Assembly (NCBI GenBank): GCA_964458565.1
Contig: CAYWJO010000014.1
Span: forward strand, 32,256-76,240
Direction of reading: 5' to 3'
Length of the DNA stretch: 43,985 nucleotides
From: an uncultured archaeon
GTDB lineage: Archaea > Asgardarchaeota > Thorarchaeia > Thorarchaeales > Thorarchaeaceae
The notes below the pieces were generated by a model. That model did no database searches. It saw only the letters and a list, made by a program, of their open reading frames with translations, and was not told the origin of the DNA. Positions 1-43,985 of this stretch are shown here, in pieces; the first letter of the stretch is position 1; each line of letters opens with the position of its first letter. A program made the position numbers and the translations under genes.

Positions 1-223
1 GAAGGAGTAGATATGGAGGACTCCTGCGAATATTTTTTGCTGTAATGTAATCTCAGATTATCGTGAAAAATTGAAGAAACACATATGGAGAACGGGTTAG
101 ATTGGTATCTAACTGAATCTCCATACGATCCTTCATGTTGTGCAGCATACAGTCCTTCCAACAGCTGTATCTAGATTTTATTCGTTCTGAATTATAATAA
201 ACATTAGTTGTGCAGATGATTGA

Positions 224-1441
224 TTACAAGATCTCCAAAATTCCTTTTCTCAGAGTGTCCAAGGCTGTGATTTCAAGTGCATTCACCTCAACCAACCCTC
301 TTTGAACATAGGGTATGAATTTCAAGAAATCCTTCACCTCGTCTCTAGCTGCTTCATCAATTAAAGCAGGAATACGTTCGGATATTCTCCGTACATCATC
401 CAACGCATCAAGACCATGGGTTTCGAGTTTCTCATTTACTGACCACTGAATCTCACGTATTTCTCTGAGTGCTGGATAATCCTCAGGTAGAAGTCCGTTG
501 GCAATTCCTCGCCATACTTCAACAATCTCTGCATACTGTTCAGATACATTGAGTATTGTGTCGTTTTGAAGAAGCTCTCCTGCTTCTGCAAGGAAATCAG
601 TATAGATTTGTCTGAAGATGGCTCCACCAGATCCACCTGTTTCAATGTAGATGTAGTGCATCATGAGTGCATGAGCGAGGTTATTTGGTTCAGGAATAAT
701 GTGAGGATATTTGCTAAGTTCCCTACTCCACTTCAAGACTCCTTTGAGACCAGCATTTGATATTGGTGGATTTAGCAAAGCATCGATGTTCTCTCTTATC
801 GCACCAGGTATTATGGTTTCAAGCGGTGTAAGTTTCTCAGGAAATGAAAAGCGAACCATCTGATTCATTGCTGGAAATGGGGGATATGTAGATGCTCTTG
901 CTTTTTGTAATTTAGTGAGCTCCATTGTAGAAGTGCCATGGAACCTGTCCGATATGTAGGCTAGATTATCAGGTTCATCAATCCCGTAAATAAGAAAATT
1001 ATGCTCCCCAAAATGATCATCTTCTCCTGTCAACAAATGGTCAAGATAAGCCATATCTACACACACAAGGGCAGGTTGATCCGTTCGCAATGTGTCTTTC
1101 AAGTAAAAGTGAGCTTTCTTCACACTCTTTGTCAATATCGAATCAAAGTTACCACCCAATCTAATGGCAGCCTTTCCTAAAATACCAGGGAATTTTCGAC
1201 AGTCACTTCGATTCATTCCACCTATCACTGGATACGTCATCATCTTCATGAACCAATAGATAAAACCCAGTCCCGAAGAAATTCCCACAAGCATGGGCTC
1301 ACTAATCTCATATCCCATATGAGCCATCAGACGGATCATAGAACTCGTCTGACAATTCTTCCCATCTCCGAAATGTTTGAAATTTAGGATTATTCTATCG
1401 TTTTCAATTCCTGCAGGTTTGAAATCTGTCATATATATCAC
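224..1441 (-). CDS. BtrH N-terminal / DUF4872 family protein (papain/C39-like fold)
   Basis: Motifs NCQTSS, ISEPMLVGISSGLGFIYW, VDMAYLDHL, GEHNFLIYGID, ISDR and IETGGSGGAIFRQIY match the BtrH-like family. It abuts the PadR gene. Confidence 0.8.
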   Translation of the reverse strand: MIYMTDFKPAGIENDRIILNFKHFGDGKNCQTSSMIRLMAHMGYEISEPMLVGISSGLGFIYWFMKMMTYPVIGGMNRSDCRKFPGILGKAAIRLGGNFDSILTKSVKKAHFYLKDTLRTDQPALVCVDMAYLDHLLTGEDDHFGEHNFLIYGIDEPDNLAYISDRFHGTSTMELTKLQKARASTYPPFPAMNQMVRFSFPEKLTPLETIIPGAIRENIDALLNPPISNAGLKGVLKWSRELSKYPHIIPEPNNLAHALMMHYIYIETGGSGGAIFRQIYTDFLAEAGELLQNDTILNVSEQYAEIVEVWRGIANGLLPEDYPALREIREIQWSVNEKLETHGLDALDDVRRISERIPALIDEAARDEVKDFLKFIPYVQRGLVEVNALEITALDTLRKGILEIL

Positions 1442-2044
1442 TCACTTTGTAAATCCATAACCGGCGTCGTTTTCTTCTATCTCAGATATTATTCTCTGAA
1501 GCCATTTTTTCTCAGATTTTACTCTTACATATGGTCGCTCGAAAAGTGCCTGAACTATGGCGAGAACTGATTTTCCATTCTGAGAAGTTGATTGAATCTG
1601 CCGAGCTCTTTTCAATTCGTCAATTTTACTCTTGAAGAATTTTAGCCGTTCAGCTAGATGGGAATCGTAATCCTGTAGTGCATCAAGTGCCATGTCACGA
1701 GATAGAAGAGAAATTGCTGACAACCCGAGATCAAACATACTCTTAGCGTGAGGGGGATTGCTCAGGCACATAGTAATTTGCGTTTGAAGCGTGGATCTTC
1801 CTTTGTTTGTCAATGAATATGTTTTTCGCGAGGGTTGGGAACTTTCGTCGCTTTTCGCTCCAAAGATAAGAGCATCGGCTTCGAGACGATTTAATGCTTT
1901 ATATATTGAGGAGAACTTGATATCGACCCAGTTCCTATAACCACGTTCTTCCATAATTTGATTTATCTCATATCCATATTTCGCTCCAGATCCGAGTAGT
2001 GTAAGAACTGCGAGATATGTTGGAGGAAGTAAATCCTTACCCAT
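1442..2044 (-). CDS. PadR family transcriptional regulator
   Basis: YGYEINQ...SSIYKALNRLE...RKTYSLTNKGR wHTH signature followed by a C-terminal helical dimerisation region. Confidence 0.92.
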   Translation of the reverse strand: MGKDLLPPTYLAVLTLLGSGAKYGYEINQIMEERGYRNWVDIKFSSIYKALNRLEADALIFGAKSDESSQPSRKTYSLTNKGRSTLQTQITMCLSNPPHAKSMFDLGLSAISLLSRDMALDALQDYDSHLAERLKFFKSKIDELKRARQIQSTSQNGKSVLAIVQALFERPYVRVKSEKKWLQRIISEIEENDAGYGFTK

Positions 2045-2063
2045 TTTTCAACCTCGGTAATTC

Positions 2064-2101
2064 CTATTATACTAGTATAATAGTATTCTACTAGTATAAT
2101 A
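2064..2101. promoter_or_regulatory. Tandem palindromic operator, probably the PadR autoregulatory site
   Basis: Perfect 20-bp palindrome CTATTATACTAGTATAATAG (2064-2083), then a near copy TATTCTACTAGTATAATA (2084-2101). It begins 20 bp upstream of the PadR start. Confidence 0.75.
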
Positions 2102-2206
2102 ATATCATTAAAAATATAGCGGTTTTTACATGAATAAGAAAAAGTGACCCTTAATAAGGGGAATCACATCGCTAGGCTAAATAATTTAGTAAGATGGTGT
2201 AATCTG

Positions 2207-2968
2207 ATGGCGATCTACAAGAAGCATTTCGCAGCGATACTCCTCTTCATTGCAGGAGTGTATTTGATATTACCATCTATCGTTCTTGCAGCACCAGCCC
2301 CTGAAAATCCAGATGAACCCATTGCAGCAGGTAACGGATTATCTTGGGGAGTCACTAATGGTACAATATTAGATTACATCCTAACGGCAGAAATTACCAT
2401 CCCTAATGTGACCTATTACGTGAATAAACCAATTTTCATGACCCTCAATTACTTAGGACCAATCCCGGATTCATTCTTTTATATTCCATCTCCATCGTTT
2501 GACACCTATTGGGCAGAAAATGGATCAGCTCTTTACCTAGGAGACTTCTTTGTGGTAGGCACAACTGTCCACTCGGTGTATAATCCAGCAATACCTATAG
2601 GAAATTGGACACTCCTAACAGTATACACTCAATCCTCGATGATTGAAGGAGTATATGAGAATGTAACCCTCGATTTCATAGACAATTCCTTAGAATGGGG
2701 ATATCGTTACTCCTACTATTATTTCGGATACTTCATCGAGAGTGAAACAATATGGTTCAAATCAGATGGTTCGTTGGAATCTGTTCACCTTGAGGTTTCT
2801 CTTAATGAGCAACTAATTTACACAGTAACCCTTGCTCGAGTGACAGGTATAGATCCAATAATCCTTATTTCAATCGCAGGTGTATCAATATTCGGAATAG
2901 CCACGGTTGTACTTGCCTACCAATATATTCGAGATAGAAAGGAATCAACTACCAGTGCGACCCTCTAG
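2207..2968 (+). CDS. Secreted/surface protein with signal peptide and C-terminal TM anchor
   Basis: Likely start is ATG 2207 (MAIYKKH followed by a hydrophobic stretch); the ORF track opens at 2144. Many N-x-S/T sequons; C-terminal TM plus basic tail. Confidence 0.7.
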   Translation: MAIYKKHFAAILLFIAGVYLILPSIVLAAPAPENPDEPIAAGNGLSWGVTNGTILDYILTAEITIPNVTYYVNKPIFMTLNYLGPIPDSFFYIPSPSFDTYWAENGSALYLGDFFVVGTTVHSVYNPAIPIGNWTLLTVYTQSSMIEGVYENVTLDFIDNSLEWGYRYSYYYFGYFIESETIWFKSDGSLESVHLEVSLNEQLIYTVTLARVTGIDPIILISIAGVSIFGIATVVLAYQYIRDRKESTTSATL

Positions 2969-4147
2969 TTTCATCATTACGTCTTTCACATTAGCACGCA
3001 ACTCTGACAAACCGAACAGATCTACAACCTGCTCTGCTTCAATTAAATCTTCATGAAGTCGTTCATAAGTTGCCCAGAAAAGGTCTGAATCACTACTCAT
3101 TGAATCTAATAGTGGAAATTCCCTCTGTGTTCGCCATAATAGAGATCTCACATATTCACGAGCTGAGCTCTCGTCGAATTTATCTTGAATTCTTGATATT
3201 GGTTTCTGATCGGATGATGGTTTTACGGCAGTTTGCCGTTCTTTTTCTTTTCGTTTGTAGTACTCTATTGCTTCCTTCTCGGCCTTGCGAATTCTATGTT
3301 CAGATACCCTCTCTTCGAATGTTACAAAACCAAAGCCCCAGATAATCAGAACAAGAGTTCCTATACCAACAACTAGGGAGAGAATCCCAATAATGAGAGG
3401 GGGTAATAGAAGTACTAAGCTCAGAATCATATCGAAGGGTGAGAAGTAGAGGACAACAGCTGCAGGTGTGAATATCGCCACGAGCGTAATAATCTGCCAG
3501 CGTTCTTCATATGTGATACCACCAATACCCTTTTTGTAAAGCAATCCAGAGAATCTAGTGACTGATAGAATAGTGACAACTGCTGTCATCAAGCTGAATG
3601 TATTTGATAGAACACCCAATAAAACTATCACGATCATTTGTAGAGAAAACATCATCACAGCGATTGAGGTCAACCTGTAATTACGGAAGAAATATGCAGA
3701 TATTCCTACTATCAATAGCATGAACAATCCTATAATTGTGTAGAAGGACAATCCGGACAGAGAACTCATTGTCGGGAATAGAATCAAACTAAAGATTGTG
3801 TCAGGTATTGCTGAACTAAATAGAATCATCGCAATACCGAAAAAAATCACGACTGTGAAAGGGCATTTATTTTGGTCATAGAGCCCAAACGTCACAGCTC
3901 CAAGAATATAGCCCATTACAATCCAGCCTCCACCTGAGAAATAGATGTCTATTGGGCCTTCCAGAAATAGATGGAAATCGAAAACTAAAAGACCAACAAG
4001 AATGATGGTTTCACCTAAAATTACTGCCATCATGAAAAAGAAGCATCCGAAGCATTCCTGATCATTATTCTTGATGACTGCGATAGTCAGAGCTCCAAAG
4101 ATGACACCAATTAGAAATGCTATAGAATACACAATTGCAAAAACCAT
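2945..4147 (-). CDS. Multi-pass membrane protein with a soluble helical C-terminus
   Basis: About 9 hydrophobic segments followed by about 120 charged, helical residues. Confidence 0.7.
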   Translation of the reverse strand: MVFAIVYSIAFLIGVIFGALTIAVIKNNDQECFGCFFFMMAVILGETIILVGLLVFDFHLFLEGPIDIYFSGGGWIVMGYILGAVTFGLYDQNKCPFTVVIFFGIAMILFSSAIPDTIFSLILFPTMSSLSGLSFYTIIGLFMLLIVGISAYFFRNYRLTSIAVMMFSLQMIVIVLLGVLSNTFSLMTAVVTILSVTRFSGLLYKKGIGGITYEERWQIITLVAIFTPAAVVLYFSPFDMILSLVLLLPPLIIGILSLVVGIGTLVLIIWGFGFVTFEERVSEHRIRKAEKEAIEYYKRKEKERQTAVKPSSDQKPISRIQDKFDESSAREYVRSLLWRTQREFPLLDSMSSDSDLFWATYERLHEDLIEAEQVVDLFGLSELRANVKDVMMKLEGRTGS

Positions 4148-4304
4148 CTTCTATCCCTGTCAGATGAATGTGAATACTTCGTAAGATAAAAGTGATAGGG
4201 CAGTAAAATAGGTGTCAATTCATTAACGAAATAAATTGCTAATAGGACAACCTTTTTCTCCTAATTTGTGAGGGTCACAACTGAAAATAAGCACCGGAGA
4301 ATGC

Positions 4305-4943
4305 TTGAATAGAATGATAAACTCGACTTCTGATATTGAAGGTCTTCTTGGGCAAGCAGACAATTTCATGAAAAACCACCGATACGAAGAAGCCATTGAA
4401 ACCTTAGAGAAGAGTTTGTTTATCGATCCCAGAAATAAAATCGCACTAGAACACGTTGTGGTTTGTAACTTAGAATTGAAGCAACCAAAAAAGGCGATAC
4501 AAGCATTGACTCAATTGATTGGTGTAGAACCTAATTGCCATAGATTCTGGGGGGATAAGGGATACCTCCATTTGTTATTGAATGAGATACCAGAAGGAAT
4601 TGGAGCACTGAAAGAAAGTCTGAAAATTGATTCTAGAAATGCTTACAATTGGGAATTATTAGGCGCAGCATATATGGCACATGATGAATGGATATATGCA
4701 CTGGATGCCTTACTCTCAGGAATTAATCTCAATCCGAATTCAGCTATGGCTTGGTATAATGCAGCAATCTGTTTCTTCATGTTAGATAGATACTCTGAGG
4801 CAGTTGAAGCTGCGGAATATTCATTCTCAATAGATCCTATGCTTGAAGAAATGGCATCGGACTGGATTGAGGTTATTCAAGAGGCTGTCTTATTTGGAGA
4901 CAGTTACGACGATGTCGAATTTGATGACCTAGTTGCAGGATAG
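4305..4943 (+). CDS. Tetratricopeptide repeat protein
   Basis: About 5 TPR units (YEEAIETLEKSLFIDPRN, ALKESLKIDSRNAYNW, LNPNSAMAWYNAA) and an acidic tail. Confidence 0.88.
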   Translation: MNRMINSTSDIEGLLGQADNFMKNHRYEEAIETLEKSLFIDPRNKIALEHVVVCNLELKQPKKAIQALTQLIGVEPNCHRFWGDKGYLHLLLNEIPEGIGALKESLKIDSRNAYNWELLGAAYMAHDEWIYALDALLSGINLNPNSAMAWYNAAICFFMLDRYSEAVEAAEYSFSIDPMLEEMASDWIEVIQEAVLFGDSYDDVEFDDLVAG

Positions 4944-4954
4944 TTCTTGCTTCC

Positions 4955-6856
4955 TCAATCCGGACTATATGATAATGAACTGACTAACTCAAGTGCTTTT
5001 TCTACTTGGGGTATCAAAGCTTTGATTTTATGCTTATTTGCAGTTTCGAGAGCTTGCTGTAATGCTTCAATCATCTTCTCATGCTCTGTTCCCCAATCTG
5101 ATGCATTATCGATATTGGAGAGGTCATTTAATTTCTTAGGAAGTATCTTCAGCATACTTTGTATAGCAGTCTGAGCCTCTTGAGGTTCCAAAATAACTTC
5201 ATCAATCTCGCTATCAGAAGCTGTAAGAATTCTATCAATCTGATTTAGAAGCTTTTGAAACTCCTCCAAAGATTGCTGAAGAATCTCAGTCACTTCCTCA
5301 TCTGTTTCAGAACCACTTATTCTTCTGGTAAGATCCTCGATTGTTGTTTGAAGGAATTGTTTTCTATCATCAAGATTTGTCCGTCGTCTTTCTAACCATC
5401 TCCATTCACTCATAATGCTACTAGATAGAGCATATGCCTCGTTGATTCGCTCCCTATACTTCTCAAATTCATCCTTGGTCGTTTGATATTCGGAATCAAG
5501 GGAATCACAGATTTCGCTAAGCTGATAACTCAATATGTTATCAGCCTGAGCCTCAGATAATACACGACCTTCTCGCAATGCTCTGGCAACTTCAGACCAG
5601 AGTTTTTCAATTTCACGTTCGTCTTGCTCAGCACGACCAGTAGTTTCTAGCTCAGTTTTGAGGTCAGATATCGATGATGCGAGTCCCTGAACTTCCTCTA
5701 TCTTAGATCGCAAAAGTGCTTTGCCAAGTCGCGAGTTTAGCTCTGTTGTCAGTTTTTCCCGTTCAGAAGGAACCTCGAGAAGAGTATGTCCATTATCAAT
5801 CAATTTTTGTAGGGCATTCTCATATTCCGTTACTGCTTTATGATATTCACCCGTTTTAAGAAATGAATCCCCTTTATTTTGAAGTTCAAGAATCATTTCA
5901 AGAATATCATACGGTGATGTACTTAACACACCTAATTCATATAGACCCTCTTTATCACTTGAGAGATCAAGCGCGTGACCTTCGAATTGAATCTGTATTG
6001 CTAGTACTCCGGTAGGTGATGCGACATAGATAAAATCATGATCGACGACAATCCAATCAATTCTAACATCGTCTAATAACACATACCCGATTATGGAACC
6101 ACGTTTTATGTCCCAGATAATGATATTCTCGGAATCATATGCTACAATCGCAAACAGACGATTTGCCCACAAAGTAACGATATTCCCAGTTTCGTTCGGG
6201 ATTAAATTCCTAATACTTGTCCATTCAAACCGATCCCATAAACGCACTTCCCCAGTGCTTAATCCTACAAGAATATATGATTCATTTCCGAATACCTTTA
6301 CACCCCGTTCTTTTGATGATAGTTTTATGATTTCAATTGGAGCTTTTCCAACTGAGAGCGACCAAACTTTTACATCGTCTTTCCTCGCCACCGTACAAAT
6401 GACCTCACCATCTCTCCATAGTGAGATTATATCTGTCTTATAGAGTTGCCATGAAGAAGTCTCATGGCTATCTTTCGTAATTGAGAGCAAACGACCATCC
6501 TTAGCACCAACATAAATGAAGTTATCATAAAGAATCGAAGTAACAGCTTGATAGCCCAATTCAAACCATCCTATCATTCCCCAAGTGCCCTTCTTCCATA
6601 CATAGACACGTTTTTCGCAAGTTGCATAGACTTGTGCATCATCAACTTGGACTCTAAGAGGGGAAGTAGTTGTTTCTCCTAATACTGCTTCAAGCTTCCA
6701 ATCGCGTTTCGACCAAACACGTACACGATTATCTCTACATCCTATATATACAAAATGTTCATCATGACAAAGATGGATGGCATCAGCTTCAAGCGTAGCA
6801 ACTTCTTCGTGTTTTAACTCCTGAACCTCATCCGGACTCCCAATTGAGTTACTCAT
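4955..6856 (-). CDS. WD40-like beta-propeller fused to a TPR/MIT-like helical bundle and coiled coil
   Basis: N-terminal repeats (YIGCRDNRVRVWS, YVGAKDGRL, VGLSTGEVRLWD, NIIIWD), then KGDSFLKTGEYHKAVTEYENALQKL and about 280 aa of heptad-rich helix. Confidence 0.75.
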   Translation of the reverse strand: MSNSIGSPDEVQELKHEEVATLEADAIHLCHDEHFVYIGCRDNRVRVWSKRDWKLEAVLGETTTSPLRVQVDDAQVYATCEKRVYVWKKGTWGMIGWFELGYQAVTSILYDNFIYVGAKDGRLLSITKDSHETSSWQLYKTDIISLWRDGEVICTVARKDDVKVWSLSVGKAPIEIIKLSSKERGVKVFGNESYILVGLSTGEVRLWDRFEWTSIRNLIPNETGNIVTLWANRLFAIVAYDSENIIIWDIKRGSIIGYVLLDDVRIDWIVVDHDFIYVASPTGVLAIQIQFEGHALDLSSDKEGLYELGVLSTSPYDILEMILELQNKGDSFLKTGEYHKAVTEYENALQKLIDNGHTLLEVPSEREKLTTELNSRLGKALLRSKIEEVQGLASSISDLKTELETTGRAEQDEREIEKLWSEVARALREGRVLSEAQADNILSYQLSEICDSLDSEYQTTKDEFEKYRERINEAYALSSSIMSEWRWLERRRTNLDDRKQFLQTTIEDLTRRISGSETDEEVTEILQQSLEEFQKLLNQIDRILTASDSEIDEVILEPQEAQTAIQSMLKILPKKLNDLSNIDNASDWGTEHEKMIEALQQALETANKHKIKALIPQVEKALELVSSLSYSPD

Positions 6857-7069
6857 GATTCGCGCCCATCCATAATTACTTCAGCAAAGGTTGTTAATTT
6901 GCTTTATGTGATTTTCGCAAACAGTAAGATTTGATAAAAAATCTTGTTAGAAACGTCTTTTTAAGGTAAAAAACTACCATTCGGACAGATTATTCCTTAA
7001 AAGGATATAATCAGAACAGACTTTAATACCATGAGATAATCTGCTTTGTATAGATAAGGAGGCCACCTA

Positions 7070-9757
7070 TTGGACAGTCATGAATGGAGACGCGAGATAG
7101 ACAAACTCGCAGAACTGAAAGGGATCCTAGTATCACTTAATCCAAAGCTTGATGAACAAACAAGTCGCCAGATGCGACAACTTTTGGATCTTTTCGCGAA
7201 AATAACCAAACTTGAGAGCGATATTGAGAGTTCTGGTTTTCTGAAGAAGAGAAAGATTCAGACTCAGTTCGAAAAGGCGTCTAGTGATTTTGAAGAGGAT
7301 TTTATGCGTTTAACACGGGATTTTGCTGAAACGATTAGGAAAGAACATAAAGAGGTCGCAAATGTACTACCACGTTTAGAATCAGTAAAACCACAACAAG
7401 TTAAGGCAATATCACAGCTTGGTTTTCCATCCATTAGCTCTGGTGATATTAGAGACCTCACTGCACTTCATGGCTTTGCAAAGGACTTCGCATCACAGTA
7501 CTTATCCCTCCATCAAGAATATGCAAGAGAAGTTAAGACAGCCTTGGATGAGAATAAAGGAACTGTAGAAACCTACGAAAAGCATGTGACAATTGATAGA
7601 GGGGAAGTAACTACAACTGTATCAAATGACGATGTCATTGCACTTCCGATGTCAGAACTTCATGCGATGATGGAGAAACTCAAAGCAGAGAAGACATACC
7701 TCGATGGTAGAAAGGATGAAGTGAGCCGCATGTTAGGAACATCACTAATGAGTGATGTCGAGGGTTTGCAAGCCTACGTCGAAACTGCTGCTAGATTGGG
7801 TCTTGACCTACCAATGGATTTCTCTCAGAAGTTACGAATTCTTGCACGAGATGCATCTAAAGCCACAAACCTGACAACACTTGTTAGTCTTGAAAGTCAA
7901 TTAGATGCCTCACGTCAACAGATGACTGATATGCTGCGTGATAGAATCATTAACATTAAGCATGAAGTAACCACAAAGATTGTTGATGGCGGAATCCCAA
8001 CAACAGCAGATGTGATACCTCCAGCTCCCACCGTAGGTGTAGAAGGTGTAGATATTGCAAGTCTGTTATCATCATATCAGACGATTGTTGAATGGAAAGG
8101 TCAGGTGAAGATCGCATTAAAAGGAGAGATTGAAGAAGCTCTCGAAGAGATTGAAAAAGCAACGGACAAACCCGAAGAGTCTGGTATCAAAGATGTTATA
8201 GATGTCAGAAAATTCATTGCCGATTCTAAAAAGGAATTGAAAGTTGCGGATATCGATGAAATGGTTAAGATTCATCTTAAAGTTAAATCAATGGCCGAGG
8301 AATACAAGAAACACATTACTGACTTAATTCGAGAGTACCTAGCGAGATTCAATGAATTAGCTACATCAGCAGATCGTGTTTTAGATTATGCGCAATTGAG
8401 TAAGAAAGCACCAAAAGTAGAAGAACTCGAAGGTGGCATTGTTTACTTATTACAGTCTCTTGACAACCTGCAACAAGCCGTCGAAAGTGGCGTTGCTACG
8501 TTTCGCGATGCTTGTCAACAAGAAATCGAAGCAATAATAGGAGACCTTCAAACAATCAAACCTGTTTATGCTGAAATCTTCATGCCCATTATTGTCGAGT
8601 TGGAGCAAGGAGCCCAAGATATTGCAAAATTAAATGATTTTTCTGAAATCCGTTCAGAGATGCGTACAATCAAGGAAACCATCCTTGTAAAAGCTCGAGA
8701 TGCTTTGGAAAATCTACGCTACAGACTCGGGGTAAAAATTAGACTTGCTGCTGCTAAACTCATGGGAGCGGGATTTGAGATACCGATTGAAGTCCAGGAA
8801 GCAATCTCTGAATTAAACAGTGTTGGAGTGGCCTCAGACAATGTATTTGGGCTACCAGCAATTGCTCGGAAAATGGTTGAAATCTATGAGAAAAAGATTA
8901 GCGATAATATTGTCCAGTCGCTCATGGTCCAAGTTACCGACTTAAAAAGCTCCTTTGACAGAGCAAAGAGTATAGGCGTAGATGTTGAAGCTGAGTTGAA
9001 AGTTCTATCTAAAATTGAGAAGACACCTCCTGAAGAACTCGAAAATGCAGCTGATGCTTTTGACCAGATTGCAGGTCTAACAACATCTCAGTCAGTGCAT
9101 AAAAAAGTCAGAGAGAGAGCTGATGAAGCATATAATCAGATTAAAAATGCCGTCGCAATCTTCGAAGAACAAGGCATGTCAGAATTTGTTGCGAGATTGA
9201 AAACTCTACTAGAACAGGTTCCAGCTCAATTAGAAGCTGGAGATAAACACGTCAATCAGGCTCTCGAAGTATGTCTAACTCTTGCTAACATTCAGGAAGA
9301 AATGTTAGGAATGATGAAAGAAATCGCATCAAAGAAGGGAGAAGAACATGATGCACAAATCAAGGAGACAAGCAAATACTACTCAACCATTGAGAGGGTA
9401 TTTGAGAAACATCCTGATGATTTTGATAAACTAATCTATCCCCTCAAGGAGCTAAAAAAGGAGGAAGAAGCACTACAGAGTGCCACAATCCTTAACGAGG
9501 CTATTGATCACTTCAACAGAATTTCTGATCTTCGTGAGGGATGGATAGAGAAAGCCGAGAAAATGGATGACTGGCATAAATCTCTAAGAATGTTCCTTAC
9601 AGGATTTAGTGCATCTGCAAGTGCAGATGAGCGAGATAAGTTCTTAGACGAGCAGATAAAGAAAATCAAAGAAACCTATAGCCGTGCGGATATCAGTTCA
9701 TACCTCTCGTGGGCTATCAAGGAACTCGCTCAGGCGATGGTTGAGAAAAGAGGATAA
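7070..9757 (+). CDS. Large all-alpha helical-repeat/coiled-coil protein of unknown function
   Basis: 895-aa ORF with a TTG start and AAGGAGG RBS at 7056-7062. E/K/L/A-rich, with no TM segment or Walker A motif seen. Confidence 0.8.
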   Translation: MDSHEWRREIDKLAELKGILVSLNPKLDEQTSRQMRQLLDLFAKITKLESDIESSGFLKKRKIQTQFEKASSDFEEDFMRLTRDFAETIRKEHKEVANVLPRLESVKPQQVKAISQLGFPSISSGDIRDLTALHGFAKDFASQYLSLHQEYAREVKTALDENKGTVETYEKHVTIDRGEVTTTVSNDDVIALPMSELHAMMEKLKAEKTYLDGRKDEVSRMLGTSLMSDVEGLQAYVETAARLGLDLPMDFSQKLRILARDASKATNLTTLVSLESQLDASRQQMTDMLRDRIINIKHEVTTKIVDGGIPTTADVIPPAPTVGVEGVDIASLLSSYQTIVEWKGQVKIALKGEIEEALEEIEKATDKPEESGIKDVIDVRKFIADSKKELKVADIDEMVKIHLKVKSMAEEYKKHITDLIREYLARFNELATSADRVLDYAQLSKKAPKVEELEGGIVYLLQSLDNLQQAVESGVATFRDACQQEIEAIIGDLQTIKPVYAEIFMPIIVELEQGAQDIAKLNDFSEIRSEMRTIKETILVKARDALENLRYRLGVKIRLAAAKLMGAGFEIPIEVQEAISELNSVGVASDNVFGLPAIARKMVEIYEKKISDNIVQSLMVQVTDLKSSFDRAKSIGVDVEAELKVLSKIEKTPPEELENAADAFDQIAGLTTSQSVHKKVRERADEAYNQIKNAVAIFEEQGMSEFVARLKTLLEQVPAQLEAGDKHVNQALEVCLTLANIQEEMLGMMKEIASKKGEEHDAQIKETSKYYSTIERVFEKHPDDFDKLIYPLKELKKEEEALQSATILNEAIDHFNRISDLREGWIEKAEKMDDWHKSLRMFLTGFSASASADERDKFLDEQIKKIKETYSRADISSYLSWAIKELAQAMVEKRG

Positions 9758-9775
9758 AACAAGGAGCAAAAAAAT

Positions 9776-11170
9776 ATGCAGAGATTTGGTGGAAAAACAA
9801 CGGAAGATGATACAACAAAAGCTGCAGAAGTCTTCGCAATTGGTATAGGAGAATGTGGGTCAAATATCGTAGGTTCATATCTGAAAGCAAGTTCAGATAA
9901 GAAGCTTCCATCACGAGTGAAGGGTTACCTCCTACTCAACACAGACCGAGCTGATCTTACAAAAGTCCGTCAGAAATATGATATACCTAAGGAACATACC
10001 ATGTTGTACGGTGACAGTGACATTGGTGTAGGTGGTAGGTTTATGGATGGATTCAATGCAATGATCGAATCCAAGGACATTATTTTCGATCAGTTAGCTG
10101 GACTTGGATTTGAAGGTGTATCAGGTTTCTGCATCTTTACTTCACTGGGAGGCGGTACAGGTTGTGGAGGTACACCTGCAATTATCGAGCTCTTGAAGCA
10201 ACGTTTTCAAGAGGAAGAAGGTCGAAGAATATTCGTCTATGTTATTGGTATACTGCCATTCGAGGGTCAATCCAGTGAAGCGCTTAACTCAATTTGGGCT
10301 GTATCTAAACTCCTTCGTGCGCAATTGCAGGAACGAGGTGCTGATCTCACTATCCTACTGAGTAACAGAACTATGCTGAAGCGGATACTCCAGTCTCGAA
10401 GTGATGAGAGTGTAGGATATTTACAGAGGGAACTTGAAGTTGACGTTGCAGACATTCATCAATTAGAGAAAATGGTGCCTTCAACTATAGATGAAGGTGG
10501 AGATCTTGAGAAACGGACCGAACAGGCTTTTGTTGAGCTAGTTAATCCCATGGCATTAGATGTCGTAGAAGCAATGCTATCACCTGGAGTTTATGAAAGC
10601 TCCAAGGATGTCTTTCCAACGACAGACTTAGCAGACTATGCTCGGAAACTAGACCCTGTAGTTGTTCCAGCACTTTATCCTGATATCGGTCTAATACCTG
10701 ATGCAGGAAGTATGCCTAACCAGCTAAGGGCCATGATAGATTATGCAGTACGGGAGTGCTCCTACGCAGACGTTGGAGAACAGCCAAACGCAGAAAGTGT
10801 GTACTATGTGTTTAGCGGACCACGTCATATATCTAAAGCTGAATATGGAATGCATCTAAAGGAAGCATTGGACAAGTTCATTGCTCCTGGAGCAGCCATT
10901 ACTCCATGCTACGTGCAATATCATGAACAGGACACACCATCAAACTTGCTTCTGCTTCTTGGATTACCCAAGATACCTGAACTTGTGCAAATCATAAATG
11001 AAGCCACTCAGCTTGTCAATTTGCACAGTGGTGCATCACCACTCAAACAGGGCTGGTTCATGCGTTCAAAAGGTACCACAAGGAAGGAGCTGGTCAGCGC
11101 TATCTCTGATTTCAGAGAATTATTCAGCTATTATTTGTCGCCCACCGATACACAGACTCCAATGGAGTGA
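9776..11170 (+). CDS. Divergent tubulin/FtsZ-superfamily GTPase (CetZ/tubulin-like, not canonical FtsZ)
   Basis: T1 GIGECGSNI, LNTDRADL, T3 GVGG, signature SLGGGTGCGG (GGGTGCGG at nt 10148-10171), ILPFEG, LSN and T7-like TTDLADY. Confidence 0.9.
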   Translation: MQRFGGKTTEDDTTKAAEVFAIGIGECGSNIVGSYLKASSDKKLPSRVKGYLLLNTDRADLTKVRQKYDIPKEHTMLYGDSDIGVGGRFMDGFNAMIESKDIIFDQLAGLGFEGVSGFCIFTSLGGGTGCGGTPAIIELLKQRFQEEEGRRIFVYVIGILPFEGQSSEALNSIWAVSKLLRAQLQERGADLTILLSNRTMLKRILQSRSDESVGYLQRELEVDVADIHQLEKMVPSTIDEGGDLEKRTEQAFVELVNPMALDVVEAMLSPGVYESSKDVFPTTDLADYARKLDPVVVPALYPDIGLIPDAGSMPNQLRAMIDYAVRECSYADVGEQPNAESVYYVFSGPRHISKAEYGMHLKEALDKFIAPGAAITPCYVQYHEQDTPSNLLLLLGLPKIPELVQIINEATQLVNLHSGASPLKQGWFMRSKGTTRKELVSAISDFRELFSYYLSPTDTQTPME

Positions 11171-11177
11171 GTACACT

Positions 11178-12236
11178 TTGAGTGAACCAATTGATATGAA
11201 CGAGTTAATTGACAGATTGCTACTGGTAGCAACACTCAATTCAACTCTGGTTCATTTCTTGCTGTCATCACAGATTGAGGGTCAGGTCGATCCAGATAGA
11301 GTAGACTCACTTACCCAAGGATTGAAACGTACTAGGCAATGGATGGAAAATGCGACGACTGCGGAAGGTATACCTGAATCAACAGCCAATATCATGGGAC
11401 TCATCGTGAAGCGGCTTTCTCAAATTGAGAGCCTTCTGCCAAAATTGTCCGTACGTGCTCAAACATCATCTACAGCCCCAACTGCTGAGATATTGTCATT
11501 GCTTGATGGAGGTCATAAAGCACCAACAAGAACTGATGTAGTGACAACGGAAACGACACATTCTGACTCAGGACTTGTATCGGTCAAAGGAGAAGAAGAA
11601 CAGGAACCTGAAGAACCCTACATAAAGACCGAGATAGAAGATGATGAATGGGGATATATTGGTCAGCAGAGACGACTAATAGACCAATATAGCAAGCGAT
11701 GTCATGTACTTCTCCCAACCTTCTGGTATGAAGTTCTACGAGAACTTCACAAGTACCAATCAAAGTCAACCTATATGGGAGATGTCATCGATGAACCATC
11801 CAAGACCGTCATGAGGGTAATCAAAGGATTACTCACTGAAGCTCCTGGTGCTAGATTGTTACAGGATCTTTCAAAACGAAGACCACAAGAGAGAGACCTA
11901 ATGGGTTCAGAGATTGAAAGAATCGAAAGAGCAGTAGCTAACTATTATCGCGGAGTTGAAGGTATACTAAAGGGTGAGAAACTTCGAGTGCAAGAAAAGA
12001 TAGATGAAGCATCTGCTACATTTGATGGGTTCGATTGGGGAGGTCCTGAGCTTGAGAAACGCATCATCAAGAGATTCAATCAGAGAGCAGAAGAAGCACT
12101 TCGCTCTGCTGAGTCGGACTCTGATGAAATACGTCAAGTTATTCTTGCTGAGGTATCTAAGCTACTTTGCAAGCTCCAGCTTGCAATCTTAGCTGAACCA
12201 CGTTTGAGAGAAATTCTGACTCAGATGAAACCTTGA
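11178..12236 (+). CDS. Hypothetical helical protein, third gene of the tubulin-like operon
   Basis: Likely start is TTG 11178 or ATG 11196, just after the GTPase stop. Two helical domains joined by a Thr/Ser/Glu-rich linker. Confidence 0.7.
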   Translation: MSEPIDMNELIDRLLLVATLNSTLVHFLLSSQIEGQVDPDRVDSLTQGLKRTRQWMENATTAEGIPESTANIMGLIVKRLSQIESLLPKLSVRAQTSSTAPTAEILSLLDGGHKAPTRTDVVTTETTHSDSGLVSVKGEEEQEPEEPYIKTEIEDDEWGYIGQQRRLIDQYSKRCHVLLPTFWYEVLRELHKYQSKSTYMGDVIDEPSKTVMRVIKGLLTEAPGARLLQDLSKRRPQERDLMGSEIERIERAVANYYRGVEGILKGEKLRVQEKIDEASATFDGFDWGGPELEKRIIKRFNQRAEEALRSAESDSDEIRQVILAEVSKLLCKLQLAILAEPRLREILTQMKP

Positions 12237-12241
12237 TGAGT

Positions 12242-13513
12242 TTACACGTGTCTTCGCTTTACTAGAATGACCAACGCAACAAGACCGATAATACCAATCC
12301 CAACAAGAATAATGATGAACATGTCTGATTGGTAGATTGCAGGAGTTGGAGTTCCATAGACGACTATACAAAGATTGTAGTAATCTCCATCACCGTACTG
12401 CGCATGCAAATATAATACTCCTTTATCAGTTGCAGCAATACCTCGAACCCATGAGAATACGCTAGTGAATTCATAATCCCACGTATCTGGTGCTCTAAGA
12501 GTTTTATTCCATACAAGATTACCATCTGCATTGAACTTGTCAAGTATCATTGTTGGCTCTGTCTCATTCCGGATTTTATAGTAGAGATATACCGAACCAT
12601 TACTTGCTGTATCAATTCCGCCACAACTATGCAGACTGCCATAATAATCTTCCCAGCCGATTGAGTCAGTTGTATTCCATATTTCATTCTGGTTAGCATC
12701 AAACTTGCGTAGCGTATACCCTGGTTCGGTGGCAACGATGTAATTTCCATCACTTAGGACATCGAATAAGAAAGTAGGTACTACTGAAGCCCACTTTACT
12801 GAACCCGATGTATCCCATTGTTTCATACCCCCATAATACGGATCTAAGGAATAGATGAGTCCATTCTCAGACATTTTCATTTCCATGTCACGCCCAACAC
12901 AGTACCCTCCTGAATAGTTTGCAAGAAGTGTACCATCAGCGTTGTACTTGAGTAATACTTCTAATCCTAAGTGAAGTTGTGTCGCAGTTTCGTTGTGATC
13001 AAAAATCGCACAGAGAACATACACATTCCCATCAAGATCAACATCAACATCCCAAGCTCTTTGCTTGGAGGTCCAATTCCAGGTCCGTGACCAAAGGATA
13101 TCACCATTGGATGACCATTTTACAAGGAGTGTTTTGACTACAGATTCTGATGATATCCATCCTGCTGTATAGATGAATGAACTTGATAATGCGATGCCAT
13201 TAATCTGTGTATGTTGACTTCTATCCCAAGTCCTATTCCAAACCAAATTGGCTGTGGGACTCCACTTCACAAGATGAAATGTATAATTCTCAGTAAATCC
13301 GTAATCATCACTGGACCCAATCTGATATACATATCCATCATCAGCAATTTCAAAATCTACAGCGTGAACAGAAATCCAACCCGGATTCCATAAGCCATAG
13401 TATGAGGGCTTAATTGTTCCTGATACGACAACCCCATTTGAGGGAACGAAGGAGATACATCCTAAAGATATCAGATAAATCAGAATCCCACACACGAATA
13501 GTTTCTTCCTCAT
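12242..13513 (-). CDS. Secreted beta-propeller repeat protein with C-terminal TM anchor
   Basis: Signal peptide, repeats such as LVKWSSNGDILWSRTW and LDKFNADGNLVWNKT, then TM plus KRRHV. Confidence 0.78.
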   Translation of the reverse strand: MRKKLFVCGILIYLISLGCISFVPSNGVVVSGTIKPSYYGLWNPGWISVHAVDFEIADDGYVYQIGSSDDYGFTENYTFHLVKWSPTANLVWNRTWDRSQHTQINGIALSSSFIYTAGWISSESVVKTLLVKWSSNGDILWSRTWNWTSKQRAWDVDVDLDGNVYVLCAIFDHNETATQLHLGLEVLLKYNADGTLLANYSGGYCVGRDMEMKMSENGLIYSLDPYYGGMKQWDTSGSVKWASVVPTFLFDVLSDGNYIVATEPGYTLRKFDANQNEIWNTTDSIGWEDYYGSLHSCGGIDTASNGSVYLYYKIRNETEPTMILDKFNADGNLVWNKTLRAPDTWDYEFTSVFSWVRGIAATDKGVLYLHAQYGDGDYYNLCIVVYGTPTPAIYQSDMFIIILVGIGIIGLVALVILVKRRHV

Positions 13514-13690
13514 TAAATTGACCTCTACTAATAGTTTGTATCCCAGATGTTTTCATTTACAATCATATATGTTTTGGTAATCATTTTCATCAGAGAACGA
13601 GAACGCTTAGAAATTGAAAGTACAGTCCATAGACAAATCCCATATAAGGGATAATACCTCTCAGCACATAATACAAGACGAGGGTGAGAA

Positions 13691-15097
13691 ATGTCTGATC
13701 TCAAAACAATGTTGAATCCGAAAGTAACTGCAGTAGTGGGTGTATCAACGTCAAATCCGTTTTCTCCTGGAAATGTGATATTCAGAAAACTTGCATTCGA
13801 AAATGGATTGCCTACATATCCAATCAATCCTAAAGGTGGTACTGTCGAAGGTATCCCAGTTCACAAGTCGATTGCTGAAGCGCCTGATGATATAGAGCTC
13901 GTTGTAATCTCGGTACCTGCAAAATATGTACCTAGTGTTTTAGAGGAATGTGGTCAGAAGAAAATCAAGTCTGTAATAGTTGTTTCAGGTGGTTTTAGTG
14001 AGACTGGAGAGAGTGGAACAAGTCTGCAAAAAGAAATCGTCGAGATTGCCAATAAATATGGTATCACTATGGTAGGTCCTAACTGTATTGGAGTTTTTGT
14101 GCCAGATGTATTGGATACGTTCTTCCTACCATCGGAACGGGTTGCACGTCCAAGAAGGGGAAGTGTCGCAATTATTTCTCAATCAGGAGGATGGTTGATC
14201 GAGCGACTAGAGGAATTTGCGGATCGAGATTTGGGGATTGCAGGAGCAATATCGATAGGAAATCAGGCTCAGACTTCCACAACAGACTTTGTGAAATTCT
14301 TTGGTCAGGATGATAATGTGAAGGTAATCCTAGCATATATTGAAGGTTTTGGACCTGAACAGGGACGTCATTTTGTTCAGGAATGTGCAAAGATTGCCAA
14401 GAAGAAACCAGTAATCGTTCTCAAAGGTGGACAATCAGAAGCTGGTCATCGAGCTACCCAGAGTCATACCTCATCTTTAGCAGGAGACAAAGCAGTAGCA
14501 TCAGCTGCTTTCAGACAATTCGGCGTTATTGAAGCTAAAGATGAAGATGAAGTTATGGCATTTTCTAAAGTGTTCTCATTCAAACCTAAACCGATGAGAG
14601 GTAAATACGTTGGAGCACTGAGTGTTAGTGGCGGTCATGGTGTTATTGCTACTGACGAGGCTGATCACGCAGGATTAGAATTTCCGCAATTCACATCTGA
14701 AGAACAAGCTAGACTGAGAGAAGTTATGACGCCAGCATATCAGGGAATTGCTTCATTTAGGAACCCATGCGACCTAACTGGAAGTGCGTCAGATATTGAT
14801 TACGAAAGAGTTCTTGACGAATTACTGAAGATAGAGAGAATCGATGCTGCTCTACTCTTATTGCTGCCATATGCACCAGGTATATCACTTCAAATTGGTG
14901 CCAGAGTTGCAAATGTTGCAAAAAGACATGACAAGACTGTCGTATCCTATGTCCCCGACCTAGAGAAATATGAAGTCATCATTCGTGGTTTTGAATTGAA
15001 TGGAATCCCTGTCGGAGATACAATTGAAGAGGCAGTACAAATGTTGAGTGGGATTAGAAAACGGTCACAATATCTCTATAGAATCGGAGCGATTTAA
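13691..15097 (+). CDS. acdA: Acetate/acyl-CoA ligase (ADP-forming), alpha subunit
   Basis: CoA-binding domain (AVVGVS, YPINP, GGFSE, GPNCIG), SQSGG, phospho-His motif SHTSSLAG and NPCDLTG. Confidence 0.88.
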   Translation: MSDLKTMLNPKVTAVVGVSTSNPFSPGNVIFRKLAFENGLPTYPINPKGGTVEGIPVHKSIAEAPDDIELVVISVPAKYVPSVLEECGQKKIKSVIVVSGGFSETGESGTSLQKEIVEIANKYGITMVGPNCIGVFVPDVLDTFFLPSERVARPRRGSVAIISQSGGWLIERLEEFADRDLGIAGAISIGNQAQTSTTDFVKFFGQDDNVKVILAYIEGFGPEQGRHFVQECAKIAKKKPVIVLKGGQSEAGHRATQSHTSSLAGDKAVASAAFRQFGVIEAKDEDEVMAFSKVFSFKPKPMRGKYVGALSVSGGHGVIATDEADHAGLEFPQFTSEEQARLREVMTPAYQGIASFRNPCDLTGSASDIDYERVLDELLKIERIDAALLLLLPYAPGISLQIGARVANVAKRHDKTVVSYVPDLEKYEVIIRGFELNGIPVGDTIEEAVQMLSGIRKRSQYLYRIGAI

Positions 15098-15152
15098 CAT
15101 ATAGAGAAAGAGTTGGTTTCACAACCAGCACTTCATTCTGTTTTGTATTGAC

Positions 15153-16283
15153 CTAGTCCCCACCTGCTATTTTTGTGTAATCAATTCCAAGTGAATTAAG
15201 ACTATCAGCTAACTCACCTTTGATAATAAGAGGTCTCGATACCAAATCATCAACAGTTTCACAACCTAATAGATACATTGTCACTCTGAGACCTTCTAGA
15301 AATTTATTCAACTCGTAAATAACATCATCAGTAGTGCCATGAACAGCAGGGCGAAGTAGAGGAATAGCTACACCTGCCGCTATTGATCCAATACTTACGG
15401 CTTTTGCAGCGTCAATCCCAGTCCGAATCCCACCTGTTGCGACTACATCGAGATCGGTTGAATCAAGAATCATAATCACACTGAGTGCAGTGGGTATGCC
15501 CCATTCCCAGAATATTTTGCCTAAATAGGATTTAACTGAATCTTCTTCCTTCATTGCTCGGTAATATTCTACAGCAGACCAGCTTGTACCTCCTGCGCCT
15601 CCACAATCTATTGCATCAACACCAATAGATTCCAGTCTTGAGGCCACATTAGCTGAAATACCAGCTCCAGTTTCCTTGATCATAACTGGAATTTCAACAG
15701 TGTCGACAATATCTGCTATCTTATCCAAAACACCTATTGAGTTGCAATCCCCTTCGGGTTGTACTGCTTCCTGCAGTGGATTCAAATGAATTGCTAGAAT
15801 GTCTGCATCAATCATCTCGATTGCTTTGGATGCGACATCAACGTGAGTCGCCCCGATGTTCGCAATTATTGGTACTGATGGAGCATACTCCCGAACAACT
15901 CTAAATGTATCAGCTAATGAGGGATTTTCTATCGCGGATCTTTGACTGCCTACACCAATGGGGAGTCTTAGTTCTTCTGCAGCTTCTGCTAATCGCTTAT
16001 TGATTGCTAAAGTTTCAGGATGGCCACCAGTCATTCCTGCGATAATAATTGGAGCAGCTGCTCTCAGTCCCAAAAAATTCGTTGTAAGATCAATCTCATC
16101 TTTGTCAATCTCGGGTAGAGCGTTATGAATAAATTGAATGTCATCAAACATGGTTCCGATTTCATATTGAACATCCTCATCTAGGCATATCTCAATATGT
16201 TCCATTTTGCGGCGCCTTGTTTGAATAGATTCTACATCATCTTCAGATACATCTGCACCAGTTCTGCTTTCTTCATGAGTCAA
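15153..16283 (-). CDS. fni: Type 2 isopentenyl-diphosphate delta-isomerase (FMN-dependent)
   Basis: RKMEH, GMTGG, GVGSQR, HLNPLQEAVQPEGD, KETGAG, GAGGTSW and TGGIRTG. Likely start is TTG 16283 after a GGAGG RBS; the ORF track starts at 16331. Confidence 0.95.
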   Translation of the reverse strand: MTHEESRTGADVSEDDVESIQTRRRKMEHIEICLDEDVQYEIGTMFDDIQFIHNALPEIDKDEIDLTTNFLGLRAAAPIIIAGMTGGHPETLAINKRLAEAAEELRLPIGVGSQRSAIENPSLADTFRVVREYAPSVPIIANIGATHVDVASKAIEMIDADILAIHLNPLQEAVQPEGDCNSIGVLDKIADIVDTVEIPVMIKETGAGISANVASRLESIGVDAIDCGGAGGTSWSAVEYYRAMKEEDSVKSYLGKIFWEWGIPTALSVIMILDSTDLDVVATGGIRTGIDAAKAVSIGSIAAGVAIPLLRPAVHGTTDDVIYELNKFLEGLRVTMYLLGCETVDDLVSRPLIIKGELADSLNSLGIDYTKIAGGD

Positions 16284-16407
16284 AGGAGAACCTCCTGCAA
16301 AATAGCAAAAACACCACTTCTTGATAGCCATATCGGTTGGTACGTTCTGTATTGCTTGATGCGAAGCTTTTATTGTGCATTTATTTCATAACTGAAGATG
16401 TGAAAGG

Positions 16408-16956
16408 ATGATGGACGAAGAAAAAAAATATCGTGTTGAAGAAACTGGTGAAAGCGATAGAGATGAATCGATAAAAGGCTTCTTAGCTCCACTTCCTGAA
16501 TCAAAGACAACTCGTCGAAACCGCGGTAAACGTACGGTACCCATGACCAAACTATTTGGAGTTGAAATGAAAGAAACAACACGAGATTGGATTATTCTCG
16601 TTTTGATGCCAATGATTGCAGGACTTATCGATGCATCCATATATTCTTTGGTTGTTGTTGATGCTCTCCTAGACGACACGCTTTACTTGTTCATAATTCC
16701 GATGATTGCTGCTATTCCAATTGGACTGACTATTGCTTACGCAAGTAGGGCTCTACTAGGAGGAATCCTTACTGTATTATTCTTTGCCATATTTATGCTG
16801 ATATTTCTTGCATCGCCAGGATTCTTTGCAGCAGATTTAAGCCCATTTGATTATATGTTTGCTAGTGGAGTGTTTCTAGCAATCTATTCCTTGTTCATTA
16901 TATTTGCATCATTGCTTGGAACTCTTGTTGGAATTATAATAAGAGAGTTCTTTTAA
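16408..16956 (+). CDS. Small multi-pass membrane protein
   Basis: Charged N-terminus followed by about 4 TM helices. Confidence 0.7.
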   Translation: MMDEEKKYRVEETGESDRDESIKGFLAPLPESKTTRRNRGKRTVPMTKLFGVEMKETTRDWIILVLMPMIAGLIDASIYSLVVVDALLDDTLYLFIIPMIAAIPIGLTIAYASRALLGGILTVLFFAIFMLIFLASPGFFAADLSPFDYMFASGVFLAIYSLFIIFASLLGTLVGIIIREFF

Positions 16957-17056
16957 ATTCGAGGAACAGCATCAATCATATATGAGGGTGTATATGATAG
17001 TCATGTATCAAGGGACTTCAAGTCTTTCATAACAATCCCAACCCCCTAGCTGGCAT

Positions 17057-18028
17057 ATGCAGATGAACGAAGAAACGAAAATCCTGTATGAAGGAAAAAC
17101 CAAACGTATTCATTCAATCAGCAATGAATCAGATTACGTCTTAATTGAATTCAAAGATAGTATTCCGATAGAAGCAGGAATTTTAGAAGTTCAAGGGAGA
17201 GCAAAATTAGCGTGTGAAACATCTACCTTTCTCATGAAATTTTTAAAGCAGAAAGGAGTAGACACACACTTCGTTGAGAAACTTGAAGGTCCTAAAATAA
17301 AATGTCTGATGACAGAGGCATTTCCAACAAGGTTGGTTTGCAGAAATATTGCTACGCGAAAATTCGCAGACAGGGTTGGAATTGAGGAGAATCTTAGATT
17401 TGAAGACCCTATAATTGAGTTCTATCTTGAAAAAGACAACAAGATTGTAATGGTAAGTCAGGATGCTGTAAGAACTTTAACAGATTTATCCCCAGATGAA
17501 ATAACACTCCTAAAGTCTGTCGCTTCGTCAATCAACTATTATCTTAAGGAACTCTTTTTTCAAATTGATCTTGACCTCGCGGAAATTCGACTCAGGTTTG
17601 GGAGAACCCAAGCAGGACATTTGGTTTTAGCTGACGAAATAACTGGAGAAACAATGACGATTATTGAAAGAGCAGAAACAAAGAATTTACTATTTCCATG
17701 TGAACCGAAAACTGTTATTGATAATTATATGTACATTCTTGAGAAGATAGTTCAATCAGACTTCAAAAAAATTCCCACTCGATTAGAAACACTGTATGTT
17801 GAGGTGATGCCAAGAGCAGAAGTAAAAGACCCTAGTAGTCAAGCTGTTTTGCGAGCACTAAAAAAAGATGGAGTTGAGTTTATAGAAGATGGTAAGATGG
17901 GTAGAATCTTCTGTATGAAATTGAAAACTCCACTTACATCAGGAATATTATCTCAAATCAATGAAATGAGCATAGGTCTACTCTCAAATCCACTTTCGGA
18001 AACACATAAGCTGAGGATGCCAGAATGA
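17057..18028 (+). CDS. purC-purS: Degenerate PurC (SAICAR synthetase)-like domain fused to PurS
   Basis: PurC landmarks LYEGKTK, EFKD, THF, CRNIA and LADEI. C-terminal PurS motifs VKDP...AVLRAL...GR.F...LLSNPLSE. Catalytic motifs are altered (see findings). Confidence 0.85.
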   Translation: MQMNEETKILYEGKTKRIHSISNESDYVLIEFKDSIPIEAGILEVQGRAKLACETSTFLMKFLKQKGVDTHFVEKLEGPKIKCLMTEAFPTRLVCRNIATRKFADRVGIEENLRFEDPIIEFYLEKDNKIVMVSQDAVRTLTDLSPDEITLLKSVASSINYYLKELFFQIDLDLAEIRLRFGRTQAGHLVLADEITGETMTIIERAETKNLLFPCEPKTVIDNYMYILEKIVQSDFKKIPTRLETLYVEVMPRAEVKDPSSQAVLRALKKDGVEFIEDGKMGRIFCMKLKTPLTSGILSQINEMSIGLLSNPLSETHKLRMPE

Positions 18029-18723
18029 ATATTGCTGTCCTGAAATTTCCAGGTACCACATGCGATAAGGATGTTCAGAGAGCACTAAAATTGATTGATG
18101 GAGCAGAACCAGAAATCGTGCACAGTAAAAGCAAACCCGAAGTTCTGAAGGAGGCTAAAGGAATTATCATTCCTGGAGGTTACTCCTTTGGAGACTATGT
18201 ACGTCCTGGAGCTCTTGCCGCCAATTCAGAAATTATGGATGGCGTTATAGAGATGGCTGCAGCAGGACACCCTATACTAGGTATTAGTAATGGGTTTCAA
18301 ATGCTTACCGAAGTTGGATTACTACCAGGAACGCTCTTGAGAAATAATAACTGCAAATTCATTTGTAAATGGGTCTATCTCAGAGTATGCGAAGAGAGCA
18401 CACTCTTCACAGATTCACTTGCAGGACTTATAATCAGAATTCCAATTGCTCATGAATATGGCAACTTCTATTGTTCAGACCACACTCTGACAGCATTAAG
18501 AAATGCTGAAAGAATCCCATTTCGTTATTGTAATAGCAAAGGGGATCCCTTGATGGAGTTCAATCCCAACGGATCTATTGATAATATAGCGGGTGTTTTC
18601 AATGATAAAGGAAATATTCTAGGGATGATGCCACATCCGGAACGCGCATGCCGATCTCTACTTGGTTCGATCGATGGGTTGATTATTCTGGAGAATTTCG
18701 TGCGCGGTACTCAATCTGCATGA
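18025..18723 (+). CDS. purQ: PurQ-like class I glutamine amidotransferase with nucleophile Cys replaced by Ser
   Basis: FPGTTCD, PGGYSFGDY, GISNGFQ, NPNGS and GMMPHPER. ATGA overlap with the upstream gene. Confidence 0.9.
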   Translation: MNIAVLKFPGTTCDKDVQRALKLIDGAEPEIVHSKSKPEVLKEAKGIIIPGGYSFGDYVRPGALAANSEIMDGVIEMAAAGHPILGISNGFQMLTEVGLLPGTLLRNNNCKFICKWVYLRVCEESTLFTDSLAGLIIRIPIAHEYGNFYCSDHTLTALRNAERIPFRYCNSKGDPLMEFNPNGSIDNIAGVFNDKGNILGMMPHPERACRSLLGSIDGLIILENFVRGTQSA

Positions 18724-18734
18724 GGTGGAAATAG

Positions 18735-20879
18735 ATGCTCACCAAAGAAGAACTGGATCATGCAGCAAAGATTTTGGAACGACCTCCTAACCCTACAGAA
18801 CTTGCAATGCTCGAAGTATTATGGTCAGAATCTTGCAGTTATAAAAGTAGTAAGAGATGGTTCCATCTCTTCAATATGGAAGGAGAACGAGTGGTATCCA
18901 ATGCACTAGAAGGCGAGATTGGTCTTGTTGACATTGGTGATGAATTACTCCTAGGAGTAACTATTGAATCAAGAAATCATGCTGCAAATGCGGAGCCTTT
19001 TCATGGTGCATCAACAGGAATTGGTGAGATTATAAGAGATATTCTATCTCATGGTTGTAAACCAGTGGGTTTGATGAATTGTCTTCGTTTTGGTCCACTC
19101 GTGGATGAACACGAGGTATACAAATTAAAGGAAGTTGTTCGAGGATTATCATATTACGGTAACTCAGTGGGAATACCAACGATTGGTGGAGATACTGAGT
19201 TTGATATAAGTTTCAAAGGTAGATGTGTTGTTAATGTTGCATGTTTCGGTGTTGTAGAAGCAGATAGAGTAATGCGAAGTACTCCACTGACTCCAGGGCA
19301 TGAACTAATTATATTTGGTGCAGAAACAAGCCGCGATTTGACCATTCCGGGTACTGAAAAAGATATCCAAGGATTTGTTCAAACTGGAGATCCATTAACA
19401 AAGAAAACAATTCTTGATGCACTAGAAATAATTTTGGAGGAGAGGTTGCTTGAGGGACTACAAGATATTGGTAGCGGAGGTCTCGCATCTGCAGCAGGTC
19501 GAATGGTATCTCATGGAAATACAGGTATAGAAATCCATTTGGAGAAAGTTCCAATATCTGATACTTCTATGATTCCATTTGAGATTATTACCTCACGAGC
19601 GCAGGAGAGAATGCTCTGTATTGTGTCACCCGAAAAGCGAGAAAGGGTCTTGTCTGTTCTCAAGGAATTTGAAATTCAGGCATCTGTTATAGGACATGTA
19701 ACTGAAGATAGTAACTATACAGCATTTTTGAATGGAGAAATTGTTGTAAAGATGCCTCTAAAGCTGCTTGTTGAGGGATTCCCTGTTCCTAGCCGAATTG
19801 AAATTGAAGATACGCCAGTTGATCATCCAATAGATTGGGTTCCAGAAACGCTTGACCACCGTGTAATAATCAAGAATTTGATGCATTTGACAAACTTATG
19901 TGATAGAGAATGGATATCAAGTCAATTTGATCAACACATCTTGACAAGTACCGTGATTGACATTGGTGATAACGCAGGGGTCATTGAATTACCCAAGGGA
20001 AAATTACTCGCATTCTCAGCAGATTGTAATTCAAATTGGTGTCGCCTGGACCCGTGGACAGGGACTGCCAATTCTGCAGCTGAGTCATTGCGAAATCTGG
20101 TTGCCACCGGAGCTGAACCAATATTCATAGCTGATTGCTTAAATTTCGGAAATCCAGAACGACCTGAATCCTACGGGCAGTACATTGATGCATTTAGAGG
20201 ATTAGGACAGTTCTCTAGTGATTTTGAGATACCGATTGTTGGAGGCAGTGTATCTCTCTATAATGAAGAGAACATTGATGGAGAAATTAGAAGAATCAAT
20301 CCAACACCACAGATAATCATGGGAGGTCTTTTTACAGAAGGGAGAAAACCGACAAGGAGAAATTTAGTTACACCATGGGCGAATATTTTTCTCGTAGGAA
20401 AGACGCATAGAGAATTGAATGGAACTGATTTTCAGGAATTACAACTAGGAAGTCGTAAAGGACTACCTCCAAGATATCTACCGGGTGATGAACAACGATC
20501 TATGAGAGCGGTGTTGCAGGCTCATAAAGCAGGTATAATACGTTCATGCAACAATATAGGACGAGGCGGATTAGCAGCTGGATTAATCAAAATGATACTA
20601 CAAAGCGAGTATGGATTCACAATCACAGTTGATGATATCCCAGGTACAGCAAAGACGTTGCCAGAAATTCTCTATTCAGAAACACCAGCAAGGTATCTTA
20701 TAGAAGTCACTGAAAGTAATCAACCCCAATTCTTGGGAATAATGGATAATAATGATGCAAGTGTAGTTGAATTAGGTTTGACACAACAAGAAAAGATCGC
20801 AGAATTTGGAGAATTCTCTCTAAATATACAGGAAGTAGTGAAATCGTATCGTAGAGGACTTAGAGATTTAGTAGAGTAG
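18735..20879 (+). CDS. purL: Small-type PurL-like protein with altered active-site histidines
   Basis: WSESCSYKSS, IESRNH, IIRDI, YGNSVGIPTIGG, QERM, DCLNFGNPE and GGSVSLYNE. Confidence 0.9.
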   Translation: MLTKEELDHAAKILERPPNPTELAMLEVLWSESCSYKSSKRWFHLFNMEGERVVSNALEGEIGLVDIGDELLLGVTIESRNHAANAEPFHGASTGIGEIIRDILSHGCKPVGLMNCLRFGPLVDEHEVYKLKEVVRGLSYYGNSVGIPTIGGDTEFDISFKGRCVVNVACFGVVEADRVMRSTPLTPGHELIIFGAETSRDLTIPGTEKDIQGFVQTGDPLTKKTILDALEIILEERLLEGLQDIGSGGLASAAGRMVSHGNTGIEIHLEKVPISDTSMIPFEIITSRAQERMLCIVSPEKRERVLSVLKEFEIQASVIGHVTEDSNYTAFLNGEIVVKMPLKLLVEGFPVPSRIEIEDTPVDHPIDWVPETLDHRVIIKNLMHLTNLCDREWISSQFDQHILTSTVIDIGDNAGVIELPKGKLLAFSADCNSNWCRLDPWTGTANSAAESLRNLVATGAEPIFIADCLNFGNPERPESYGQYIDAFRGLGQFSSDFEIPIVGGSVSLYNEENIDGEIRRINPTPQIIMGGLFTEGRKPTRRNLVTPWANIFLVGKTHRELNGTDFQELQLGSRKGLPPRYLPGDEQRSMRAVLQAHKAGIIRSCNNIGRGGLAAGLIKMILQSEYGFTITVDDIPGTAKTLPEILYSETPARYLIEVTESNQPQFLGIMDNNDASVVELGLTQQEKIAEFGEFSLNIQEVVKSYRRGLRDLVE

Positions 20880-20984
20880 TCTTCATTGATATGAGGCTAA
20901 GAAATAGATTGACAAGATTAATCAAGAGATGAATGACCAAATGAAAGGTGTCTGTTCTTCAACCTAATTGGAGAGTATGCAAAC

Positions 20985-22742
20985 TTGAGTGGTGTTCCTA
21001 TCACTTTCACTCGAATATTTGGAGAAGAAAAAACAATTCAGATTGATGAAGTATCATCAAGTCTAATGATACACAATCAACACATTGTTGAACTTGATTT
21101 ATCACCTCTTGTTAAACTCAATATAATCCGCCTAAGTCTCTACAATAATAAGATAAAGATGATTGACCTGCGACCTCTGACTGAGTGTAAAAGTATAGCC
21201 TTTATTGATTTGAGTATGAACCAACTTGAACAAATAAACCTGAAACCCATTTCAGAACTTCAAAATCTACAGGAAGTACTCTTTGAACACAATCATCTAG
21301 AAGCAATCGATTTGAACCCGTTCTCAAATCTTATGATTATAAGAAACCTTAGTTTCGCATTTAATAGGATTGGCGAAATTGATACAAGTCCATTAAAAAA
21401 GTTGACCTCTCTCGTGGTTGTTGAGCTTAATAACAATGAGATTCATAGTATTGATTTGAATGGTTTTACGTCATTAAAAAATCTTAGAGTTCTCAAGCTA
21501 AACGATAACCAGCTACTTGAGATTGATCTTACACCTCTCAATGAATTTGAAAATATCCTGAGTATCACATTTAGTAATAACAAGCTTAAAAGATTGAATC
21601 TAGGCCCACTGAATAATAGTCATAGAATTCGTGAGATTGATCTCAGGGGTAACCAACTAAAAACCGTCGAGCTTCCAGCCATTACAGGTTTACATAGATT
21701 GGACATTTCAGGAAATCAATTGGAAGAAATTGATCTGAAACCATTGAGAGCGTCCAAACAAATGAGATTGATTGATTTAAGTTCAAACAGCATCTCTGGA
21801 GTTGATTTAAGATATCTCTCAGCAATGAAGGAGTTGAAACAGGTTCTCCTGAATTTGAATAAACTTACTGATATTGATGCAAGCCACCTGTCAGAAATTA
21901 TATCATTAACAAAATTAGATTTCTCCAATAATGAATTGGAAAGAGTCATTCTCCCCAGGCAGACGTCAATCTCCGAATTAAATCTCCACGATAACAAAAT
22001 CCAGAGAATCGATCTACAGCCACTAGCAGGAAGTAGCAAACTTGCTACAATCAATCTGTCACAGAACCAGCTCGTTGAGATCGACCTTTCTCCTCTGTCT
22101 ACGTGTTCCAACCTAGAAGTCTTGGACCTGAGTAGTAATAGGCTTTCTCAGATAGATCTTGATCCACTGAAGAATTGCTCTGATTTGAGAATTATCAATC
22201 TCAAATCTAATAGATTGAAAACTATCGACTTGGCACCACTTTGTTCATGTAATGAACTACTACAACTCAATCTGCGAAATCCAATAGAGCGATTAGATAT
22301 CACTGCGTTGATTCCATGTTTAAGGCTTCGAATTGATGATGGTCTAATTATACGAGAGGGACAGAAAACCGAAACCAATCTGGTTTCTCTATTTGAGCCA
22401 ACCAAATCGAATAAAGCTCTCTTTAAGTTAAAGGAACGAATCGAAGTTCTTGACTTTGAAGAAGCATTGAATGAGAGAAAATGGGATTCAGTCTATCCTA
22501 TCATAAAAGCTATATTGAGTGGGCTTCCTCAAGAGGAATCACTACTGATATCAAATTCAATGCTAACAAAACTTGGTTTGCTGGACTATTCTATTATCTC
22601 ATCTAATGGCAAAGAAACAACTGGTTTAGAAACAAAAGAAATAAAATTTGACAGATTTATTGACATCCTAGCGAAGCTTCCGTCAGATGGGGATTATATT
22701 GATATTATGCGATTTACTCGCGATAGGCTCAATGAACAATAA
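20985..22742 (+). CDS. Leucine-rich repeat protein (internalin-like 22-aa repeats)
   Basis: About 18 repeats of LxxLxLxxNxLxxIDLxPL; no signal peptide seen. Confidence 0.92.
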   Translation: MSGVPITFTRIFGEEKTIQIDEVSSSLMIHNQHIVELDLSPLVKLNIIRLSLYNNKIKMIDLRPLTECKSIAFIDLSMNQLEQINLKPISELQNLQEVLFEHNHLEAIDLNPFSNLMIIRNLSFAFNRIGEIDTSPLKKLTSLVVVELNNNEIHSIDLNGFTSLKNLRVLKLNDNQLLEIDLTPLNEFENILSITFSNNKLKRLNLGPLNNSHRIREIDLRGNQLKTVELPAITGLHRLDISGNQLEEIDLKPLRASKQMRLIDLSSNSISGVDLRYLSAMKELKQVLLNLNKLTDIDASHLSEIISLTKLDFSNNELERVILPRQTSISELNLHDNKIQRIDLQPLAGSSKLATINLSQNQLVEIDLSPLSTCSNLEVLDLSSNRLSQIDLDPLKNCSDLRIINLKSNRLKTIDLAPLCSCNELLQLNLRNPIERLDITALIPCLRLRIDDGLIIREGQKTETNLVSLFEPTKSNKALFKLKERIEVLDFEEALNERKWDSVYPIIKAILSGLPQEESLLISNSMLTKLGLLDYSIISSNGKETTGLETKEIKFDRFIDILAKLPSDGDYIDIMRFTRDRLNEQ

Positions 22743-22810
22743 ACAACATTTGAATCCACTAATGTTGTGCTCTATCACAATGTTAATACTATCATAAATT
22801 CGGTGAACGA

Positions 22811-23962
22811 TTGATGTCCAAGAAACTCGTCTACCCTTACTCGGATGAACTTCTGAATTACGAATTTAGTAAGGAACATCCATTGAAACCTGACCGACTC
22901 AAACTTACATATCTTCTTTCTCAAAGTTTGGGACTTCTTGAAAAGGTAGAGGTTATTAAATTCCAACCCGCGACCAGAGAAGATTTAGAATTATTTCATT
23001 CAAAAGAGTTCATTGATGCAGTTATTGAAGCACCAAAATTAAACCAGATTAATGCGAGATATGGTTTAGGGATAGCAGATAATCCATTATTCCCTGAGTT
23101 GTTTGAAGCAGCATCATTGTATGTCGGTGCTACACTAGACTCCATGAAAGCCATGATAAAAGGGAAGAAATTAGCTTTCTGTATATCGGGTGGATTACAT
23201 CATGCTCAAAGGAGTGAGGCATCTGGATTCTGTATTTTCAACGATGTGGTTATCGCGGTTAATTATCTACAGAAAGAAAGACCCACAAGAGTATTGTATT
23301 TTGATTTTGACGCACATCATGGTGATGGGGTTCAGAATGCATTCTATAGATCGAAGAATGTGATGACAATATCAATTCATCAGACAGGTAAAACTTTGTT
23401 TCCAGGCACTGGCCATATATATGAAATTGGCGGAGGTGATGGAATCGGTTATTCTGTTAACGTCCCATTACTTCCAGGTGCAGGGAGTAAAGAATTGATA
23501 CGTACAACAGAAGAGATAGTAGTTCCGTTATTTGAATCATTCAAACCTGATTTGCTGGTAACTCAGATGGGTGTTGATGGTCACTATATGGACCCACTTG
23601 CACACCTTACGTATACGACGCATGGATACGAGCACGTCATTAAGACAATGAGAGAACTCTCAAGTGATATATGCAGAATGGGTTGGCTTGCAGTTGGAGG
23701 AGGAGGTTATCATCCCCCAAATGTTGCCAGATTGTGGTCTTTGTTCCTTGCCCTAATGCTTGAAGAAAAAGTTCCAAACAAGCTTCCAGATGAATTTGTA
23801 GAGATGTGCACAAACTTAGGTTATGGAAACCTACCAGAAGGCATGAGAGATGAAATCGAAGTTGTGCAACAATATCTTTCACGAGAACAAGTCGAGTTGG
23901 ATACTGAAAGGATAATCAGACGTGTTAAAGAAATGGTATTTCCGTATCATGGACTTGCATGA
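22811..23962 (+). CDS. acuC: Zn-dependent histone deacetylase family / AcuC-like lysine deacylase
   Basis: HPLKP, GGLHHA, GFCIFND, DFDAHHGDGVQ, FPGTG, NVPL and GGGGY are all intact. Confidence 0.9.
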   Translation: MMSKKLVYPYSDELLNYEFSKEHPLKPDRLKLTYLLSQSLGLLEKVEVIKFQPATREDLELFHSKEFIDAVIEAPKLNQINARYGLGIADNPLFPELFEAASLYVGATLDSMKAMIKGKKLAFCISGGLHHAQRSEASGFCIFNDVVIAVNYLQKERPTRVLYFDFDAHHGDGVQNAFYRSKNVMTISIHQTGKTLFPGTGHIYEIGGGDGIGYSVNVPLLPGAGSKELIRTTEEIVVPLFESFKPDLLVTQMGVDGHYMDPLAHLTYTTHGYEHVIKTMRELSSDICRMGWLAVGGGGYHPPNVARLWSLFLALMLEEKVPNKLPDEFVEMCTNLGYGNLPEGMRDEIEVVQQYLSREQVELDTERIIRRVKEMVFPYHGLA

Positions 23963-24576
23963 TTAATCTGAACATCAATCCATTGTTTCAATGCGGATGT
24001 AACAAGTTCTGTTGCGGTGGAGGTAATAATAGAATCAGCATCCTCAGATTCAAGATTCGATGGGTCAATACCCAAACTCGCTGCACGTTGTAACGCCGGA
24101 AAACAGAGAAATCCAATTGCTTCTATAGCATCTTGTGAATCATGAGCAATGATTTCAAGAGAGCCACTGAGCAAGTCAACTAGCGATGCTCTGGGGTCAG
24201 CATCTAAAATAGTCAACATCACATTAGTTGAAGCTAGAATATAGACATTAGGCTCTTCAGTTTCATCATCAAATTCAACCTGACCATCCACAAATGAGAG
24301 AGTTAGAACTTCATTTGTATCAATGTCATTCATACGAATAGTAATATCGGAAAAAGACTCGGAAGTTTCCTCCATGAATTTCTCGAATTGAGTATCAGTG
24401 ATTTCATCCAATGATGTGGCATCTTTGATGTTGACATTGAGAGCAGCTCTACAACCATCCACAACAGGTCCCAGATATTCCATTATCATGTATTGGTCTT
24501 GATTGATTTCAAATATGGTACGTTTTAACGCTTTTAGAAATTCTGACTCATCATCTGCATCGTTCAAATCAATCAT
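23947..24576 (-). CDS. Acidic protein with a probable SCP2-like lipid-binding domain
   Basis: Segment LTLSFVDGQVEF...PNVYILASTNVMLTIL...LLSGSLEI fits the SCP2 pattern. Confidence 0.45.
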   Translation of the reverse strand: MIDLNDADDESEFLKALKRTIFEINQDQYMIMEYLGPVVDGCRAALNVNIKDATSLDEITDTQFEKFMEETSESFSDITIRMNDIDTNEVLTLSFVDGQVEFDDETEEPNVYILASTNVMLTILDADPRASLVDLLSGSLEIIAHDSQDAIEAIGFLCFPALQRAASLGIDPSNLESEDADSIITSTATELVTSALKQWIDVQINHASP

Positions 24577-24669
24577 ACCTGCAATTCCATTAATTGCGAT
24601 ATAGAGATAATGATATCGCCAAAAGAGAAATATCAGTATCTAGTAATAACGTTGGTTGAGTCTTGAGAA

Positions 24670-25425
24670 ATGACAACCGATTTGCATACTCATCTGGGAG
24701 AAACAAGAATGGATTATACCAGTATCACGTCTGAGAATGTGATTGTAGAAGCAGACACTCTAATTAATAGAATGGATACTTTTGGTATAGACAAAGCTGT
24801 ACTAACATCATTTGGTTCAGTAAAATTCAATGATCTGTACCTTAAGGCTACTGAAGTGTACCCAGATAGATTATTTCCTGCGTGTGTCATATCACCTCGT
24901 CCTACTGATGATGCAGTATGGTTATTGAAACAATATATCGATCAGAATTATGTAGCATTGATCATAGATGAAAACCTGTGCAGATCCAGCGACCCAGCTA
25001 CTCAAGATATCATTCAGATTGCTGTCGAAAACGAAATGCCTGTCTTTTATCACTTCGAAACAATCGGACCTGAATCACTCTCTTTAATTGATAGAGTTTC
25101 AACCCTTTTTCCGGATGGTAAATTTGTTGTTCTAAGTATGGGCGGCCTTTTTGGTTTCCCTCAATTATTAACCCTCTCACATAGGGATAATATCTGGATA
25201 GAAATCTCATCAACGTTGATAAGATTGGTAGAATCACCTTTACGCATATTTTTCGATGCTTTTCTTCAGGATGGAGGTGTTAGAAGTTTGGTCTTCGGTT
25301 CCGAACATCATTCGGAATATTCCAATATAATGGCAGCTTTGAACAGTATCAATCTTAACGTTGAAACATCTAGGATTCTTAGACAGGAAAATGCTTGGGT
25401 AATACTCGGATTAGATTTCTCATAA
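24670..25425 (+). CDS. Amidohydrolase_2 family TIM-barrel protein, partly degenerate
   Basis: DLHTH, MDTFGIDKAVL, YPDRLFP, PVFYH, NIWIEIS and LVFGSE. Confidence 0.75.
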   Translation: MTTDLHTHLGETRMDYTSITSENVIVEADTLINRMDTFGIDKAVLTSFGSVKFNDLYLKATEVYPDRLFPACVISPRPTDDAVWLLKQYIDQNYVALIIDENLCRSSDPATQDIIQIAVENEMPVFYHFETIGPESLSLIDRVSTLFPDGKFVVLSMGGLFGFPQLLTLSHRDNIWIEISSTLIRLVESPLRIFFDAFLQDGGVRSLVFGSEHHSEYSNIMAALNSINLNVETSRILRQENAWVILGLDFS

Positions 25426-25779
25426 TCACTTTGCTCTCTTGAATGCATCGGCTAGCATAGCTTGATGAATTAGATCTTTCACTTCATCCTCCCTTGGTAG
25501 TCCAACAATTCTTGATTCTCCAATTATTGTAAGAGGAATGGCTAATATATTATTGAGCTCCGCTTCATTGGGTAAGTCTTCAATTTTCTTTTCTATAACC
25601 TGTAATTGGGTTTGATAAATTTCCATTGATTGAGCAATATCCCTTACAATTTCAAGAGTTTTAGAACAAAAGGGGCAACTATTACTCGTATACACACGAA
25701 TGCAAGAAACATCATCCGAATTGGTTGTTACGAGATATTCTTGAGGATTAGATAGGTATTCCTTTTGAAACAACATCAT
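25426..25779 (-). CDS. Thioredoxin/glutaredoxin-like protein (CPFC)
   Basis: VYTSNSCPFC, cis-Pro segment ILAIP and RIVGLP. Confidence 0.8.
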   Translation of the reverse strand: MMLFQKEYLSNPQEYLVTTNSDDVSCIRVYTSNSCPFCSKTLEIVRDIAQSMEIYQTQLQVIEKKIEDLPNEAELNNILAIPLTIIGESRIVGLPREDEVKDLIHQAMLADAFKRAK

Positions 25780-25812
25780 ACACGCTCCAAGGGATGTAAC
25801 GTTGAAAATACC

Positions 25813-26046
25813 TCATTCTGCAAAAGTCGGTGGCTTTAGCCGAATATAGTCTGTTACTGAATACACCTCTCTTAAAGGAATGATTTCCCAAGAATCGGTT
25901 GCATTAGTATCGTTATCCCTCTCGACAACTACGAGTGGACCTTCTTCATCTTCAAACCAGATTTTCTTTACCGTCCCTAGGGGAAATCCTTTGAAATCTC
26001 GAACGAGCTTGCCCTTAAGGAGCCATTTTGCATTATTATCGTCCAT
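25813..26046 (-). CDS. Small PRC-barrel domain protein
   Basis: LKGKLVRDFKGFPLGTVKKIWF...IIPLREVYSVTDYIRL matches the PRC-barrel pattern; GGAGG RBS upstream. Confidence 0.7.
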   Translation of the reverse strand: MDDNNAKWLLKGKLVRDFKGFPLGTVKKIWFEDEEGPLVVVERDNDTNATDSWEIIPLREVYSVTDYIRLKPPTFAE

Positions 26047-26283
26047 TGTTCCTCCTGTTTGCTATGAATAACTCATTCATGAGTATGTGTAACATGAACG
26101 CAATTCCACCGTAACACTGGATTGATAGTAAATATTGATCGTTCCATGGTACCAAATACACTATGTTCATCAGGGGATTGAGGACCTGCATGCAGATATT
26201 CGCAAGTATGTAGGGATTGCTACTAAAGCTACACTCTCATGAAGACCAATATGGATTATTGAAGGCAATGTAAGAATATAGTA

Positions 26284-26847
26284 TTATTCTTCCTCATAGC
26301 CCCACTGAACAATGGTTTCTTCCCCACTACTTATGAAAGAACCACTCACACACCAACCAGATATACCCATGATGATACCAATAATATTCATACTACCTCC
26401 AAGGATTACAAAGTTGCGTCGGTCATTTTTTTGTTCCATACTGAGATCAAGTAAACCGACATTTTCTATTCGTTCAATATGAATTGTATAGTTACCATAG
26501 TCCAAATTGAGGGTCGTTTCATCCATGAATACAGGGGGATTACTACCGGGTAATACATTCTCGGAATCCATTGTAAAATTCAAAACGAATTGATCGAGTG
26601 TGTCATTATTGACAAACAAAAGGTCTACGTATGCCATTGTTGTGTTGACACCTCTTGTTTCAATCTTCAGTTCTAGTACCGGGTAAAAACCGCTGCCTTC
26701 CCACATTTCCCATGTTGCAGCATGTTCATCTGTGAAGGGGATACTAATGGCATGATAGGGCGCCATAACTACAATAGCACCTCCAAGGAGGATGATAAAT
26801 GCGCCACCGAAATAGAGGAAAGCCTTTTTTCTGAATGTACTAACCAA
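26284..26847 (-). CDS. Two-TM membrane protein with an extracellular beta domain
   Basis: N- and C-terminal hydrophobic helices flanking a sequon-rich beta region. Confidence 0.65.
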   Translation of the reverse strand: MVSTFRKKAFLYFGGAFIILLGGAIVVMAPYHAISIPFTDEHAATWEMWEGSGFYPVLELKIETRGVNTTMAYVDLLFVNNDTLDQFVLNFTMDSENVLPGSNPPVFMDETTLNLDYGNYTIHIERIENVGLLDLSMEQKNDRRNFVILGGSMNIIGIIMGISGWCVSGSFISSGEETIVQWGYEEE

Positions 26848-26968
26848 TCGTTTGCCACCACTTATTGTTCGACCTGTTCCTGTTATAGACTTGACGAAGA
26901 GCGTATTTTGCGTACTTTATATATTATCTATCATAACATGATTATGCATCATAGATGGGGGAATAGAG

Positions 26969-28027
26969 GTGCATAGAAACATAGGAACATCAGTTCTAAT
27001 CCCTAAAAATCACTTCATCTCGCTCGAAATATTTCGGGAAGAACCACTAGTTTCTTGGAACTGGACTGATGCGGTGCTCTTCACGGCGTATGATGTATTC
27101 CGTAATAGAGATTTCTGGATTGACTCTGTCATAAATTCAGGAATGACAATTAAGGACTCAATTGTTGCAAAGGGTTTTCCAAGAGATGTAAGAATAATGG
27201 TTGACACAGGAATTTTCGAAATCGAAGCAAAAAAGGCAGGTATCTCACAAGAATTAGGAATAGATGTAGACATTCAACTATCTATTGAGGAGGTTATGTG
27301 GATATACAGGTTGTCAGGTGCCGATTACTTTGTGATTCCGGACGAGATAATATTACCATCTGATTCCAAAGAGGTAGCAATTACAAAAATTGAGACCATG
27401 AAGACAAATCTTCATACATTTCTAAATGAATTCCCACCTGAAAAGCTCGTGGCCGTTCTACAAGGATTAAATAGTGAGATGATAACAAATCTCTTTGATT
27501 ATTACAGAGAGAATGGGATTACTTTTTTTGCAGCTGGAGGAATCATCCCTCTTTGGAAATATAATCGCGAAAAATTTGAAGAAAGATTATTCTATCTCAG
27601 GGAACTTACAAAAGATTACTGGCTTCATATATTTGGTTTGCCATCATTGAGCCTGATTCCGGTTTATTCTAGGAAATATGAAGCAAATAGTATTGACACC
27701 TCGCTGTTAATTTATCTCACAGCTAAGAGGAAGTATGTAGTAGGGAATAGCACAATACAAATCAGATTAGCGAATTTCAGCGAGTGTCCGTGTGAAGGAT
27801 GTCAGAAGCTGAGACATATACCTGGGTCAAGATCTACTGATTTCTTTGTTAATCTGTACATCCACAATGTGATAGAAGCAAATAGTATTTGTCGAGGGAT
27901 ACCCACTGTTGTTGATGACTTGAGAGTAATGAAGGACACCTTTAAGCAGAATTTCACAGAATCAAAAAAACATAATGTCGAAAAAATCAATAGAGGATGG
28001 AGGACAGCAAGAGGTGATTCGCTCTAA
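26969..28027 (+). CDS. tRNA-guanine transglycosylase (TGT)-fold protein without PUA domain
   Basis: MVDTG, PDEI, AVLQG, AAGG, HIFG, SIDTS and Zn site CPCEGC...HN. Confidence 0.75.
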   Translation: MHRNIGTSVLIPKNHFISLEIFREEPLVSWNWTDAVLFTAYDVFRNRDFWIDSVINSGMTIKDSIVAKGFPRDVRIMVDTGIFEIEAKKAGISQELGIDVDIQLSIEEVMWIYRLSGADYFVIPDEIILPSDSKEVAITKIETMKTNLHTFLNEFPPEKLVAVLQGLNSEMITNLFDYYRENGITFFAAGGIIPLWKYNREKFEERLFYLRELTKDYWLHIFGLPSLSLIPVYSRKYEANSIDTSLLIYLTAKRKYVVGNSTIQIRLANFSECPCEGCQKLRHIPGSRSTDFFVNLYIHNVIEANSICRGIPTVVDDLRVMKDTFKQNFTESKKHNVEKINRGWRTARGDSL

Positions 28028-28141
28028 CTGTCAAATATAAAAGCCAGTAAATTGAATAAACCGTGACCTTTAAGTAGTGAATACTTGGGACTCTCACAGT
28101 AATACCAAATAAAAGGCTCTGTCCTTACGAACCCGGAGGAT

Positions 28142-28852
28142 TTGTCATTGGGAACAAAGATCAATTGGATGATTCGCATCGCATTCGTATTGCCGCTGAT
28201 ACTGCTTGTGTTTGCATATCCCGTAACTACCGTAGAACGTGAAGACGCAAGGTGGTTGGATCCACTTGACAGAACTGATGTGGATACACTACCAGGAATA
28301 ACAGGAAGTAATGTGACCGCTCTTACCAATCGAGATATTGAAACTCTTGCAGATATGCTTGAGAGAACTCCTGAGAGAATATCGACAATAACACACCAGG
28401 AGCTATCAGTTGTAGAAGGTTGGTTCGCGTATGCAACCCAATCATATGTCCTCTTGGATAATCATTTCATTGTTTCACTAGTACCCTTCATTTATCTGAT
28501 GCTATTGTTTGGTATTTTCTTCGTTGTACAGGAAGGTTCTCACTGGCAAAGACATGAGGTCTTGGGAGTTTTTGCAAGGTTCATCCAAAGTAACCCGATT
28601 AGAGGATTTCTGACATTCCTTGGAATCCTGATATTGCTAATCCCAACTATCCTACTAATGATGTGGGGAATGTGGATTGACGCATTAGTTAACTTAGCGA
28701 TTCCAAACAATACAACACCGATTGTGAACCTACTCTTAATTAATATCCTAATACTAGCAGGTATGTTCCCAGTTATGTGGAGCAGCTTTAGAACATGGCG
28801 TCAAGCAGTTAGAAGTGCTGCGGATGTTCGTGTGAGAACAACAACAGGTTAA
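28142..28852 (+). CDS. Membrane protein of unknown function
   Basis: About 4 hydrophobic segments; TTG start after GGAGG. Confidence 0.65.
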   Translation: MSLGTKINWMIRIAFVLPLILLVFAYPVTTVEREDARWLDPLDRTDVDTLPGITGSNVTALTNRDIETLADMLERTPERISTITHQELSVVEGWFAYATQSYVLLDNHFIVSLVPFIYLMLLFGIFFVVQEGSHWQRHEVLGVFARFIQSNPIRGFLTFLGILILLIPTILLMMWGMWIDALVNLAIPNNTTPIVNLLLINILILAGMFPVMWSSFRTWRQAVRSAADVRVRTTTG

Positions 28853-28920
28853 ACACAAAACTATGTGGGAGTAGGTTAGTTCCGACTCCCCCCAAGCCAA
28901 TATCGAGCCTTTGATGAAAG

Positions 28921-29832
28921 ATGAAATCTGTAAAGATAAGTGAGGACATCCACGTATTAATTGGTGGAGAGTTCCCGTATTGTAATTCTATTGTATTTCT
29001 GAATCCAGAGTTGACCATTATAGATCCAGGATGTCAATTTGAAAGTATTAGATTATTCTTAAGGAAAAGTGGTAAGGAACCAAGAGATATCAAGAATGTC
29101 ATTTTATCACATATACATCCGGATCATATCGCACATGCAGCAAAAATCCAAAGATTGTCTTCATGTAATTTGATGGCAAACAGTATCACAGCTCCTCTAT
29201 TTGACGATAAAGAGATGATGAGAGAATTTCTCGGTTTTACTAAGGGACACCCTGTGAGGTCGCACTGGGAGAAACTTGTAAATGAAAGAATGTATGGTGC
29301 ACTTGATGATGGGAAAATATCAACGGTACTTGAGGATTCGGAATGTTTCCAAATTGGAGATTATGGTTTGAAAATGATAATGACTCCTGGACACACTCCA
29401 GACCACATGTGTATCGAGTTAGTTGACCAAGCACTGCTTTACACAGCAGATATCGATTGTACAGAATTTGGACCATATTATGGGCACCCCAATTCCTCAA
29501 TACCTGATTTTGGGGAATCCGTGAGAAAAATACTAAACTCAAATGTATTTGGTATTATTAGTGGACATCTAGAAGATCCAGTTTTGTATGAATTTCAAGA
29601 TGAAATAATGAGATACTGGAATAAGGTTCTTGCTCGTGAGAATCTCGTATATGAAGCTATTAAAAACGGAGCTAAAACAGTATTTGATATTACACAGAAT
29701 CCAATCATATACCCATCTCTATCGAATCTAGTATATCTTCAATTTGAAACTTGGATGGTGGAACATCACCTCAAATCTCTTCATAAGAGAGGGCTAATCT
29801 CTGAAACTCGGGATGGATACAGTACTGTCTAG
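28921..29832 (+). CDS. Metallo-beta-lactamase fold hydrolase with C-terminal wHTH-like region
   Basis: IIDPG, SHIHPDH, TPGHTPDH, TAD and SGH. Confidence 0.88.
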   Translation: MKSVKISEDIHVLIGGEFPYCNSIVFLNPELTIIDPGCQFESIRLFLRKSGKEPRDIKNVILSHIHPDHIAHAAKIQRLSSCNLMANSITAPLFDDKEMMREFLGFTKGHPVRSHWEKLVNERMYGALDDGKISTVLEDSECFQIGDYGLKMIMTPGHTPDHMCIELVDQALLYTADIDCTEFGPYYGHPNSSIPDFGESVRKILNSNVFGIISGHLEDPVLYEFQDEIMRYWNKVLARENLVYEAIKNGAKTVFDITQNPIIYPSLSNLVYLQFETWMVEHHLKSLHKRGLISETRDGYSTV

Positions 29833-29892
29833 GTTGAATGCAAACCCTTATCTTATTCACAATAGTTAACATAAATGGGGTAGATAGAAGAT

Positions 29893-32001
29893 TTGACTTC
29901 AGAAAAGGGGCAACCAAATCGACTAATAGATGAGAAAAGTCCATACCTTTTACAACATGTGTACAATCCGGTGGAGTGGTATCCATGGGGTGACGAGGCA
30001 TTTGATAAAGCAGTAAAGGAAAACAAACCGATTTTCCTCTCAATAGGATATAGCACATGTCATTGGTGCCATGTTATGGAACATGAGTCATTTGAAGATG
30101 AAGAAGTTGCAAAACTCATGAATGAAACTTTCGTTAGTATTAAGGTCGATAGAGAGGAGAGACCCGACATTGATAAAGTCTACATGGAAGTGGCAATGGT
30201 TCTCTCTGGTAGAGGAGGTTGGCCATTAACAATCATCATGACGCCAGAAAAGAAACCTTTCGTTGCAGCCACCTATATTCCAAAACAGGATAGATACGGA
30301 CAACGCGGTATGATGAGCTTGATTCCAGTTATAGATCAACTCTGGAAAAATGAACGTGAAAAAGTTGAAATGACTGTTGAACAAGTTCACGGTTCTTTAA
30401 TTTCAACCTCTTTGACAGAATCAAGTGGAACTGTTGATGAAGCCACTATTCTAAGAACTTTCTCAGAATTCTCAAAAAGATTTGATGATAAATATGGAGG
30501 ATTTAATATTGCACCTAAATTCCCATCTCCTCATAATCTTCTGTTTCTATTGAGGTACTGGAAAAAGGCTGATGATCCATGGGCATTACATATGGTTGAA
30601 AAAACACTTCAGGAGATGAGAAAGGGAGGAATTTTCGACCAGATTGGATTTGGTTTTCACCGATATTCAACAGATCAAGAGTGGTTACTTCCACATTTCG
30701 AAAAAATGCTGTATGACCAAGCTATGATTATGTTAGCATACACAGAATTGTATCAAGTCACTGGGAAGAAGGAATATGCGGATGTCGTTCTTGAGATTCA
30801 TGAGTATCTAATACGAGATTTGACTAGTAATGAAGGGGGATTCTATTCAGCCGAAGATGCTGATAGTGAAGGTGTGGAGGGAAAATTCTATGTCTGGTCG
30901 TACGATGAGATATTCTCCAATTTAGAAAAGGAGGATGTAGATTTCTTTACTAAGATTTTCAACATAACGAAAGAAGGTAACTTCCAAGATGAAGCAACAG
31001 GTGAAGATACCGGCTTGAACATACTATATCTTCAAGAAACCATTTCTATGATTGGACAAACATTGAATATGGATGAAAATAGAGTACGAGAGCGAATTCA
31101 ATCAATAAGACAGAACCTTCTAATGATACGGGAGCGCCGTATAAGACCTCATCTTGATGATAAGATTTTGACTGACTGGAATTCATTGATGATTGTGGCA
31201 CTGGCCAAAGCGTCACAAGTCTTGGACAACAGCATCCTGCTAACTAGTGCCCAACATGCATTAGATTTCATTTTAGACAATATGTTAGTCAACGGAGAAT
31301 TATATCACAGATATCGTGAGGGTGAAGTAGCTGTACCAGCGTTTCATGATGACTACGCGTTTTTAATCTGGGCGCTTTTAGAAATGTACGAAACAACATT
31401 TGAAACAAGACTTCTCAAACTTGCAAAAAACATCACTGACCTGATGTTGATTCGATTCGAAGACGAAGAGAGTGGAGGATTTTATTTCTCAGGTGAGAAG
31501 AATGAGGAGCTTCTAGTAAGGAAAAAAGATGCATATGATGGAGCTATACCTTCTGGTAATTCAATTGCTGCATTTAATTTAATTCGTCTTTCTCGAATCC
31601 TAGGAGAGGTAAAGTATGAAGAGAAGGCAACACAAACGATAATGGCTTTCGCAGAGGTAATTGACAAAGCACCAACGGGTTTCTCCATGTTACTTTCAGC
31701 TCTTGATTATCAAGTGGGAAAAAGCTTTGAGGTCGTTATCGCAGGAGAAATCGACGACCATGATACTCAGGTTATGCTAAAGAAATTGAGATCAATGTAC
31801 CAACCCAATATGGTTGTACTTCTTCGAACTAATGATACAAAATTAGACTTGGATGAGATTGCACCATATACAAAATATTACAATCTTGTTAATAATAAAA
31901 CAACAGCTCATGTATGTATTGATTACAACTGCAAGCTACCTACAAATGACCTAAATCAAATGGTGAGTAATCTGGAAGAAGGTGCATCAAAAGTAAATTG
32001 A
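29893..32001 (+). CDS. YyaL/SSP411 (SPATA20-like) thioredoxin-domain + alpha/alpha-barrel protein
   Basis: [52 protein letters not shown] and DDKILTDWN. Confidence 0.95.
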
Positions 32002-32086
32002 TTTATGCTTCATGCGCTAGCCTTATTTTGTGTTTTCTAGCTTCAAGCATTGTGCTAAATAATAATAGCTCGGAGCATTGCTATAA

Positions 32087-34234
32087 ATGACATCTATACA
32101 ATCAAAAGGATGTTTACTTCTTGTTTCTTTGCTAGTACTCACTAGTGTTTCAATTGCACCATTGGCAGTAGAAAATTCAAGTTTATTCCTCAAATCAAGT
32201 AGGGACTATATATCTCAAGATCAGGTTTTTCAGATATACCATGGAGGCACAGTGGAGTCCATACGTATTGATGAATTTGATAACTTAGAGGATATTCTAA
32301 CAGCTATGGAGAATGGAGAAGTAGATCTTTTTGGTCAGCGTTTAGATTATTCAAATCATTCTGATATTGAAGGATATGACAACATCGAAGCACTCTGGGC
32401 ACCTGACAATACAATCTGTATGCTAGCAGTCAACAGCAAGAATCAACCATTGGATAATACCTACCTGAGACGGGCATTGGCTTATGCTATTGATAAGAAT
32501 CAATCAATACCTAGTGAATTGTCAGATTATGTGGATGTATTAGATTTTGCATTGCCTTTGAATAATCAATATTCACTTGAAAGTGAAGAAGGAGGAGCCT
32601 ATTATTATGCAGATTATTCTACCGCAATAACCCAGTTAGAGAAAGCAGGTATGCTAGATGTCGATGAAGATTCGATGGTGGAGGGAAATGATGGAAGCGA
32701 AGTCTGTTTGAATATCTGGTACCCCTCAGACAGAAATGGTTTTGATTTCATTGCTTCTCAGATATCATCTAACCTACTTGCCATTGGATTAAATAATACC
32801 GTTGTTTCAATGCCTGAGGCTAATATTACTGCAGAGCTCTTCTATCACAACAACACATACGATTTAGCAATATACAATCAAGAACTTCCACCATATGGTT
32901 TGAATTGGGCTGCAACCACATTTGCTAAGTCAATGAGGGGTGTACCTGGAGAAAATGTAGCGAATATTGATAATAGCATATTTACAACTCTTGCTGCCAC
33001 CTATTATGACGAAATCGAACATGACAATATCATCAATCTTGGAATCCAAGCTTTAAGAAATGTAAAATCATTATGTCCTGTGATCCCCCTCTTTGCGTAT
33101 CGGTGGTTATCGATATACTCCAATCTAAACTTCGAGGGATGGGTTGATGATGAAAATGGGGGTGCAATTAGCGTCTGGAATCCTGTATCCATCACACCAA
33201 ACGCACCTTCTAATAATGAATTAGTTGTTGGAGTCTTACCTGAATATTTTGATGAATTCTATACTTCACTCAACATGTTCAAATCAAATATACCAATTGA
33301 CTACAACTGGGCATCAGGTCACTGGTTTAATCCATATCGACTAGTCTACGATTCCCCCATCGAAACCGCTCCAAGTGGAGCAGCTGTTCCGAGAGAAGCT
33401 ACATCGTGGGAGATTCTATATCTTGGTCAAATACCTGACATAACATTTACTCAACAAAGAGTTCGATTTTACTGTGACTCAAATGCAAACTGGACTGATG
33501 GAGAGCAGTTCGATGCTCAGGATTACCGATTCACCTTCGAATACTATGCTGAAAACAATCTTACAACTTCATACGGAATTATAGGTAGCGTAAAAATAAC
33601 TGGAGATTACCGAGCAGGTATTACTCTGAATTCCAAATACTTGTTCAATTATCGAGAGATTGGTGCCTTGCCAATTATTCCGGAACATATTTGGTTCGGA
33701 AAAAATGCAAGGACATGGGAACCAACCGTTCAGGAAGCTATAGGATCAGGTCCTTTTGTTGTTGAATCATACGTAGCTGGATCTTCTCTAGTCCTGATAC
33801 GTAATGAGATTTACTATCCTGTTGTAGACACTGAGCCACCTGTGTTTCAAAACATTGAGATTAATCCAACGAATCCAATTCCTGCAGAAAGTCTAGTTAT
33901 TAGAATTTACATCACTGATCGAAGCATCATATCAAATGTCACACTTGTATATTCTCATCAGGTTGGGAATATCAACTTCACAGAAACACGAAGGATGAGC
34001 CAATCTGCAATTGGCTATATTGCATCAATTCCAGCAAGAGTTACCGCAGACAAGGTATTCTTTCAGATTCATGCAACTGATATATGGGGAAATTCAGATA
34101 TCGTGTACGAGGATTTCTATACCGTTGAGGGTCTAACTAGTGAAGTAGATTTACTTCCCGCTGTGCTTTTGGTTGGCAGCATCGGTGTGATTGTTCTCCT
34201 TATTACTGGATTTATAATTAAACGGAAATCGTAA
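32087..34234 (+). CDS. Family 5 (OppA/DppA-like) solute-binding protein, circularly permuted, with Ig-like domain and C-terminal TM anchor
   Basis: LRRALAYAIDK and PVIPLF precede WTDGEQFDAQDYRFTF and GSGPFVVESY; then a DTEPP beta domain, TM and KRKS. Confidence 0.8.
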   Translation: MTSIQSKGCLLLVSLLVLTSVSIAPLAVENSSLFLKSSRDYISQDQVFQIYHGGTVESIRIDEFDNLEDILTAMENGEVDLFGQRLDYSNHSDIEGYDNIEALWAPDNTICMLAVNSKNQPLDNTYLRRALAYAIDKNQSIPSELSDYVDVLDFALPLNNQYSLESEEGGAYYYADYSTAITQLEKAGMLDVDEDSMVEGNDGSEVCLNIWYPSDRNGFDFIASQISSNLLAIGLNNTVVSMPEANITAELFYHNNTYDLAIYNQELPPYGLNWAATTFAKSMRGVPGENVANIDNSIFTTLAATYYDEIEHDNIINLGIQALRNVKSLCPVIPLFAYRWLSIYSNLNFEGWVDDENGGAISVWNPVSITPNAPSNNELVVGVLPEYFDEFYTSLNMFKSNIPIDYNWASGHWFNPYRLVYDSPIETAPSGAAVPREATSWEILYLGQIPDITFTQQRVRFYCDSNANWTDGEQFDAQDYRFTFEYYAENNLTTSYGIIGSVKITGDYRAGITLNSKYLFNYREIGALPIIPEHIWFGKNARTWEPTVQEAIGSGPFVVESYVAGSSLVLIRNEIYYPVVDTEPPVFQNIEINPTNPIPAESLVIRIYITDRSIISNVTLVYSHQVGNINFTETRRMSQSAIGYIASIPARVTADKVFFQIHATDIWGNSDIVYEDFYTVEGLTSEVDLLPAVLLVGSIGVIVLLITGFIIKRKS

Positions 34235-34241
34235 TTATCCT

Positions 34242-35729
34242 TCACTGTGAGGGAGTCCGCTTAATCCAATAAATTAGGGATATCACAATTACTGCGACAC
34301 CAATTGATACAGGTATTAAGATGAAACCATACGTAGTCAGAAAATCATTTGGCCAATACTCTGTGAGAGCTGTTCCTGCATCTAACCATGAATCAGATAT
34401 AACATCTAGGTGCATTGAGATATCCGATAGTTCACCATAATGAGAACTAAGAGCCAGGTCAATATCACCTGTTGAATTGAATTCCTCTGCAATTGCAATG
34501 AAAGTTCTTGATACCAAACCAGTGTATACAGAATAATTTGTTCCAGGGTAAATTAGACTAGCATTTGATGATATTGCTTCGAAGCTCGGAATTGCTTGGT
34601 TTGCTGCGTTATTGAAGTCTGAAAGTAATATATCATCAAGAACCAAAGCTATGGTTTCAAGAGCAGCTCGATAGGATAAATATTGTAATGTAAATTGCGC
34701 TTCAAGACCAATCCCGATGCTCAGCAAAATCTGAACTTTGAGATTCTGTTCACCAGCCATCCCATCAAATTCCGAGAGAAATGTTGCGATGGTCTCATTA
34801 TTAAAGAAGGAACTAAGGTCTCTAAATGATGCTTCACCATATCTCCCAACAAGAGCTGCATTACCAAAAGCTCTGTACGAGGTAGGGACTCCCAAGAGAC
34901 GGTCTCTGATATGAGGGCCTAGAATCGCTTTCGGATCAGTTGATGATTCACCAGGTTCGATGGTGATTGAAATGAAATCCCGTGCACTCCAAGCTTGAAA
35001 TAAATCCCAATAGCTAATTGTTGTGTAATTTCCGCGTCCATCTTCAGGATAACCAAAATTTTCTCCAAAAGAACCAACTCCAGGATCCATGATTGTAGCT
35101 TGCAACATAGCATCGTTGTATCCTACTATCACCACACCATGACCACCGCCATATGCTTCCATCTCTCGAAGGTAATCATAGTCGTCAGCGGGTAACCATA
35201 TAGGTTCTACACTTATCATTAGAGGATATCCACGATCTATGGTCTTTCGCATCAGGTTTAGCGCGGCATCCTCGCCATCAAGTAGACTAACACTAATTCC
35301 ATCACTCTCGAGTGTAGCTCGGTTTAATTCAGCGTCGGGAGAATTAAGGTCGAAATATAAAGTCAGATTAACTCCATACGCTTGAGCCGCTAGGAATGTA
35401 TTGTAGTCCTGTCTGTAAAGGACTCCTGGTATTGCCACAAGTGTATCAGCATATCTTGCAGACACGAAAGAAAATCCTGCGGTTGATGCTGCAAAAAGAG
35501 TATGCATATCTAGTGGGACACCCGCAGATTGAAACATGATAGATGCAGCAGCCCAGCTACAGAATCCGTTTATCTCCTGCCATACATAAGGTACATCTTC
35601 TACCAAACCTTGTCCTGAAAGAATGTGAGAATTGTTATCATATTGAGATGAATTAAAGCTCGGTTTCTCAGAAAGGACAGGCATCAGCAGAGCAAGGAGG
35701 ATTAGGAATGTAAGGACTCGAATCTTCAT
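34242..35729 (-). CDS. Secreted, membrane-anchored C39-like cysteine peptidase
   Basis: VPYVWQEINGFCSWAA, GHGVVIVGY and IMDPG give Gln/Cys/His/Asp; signal peptide and C-terminal TM. Confidence 0.78.
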   Translation of the reverse strand: MKIRVLTFLILLALLMPVLSEKPSFNSSQYDNNSHILSGQGLVEDVPYVWQEINGFCSWAAASIMFQSAGVPLDMHTLFAASTAGFSFVSARYADTLVAIPGVLYRQDYNTFLAAQAYGVNLTLYFDLNSPDAELNRATLESDGISVSLLDGEDAALNLMRKTIDRGYPLMISVEPIWLPADDYDYLREMEAYGGGHGVVIVGYNDAMLQATIMDPGVGSFGENFGYPEDGRGNYTTISYWDLFQAWSARDFISITIEPGESSTDPKAILGPHIRDRLLGVPTSYRAFGNAALVGRYGEASFRDLSSFFNNETIATFLSEFDGMAGEQNLKVQILLSIGIGLEAQFTLQYLSYRAALETIALVLDDILLSDFNNAANQAIPSFEAISSNASLIYPGTNYSVYTGLVSRTFIAIAEEFNSTGDIDLALSSHYGELSDISMHLDVISDSWLDAGTALTEYWPNDFLTTYGFILIPVSIGVAVIVISLIYWIKRTPSQ

Positions 35730-35778
35730 GTCAATCGAGTTTGAAGTGTTTCCGTTTAATCATAAGGATGTTGGTGCG

Positions 35779-35810
35779 GAAAAAGATGGAGGGGATAATT
35801 CAATCCCCTC
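35779..35810 (-). terminator. Hairpin plus T-tract downstream of the DUF3160 gene
   Basis: GAGGGGAT (35789-35796) / ATCCCCTC (35803-35810) inverted repeat, followed on the minus strand by CATCTTTTTC. Confidence 0.5.
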
Positions 35811-35820
35811 AATGAGATAA

Positions 35821-38088
35821 TTATTCTCTCTGAATCACAGATACTGCAATAAAACTCAAACCACCAGTTGTTGAATGAGTTGCGAAACTGCTAGTCCATG
35901 AAGGCATAGCTGGTGCATCACCTGCATCGAGGATGGTTTGCCACGCTTCATCTGTAAGACGGTTACTCATCGGTTGATGGAATTCATAGTAAGAGAAGAT
36001 TCCCCCTCTTGCAATAATAACTCTAGGAGTTCCTTCAACGTAGACCTGAACTGCAACGTAGATTACCATTTGATTGCCAACGGCTTCTTCAAGTACGGTT
36101 TCAGAGTTAGGATCAGTGTGGACATCAGCAATGACTGCCATTCGTTTATCAGCATCTGATGTGAATTCTTCTGCTTCAGAGGGAATTGATGCAATACCAT
36201 CAAGAACTTCACCACTGTGGTCTATGATAGAGATTTCAGTACTATTGAGAGGTGTACCTGCAAGTTCTTTGATCGAAACATCCTTCAGAGTTAGCAAAAA
36301 GGAAAGCAATGAGTACAATCTACTATTGATGGCTTCTGAAAGGAGAGAACGAACTCCTAAGCCTGATATCATCATCCTGCATAGGCTAGCAAGACGGGCA
36401 TATAGTCGAGGCATTGGTTCAACATACCCAACGACATCTTCAGGGATTGATGTTTCTCTGAATGTGTATGACTGTTTTGCATATAGAATAGTATCATGTC
36501 GCAGTTCGGTCCAAGAAGCTAAAGCAGTCATCAATTGTTTATCAACCCAAGCTTCACTCTGCATGAACAATGGATATCCCACTCCAGGAGCCTCTAAGAG
36601 AGGTTGCAATGAATACAACCATAACCAATAGAGATTCTGAGTCCAATCCGAATCAGTAAGGTTGCCTATGTAGTTCCAAAGCTTCTGCATCTGTCCGACA
36701 TAATTGACGTACCATTTCTGATCGTCAAGCAATTCCCAAGCCCTGTCTGATCCAAAAGCAGCCATAACATCTAGACCCTTAGGCATCAATCTTCTAGCAC
36801 CTTGAGTGCCAACATAAACATAAACGAGCTGTCCTAGTATGTAGCTGTCTGGAACATATCTCTGTCCCATAAATCTCAAACCCTTTGTCTGATTCAATGA
36901 TTCATAATCATCCAGAGGTGAACTTAGAATCAGAGGGTCTCTTAATGCCATAGCTTCTTCTATGAATATATTCAACAACGAGTCGTCATTCAAATCTTCC
37001 AAGCTTGGATTGGGACCGTAGGTTTGACTGATTAGGTCGAGATATTCTGTCGGAAGAAGATCATCCGCTGCTCCAACAAAGAAGACTGTTGGTTGATAGA
37101 TAGCATCCCATATATCATATCCAGTTGTACCAGACGGAAATCCCGGAATCTCATCCAAGAGTGCAAGTGTAATCAAAATTGCTTGCGCAGTTTCATTCCT
37201 ACCACGCTCATTTGGTACATCAGGTAAATCCGGTTTAAGTCTAAACATAAGACGTCCATACCACATCATTGTCTTGAAGAATTTCTTTAGCTGGTCACTT
37301 CGGGTATAGTGACCTCTGGGAACGTACTGACTGAAATCTTCTTCATAACCCTGGAACCAGTTGAAACTGATGCCTTCATGTTCAGCTATAAGATCTAAAA
37401 CTTTGAGAACTTCATTCTCAACCTCAGGAAGGAGAACTGTTTCATTATCCAAGAGCATCAAAGCTGTTGAGAAGAACATCATGTTTCTCAATGCTGCGTC
37501 TTTCCACCGACCTTCAGCTGCATTGAGATACTGAGCATAGGTCGAGTCGAGCATGGAGGTGGACAGGTTTCCTAAAAGGTCCCAGAAGGACCACACTTCT
37601 GCTTCCCGAAGAGCTAGATCGTACAATATGTGAAATGCATGAAGGACTGAATCAGAACTCACATACGAAGGAATTCCGTAATCGAAATTTTCAATCAAAA
37701 TATCATGGATTTGTTTATACTCAGCTTGTTCAGTTGCTACGAATCCATTTGATTCAATCAGACTCCGTTCGGTTGAAGAGAGAGTTGGAAATTGATATAG
37801 ATTGGCGATATTAGCTAGACCTGCTTCGATCGAATACTCAGGGGTATTCGCTTCGAAATTCTCATCATAGGGGATATAGTCTGCAAACTCCGTAGAGATT
37901 GAACCATTAATCGTGTACATTAAAGAAGTCGGAACACCTGGCCCTGCGGGATTGGGATTCCAATTCATCGTTCCAAAGTATCCAAGAGAAACTACAAGAC
38001 TAACAGCCAACAGGCTTGAGATCACTCCGCCAGAGAGAATTTTTCGTCTTGTTTGATTATCTATCGTTCTAATCAACACGGCAATCAC
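35821..38088 (-). CDS. DUF3160 domain-containing protein
   Basis: NGFV, DSVLHAFH, EDFSQYVPRGHYT, MMWYGR, RFMGQRY, ASWTELRHDTILYAKQS, IADVHT and RLTDEAWQ. Confidence 0.9.
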   Translation of the reverse strand: MIAVLIRTIDNQTRRKILSGGVISSLLAVSLVVSLGYFGTMNWNPNPAGPGVPTSLMYTINGSISTEFADYIPYDENFEANTPEYSIEAGLANIANLYQFPTLSSTERSLIESNGFVATEQAEYKQIHDILIENFDYGIPSYVSSDSVLHAFHILYDLALREAEVWSFWDLLGNLSTSMLDSTYAQYLNAAEGRWKDAALRNMMFFSTALMLLDNETVLLPEVENEVLKVLDLIAEHEGISFNWFQGYEEDFSQYVPRGHYTRSDQLKKFFKTMMWYGRLMFRLKPDLPDVPNERGRNETAQAILITLALLDEIPGFPSGTTGYDIWDAIYQPTVFFVGAADDLLPTEYLDLISQTYGPNPSLEDLNDDSLLNIFIEEAMALRDPLILSSPLDDYESLNQTKGLRFMGQRYVPDSYILGQLVYVYVGTQGARRLMPKGLDVMAAFGSDRAWELLDDQKWYVNYVGQMQKLWNYIGNLTDSDWTQNLYWLWLYSLQPLLEAPGVGYPLFMQSEAWVDKQLMTALASWTELRHDTILYAKQSYTFRETSIPEDVVGYVEPMPRLYARLASLCRMMISGLGVRSLLSEAINSRLYSLLSFLLTLKDVSIKELAGTPLNSTEISIIDHSGEVLDGIASIPSEAEEFTSDADKRMAVIADVHTDPNSETVLEEAVGNQMVIYVAVQVYVEGTPRVIIARGGIFSYYEFHQPMSNRLTDEAWQTILDAGDAPAMPSWTSSFATHSTTGGLSFIAVSVIQRE

Positions 38089-38258
38089 TTGTTTTCATAT
38101 ATCACAATTAGTACTTAGTACCATGGTATAGAACACCTTGTTCATCAAATGAAACACATACCGGACTAACTGTACACAAATTAGAACAGTGATTTTTTCG
38201 ATATTGTAGAAGCCTTTAATTTCAAGAAGGGTTCAAATATGACTAGGCGATTAAAGCT

Positions 38259-38711
38259 TTGTCAGGGGAGAAGGATTCAACAGAGTTAGAACCAGATCTT
38301 AGAGGTAACACGTTACGTGTATATTGGTATATGCTTCAGCAAGGTGAACGAGTAGGAGTTCGGGAAGTACAACGTGCAATGGGAATGTCAAGTCCATCAG
38401 TGGCAAGTCATCATCTGACAAAATTAGCGGATATGGAATTGATTGAGAAGAAATCAGATAACTCATATGAACTTGTTAGAATCGTTAAAGTAGGAGTATT
38501 GCGGAATTTCGTAGCTATCAGAGGGACTCTATTACCTAGATACACATTTGTTGCAATATTTTTCACGATGTATACTGTGGCTTATTCTATTCTTTCAGTA
38601 GTATTGGATGCAGGACTCTTCGATAGGCTTGTTGCCATCGCGATTGGAGTGGTTGGTTCCATCTTCGGGTGGATTGAAACCTATCGTCTCTGGAAACTCA
38701 AACTAACGTAG
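38259..38711 (+). CDS. Membrane-bound wHTH transcriptional regulator
   Basis: LRGNTLRVYWY, GVREVQRAMGMSSPSVASHHLTKL and two C-terminal TM helices. Confidence 0.82.
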   Translation: MSGEKDSTELEPDLRGNTLRVYWYMLQQGERVGVREVQRAMGMSSPSVASHHLTKLADMELIEKKSDNSYELVRIVKVGVLRNFVAIRGTLLPRYTFVAIFFTMYTVAYSILSVVLDAGLFDRLVAIAIGVVGSIFGWIETYRLWKLKLT

Positions 38712-38765
38712 AACTTGAGTAACCTTTATTCAGAGAAACAAAACGGAGAAATTGGTGTTAGAATA

Positions 38766-39842
38766 TTGAATTACCATCTCATACTGACAAGAAGATGCAA
38801 TCTGAATTGCATATATTGTCATGGAGGAGAGGAAACAGGACCCAATACAGAGATTCAATACTCGTTAGGTGATTTAGAAGCGTTCCTCTCAAGGGATATA
38901 GATCCACAACTTATGCTATATGGAGGAGAACCAACCCTTCGCATCCCTCTGATAATAGCACTTATGGATCAATTTCCCACCTACAGATTTATGCTCCAAA
39001 CCAATGGTATTCTGATAAATAATATGCCTACCAAGTATATCAACAGGTTCCATTCAATTCTTATTTCAATTGATGGTCCTTCTAGCACAACAGACTACTA
39101 TAGGTCGCAAGGAGTCCACGATAAGGTCATTGAGAATACACAATTCTTGATTGACAATGGATTTAAAGGGGATATAGTTGCTAGAATGGCTGTTTCGGAA
39201 CAGAGCGATATTTATCGTGATGTACGCTATTTAATTGAGCTAGGAATATACAATCATGTTCATTGGCAACTCAACGTTATCTGGGATGCTGAGGGAAATT
39301 GGACTGACTTTGATAAATGGGTTATCAACAGCTATAATCCTGGAATCACCAGACTGGTTGATGAATGGGTTGAAAAGTTGGAAGAAGGCATAGTTGAAGG
39401 GATTGTGCCTTTTCTCCCACTCATGTATTCCATTCTTACTGGCGAGAGGTCATATCTTAGATGCGGATCTGGAATTGATACATTTGCTATCCACGTAGAT
39501 GGTTCAATTGGAGTATGTCCCATCTCGCCGGATTGGGACTTTTCGATTGTTGGTAGTATTCTTGATACAAACCCACAAGAATTGCCGAACATTATGCCTA
39601 TTGAGGAGCCATGTCCATCGTGTGATGAGTATGATATCTGCGGTGGAAGGTGTCTCTTCACAAACAAACAGAAATTGTGGGGGAAAGCAGGCTTTGACAA
39701 AGTTTGCAATACTGTTAGACATCTAATATCTGCTTTAAGGAAAAAAGCTGGGCGAGTACAAGAATTGATAGACGCAGGAGTCATAGACATTTTGGATTTT
39801 AAATATCCTGAATACAATAACGGATGTGAAATCATTCCCTAG
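38766..39842 (+). CDS. Radical SAM/SPASM enzyme resembling the archaeal AF0577 (TIGR04084) family
   Basis: CNLNCIYC, YGGEP, LQTNG, SIDG, SPASM cysteines (CGSG, CP, CPSC..ICGGRC, C) and terminal EIIP. Likely start is TTG 38766; the ORF track starts at 38715. Confidence 0.85.
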   Translation: MNYHLILTRRCNLNCIYCHGGEETGPNTEIQYSLGDLEAFLSRDIDPQLMLYGGEPTLRIPLIIALMDQFPTYRFMLQTNGILINNMPTKYINRFHSILISIDGPSSTTDYYRSQGVHDKVIENTQFLIDNGFKGDIVARMAVSEQSDIYRDVRYLIELGIYNHVHWQLNVIWDAEGNWTDFDKWVINSYNPGITRLVDEWVEKLEEGIVEGIVPFLPLMYSILTGERSYLRCGSGIDTFAIHVDGSIGVCPISPDWDFSIVGSILDTNPQELPNIMPIEEPCPSCDEYDICGGRCLFTNKQKLWGKAGFDKVCNTVRHLISALRKKAGRVQELIDAGVIDILDFKYPEYNNGCEIIP

Positions 39843-39851
39843 GTCCAAGGA

Positions 39852-40352
39852 TTAGTAATCTTCTTCTTCTTCTTCTACTTCACAGAGATCTTTACGCATC
39901 ACAACGATTTCTTCGCCATCTCGTTCAATCCGTTCAATCTCAGTATAACCGTGAATGTTGTAGAATTTAATTTGCTCTTCTACTGCACCATATACTTCAA
40001 TCTCAATACATTGTGCATTCATATGTGAAAGGAGGTTCTCACCATACTCCACAAGCATTGTACCTATTCGGCGGCCTCGGAACTTCTGGAGGACTGCTAA
40101 CCTACTCATCACACCAACTTGACCTTTGAGATGAGCTCTCATCGTTCCAACTACAGTATCACCAACGATTGCTACGTACTGTGTACCCATCTGGATGTTG
40201 CGAGAAATTTTTCCCATCCCTTCAGATATGGCACCCGGTTTTCTGGACAATTTCTTCATTATAGGTCCGTACGCTTCTGTGATTATTGATTTTATTACAT
40301 CTACTTCTGCAAGTTCAGCTCTTCGAACTTTGACTTCCGCATAGTTGTACAT
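39852..40352 (-). CDS. GNAT family N-acetyltransferase
   Basis: RLAVLQKFRGRRIGTML and KFYNIHGY. Confidence 0.88.
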   Translation of the reverse strand: MYNYAEVKVRRAELAEVDVIKSIITEAYGPIMKKLSRKPGAISEGMGKISRNIQMGTQYVAIVGDTVVGTMRAHLKGQVGVMSRLAVLQKFRGRRIGTMLVEYGENLLSHMNAQCIEIEVYGAVEEQIKFYNIHGYTEIERIERDGEEIVVMRKDLCEVEEEEEDY

Positions 40353-40474
40353 CTACGGACTCACCATTTCATGATTTTTCAAGAGTTCAAGGTGTAGCAA
40401 TCAAAGTATTATGTCACTTCAGATACAAAGATTCAATTGTTCAGCAAAGATACCATAAACTCATTGGGTATGGA

Positions 40475-40981
40475 ATGTCTATGTCACGGAATAAGAAAAA
40501 GCTTGTCCTAAGACCTAAGGCTCTGACTGACCAAGAATGGATAAAAGGAGTGCTAACCGAATATTGGGCAGACATAAAAATTGTGACTAGAGGCATTTTA
40601 AGGGACGCATCTGCACTTCCTGCAGTTGTCGCACAGGCTGAGGGAGTCAGATGTGGTCTCGCAATCTATTCAATCGAAGAAAGAAATTGCGAACTTGTGA
40701 GTCTCAACAGTCTGGAAGAGAGTAAAGGTATTGGTAGCAGCCTTCTTGCTGAAGTTGAGAGAATAGCAATGGTGAATGGATGCATAAGAGTCTGGCTCAT
40801 CACTACCAATGATAATACACGTGCTATTGAATTTTACAAGAATAGAGGATACAATATCGTTTCAGTTCATAAGGATGCAATTACCAAGTCCAGACAACTT
40901 AAGCCATCAATCCCTCGTTTATCTTCCACTGGGATTCCGATAACAGATGAAATTGAACTTGAGAAACTTTTAATCGAATAA
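40475..40981 (+). CDS. GNAT family N-acetyltransferase
   Basis: KGIGSSLL and WLITTNDNTRAIEFYKNRGY. Confidence 0.9.
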   Translation: MSMSRNKKKLVLRPKALTDQEWIKGVLTEYWADIKIVTRGILRDASALPAVVAQAEGVRCGLAIYSIEERNCELVSLNSLEESKGIGSSLLAEVERIAMVNGCIRVWLITTNDNTRAIEFYKNRGYNIVSVHKDAITKSRQLKPSIPRLSSTGIPITDEIELEKLLIE

Positions 40982-41033
40982 TAATGCGTACCTTAATATC
41001 CAAAATTGTCTTTGGATTCTAAGAGGATTTGCT

Positions 41034-41180
41034 ATGACTGACAAAGAAAAGGAAGAGGTTGCAGACTCACAAAAACTATCACCCAGAGATAAGAAAGAGA
41101 TACAGGAAGGTGCATGTGTGAATTGTGCACTTGTATCGTTGATCTTTATGATTGTTACAGTCTTTGTAATGATTCTATAA
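41034..41180 (+). CDS. 48-aa tail-anchored membrane peptide (not in the ORF track)
   Basis: Hand translation MTDKEKEEVADSQKLSPRDKKEIQEGACVNCALVSLIFMIVTVFVMIL*, with a GAGGA RBS upstream. Confidence 0.6.
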   Translation: MTDKEKEEVADSQKLSPRDKKEIQEGACVNCALVSLIFMIVTVFVMIL

Positions 41181-41354
41181 TGAGAAATCTAGTTCAAAAT
41201 CACATTTTTGTTAGATTTCCACAAATTGGCGTTTCATTTATTGAATTATCTTGTAATGTTATCCTACGCTAAAGTCTACGAAATGAATTTCGAAAGAATA
41301 TTAACAAAGATAGCTAATACCTTTTTCATATTATTGAGTTAAGGAGGTATTCTT

Positions 41355-42314
41355 GTGGAAGTCCTAGTCACAGGTGCATTTGGAAATATTGGAGAAAGCA
41401 CCCTTTTAGCACTGACAGAAACACATCACACTATCAAATGCTTCGATCTCAGAACGAAAGCAACAGAAAAGAAAATGGAAGCATTGCAGACGAAATTGAA
41501 ATTCAAAGTAATATGGGGAAACATAACAAAACCAGAGTCTGTGGATAATGCAATTCAAGATGTTGGATGCGTAATCCATTTGGCTGCAATAATTCCACCC
41601 GGGTCTGAAACGAACCCAGAGTTAGCCAAGCAGGTGAATGTCGAAGGCACTCGAAATGTTATAATGTCTGCTGAGAAAATGGAGTATAAACCTAAACTCA
41701 TCTATGCTAGTTCGGTTTCAACATATGGACCTAGAGGACCTAATCAGCCTCCAGTTAATTCAGATACTCCTCAAATTGCGACTGATAATTATACTCATCA
41801 CAAAATCGAATGTGAGTCCCTGATAAAGAATAGTAGTCTAGACTGGACAATTCTTCGACTCGCAGCTGTCCCACCACTTGAAATGGGAGGCAGTATAGAT
41901 CCATCTTTCTTTGATACACCCTTTGAACAGAGAATTGAGTTTGCTCACACACGTGATGTTGGAAAAGCATTTGCCACTACTGTTGATGCCGAAACTACAG
42001 GTAAAGTTCTGTTGATTGGGGGAGGAGAAAATTCACAACTCACCTACGGTGTGTTCGTCAATAGTATGATGGTAGCAATGGGTATCGGTAAGATGCCTGC
42101 TGAAGCGTTTAAAGTCCCGGAAAAGGATGATGATTGGTATTATACTGATTGGATGGATACCGAAGAATCAGAGAGATTGCTTAGGTATCAACAACATAGC
42201 TTTGATGATTTTCTGAAAGAAATGGAAGATGGACTTGGGAAAAGAAAATATTTCATGAGAATCTTTGGCCCATTGATTCGCAAAATGTTAGTTAGGAAAT
42301 CACCTTACATCTAA
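41355..42314 (+). CDS. NAD-dependent epimerase/dehydratase (extended SDR)
   Basis: VTGAFGNIG, HLAA, VNVEGT, ASSVSTYG and YTHHK. Confidence 0.9.
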   Translation: MEVLVTGAFGNIGESTLLALTETHHTIKCFDLRTKATEKKMEALQTKLKFKVIWGNITKPESVDNAIQDVGCVIHLAAIIPPGSETNPELAKQVNVEGTRNVIMSAEKMEYKPKLIYASSVSTYGPRGPNQPPVNSDTPQIATDNYTHHKIECESLIKNSSLDWTILRLAAVPPLEMGGSIDPSFFDTPFEQRIEFAHTRDVGKAFATTVDAETTGKVLLIGGGENSQLTYGVFVNSMMVAMGIGKMPAEAFKVPEKDDDWYYTDWMDTEESERLLRYQQHSFDDFLKEMEDGLGKRKYFMRIFGPLIRKMLVRKSPYI

Positions 42315-42350
42315 AGAAAAAAGAGAGAGAGGCGAGAGCCTGAAGGCTCT
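42313..42350 (-). terminator. Hairpin plus pyrimidine/T tract between convergent genes
   Basis: AGAGCC-TGAA-GGCTCT (42335-42350), followed on the minus strand by a CT-rich tract ending TTTTTTCTTT. Confidence 0.5.
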
Positions 42351-42351
42351 A

Positions 42352-43737
42352 CTAATCCTCTTCTTCATCATCACCTAAACGTCTACCAGGCTTATATCTT
42401 CGAGATTCATCAACTCGAAGTCGTGATGAATCCGGTGACGATAAATCATGCCCTTGTTTGTGCTCAGGGATTTGACCAGCAGTTTCCTTTTCTTTACGAG
42501 CATATTCCTTAATATCCTCATCAACTTCATCTTCTTCAATAACTCCATCTTCGAGGGCTCGTTCAAGAACGCGTTCCGTTCGTTCCCATCGTAGATAGTA
42601 AAGCATAGAGAAGATTGCAGCTAATGGGAATGCAATGAGTTTGACCACATCCCTGAACACAAAGGTCCAAAGATTATCATAATTTGTCCACTCAAACCAG
42701 AGAGCAAGACCTGATGCAGGATTTGATGAAACTGCAATGATACTGTCAACAAAGAAGAATCCACTAGCTAGGAAGAATGTGAGAAGTGGGCCAAGGTCTC
42801 GAGTCCAAGACCGTCTCTCTTCAACACCTTCCGTCACGGTTCGCCCAATTCCGCTCATTGCATAAATCAGGAAGAACAAAGTCATACCGATATCAACAGG
42901 ATCAAAACCCGGAGGTATATTGCGTCGCATTACATTAACAAGGAAATAGCCTGCATAGATTCCGATGAAGACTACAAGTATTGCAATGTTTAACGCTGCA
43001 CCTTTTCGAGCGTATTTAAAGAACGAGAACAATGCAATCAGTGCGAACAATCCCATCATGGAGTAAGCTACTACAAGCCATGTAAATTGCGCTTGAAGAT
43101 TGCTCATTGCACTACTAAATAGGCTGATGCTTTGTAGAGCAGTTCCAATACCAAACATGTCATTAGGTATAAGAAATAGAGCAGCAATCGCTTCAGCTGC
43201 AATAATGCCTAGTCCTATGATCAGTATGATGAAACTTCCAATACCGATGGCAATTCCACCCTTCTTGGGTTCCGCAATTGATGCTACTCGTAAGCTTGTT
43301 CTGGATGATAGATAAGCTTGGAATGCGATCCATCCAATCCAACAGAAGACAGCGAAGAACATGAGGGCATTTCTTCCAGCAACTTGAGGTAGTGATATGA
43401 ATACAGAAATCGCAAAGGATACAGCCATCCATGCAAGACCCTTCAATTCAGTGGTTCTTCCACGACCTCTCCGTGTAATCCAGACCTTCTCAAGTCCGGT
43501 GGCCATGAATATAGATCCAAGCATGAAATAGATTGTTCCTGTAGCACCTAGATATACAAACAGGTTGATCAGGATATTCTCGATCTCATCATTGGCTGCA
43601 TAACCATTTAGCAAGATTGACCAGAAAAATGTCAGAAATGCAGTAGCAACAAAAACGGTTGTATATGCAACATAACGACGAGTCTTAAAGAAGACCTTTA
43701 GACCTTCAACAATATTAGAGAGAACAGGGATATTCAC
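42352..43737 (-). CDS. Multi-pass membrane protein with an acidic/charged C-terminal tail
   Basis: About 10 TM segments. Likely start is GTG 43737 after GGGAGG; the ORF track starts at 43779. Confidence 0.72.
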   Translation of the reverse strand: MNIPVLSNIVEGLKVFFKTRRYVAYTTVFVATAFLTFFWSILLNGYAANDEIENILINLFVYLGATGTIYFMLGSIFMATGLEKVWITRRGRGRTTELKGLAWMAVSFAISVFISLPQVAGRNALMFFAVFCWIGWIAFQAYLSSRTSLRVASIAEPKKGGIAIGIGSFIILIIGLGIIAAEAIAALFLIPNDMFGIGTALQSISLFSSAMSNLQAQFTWLVVAYSMMGLFALIALFSFFKYARKGAALNIAILVVFIGIYAGYFLVNVMRRNIPPGFDPVDIGMTLFFLIYAMSGIGRTVTEGVEERRSWTRDLGPLLTFFLASGFFFVDSIIAVSSNPASGLALWFEWTNYDNLWTFVFRDVVKLIAFPLAAIFSMLYYLRWERTERVLERALEDGVIEEDEVDEDIKEYARKEKETAGQIPEHKQGHDLSSPDSSRLRVDESRRYKPGRRLGDDEEED

Positions 43738-43985
43738 GCATTTTACCTCCCTTGACAAGTTCACTCGGGTCAGAAGCATTTAAGGTTTGCACCGACCCAT
43801 GAGAAGTCGTTTAATTTTCAAAAATAAAAACAATTGGCGAAGGCTACGGATTTTTGCGCATTCTATGCAAAAAACACCGTATTAGACAAATATAAATGGA
43901 GAGACGTATAAGCTATCGTGTGGTCAGGTTAGCCAGTAGGGCCTAGTTTTCGTAACATGCCCTCATTACACAAACTCCCCCCCTC

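Follow-up and report, generated by a model that had tools for sequence, protein, structure and literature searches.

Three neighbouring genes in the window (the whole 43,985-nucleotide stretch of DNA analysed here) are inherited together across many Asgard lineages. They are therefore probable components of a cytoskeletal module, so far unstudied, in archaea closely related to eukaryotes. The middle gene, B, encodes a tubulin/FtsZ-superfamily GTPase of the Asg.Tub clade; the products of the flanking genes, A and C, match no known family or fold. No prokaryotes known are closer to eukaryotes than the Asgard archaea, and at stake is the origin of tubulin cytoskeletons and their accessory proteins. 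About 40% of the sampled Asgard genomes carry Asg.Tub, accompanied by two obligate partner families lacking known relatives, and the operon offers a ready-made three-component system from which one could learn how proteins that associate with filaments evolve alongside a tubulin-like polymer.

A three-gene locus with a fixed order

Genes A, B and C are closely packed on the forward strand at 7070-12236 (Table 1). The original prediction had described them as co-oriented and closely spaced, with a strong AAGGAGG ribosome-binding site before the first and AAGGAG before the second, and this description holds: the coordinates are confirmed, AAGGAGG lies at 7056-7062, 7 nt 5' of the start of gene A, AAGGAG at 9762-9767 precedes gene B, and the A-B gap is 18 nt. 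The start of gene A is further backed by its homologues, which begin at the same N-terminal position with the consensus MDSHxWRR. For gene C, the longer listed open reading frame, from 10998, overlaps gene B, and the real start is either the TTG at 11178 or the ATG at 11196; the TTG, which has GGAG 10 nt upstream and leaves a B-C gap of 7 nt (25 nt from the ATG), agrees with the N-termini of homologues and with the database gene call P0248. Elsewhere in the Asgard archaea, A, B and C overlap one another (loci L002 and L013).

Table 1. Coordinates of the three genes and of the features upstream of them.
Feature	Position	Strand	Description
Gene A	7070..9757	+	TTG start; 895 aa, 101 kDa, pI 5.1, predicted all-alpha; from ORF and translation
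Gene B	9776..11170	+	ATG start; 464 aa; tubulin/FtsZ-superfamily GTPase, assigned to the Asg.Tub clade
Gene C	11178..12236	+	TTG start; 352 aa, predicted helical; alternative start ATG 11196
Divergent intergenic region, WD40 gene / gene A	6857..7069	.	213 bp; from sequence reading
WD40-plus-helical gene	4955..6856	-	633 aa; predicted WD40 beta-propeller, then helical (TPR-like) region; head-to-head with gene A

The closest homologues come from Thorarchaeota (85-95% identity), in line with the Asgard host proposed earlier, and at about 60 of 62 loci from other Asgard genomes the gene order is the same, so the arrangement is not due to chance. Among 151 sampled Asgard genomes, B is present in 60, A in 61 and C in 61, and these are the same 60-61 genomes. 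The pattern is identical for all three genes at the family level as well: 25 of the 26 genomes of the window's own family carry them, as do 4/4, 5/5 and 7/7 in three other families, and none was found in the 19 other Asgard families sampled. A lies directly upstream of B at 60/62 loci and C directly downstream of B at nearly all; at some loci of Heimdall type A-B stands without C, and a neighbouring C is thus not invariably needed. Synteny across Asgard genomes, which the original prediction had singled out as a check, is thus borne out, and we regard co-inheritance in a fixed order as arguing strongly for a functional module. It is chromosomal and mostly single-copy, and vertical inheritance fits the conservation of the locus within families.

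The intergenic region upstream of gene A probably holds the promoters of both divergent genes, as read from its sequence: it has TATA-like A/T-rich stretches near 6997-7012 and an imperfect inverted repeat of 16 nt at 6956-6971 / 6990-7005. An Rfam scan of 6000-13600 gave no match. The 633-aa neighbour on the far side has weak WD40-type Pfam matches, every one under the gathering cut-off, and a TPR_8 match at E 0.008. It is present in 20/26 genomes of the window's own family, nearly always divergently adjacent to A, and as a query was not found in the other lineages carrying A-B-C; it is a lineage-specific neighbour outside the core trio.

The GTPase and its relatives

The tubulin/FtsZ signature first seen in the middle gene is genuine: B matches Pfam Tubulin (PF00091) over residues 18-202 with E 2e-19 and 71 bits against a cut-off of 33, and its residues 125-132, GGGTGCGG, form the T4 signature, with Cys at the S/T position of GGGTG(S/T)G. 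Its T1 loop reads GIGECGSN (family pattern GxGECGSN), with Glu at the position of the tubulin/CetZ Gln. Across 40 family members, which are only 48-95% identical to B, T1, T4, E168, N171 and N197 vary hardly or not at all, and N257, D284 and D287 are also invariant. A variable insert of ~40 aa lies between H6 and H7.

D284 and D287 belong to the putative T7 stretch, TTDLADY, and where FtsZ and tubulin keep a conserved Asn in T7, B has Thr. The best-scoring ungapped profile register places the two acidic residues over CetZ D215/E218, with a z of just 0.7 against shuffles. When hhalign compares full-length B with CetZ, it puts the T7 stretch in a different place, because the H6-H7 insert leads it to misplace H7/T7, and hhalign of the C-terminal part of B alone leaves T7 unaligned; the divergent sister protein P0371 retains the acidic pair. 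The GTP-binding loops are intact in B, and its D-x-x-D pair stands at what would be the catalytic T7 positions of FtsZ and CetZ, so that B is likely to be a polymerising GTPase.

The GTPase, which the original prediction did not recognise as FtsZ1/2, OdinTubulin or AtubAB, is not new: B belongs to a published family, named Asg.Tub as a novel CetZ-like group in Asgardarchaeota by Santana-Molina, del Saz-Navarro and Devos (2023, Front Microbiol 13:1100249, PMC9871819), with OLS26264.1, PWI48967.1, KXH77455.1 and OLS30664.1 as its four sequences. The C-terminal half of B (residues from about 224 to 464) is near-identical to Thorarchaeales KXH77455.1 and OLS30664.1 in the Asg.Tub-C supplementary alignment of that paper, the LC-3 protein P0114 is found among B homologues, and the B family forms one clade in our own tree (SH-aLRT support 99). 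The paper treats Asg.Tub by phylogeny only, finds its tree position unstable, between CetZ and tubulins, describes its neighbours as genes of unknown type, mostly coiled-coil, and reports the genomic contexts of CetZ and CetZ-like groups as unrelated; the fixed A-B-C trio, its strict co-inheritance and the partner architecture are absent from it and are what is new here. We found no functional study or structure of the group in the literature, and the 'CetZ-related Asgard archaeal clade' that serves as outgroup elsewhere (bioRxiv 10.64898/2026.02.15.705738) is probably Asg.Tub. The clade appears to be restricted to Asgard archaea: full-length named matches to B are nearly all from Asgard MAGs, the exceptions being two fragment or odd labels (Bathyarchaeota, Thermofilum) within one 50%-identity cluster, and in a search of 1.84 billion representatives B scores fall from at least 491 bits to 157 bits and then to 73 or below.

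CetZ is the nearest characterised family. B has a profile match to CetZ1 at E 1e-11, and hhalign against CetZ (solved structures 4b46, 4b45 and 3zid) gives a probability of 99.6% and E 6.7e-25 over 345 columns of both domains, including the C-terminal one, where the similarity to the CetZ C-domain is a remote profile similarity only (E 1.4e-4, probability 53%). A long T7 loop carrying a D-x-x-D/E pair would be common to both if the ungapped register, with its z of just 0.7, is right; the terminal helix region is similar, and both co-exist with canonical FtsZ. In our tree, however, the CetZ clade (support 98; labelled through P0389, E 3e-113 to 4b46, and P0437) excludes the Asg.Tub clade (support 99), the published tree (PMC9871819) likewise puts Asg.Tub outside CetZ, and CetZ_C (PF21011) has no Pfam match in B at E up to 1; a place for B inside canonical CetZ was rejected on these grounds. 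CetZ also has GQAG/GQCG in T1 where B has GECGSN, and B differs in its T4 Cys and its H6-H7 insert. We know of no fixed partner operon for CetZ genes.

Other members of the superfamily are more distant. On the FtsZ equivalog model TIGR00065, B scores 34.4 bits against a cut-off of 295.2, whereas two canonical ftsZ genes elsewhere in the same genome score 418 and 392 bits; B also falls outside the FtsZ clade in our tree, and its identification as FtsZ1 or FtsZ2 was rejected, which agrees with the earlier view of B as a divergent GTPase. These two FtsZ and B are the only tubulin-superfamily genes in the genome. The Tubulin_2 model (PF13809) covers just 44 residues of B, at 17.4 bits where the cut-off is 27, and an assignment to FtsZl1, FtsZl2 or another Tubulin_2 protein was rejected on this score. 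OdinTubulin and AtubA/B (Lokiarchaeum, Heimdallarchaeia) belong to the same superfamily and phylum and are likewise extra paralogues beside FtsZ, but, as had been foreseen, B is neither: the similarity is weak and does not extend beyond the N-domain (E between about 6e-5 and 7e-5), as it is for eukaryote-like tubulins at large (profile E about 6e-5 to 1e-4, N-domain only). With no Pfam match to Tubulin_C and with CetZ1 closer than tubulins, B was rejected as a eukaryote-like tubulin. AtubAB is encoded as an operon (PMC13394414), whereas B is a single GTPase gene, with no A/B heterodimer pair and with different neighbours. Work on AtubAB and OdinTubulin covers true tubulins; Asg.Tub is a separate paralogue, placed between CetZ and tubulins in trees.

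Two helical partner families

The flanking genes had been read as encoding soluble, helical proteins without an enzyme motif, and the models and searches fit that reading. A and C are acidic (pI 5.1-5.2), predicted all-helical and soluble, with no transmembrane-like segment, and neither has a match in Pfam or NCBIfam, whether to enzyme domains, to TPR/Bklc-like, HTH/wHTH or other DNA-binding domains, or, for A, to Spectrin and GCP/Spc97.

A is modelled by AF2 (pLDDT 85, pTM 0.38, about 30 helices) as a chain of consecutive helical bundles, roughly 100 kDa, with long loops about every 130-140 residues. Weak internal repeats of ~130 aa are also present (276-361 vs 407-489, probability 61%, E 8e-5; others 33% or less). 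Homologues of A occur in every Asgard lineage having B (P0126, 29% identity, E 1e-121; P0125, E 3e-32; P0124, E 3e-13) and range from 870 to 1190 aa in length. Foldseek gave no match for the A model in the PDB, the best rows, dynein heavy chains and PRC1, having E values of 0.15 or above; a VIA wide search returned generic helical bundles only (Z 11.4 or less), and an ESM Atlas feature search only A's own Thorarchaeota cluster.

The AF2 model of C (pLDDT 80 overall, above 93 in the C-domain) comprises an N-terminal three-helix bundle (7-109), a disordered acidic linker (about 101-142) and a helical C-domain (150-352). Homologues lie downstream of B in other classes (P0128, E 2e-43; P0127, E 1e-25); the gene downstream of the sister protein P0371 was rejected as a C homologue at a probability of 4%. 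With the whole of C as query, Foldseek found nothing in the PDB at E 0.001 or better, an ESM Atlas shape search stayed below a TM of 0.3, and a VIA wide search matched only the N-terminal bundle, to generic bundles (Z 9.7 or less). Complex prediction of B with C scored 0.00 with the output 'no answer', which speaks neither for nor against binding.

A proposed polymer with partners and competing readings

We lean, with some reserve, towards reading A-B-C as an Asgard-specific tubulin-superfamily module, encoded in one co-transcribed, translationally coupled operon, in which B forms a polymer and A and C are its partners. B would bind GTP and most likely self-assemble head-to-tail into protofilaments, like FtsZ, CetZ and tubulin, with D284 and D287 on the T7 loop completing the GTPase site of the next B subunit. 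A, a predicted rod of serial helical bundles, would most likely be a scaffold, spacer or bundler of this polymer, and C most likely an adaptor or regulator connecting it with A or some other target. The gene order, spacing, family membership, co-inheritance, GTP-binding motifs and predicted folds are observed; that B polymerises and binds A and C directly, the part each partner plays and the cellular function are points that we infer. With two canonical ftsZ genes present elsewhere in the genome, the module probably has a role other than division, for example in cell shape, protrusions, or membrane or cargo organisation.

B could instead be non-filamentous, the GTP-switch subunit of a discrete A-B-C complex, whether a gamma-tubulin/GCP-like nucleator or cap or a regulated heterotrimer whose helical partners keep B as a monomer or dimer; we consider this unlikely. 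Helical GCP proteins hold gamma-tubulin, and a large all-helical A that is always encoded with a tubulin-fold protein has a similar outline; gamma-tubulin chains are among the weak profile matches of B (E about 9e-5), and the replaced T7 Asn, together with Glu in place of the T1 Gln, suggests that an active site dependent on the polymer may have changed. The putative T7 acidic residues are nevertheless invariant, as expected for hydrolysis across a subunit interface, the genome holds no tubulin besides the two FtsZ and B that could be nucleated, and A has neither a GCP/Spc97 Pfam match nor any GCP chain among its Foldseek or VIA rows. Because B and FtsZ share a superfamily, the module might alternatively be an accessory part of the FtsZ division machinery, with B as a third FtsZ-like ring protein and A and C as anchor or regulator. 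Archaea commonly divide with more than one FtsZ paralogue (PMC12583498), and a chromosomal, mostly single-copy, vertically inherited module would suit such a role. Yet canonical FtsZ is present in 72/72 high-quality Asgard genomes sampled, and about 60% of the sampled genomes lack the module and keep FtsZ, so the module does not belong to a divisome common to all Asgard archaea; neither SepF nor any other division gene was found beside it, whether in the window or at the fetched loci; and B is closest to CetZ, which governs cell shape, not division, in Haloferax, in the account of Duggin et al. 2015 given by PMC9856176 and PMC12583498. On this evidence we hold a part in division to be distinctly improbable.

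TubZ/TubR/TubY and BtubAB/BtubC are tubulin-like operons with dedicated partners that modulate or anchor the filament, and they resemble the present locus in joining a tubulin-superfamily GTPase to small or helical partners in one operon. Their partners are unrelated in sequence to A and C, B is not close to TubZ or Btub, and the Asg.Tub module differs in being chromosomal, Asgard-restricted and without centromere repeats. DNA segregation of the TubZ kind, with B as filament motor and A or C as DNA-binding adaptor for a chromosome region or integrated element, would account for a divergent tubulin-like GTPase paired with dedicated partners, and TubZ-type clusters are among the language-model neighbours of a B homologue (scores 0.90-0.93). 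We give it very little credence: A and C lack a helix-turn-helix or other DNA-binding domain in Pfam and NCBIfam, though either might conceal a cryptic fold of that kind, a repeat scan of the operon flanks found no iteron or centromere-like arrays, the surrounding genes are of housekeeping type with none from mobile elements, conservation of the locus inside families agrees with vertical descent, and B scores 17 bits on Tubulin_2 against a cut-off of 27.

The polymer reading also has a bolder version, speculative and on the doubtful side, in which the module is a previously undescribed Asgard machine: A, as a modular helical ruler, would build, measure or cross-link a CetZ/tubulin-intermediate polymer, the number of its ~130-aa units setting the spacing, and C would couple the polymer to membranes or cargo. 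If true, ruler A, polymer B and coupler C would amount to a prokaryotic forerunner of a tubulin polymer with MAP-like partners. As a separate observation, Halo.Tub is a weakly supported sister group of Asg.Tub and may adjoin an ESCRT/adaptin-like locus in Haloquadratum; with the WD40-plus-helical gene that lies head-to-head with the operon in Thorarchaeota, this hints that the module could, as a weaker extension, act in membrane remodelling.

A conserved three-gene module

Genes A, B and C, which encode a tubulin/FtsZ-type GTPase (B) flanked by two helical proteins, almost certainly form a module. Loci of Thor, Hodarchaeales/Heimdall, Hermod, Baldr, Asgardarchaeia and one more Promethearchaeota lineage have them in the order A-B-C, with short gaps or overlapping genes; BLAST identifies the flanking proteins as homologues of A and C, and the three are the sole neighbours common across classes. 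The closest homologues of all three come from Thorarchaeota MAGs, at 85-95% identity for B and 60-88% for A and C. Among 151 sampled Asgard genomes, A and C were each found in 61 and B in 60. All three have an identical family-by-family pattern: 25/26 genomes of the window's own family, 15-16/19, 4/4, 5/5 and 7/7 in four further families, 1/1 in another three and no occurrence in the other 19 (0/25 and 0/13 among them). Kin genomes in this sample are not independent; the pattern nonetheless extends to lineages whose B shares only ~50% identity with that of the window.

By coordinates, A immediately precedes B, on the same strand, at 60 of the 62 B loci; the exceptions are a ~4.3-kb interruption (contig G119:C96) and a contig break (genome G079). 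C immediately follows B except at an ~8.2-kb interruption (G037:C69), at contig breaks and at second A-B copies in genomes G139 and G136. Both interruptions may be insertions. The original prediction, a new cytoskeletal system proposed from the window sequence alone, had suggested comparing the synteny of the three genes across Asgard genomes, and this comparison bears their grouping out. As some Heimdall/Hodarchaeales-type genomes carry a second or sole A-B pair without an adjacent C (locus L001 in CP070695; G139:C10 and G136:C85), C is dispensable in cis for some copies. We found neither the fixed trio, nor its strict co-inheritance, nor the partner architecture in the literature; these are new beyond the published GTPase family to which B is assigned below.

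Re-reading of the sequence confirmed the operon's predicted coordinates, gaps and ribosome-binding sites. A mechanical ORF list puts the start of C at 10998, within B; we place it at the downstream TTG because of the N-termini of homologues and of P0248, the database gene call of 352 aa. The alternative start is an ATG at 11196.

Features of the module and its surroundings (nucleotide positions in the window; residues for parts of protein C)
Feature	Position	Strand	Details
WD40-plus-helical gene	4955-6856	-	633-aa WD40 beta-propeller + TPR-like/helical protein; head-to-head with A, 213-bp spacer
Imperfect inverted repeat	6956-7005		16 nt, 81% complementary, 18-nt spacer; divergent WD40/A promoter region
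Gene A	7070-9757	+	TTG start; 895 aa; AAGGAGG seven bases upstream
Gene B	9776-11170	+	ATG start; 464 aa; AAGGAG at 9762-9767; 18 nt past A stop
Gene C	11178-12236	+	TTG start at 11178; 352 aa; 7 nt past B stop
C, three-helix bundle	residues 7-109		N-terminal; predicted model
C, disordered acidic linker	between bundle and C-domain		predicted model
C, C-domain	residues 150-352		pLDDT >93; invariant motifs around LTEAPGARLLQDL and GFDWGGPELEKR
423-aa ORF	12242-13513	-	no Pfam match; converges on C, stop codons 5 nt apart

Family and catalytic motifs of GTPase B

B contains GGGTGCGG and matches Pfam Tubulin (PF00091) with 71 bits, where the cut-off is 33. Three PF00091 genes are present in the window genome (3.73 Mb, 93 contigs); two of them are canonical FtsZ (418 and 392 bits with TIGR00065). 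The third is B, which scores 34 bits with TIGR00065 (cut-off 295) and is thus an extra paralogue and not a division FtsZ. In a quick maximum-likelihood tree of 73 rows (IQ-TREE, LG+C20, SH-aLRT supports), the B family forms one clade (support 99), sister to the proteins P0371 and P0382. It is excluded from the CetZ clade (support 98), which was labelled via P0389 (E 3e-113 to CetZ1) and P0437, and likewise from the FtsZ clade (support 96).

The original prediction was thus right that B is neither FtsZ1 nor FtsZ2, and the tree places the protein outside the FtsZ and CetZ clades; yet the GTPase, described there as unrecognised, falls in a group already published and named, so that its family is not new. 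Two Thorarchaeales rows of the C-terminal supplementary alignment of Santana-Molina et al. (2023; PMC9871819) are nearly identical to the C-terminal half of B, a literature match that settles the name and makes B a member of their CetZ-like Asgard group, Asg.Tub. The published tree file gives this clade 100% support and a long stem, with Halo.Tub as a weakly supported (62) sister, and the neighbouring genes are reported as unknown, mostly coiled-coil (PMC9871819). Our literature search brought up no functional study of the family. It is isolated in sequence space: searched with the family profile, 1.84 billion cluster representatives yielded Asg.Tub members at 491-727 bits, the single divergent sister P0371 at 157 bits and other full-length proteins at 73 bits or less.

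The best solved-structure match of both B and the family profile is CetZ, with CetZ1 (4b46) at E 1e-11, then 3zid and 4b45. Next are OdinTubulin, BtubA, AtubA and gamma-tubulin (~1e-4) and FtsZ (6e-4); all these alignments cover the N-terminal domain only. Profile-profile alignment of the B family with CetZ spans both domains (345 columns, probability 99.6%, E 6.7e-25).

That B binds GTP is close to certain. Across 40 family members (48-95% identity to B), the T1 motif GxGECGSN, T4 GGGTGCGG, E168, N171, N197, the core-helix N257 and P270-G271 ... K277 ... P281-T-T-D284-L-A-D287-Y are invariant or nearly so. Full-length hhalign of B against CetZ is misled by a ~40-aa variable insert between H6 and H7. 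In an ungapped profile scan the best offset sets N257/D284/D287 on CetZ N188/D215/E218, yet with a z of 0.7, which is not significant. Mutation of the T7 residue E218 is reportedly the classic GTPase-dead allele of CetZ1, said to be that of Duggin et al. 2015. The D-x-x-D pair of B is also kept in P0371, which lacks the H6-H7 insert. These motifs lend support to, and do not prove, an intact inter-subunit catalytic loop in B, and such a predicted loop would in turn support polymerisation.

Partner proteins and possible roles

Neither A nor C has a Pfam or NCBIfam match; both are acidic, without transmembrane-like segments and predicted all-helical, in keeping with their original description as soluble, helical proteins without a recognised enzyme motif. 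The AlphaFold model of A (mean pLDDT 85, pTM 0.38) strings together ~30 helices; its long loops, near residues 180, 318, 447, 588, 725 and 848, recur with a 130-140-residue period. Segment-against-segment hhalign gave one moderate internal match of 276-361 with 407-489 (probability 61%, E 8e-5) as well as some weaker matches that keep this register, which hint at tandem units of ~130 aa rather than a period of 65-70 aa. The length of A differs among lineages (870 to ~1190 aa), which fits a modular rod, and structure searches with its model returned generic helical bundles only. In Hodarchaeales A has 1170 aa. The C-terminal 150 residues of A are conserved, with W835/H836 and Y878/L879 invariant. 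The model of C has a pLDDT of 80 overall and, as a whole-protein query, found no fold match in any library.

We lean towards a co-inherited module in which B would be a probably polymerising Asg.Tub GTPase at the centre, A a modular helical rod and C a two-domain adaptor, probably acting outside canonical FtsZ division. The three proteins presumably contact one another directly, and their cellular role is likewise presumptive. A GTPase complex that forms no filaments is a reading we consider unlikely. Slightly less probable again is an accessory role in division. Canonical FtsZ was found in 140 of the 151 sampled genomes, among them each of the 72 of high quality. A TubZ-like role in segregation seems very improbable. 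The flanks of the operon contain neither iterons nor mobile-element genes, and no RNA family was found there.

Surroundings and sister lineages

The WD40-plus-helical gene was found, with this query, only in the window's own family (20/26 genomes, nearly always divergent from A), and its product is 44-46% identical between genera; being conserved at this position in that family alone, it falls outside the core. The inverted repeat between it and A could bind a regulator or have arisen by chance. On the other side, the 423-aa ORF looks like a local insertion, since the related Thorarchaeota locus L008 has a CoA-ligase gene directly after C. Loci of Heimdall type and of Asgardarchaeia have Arf-family small GTPase genes near the module (L001:9377-12905, L002:4532-5113, L009:102-1037), and L001 also has a weak Roadblock/LC7 match. 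As Asgard genomes are rich in Arf-family genes, their proximity may be chance.

P0371 (L012:8001-9374) and P0382 represent a divergent sister lineage to Asg.Tub, at 31% identity and hhalign E 1e-34. The lineage retains GIGEGG, GGTGCGG, VNP and the D-x-x-D pair, and no A-like or C-like neighbours of the P0371 gene were found at its locus. The tree also holds a well-supported 13-row tubulin-superfamily clade (P0384, P0385, P0388, P0400, P0404 and relatives) with GGGTGNG as T4, whose nearest solved relative is distant (CetZ1, E 8e-10). Finally, Haloquadratum walsbyi WP_014555346.1 is a Halo.Tub member in the published tree file (PMC9871819), and the CetZ-like WP_014555340.1 stands last in the 'Halo_adaptin' ESCRT neighbourhood of that genome (PMC10936438, supplementary file 9). 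The two are six accession numbers apart, a spacing from which Halo.Tub genes may adjoin this membrane-remodelling locus.

Follow-up and report, generated by a model that had tools for sequence, protein, structure and literature searches.

FGAM synthase is a textbook enzyme of central metabolism and is universally conserved. Its small-type form is a complex of PurL, PurQ, and PurS (T. maritima 3D54 and 2HS0/2HS4; T. thermophilus 3VIU; families TIGR01736, TIGR01737, and PF02700). SAICAR synthetase, or PurC, is represented by structures from E. coli (2GQR) and T. maritima (1KUT). The canonical purine supercluster of Thorarchaeota is purF, purP, purP, purC~purS, purQ, purL, purE~purM, and purD, with a fusion of purC to purS. 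To our knowledge, the only precedents for what we describe here are the herpesvirus pseudoenzymes that derive from PFAS and the moonlighting of human PFAS as a protein deamidase.

The gammaherpesvirus tegument proteins vGAT or vFGARAT (ORF75, BNRF1; TIGR01739) are pseudoenzymes that arose from the PFAS of the host. They have no catalytic triad, do not sustain the synthesis of purines, and are retained for another role (PMC7605207). They are the closest known analogue of our locus, with the same kind of evolutionary outcome. However, vGAT is viral, is a single chain of the large-PurL type, and acts on host immunity factors, while our case is a cellular three-gene form from an archaeon. The archaeal PurL does not belong to TIGR01739, as it scores 39 bits against a cut-off of 716.1. 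The first-pass annotation had stated that no such system was described. Our literature search found no description in archaea of such a purine-enzyme system; the viral analogue was already known (PMC7605207).

The pur locus and its genome

The locus lies at 17057-20879 of the window (43,985 nt, the whole stretch of DNA that we analyzed). It consists of three coupled ORFs with zero internal stops; these and all of the features below are on the + strand. The first ORF (17057-18028, 323 amino acids) encodes a fusion of a PurC-like domain to PurS, as indicated by matches to PF01259 and PF02700 and by motif alignment with canonical fusions. The eroded PurC-like domain is at 17057-17701 (about residues 1-215) and the PurS domain is at 17792-18025 (about residues 246-323). 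The second ORF (18025-18723, 232 amino acids; TIGR01737 and alignment to 3d54_D) encodes a PurQ-like protein with the glutaminase fold and no Cys nucleophile. The third (18735-20879, 714 amino acids; TIGR01736 and alignments to 3viu and 2hs0) encodes a PurL-like protein with a remodeled synthetase site. The start of purQ overlaps the stop of purC~purS at 18025-18028 (ATGA). Between purQ and purL is a spacer of 11 nt (18724-18734, ggtggaaatag, read from the sequence), whose GGTGG is a putative ribosome-binding-like element. This layout is the one in the first-pass annotation: three full-length coupled ORFs, an ATGA overlap, and an 11-nt gap. The PurS motifs that it described as persisting (DP and LLxNP..E) are both present in the fusion, as DP and LLSNP..E. 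Another conserved ORF, orf182 (16408-16956, 182 amino acids, from an unknown family), is directly 5' of the pur genes, or of a deletion scar, in most of the loci that we compared. We mention orf182 as context; it is not shown to be part of the system.

In folds, domain order, and gene coupling, these proteins resemble small-type FGAM synthase, with matches to 3VIU at E = 2e-101 and to 3D54_D at E = 4.5e-47. PurL exceeds the cut-off of the equivalog TIGR01736 (636.2 vs. 525.75 bits), although on NF002290 it is slightly below the cut-off (644.8 vs. 648 bits). PurQ exceeds the cut-off of TIGR01737 (277.5 vs. 177.8 bits), and the PurS domain exceeds the gathering threshold of PF02700 (39.5 vs. 22.2 bits, residues 247-319). 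The fold of SAICAR synthetase is recognizable in the first ORF (117 bits for PF01259, SAICAR_synt; PDB matches down to E = 1e-28), but this ORF falls below the PurC equivalog TIGR00081 (83.7 bits vs. a cut-off of 189.9). The locus is like the canonical supercluster in its purC~purS fusion, its gene order, and the adjoining FMN-dehydrogenase and orf182; unlike the supercluster, it has lost the pur genes on either side. The canonical orthologues from Thorarchaeota are 33-37% (PurCS), 52-61% (PurQ), and 53-59% (PurL) identical to our proteins, versus 66-87% for neighboring genes.

The host is a Thorarchaeote, that is, an Asgard (Thor) archaeon, and its genome is 93% complete. The first-pass annotation had supposed that a canonical paralog was probably present elsewhere. 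Genome-wide searches with the models TIGR01736, TIGR01737, and PF01259 showed that purC, purQ, and purL are each single-copy. The only other hits were two weak matches, which are other PurM-superfamily proteins, so we rejected the canonical paralog. Furthermore, neither the locus nor the rest of the 93%-complete genome yielded purF, purD, purM, purE, purH, or purP, and therefore the organism appears to be a purine auxotroph. (purB is present.) Because purF, purD, purM, and purE were not found, the complex has neither the substrate supply nor the product use of small-type FGAM synthase. In CP070658.1, a genome in one 2.58-Mb contig that has the purQ-purL form of the locus, purM, purD, and purS are also missing.

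Active sites of PurQ, PurL, and PurC

The first-pass annotation had claimed active-site losses in all three enzymes, and our alignments agree. Compared to small-type FGAM synthase, the nucleophile of PurQ, both histidines of PurL, and the Gly-rich loop are absent. In PurL, H32 of T. maritima is replaced by S33 (WSESCSYKSS, 18822-18851). H72 (H296 in Salmonella and H311 in human) is replaced by R80 (ESRNHAANA, 18966-18992), and the next residues change from PSQ to AAN. The catalytic C-loop, which caps the FGAR site, is reduced to a remnant (GAETSRD/LTIPG, 19317-19352) that is 9 residues shorter than the canonical sequence GRDGIAGVSFAS. Morar and colleagues reportedly found, in 2006, that mutations of H32 and H72 in T. 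maritima PurL are consequential. The role of the active-site histidine corresponding to H296 or H311 has been described (PMC7124931, PMC13013826), and deleting the Gly-rich part of the C-loop from Salmonella PurL abolished FGAM synthesis (PMC7124931). Both active-site histidines are retained in 92 of 114 near-full-length PurL homologues from Thorarchaeota.

Among 91 canonical PurLs from Thorarchaeota, 300 columns show conservation of 95% or more. Our PurL departs at 54 of these and four canonical controls depart at 2-11, so its losses exceed what chance would give. Most of the erosion falls in the N-terminal, catalytic half, at the former synthetase site, while the C-terminal half is well conserved: at columns that are at least 90% conserved in canonical PurLs, retention is 64-76% for residues 61-345 and 88-94% for residues 431-714.

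Several other lineages of Thorarchaeota have catalytically eroded, or "dead", PurLs. In one dead clade, 14 of 14 members have WSERRSYK and ESNNHP, so the replacement residues R33, R34, and N80 are conserved; R80 is present in both members of our clade. A110P and Y398F are found in 20 and 21, respectively, of the 22 dead PurLs. Across the dead subclades, the first former His position is S/F, N, R, or E/Q, and the second is R, N, or Y. The most eroded subclade also lacks the residues that align to E70 and D94 of T. maritima (RAYN, VIGN). Conservation of the substituted residues, together with equal constraint on the N-terminal half of PurL (see below), is as compatible with a new site for catalysis or ligand binding as with a purely non-catalytic role.

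We also considered an auxiliary nucleotide site as a feature common to the dead clades. We take the glutamate E450 to be a putative ligand of this site (ligands were mapped by motif spacing). Because most members of one dead clade have Leu at the position of E450, a shared site is not established.

In PurQ, Ser88 (GISNGFQ, codon at 18286-18288) aligns with the catalytic Cys, C86, of T. maritima PurQ. HPER is retained, so of the Cys-His-Glu triad, His204 and Glu206 are still there. A Ser-His-Glu hydrolase is unlikely to be the general retained function of PurQ. Four sister or related lineages have replaced the triad His (by Gln in L054 and L087, by Tyr in L088, and by Phe in L089), and other clades have Gly, Ala, or Asn at the nucleophile position.

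For PurC, we use a presumptive E. coli numbering that was mapped by motif. Compared to PurCs from canonical Thorarchaeota and from the PDB, the PurC-like domain keeps the N-terminal GK(T)K motif and R94, but the equivalents of six other residues are replaced (S100→K102, D175→E176, K177→R178, E179→R180, R199→T201, and R215→P214). The canonical motif DFKLEFG, with D175, K177, and E179, has become EIRLRFG (17582-17602), and LADEITGETMTII (17627-17665), where R199 is replaced, stands in place of the canonical ADEISGDTMRVW. The numbering agrees with the residue numbers in PMC3261824, which reports that the Cys of PurQ and R94, S100, D175, E179, and R199 of PurC are fully conserved in purine-making archaea. 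Of these PurC residues, which contact ADP and CAIR, only R94 remains. Given this and the low score for TIGR00081, the domain does not qualify as a SAICAR synthetase.

Selection and the locus across Thorarchaeota

A sister contig (L054, 61-70% identity) has the same S88, R80, loop deletion, and PurC changes, and in addition it lost the triad His of PurQ. Relative to L054, dN is 0.21-0.30 and dS is about 3 or saturated (the sole finite value, 3.07, is for the N-terminal half of PurL). Because dS is saturated for the only close relative, we took dN/dS from related dead clades in which pairs of lower divergence are available. For L055 versus L090, dN/dS is 0.07-0.11 for PurQ and PurL; between L087 and L091, PurQ and PurL have a value of 0.07 and PurCS has 0.12-0.14. 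Neighboring genes have dN/dS of 0.015-0.20. The ORFs are under strong purifying selection, comparable to that on neighboring housekeeping genes, and present-day constraint on PurL is as strong in the N-terminal half as in the C-terminal half (dN/dS about 0.08-0.10). By sequence, then, these would be pseudoenzymes: the catalytic residues are gone and the coding sequence is under purifying selection. This supports the earlier proposal of selection without gene decay, for a role that dispenses with the canonical catalytic residues, as the substitutions are fixed in L054, with dN far below dS, and dN/dS in the two related dead clades is not near 1. Early pseudogenization is rejected for the same reasons.

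Relatives with the full pathway have, at the same site, purF 5' and purE~M-purD 3' of purCS-Q-L, and their cluster likewise adjoins the FMN-dehydrogenase gene and orf182. Losses at this one locus are graded: the full cluster, purP-purP-purCS-Q-L, purCS-Q-L, purQ-L, and nothing. purQ adjoins purL in the same synteny in all five dead subclades, and the purC~purS gene is missing from most of them. Three related genera have cleanly deleted the pur genes, and there orf182 lies immediately next to the deacetylase gene; the pur genes are therefore dispensable in some backgrounds. Retention is not always paired with erosion, since one genome (G020) keeps near-canonical purCS-Q-L without other pur genes. 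As to how often PurL was eroded, FastTree places all 22 dead PurLs together with one canonical sequence and a quick tree from IQ-TREE splits them in two. A single clade of dead PurLs was not rejected (AU test, p = 0.144), and a species tree from two genes did not resolve the deep branches.

The predicted interface of PurQ with PurL scored 0.90, as compared to 0.00 for the best of 3 controls, although this indicates likeness only, because a like complex has already been solved (3D54). (Of 80 solved complexes, 58 attained this score mark, as did 2 of 110 mismatched pairs.) The prediction runs agree in at least 95% of the PurQ-PurL contacts, with partner pLDDT of at least 91. The segment SSQFDQH of PurL (19917-19937) is at the predicted interface, and its Q397, D399, and Q400 are invariant in 120 of 120 aligned PurLs, including the dead ones. 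In the dead clades, predicted interface positions are better conserved than random sets of positions (30 and 13 of 2000 random sets reached the observed conservation). The predicted interface stays conserved in the dead clades.

Possible roles of the complex

On balance, the sequences lead us to favor a catalytically disabled complex of the PurS/PurQ/PurL type, with PurC fused to PurS, that is kept by selection for a non-canonical role. The three genes would descend from an archaeal PurS/PurQ/PurL FGAM synthase, in a host that presumably no longer makes purines de novo. PurQ and PurL would still assemble, here with the PurS domain, and would serve, as a pseudoenzyme, to bind a ligand, to regulate, or to provide a scaffold, no longer making FGAM or SAICAR. 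The conserved C-terminal pseudo-repeat may hold an adenine nucleotide, and the Arg-enriched former FGAR/ATP pocket may hold an anionic ligand. Because several lineages of Thorarchaeota kept purQ-purL after they lost the pathway, the new role probably predates the loss, and the canonical complex would already have had it as a second function. We put forward tentatively a more specific version, in which PurQ-PurL of Thorarchaeota has a catalysis-independent second function that is older than the loss of the purine pathway, and in lineages like this one the pocket was rebuilt (Arg for His, C-loop gone, new residues conserved) as a new ligand or catalytic site.

Alternatively, PurL might be a neofunctionalized enzyme, whose remodeled pocket carries out a new ATP-dependent reaction (or acts as an ATPase or kinase) on an anionic substrate, with PurQ as a non-catalytic subunit. 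E78, N81, H82, D102 (GEIIRD), D153 (GGD), and D244 (QDIGSGG) all persist, and several of these are acidic residues of the Mg/ATP type; Arg residues were gained. This alternative could also explain why replacement residues are conserved within clades, why A110P and Y398F are in nearly all dead PurLs, and why the N-terminal half is as constrained as the C-terminal half. However, the former His positions differ between dead subclades, with no common new catalytic motif evident across them. Also, the C-loop that caps the substrate is deleted, and the equivalents of E70 and D94 are gone from the most eroded subclade. We consider a new enzyme to be rather unlikely.

We also considered that the genes might be functionless relics of the lost pathway, which are still open by chance or are decaying slowly. 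The graded losses and the complete deletions in three genera are what this would predict, and changes at canonical-conserved columns of PurL form a continuum (5, 29, 43, 63-74, and 92). But intact copies are separated by about 1 to over 3 synonymous substitutions per site, with dN/dS like that of neighboring housekeeping genes, and the same eroded state is retained in sister lineages. Over such divergence, a neutral 3.8 kb would gain stops or frameshifts, so we view relics as improbable. It is more improbable still that the proteins make FGAM and SAICAR with unusual residues, such as by an ammonia-dependent PurL, with the missing steps provided by unrecognized enzymes or cross-feeding. In favor of this, PurL and PurQ exceed the NCBIfam equivalog cut-offs, G020 retains near-canonical genes without the rest of the pathway, and small PurL alone is said to use ammonia in vitro (Hoskins and colleagues, 2004). 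However, PurL has lost both histidines and the Gly-rich C-loop, most of the substrate and ATP contacts of PurC are replaced, six further pathway genes were not found, and the triad His of PurQ is broken in four sister or related lineages. Furthermore, PurL no longer forms FGAM when the Gly-rich segment of this loop is deleted (PMC7124931).

Returning to the disabled complex, an FGAM synthase that has been catalytically disabled, and yet is selected like a housekeeping gene in several Asgard lineages without purine synthesis, implies an uncharacterized second job. This raises a testable question: what do PurQ and PurL do besides producing FGAM? If the second function is older and the pocket was rebuilt, then these proteins would be an unrecognized functional class in the PurM superfamily, and a dead glutaminase would be their obligatory partner. 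The graded series of loci, which runs from the full cluster to complete loss, offers a natural experiment in how an enzyme becomes a pseudoenzyme. And automatic annotation of these genes as purL, purQ, and purC would wrongly assign steps of purine biosynthesis to these archaea.

Catalytic residues of PurC, PurQ and PurL

Three adjacent genes on the same strand of the window encode a fusion of a PurC-like domain and PurS (ORF 1, 17057-18028), PurQ (ORF 2, 18025-18723), and a small-type PurL (ORF 3, 18735-20879). Families were assigned with Pfam and NCBIfam profiles: ORF 1 matches PF01259 (117 bits) and PF02700 (39.5 bits), ORF 2 matches TIGR01737 (277.5 vs. a cut-off of 177.8), and ORF 3 matches TIGR01736 (636 vs. 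a cut-off of 525.75). ORF 1 falls below the cut-off of the PurC equivalog TIGR00081 (83.7 vs. 189.9). ORFs 1 and 2 overlap at ATGA, and ORFs 2 and 3 are separated by 11 nt that include GGTGG.

The first-pass annotation described an operon whose enzymes had lost catalytic residues while the PurS motifs were kept. Our alignments bear this out for all three enzyme domains, and the PurS motifs of ORF 1 are retained. HMMER alignments to solved structures place Ser88 of PurQ (GISNGFQ) at the position of C86 in Thermotoga maritima; the His and Glu of the HPER motif are retained. Similarly, S33 (WSESCSYK) and R80 (ESRNHAANA) of PurL align to H32 and H72 of T. maritima PurL, both of which we take to be important from mutational studies. 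In an alignment of 120 homologues, the glycine-rich catalytic loop of PurL (canonically GRDGIAGVSFAS) is 9 residues short, and the conserved GGGG is GSGG. This loop is the cap over the FGAR site, and small deletions in its glycine-rich part abolish FGAM synthesis by Salmonella PurL; the synthetase site is gated by the second histidine, which is H296 in Salmonella and H311 in human (PMC7124931, PMC13013826).

PurL departs from canonical sequences by more than chance. We took 300 columns with at least 95% conservation among 91 canonical Thorarchaeota PurLs; the window's PurL differs at 54 of them, compared to 2-11 for four canonical controls. In a second count, with 321 such columns, the median for canonical sequences is 3 changes (95th percentile, 13). 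The changes cluster in the N-terminal half, which contains the synthetase site. Among columns with at least 90% conservation in canonical PurLs, 64-76% are retained across residues 61-345 and 88-94% across residues 431-714.

The PurC domain was set against PurCs from the PDB and eight canonical fusions of the Thorarchaeota type. TAGDG.K is replaced by SIPIEAG, GKG.LAC by GRAKLAC, P.EVVCRN by PTRLVCRN, AAGS by ATRK, DFKLEFG by EIRLRFG, ADEISGDTMR.W by ADEITGETMTII, and DKD.FR by KNLLFP. In what we take to be the E. coli numbering, R94 is the sole survivor; other residues stand at the positions of S100, D175, K177, E179, R199, and R215. In a survey of 65 archaea, S100, R94, R199, D175, and E179 of PurC, as well as the Cys and Glu of PurQ, were fully conserved in the species that make purines (PMC3261824).

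Loss of the pathway and states of the locus

The host genome (3.73 Mb in 93 contigs; the window is on contig C14) has its nearest protein relatives in Candidatus Thorarchaeota of the Asgard group, according to the source records. A canonical paralog had been expected elsewhere in this genome, but purC, purQ, and purL are each present in one copy, which refutes that idea. Furthermore, we did not find purF, purD, purM, purE, purH, or purP in the genome, which is 93% complete. purB is present; it is also required for converting IMP to AMP. The full pur set was found in 16 of the 24 family relatives that we searched. Where we examined the locus in these relatives, purF is upstream of purCS-Q-L (the fused purC~purS gene, purQ, and purL), purE~M and purD are downstream, and the block adjoins the same genes as in the window, for an FMN dehydrogenase and for the conserved protein orf182. 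The host's pur locus is contiguous and contains only purCS-Q-L, so a gap in the assembly there does not account for the missing genes. The host appears to be a purine auxotroph.

Across the Thorarchaeota, 22 of 114 near-full-length PurL homologues, in five subclades, lack one or both histidines, and 36 of the 120 nearest PurQ homologues lack the cysteine (Ser in 19, Gly in 13, Asn in 3, and Ala in 1). We will call copies or clades with replaced catalytic residues "dead." In every dead subclade, purQ adjoins purL and the synteny is unchanged: tubulin, an unknown gene, CoA ligase, FMN dehydrogenase, orf182, the pur genes, and a deacetylase. Among these subclades, purC~purS is kept only in the window's clade and in its sister (loci L087 and L091). 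Genomes with only purQ-purL lack PurS, and one of them (a single 2.58-Mb contig) also lacks purM and purD.

The locus is found in several states: the full cluster (genomes G008 and G009); purP-purP-purCS-purQ-purL with a Ser in PurQ, in which PurL keeps its histidines and has D and N at the positions of T. maritima E70 and D94 (locus L086, from a genome without purM or purD); near-canonical purCS-Q-L without other pur genes (genome G020); eroded purCS-Q-L (the window's genome, the sister contig L054, L087, and L091); eroded purQ-L (genomes G002 and G017 and loci L055, L088, L089, and L090); and clean deletion, with orf182 abutting the deacetylase gene (genomes G005, G003, and G010). Changes at PurL columns that are conserved in canonical sequences climb along the series (5, 29, 43, 63-74, and 92).

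In L086 (GCA_011364905.1 RDNZ01000014.1, 6259-12166), the two purP genes are adjacent to each other and lie beside purCS. In G020, purCS-Q-L is at about 6744-10578 of locus L046 (G020:C27:17000-33000), with the PurQ Cys and both PurL histidines kept; its PurL has only 5 changes at the 321 conserved columns, including GRDG → GRYG. We did not find purF, purD, purM, or purE in G020, and its locus lacks them. This could be a very recent loss of the pathway, or the active enzymes may be used outside of it. In its congener G005, the whole pur block is deleted. At all three deletion loci (L092, L093, and L094), the excision leaves about 60-140 bp between orf182 and the deacetylase gene, with flanking synteny intact.

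A quick IQ-TREE tree requires two origins of the histidine-less state; an AU test does not reject a single origin (p = 0.144). Our species tree was built from two genes. The erosion in L086 is nested within a canonical clade, separate from the histidine-less state. Among the 22 histidine-less PurLs, 20 have A110P and 21 have Y398F (window 19062-19064 and 19926-19928; PurL alignment A1), and Y398F falls in the predicted interface with PurQ. These shared residues could either be inherited from a common ancestor of the dead clades or have arisen in parallel.

We also noticed several features of the neighborhood. orf182 (16408-16956, + strand) has 182 amino acids and no Pfam match; at 36-43% identity, it is conserved immediately ahead of the pur genes, or of the deletion scar, in most of the loci that we examined. 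In the window, a gene for a 585-amino-acid leucine-rich-repeat protein (20985-22742, + strand) separates purL from the deacetylase gene and has no match in 12 related loci; L087 and L091, which are outside this set of 12, carry an unannotated gene of 624-627 amino acids at the same place. In several dead-type loci, purQ or purCS is closely preceded by a DUF3795 gene that is encoded on the other strand (L055 8674-9132; L087 1107-1568; L088 6262-6696; L090 8654-9133). It is absent from the window, and none was seen in canonical loci. A tubulin/FtsZ-like GTPase (9776-11170) and flanking unknown genes (7070-12236) form a trio that related loci also have ahead of the CoA-ligase gene; at 86-87% identity, the GTPase gene is the most conserved one of the neighborhood. 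The window also encodes a 755-amino-acid DUF3160 protein (617 bits; 35821-38088, - strand) and a 715-amino-acid protein (32087-34234, + strand) whose SBP_bac_5 match begins only at residue 438.

Selection on the remaining genes

L054, a 4.2-kb ENA contig, has the same three genes, which are 61%, 68%, and 70% identical to those of the window. L054 shares the Ser nucleophile, R80/AANA, the loop deletion, GSGG, and the PurC motif changes, and its PurQ has in addition Gln for the triad His. Between the window and L054, the dN values are 0.30 (PurC domain), 0.17 (PurS), 0.24 (PurQ), and 0.21 (PurL). As dS is about 3 or saturated, and L054 is the only close relative, we took dN/dS from less diverged pairs in related clades. 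For L055 and L090, dN/dS is 0.07 for PurQ and 0.08-0.11 for PurL (0.015-0.09 for five neighboring genes). For L087 and L091, it is 0.12-0.14 for PurCS, 0.07 for PurQ, and 0.07 for PurL (0.11-0.20 for neighbors). Both halves of PurL are under constraint at present. The first-pass annotation had considered early pseudogenisation, with strain-private changes or dN/dS near 1. We saw neither: the substitutions are shared with L054 and the ratios in related pairs are 0.07-0.14, so we reject pseudogenisation.

A proposed non-catalytic role

We infer that PurQ still assembles with PurL, because they are always retained together and because of the properties of their predicted interface. Q397, D399, and Q400 of PurL, which lie inside this interface, are the same in all sequences, dead or live, and predicted interface positions are more conserved in dead clades than random sets of positions. 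The predicted complex scored 0.90 (best control, 0.00). Of 80 solved complexes, 58 attain this mark, as do 2 of 110 mismatched pairs. A structure of the T. maritima complex exists, so the score may reflect likeness only. Contacts agree between runs to at least 95%, and the partner pLDDT is at least 91.

The window's proteins are homologous to the small-type PurS/PurQ/PurL complex, with PurC fused, but they lack the defining catalytic features of the PurC, PurQ, and PurL enzyme families. The nearest described functional case is the vGAT/vFGARAT proteins of gammaherpesviruses, which are PFAS homologues that lack the triad, are unable to sustain purine synthesis, and function in immune evasion (PMC7605207). 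The window's PurL is outside of that family (39 bits vs. 716). Our search of the literature on purine biosynthesis in Thorarchaeota or Asgard archaea and on archaeal PurL pseudoenzymes found no description of such a system, as the first-pass annotation had supposed.

The catalytic machinery and the pathway are lost, and purifying selection on the genes is strong. Given this combination and the putative complex, we propose that PurCS/PurQ/PurL is most likely a pseudoenzyme, that is, a non-catalytic complex that would bind a ligand, regulate, or act as a scaffold. We also considered that the rebuilt pocket of PurL might be a new catalytic or ligand site, which is the main alternative. This would fit with the conservation of the replacement residues within clades and with the gain of arginines. 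However, the residues carried differ between subclades, and the most eroded subclade has also lost residues that align to Mg/ATP ligands.

Three genera have cleanly deleted the genes, so the role of the pur complex is dispensable in some backgrounds. If PurCS/PurQ/PurL is a pseudoenzyme, then the FGAM synthase of this group probably had a pre-existing second role, which would have outlived the purine pathway.
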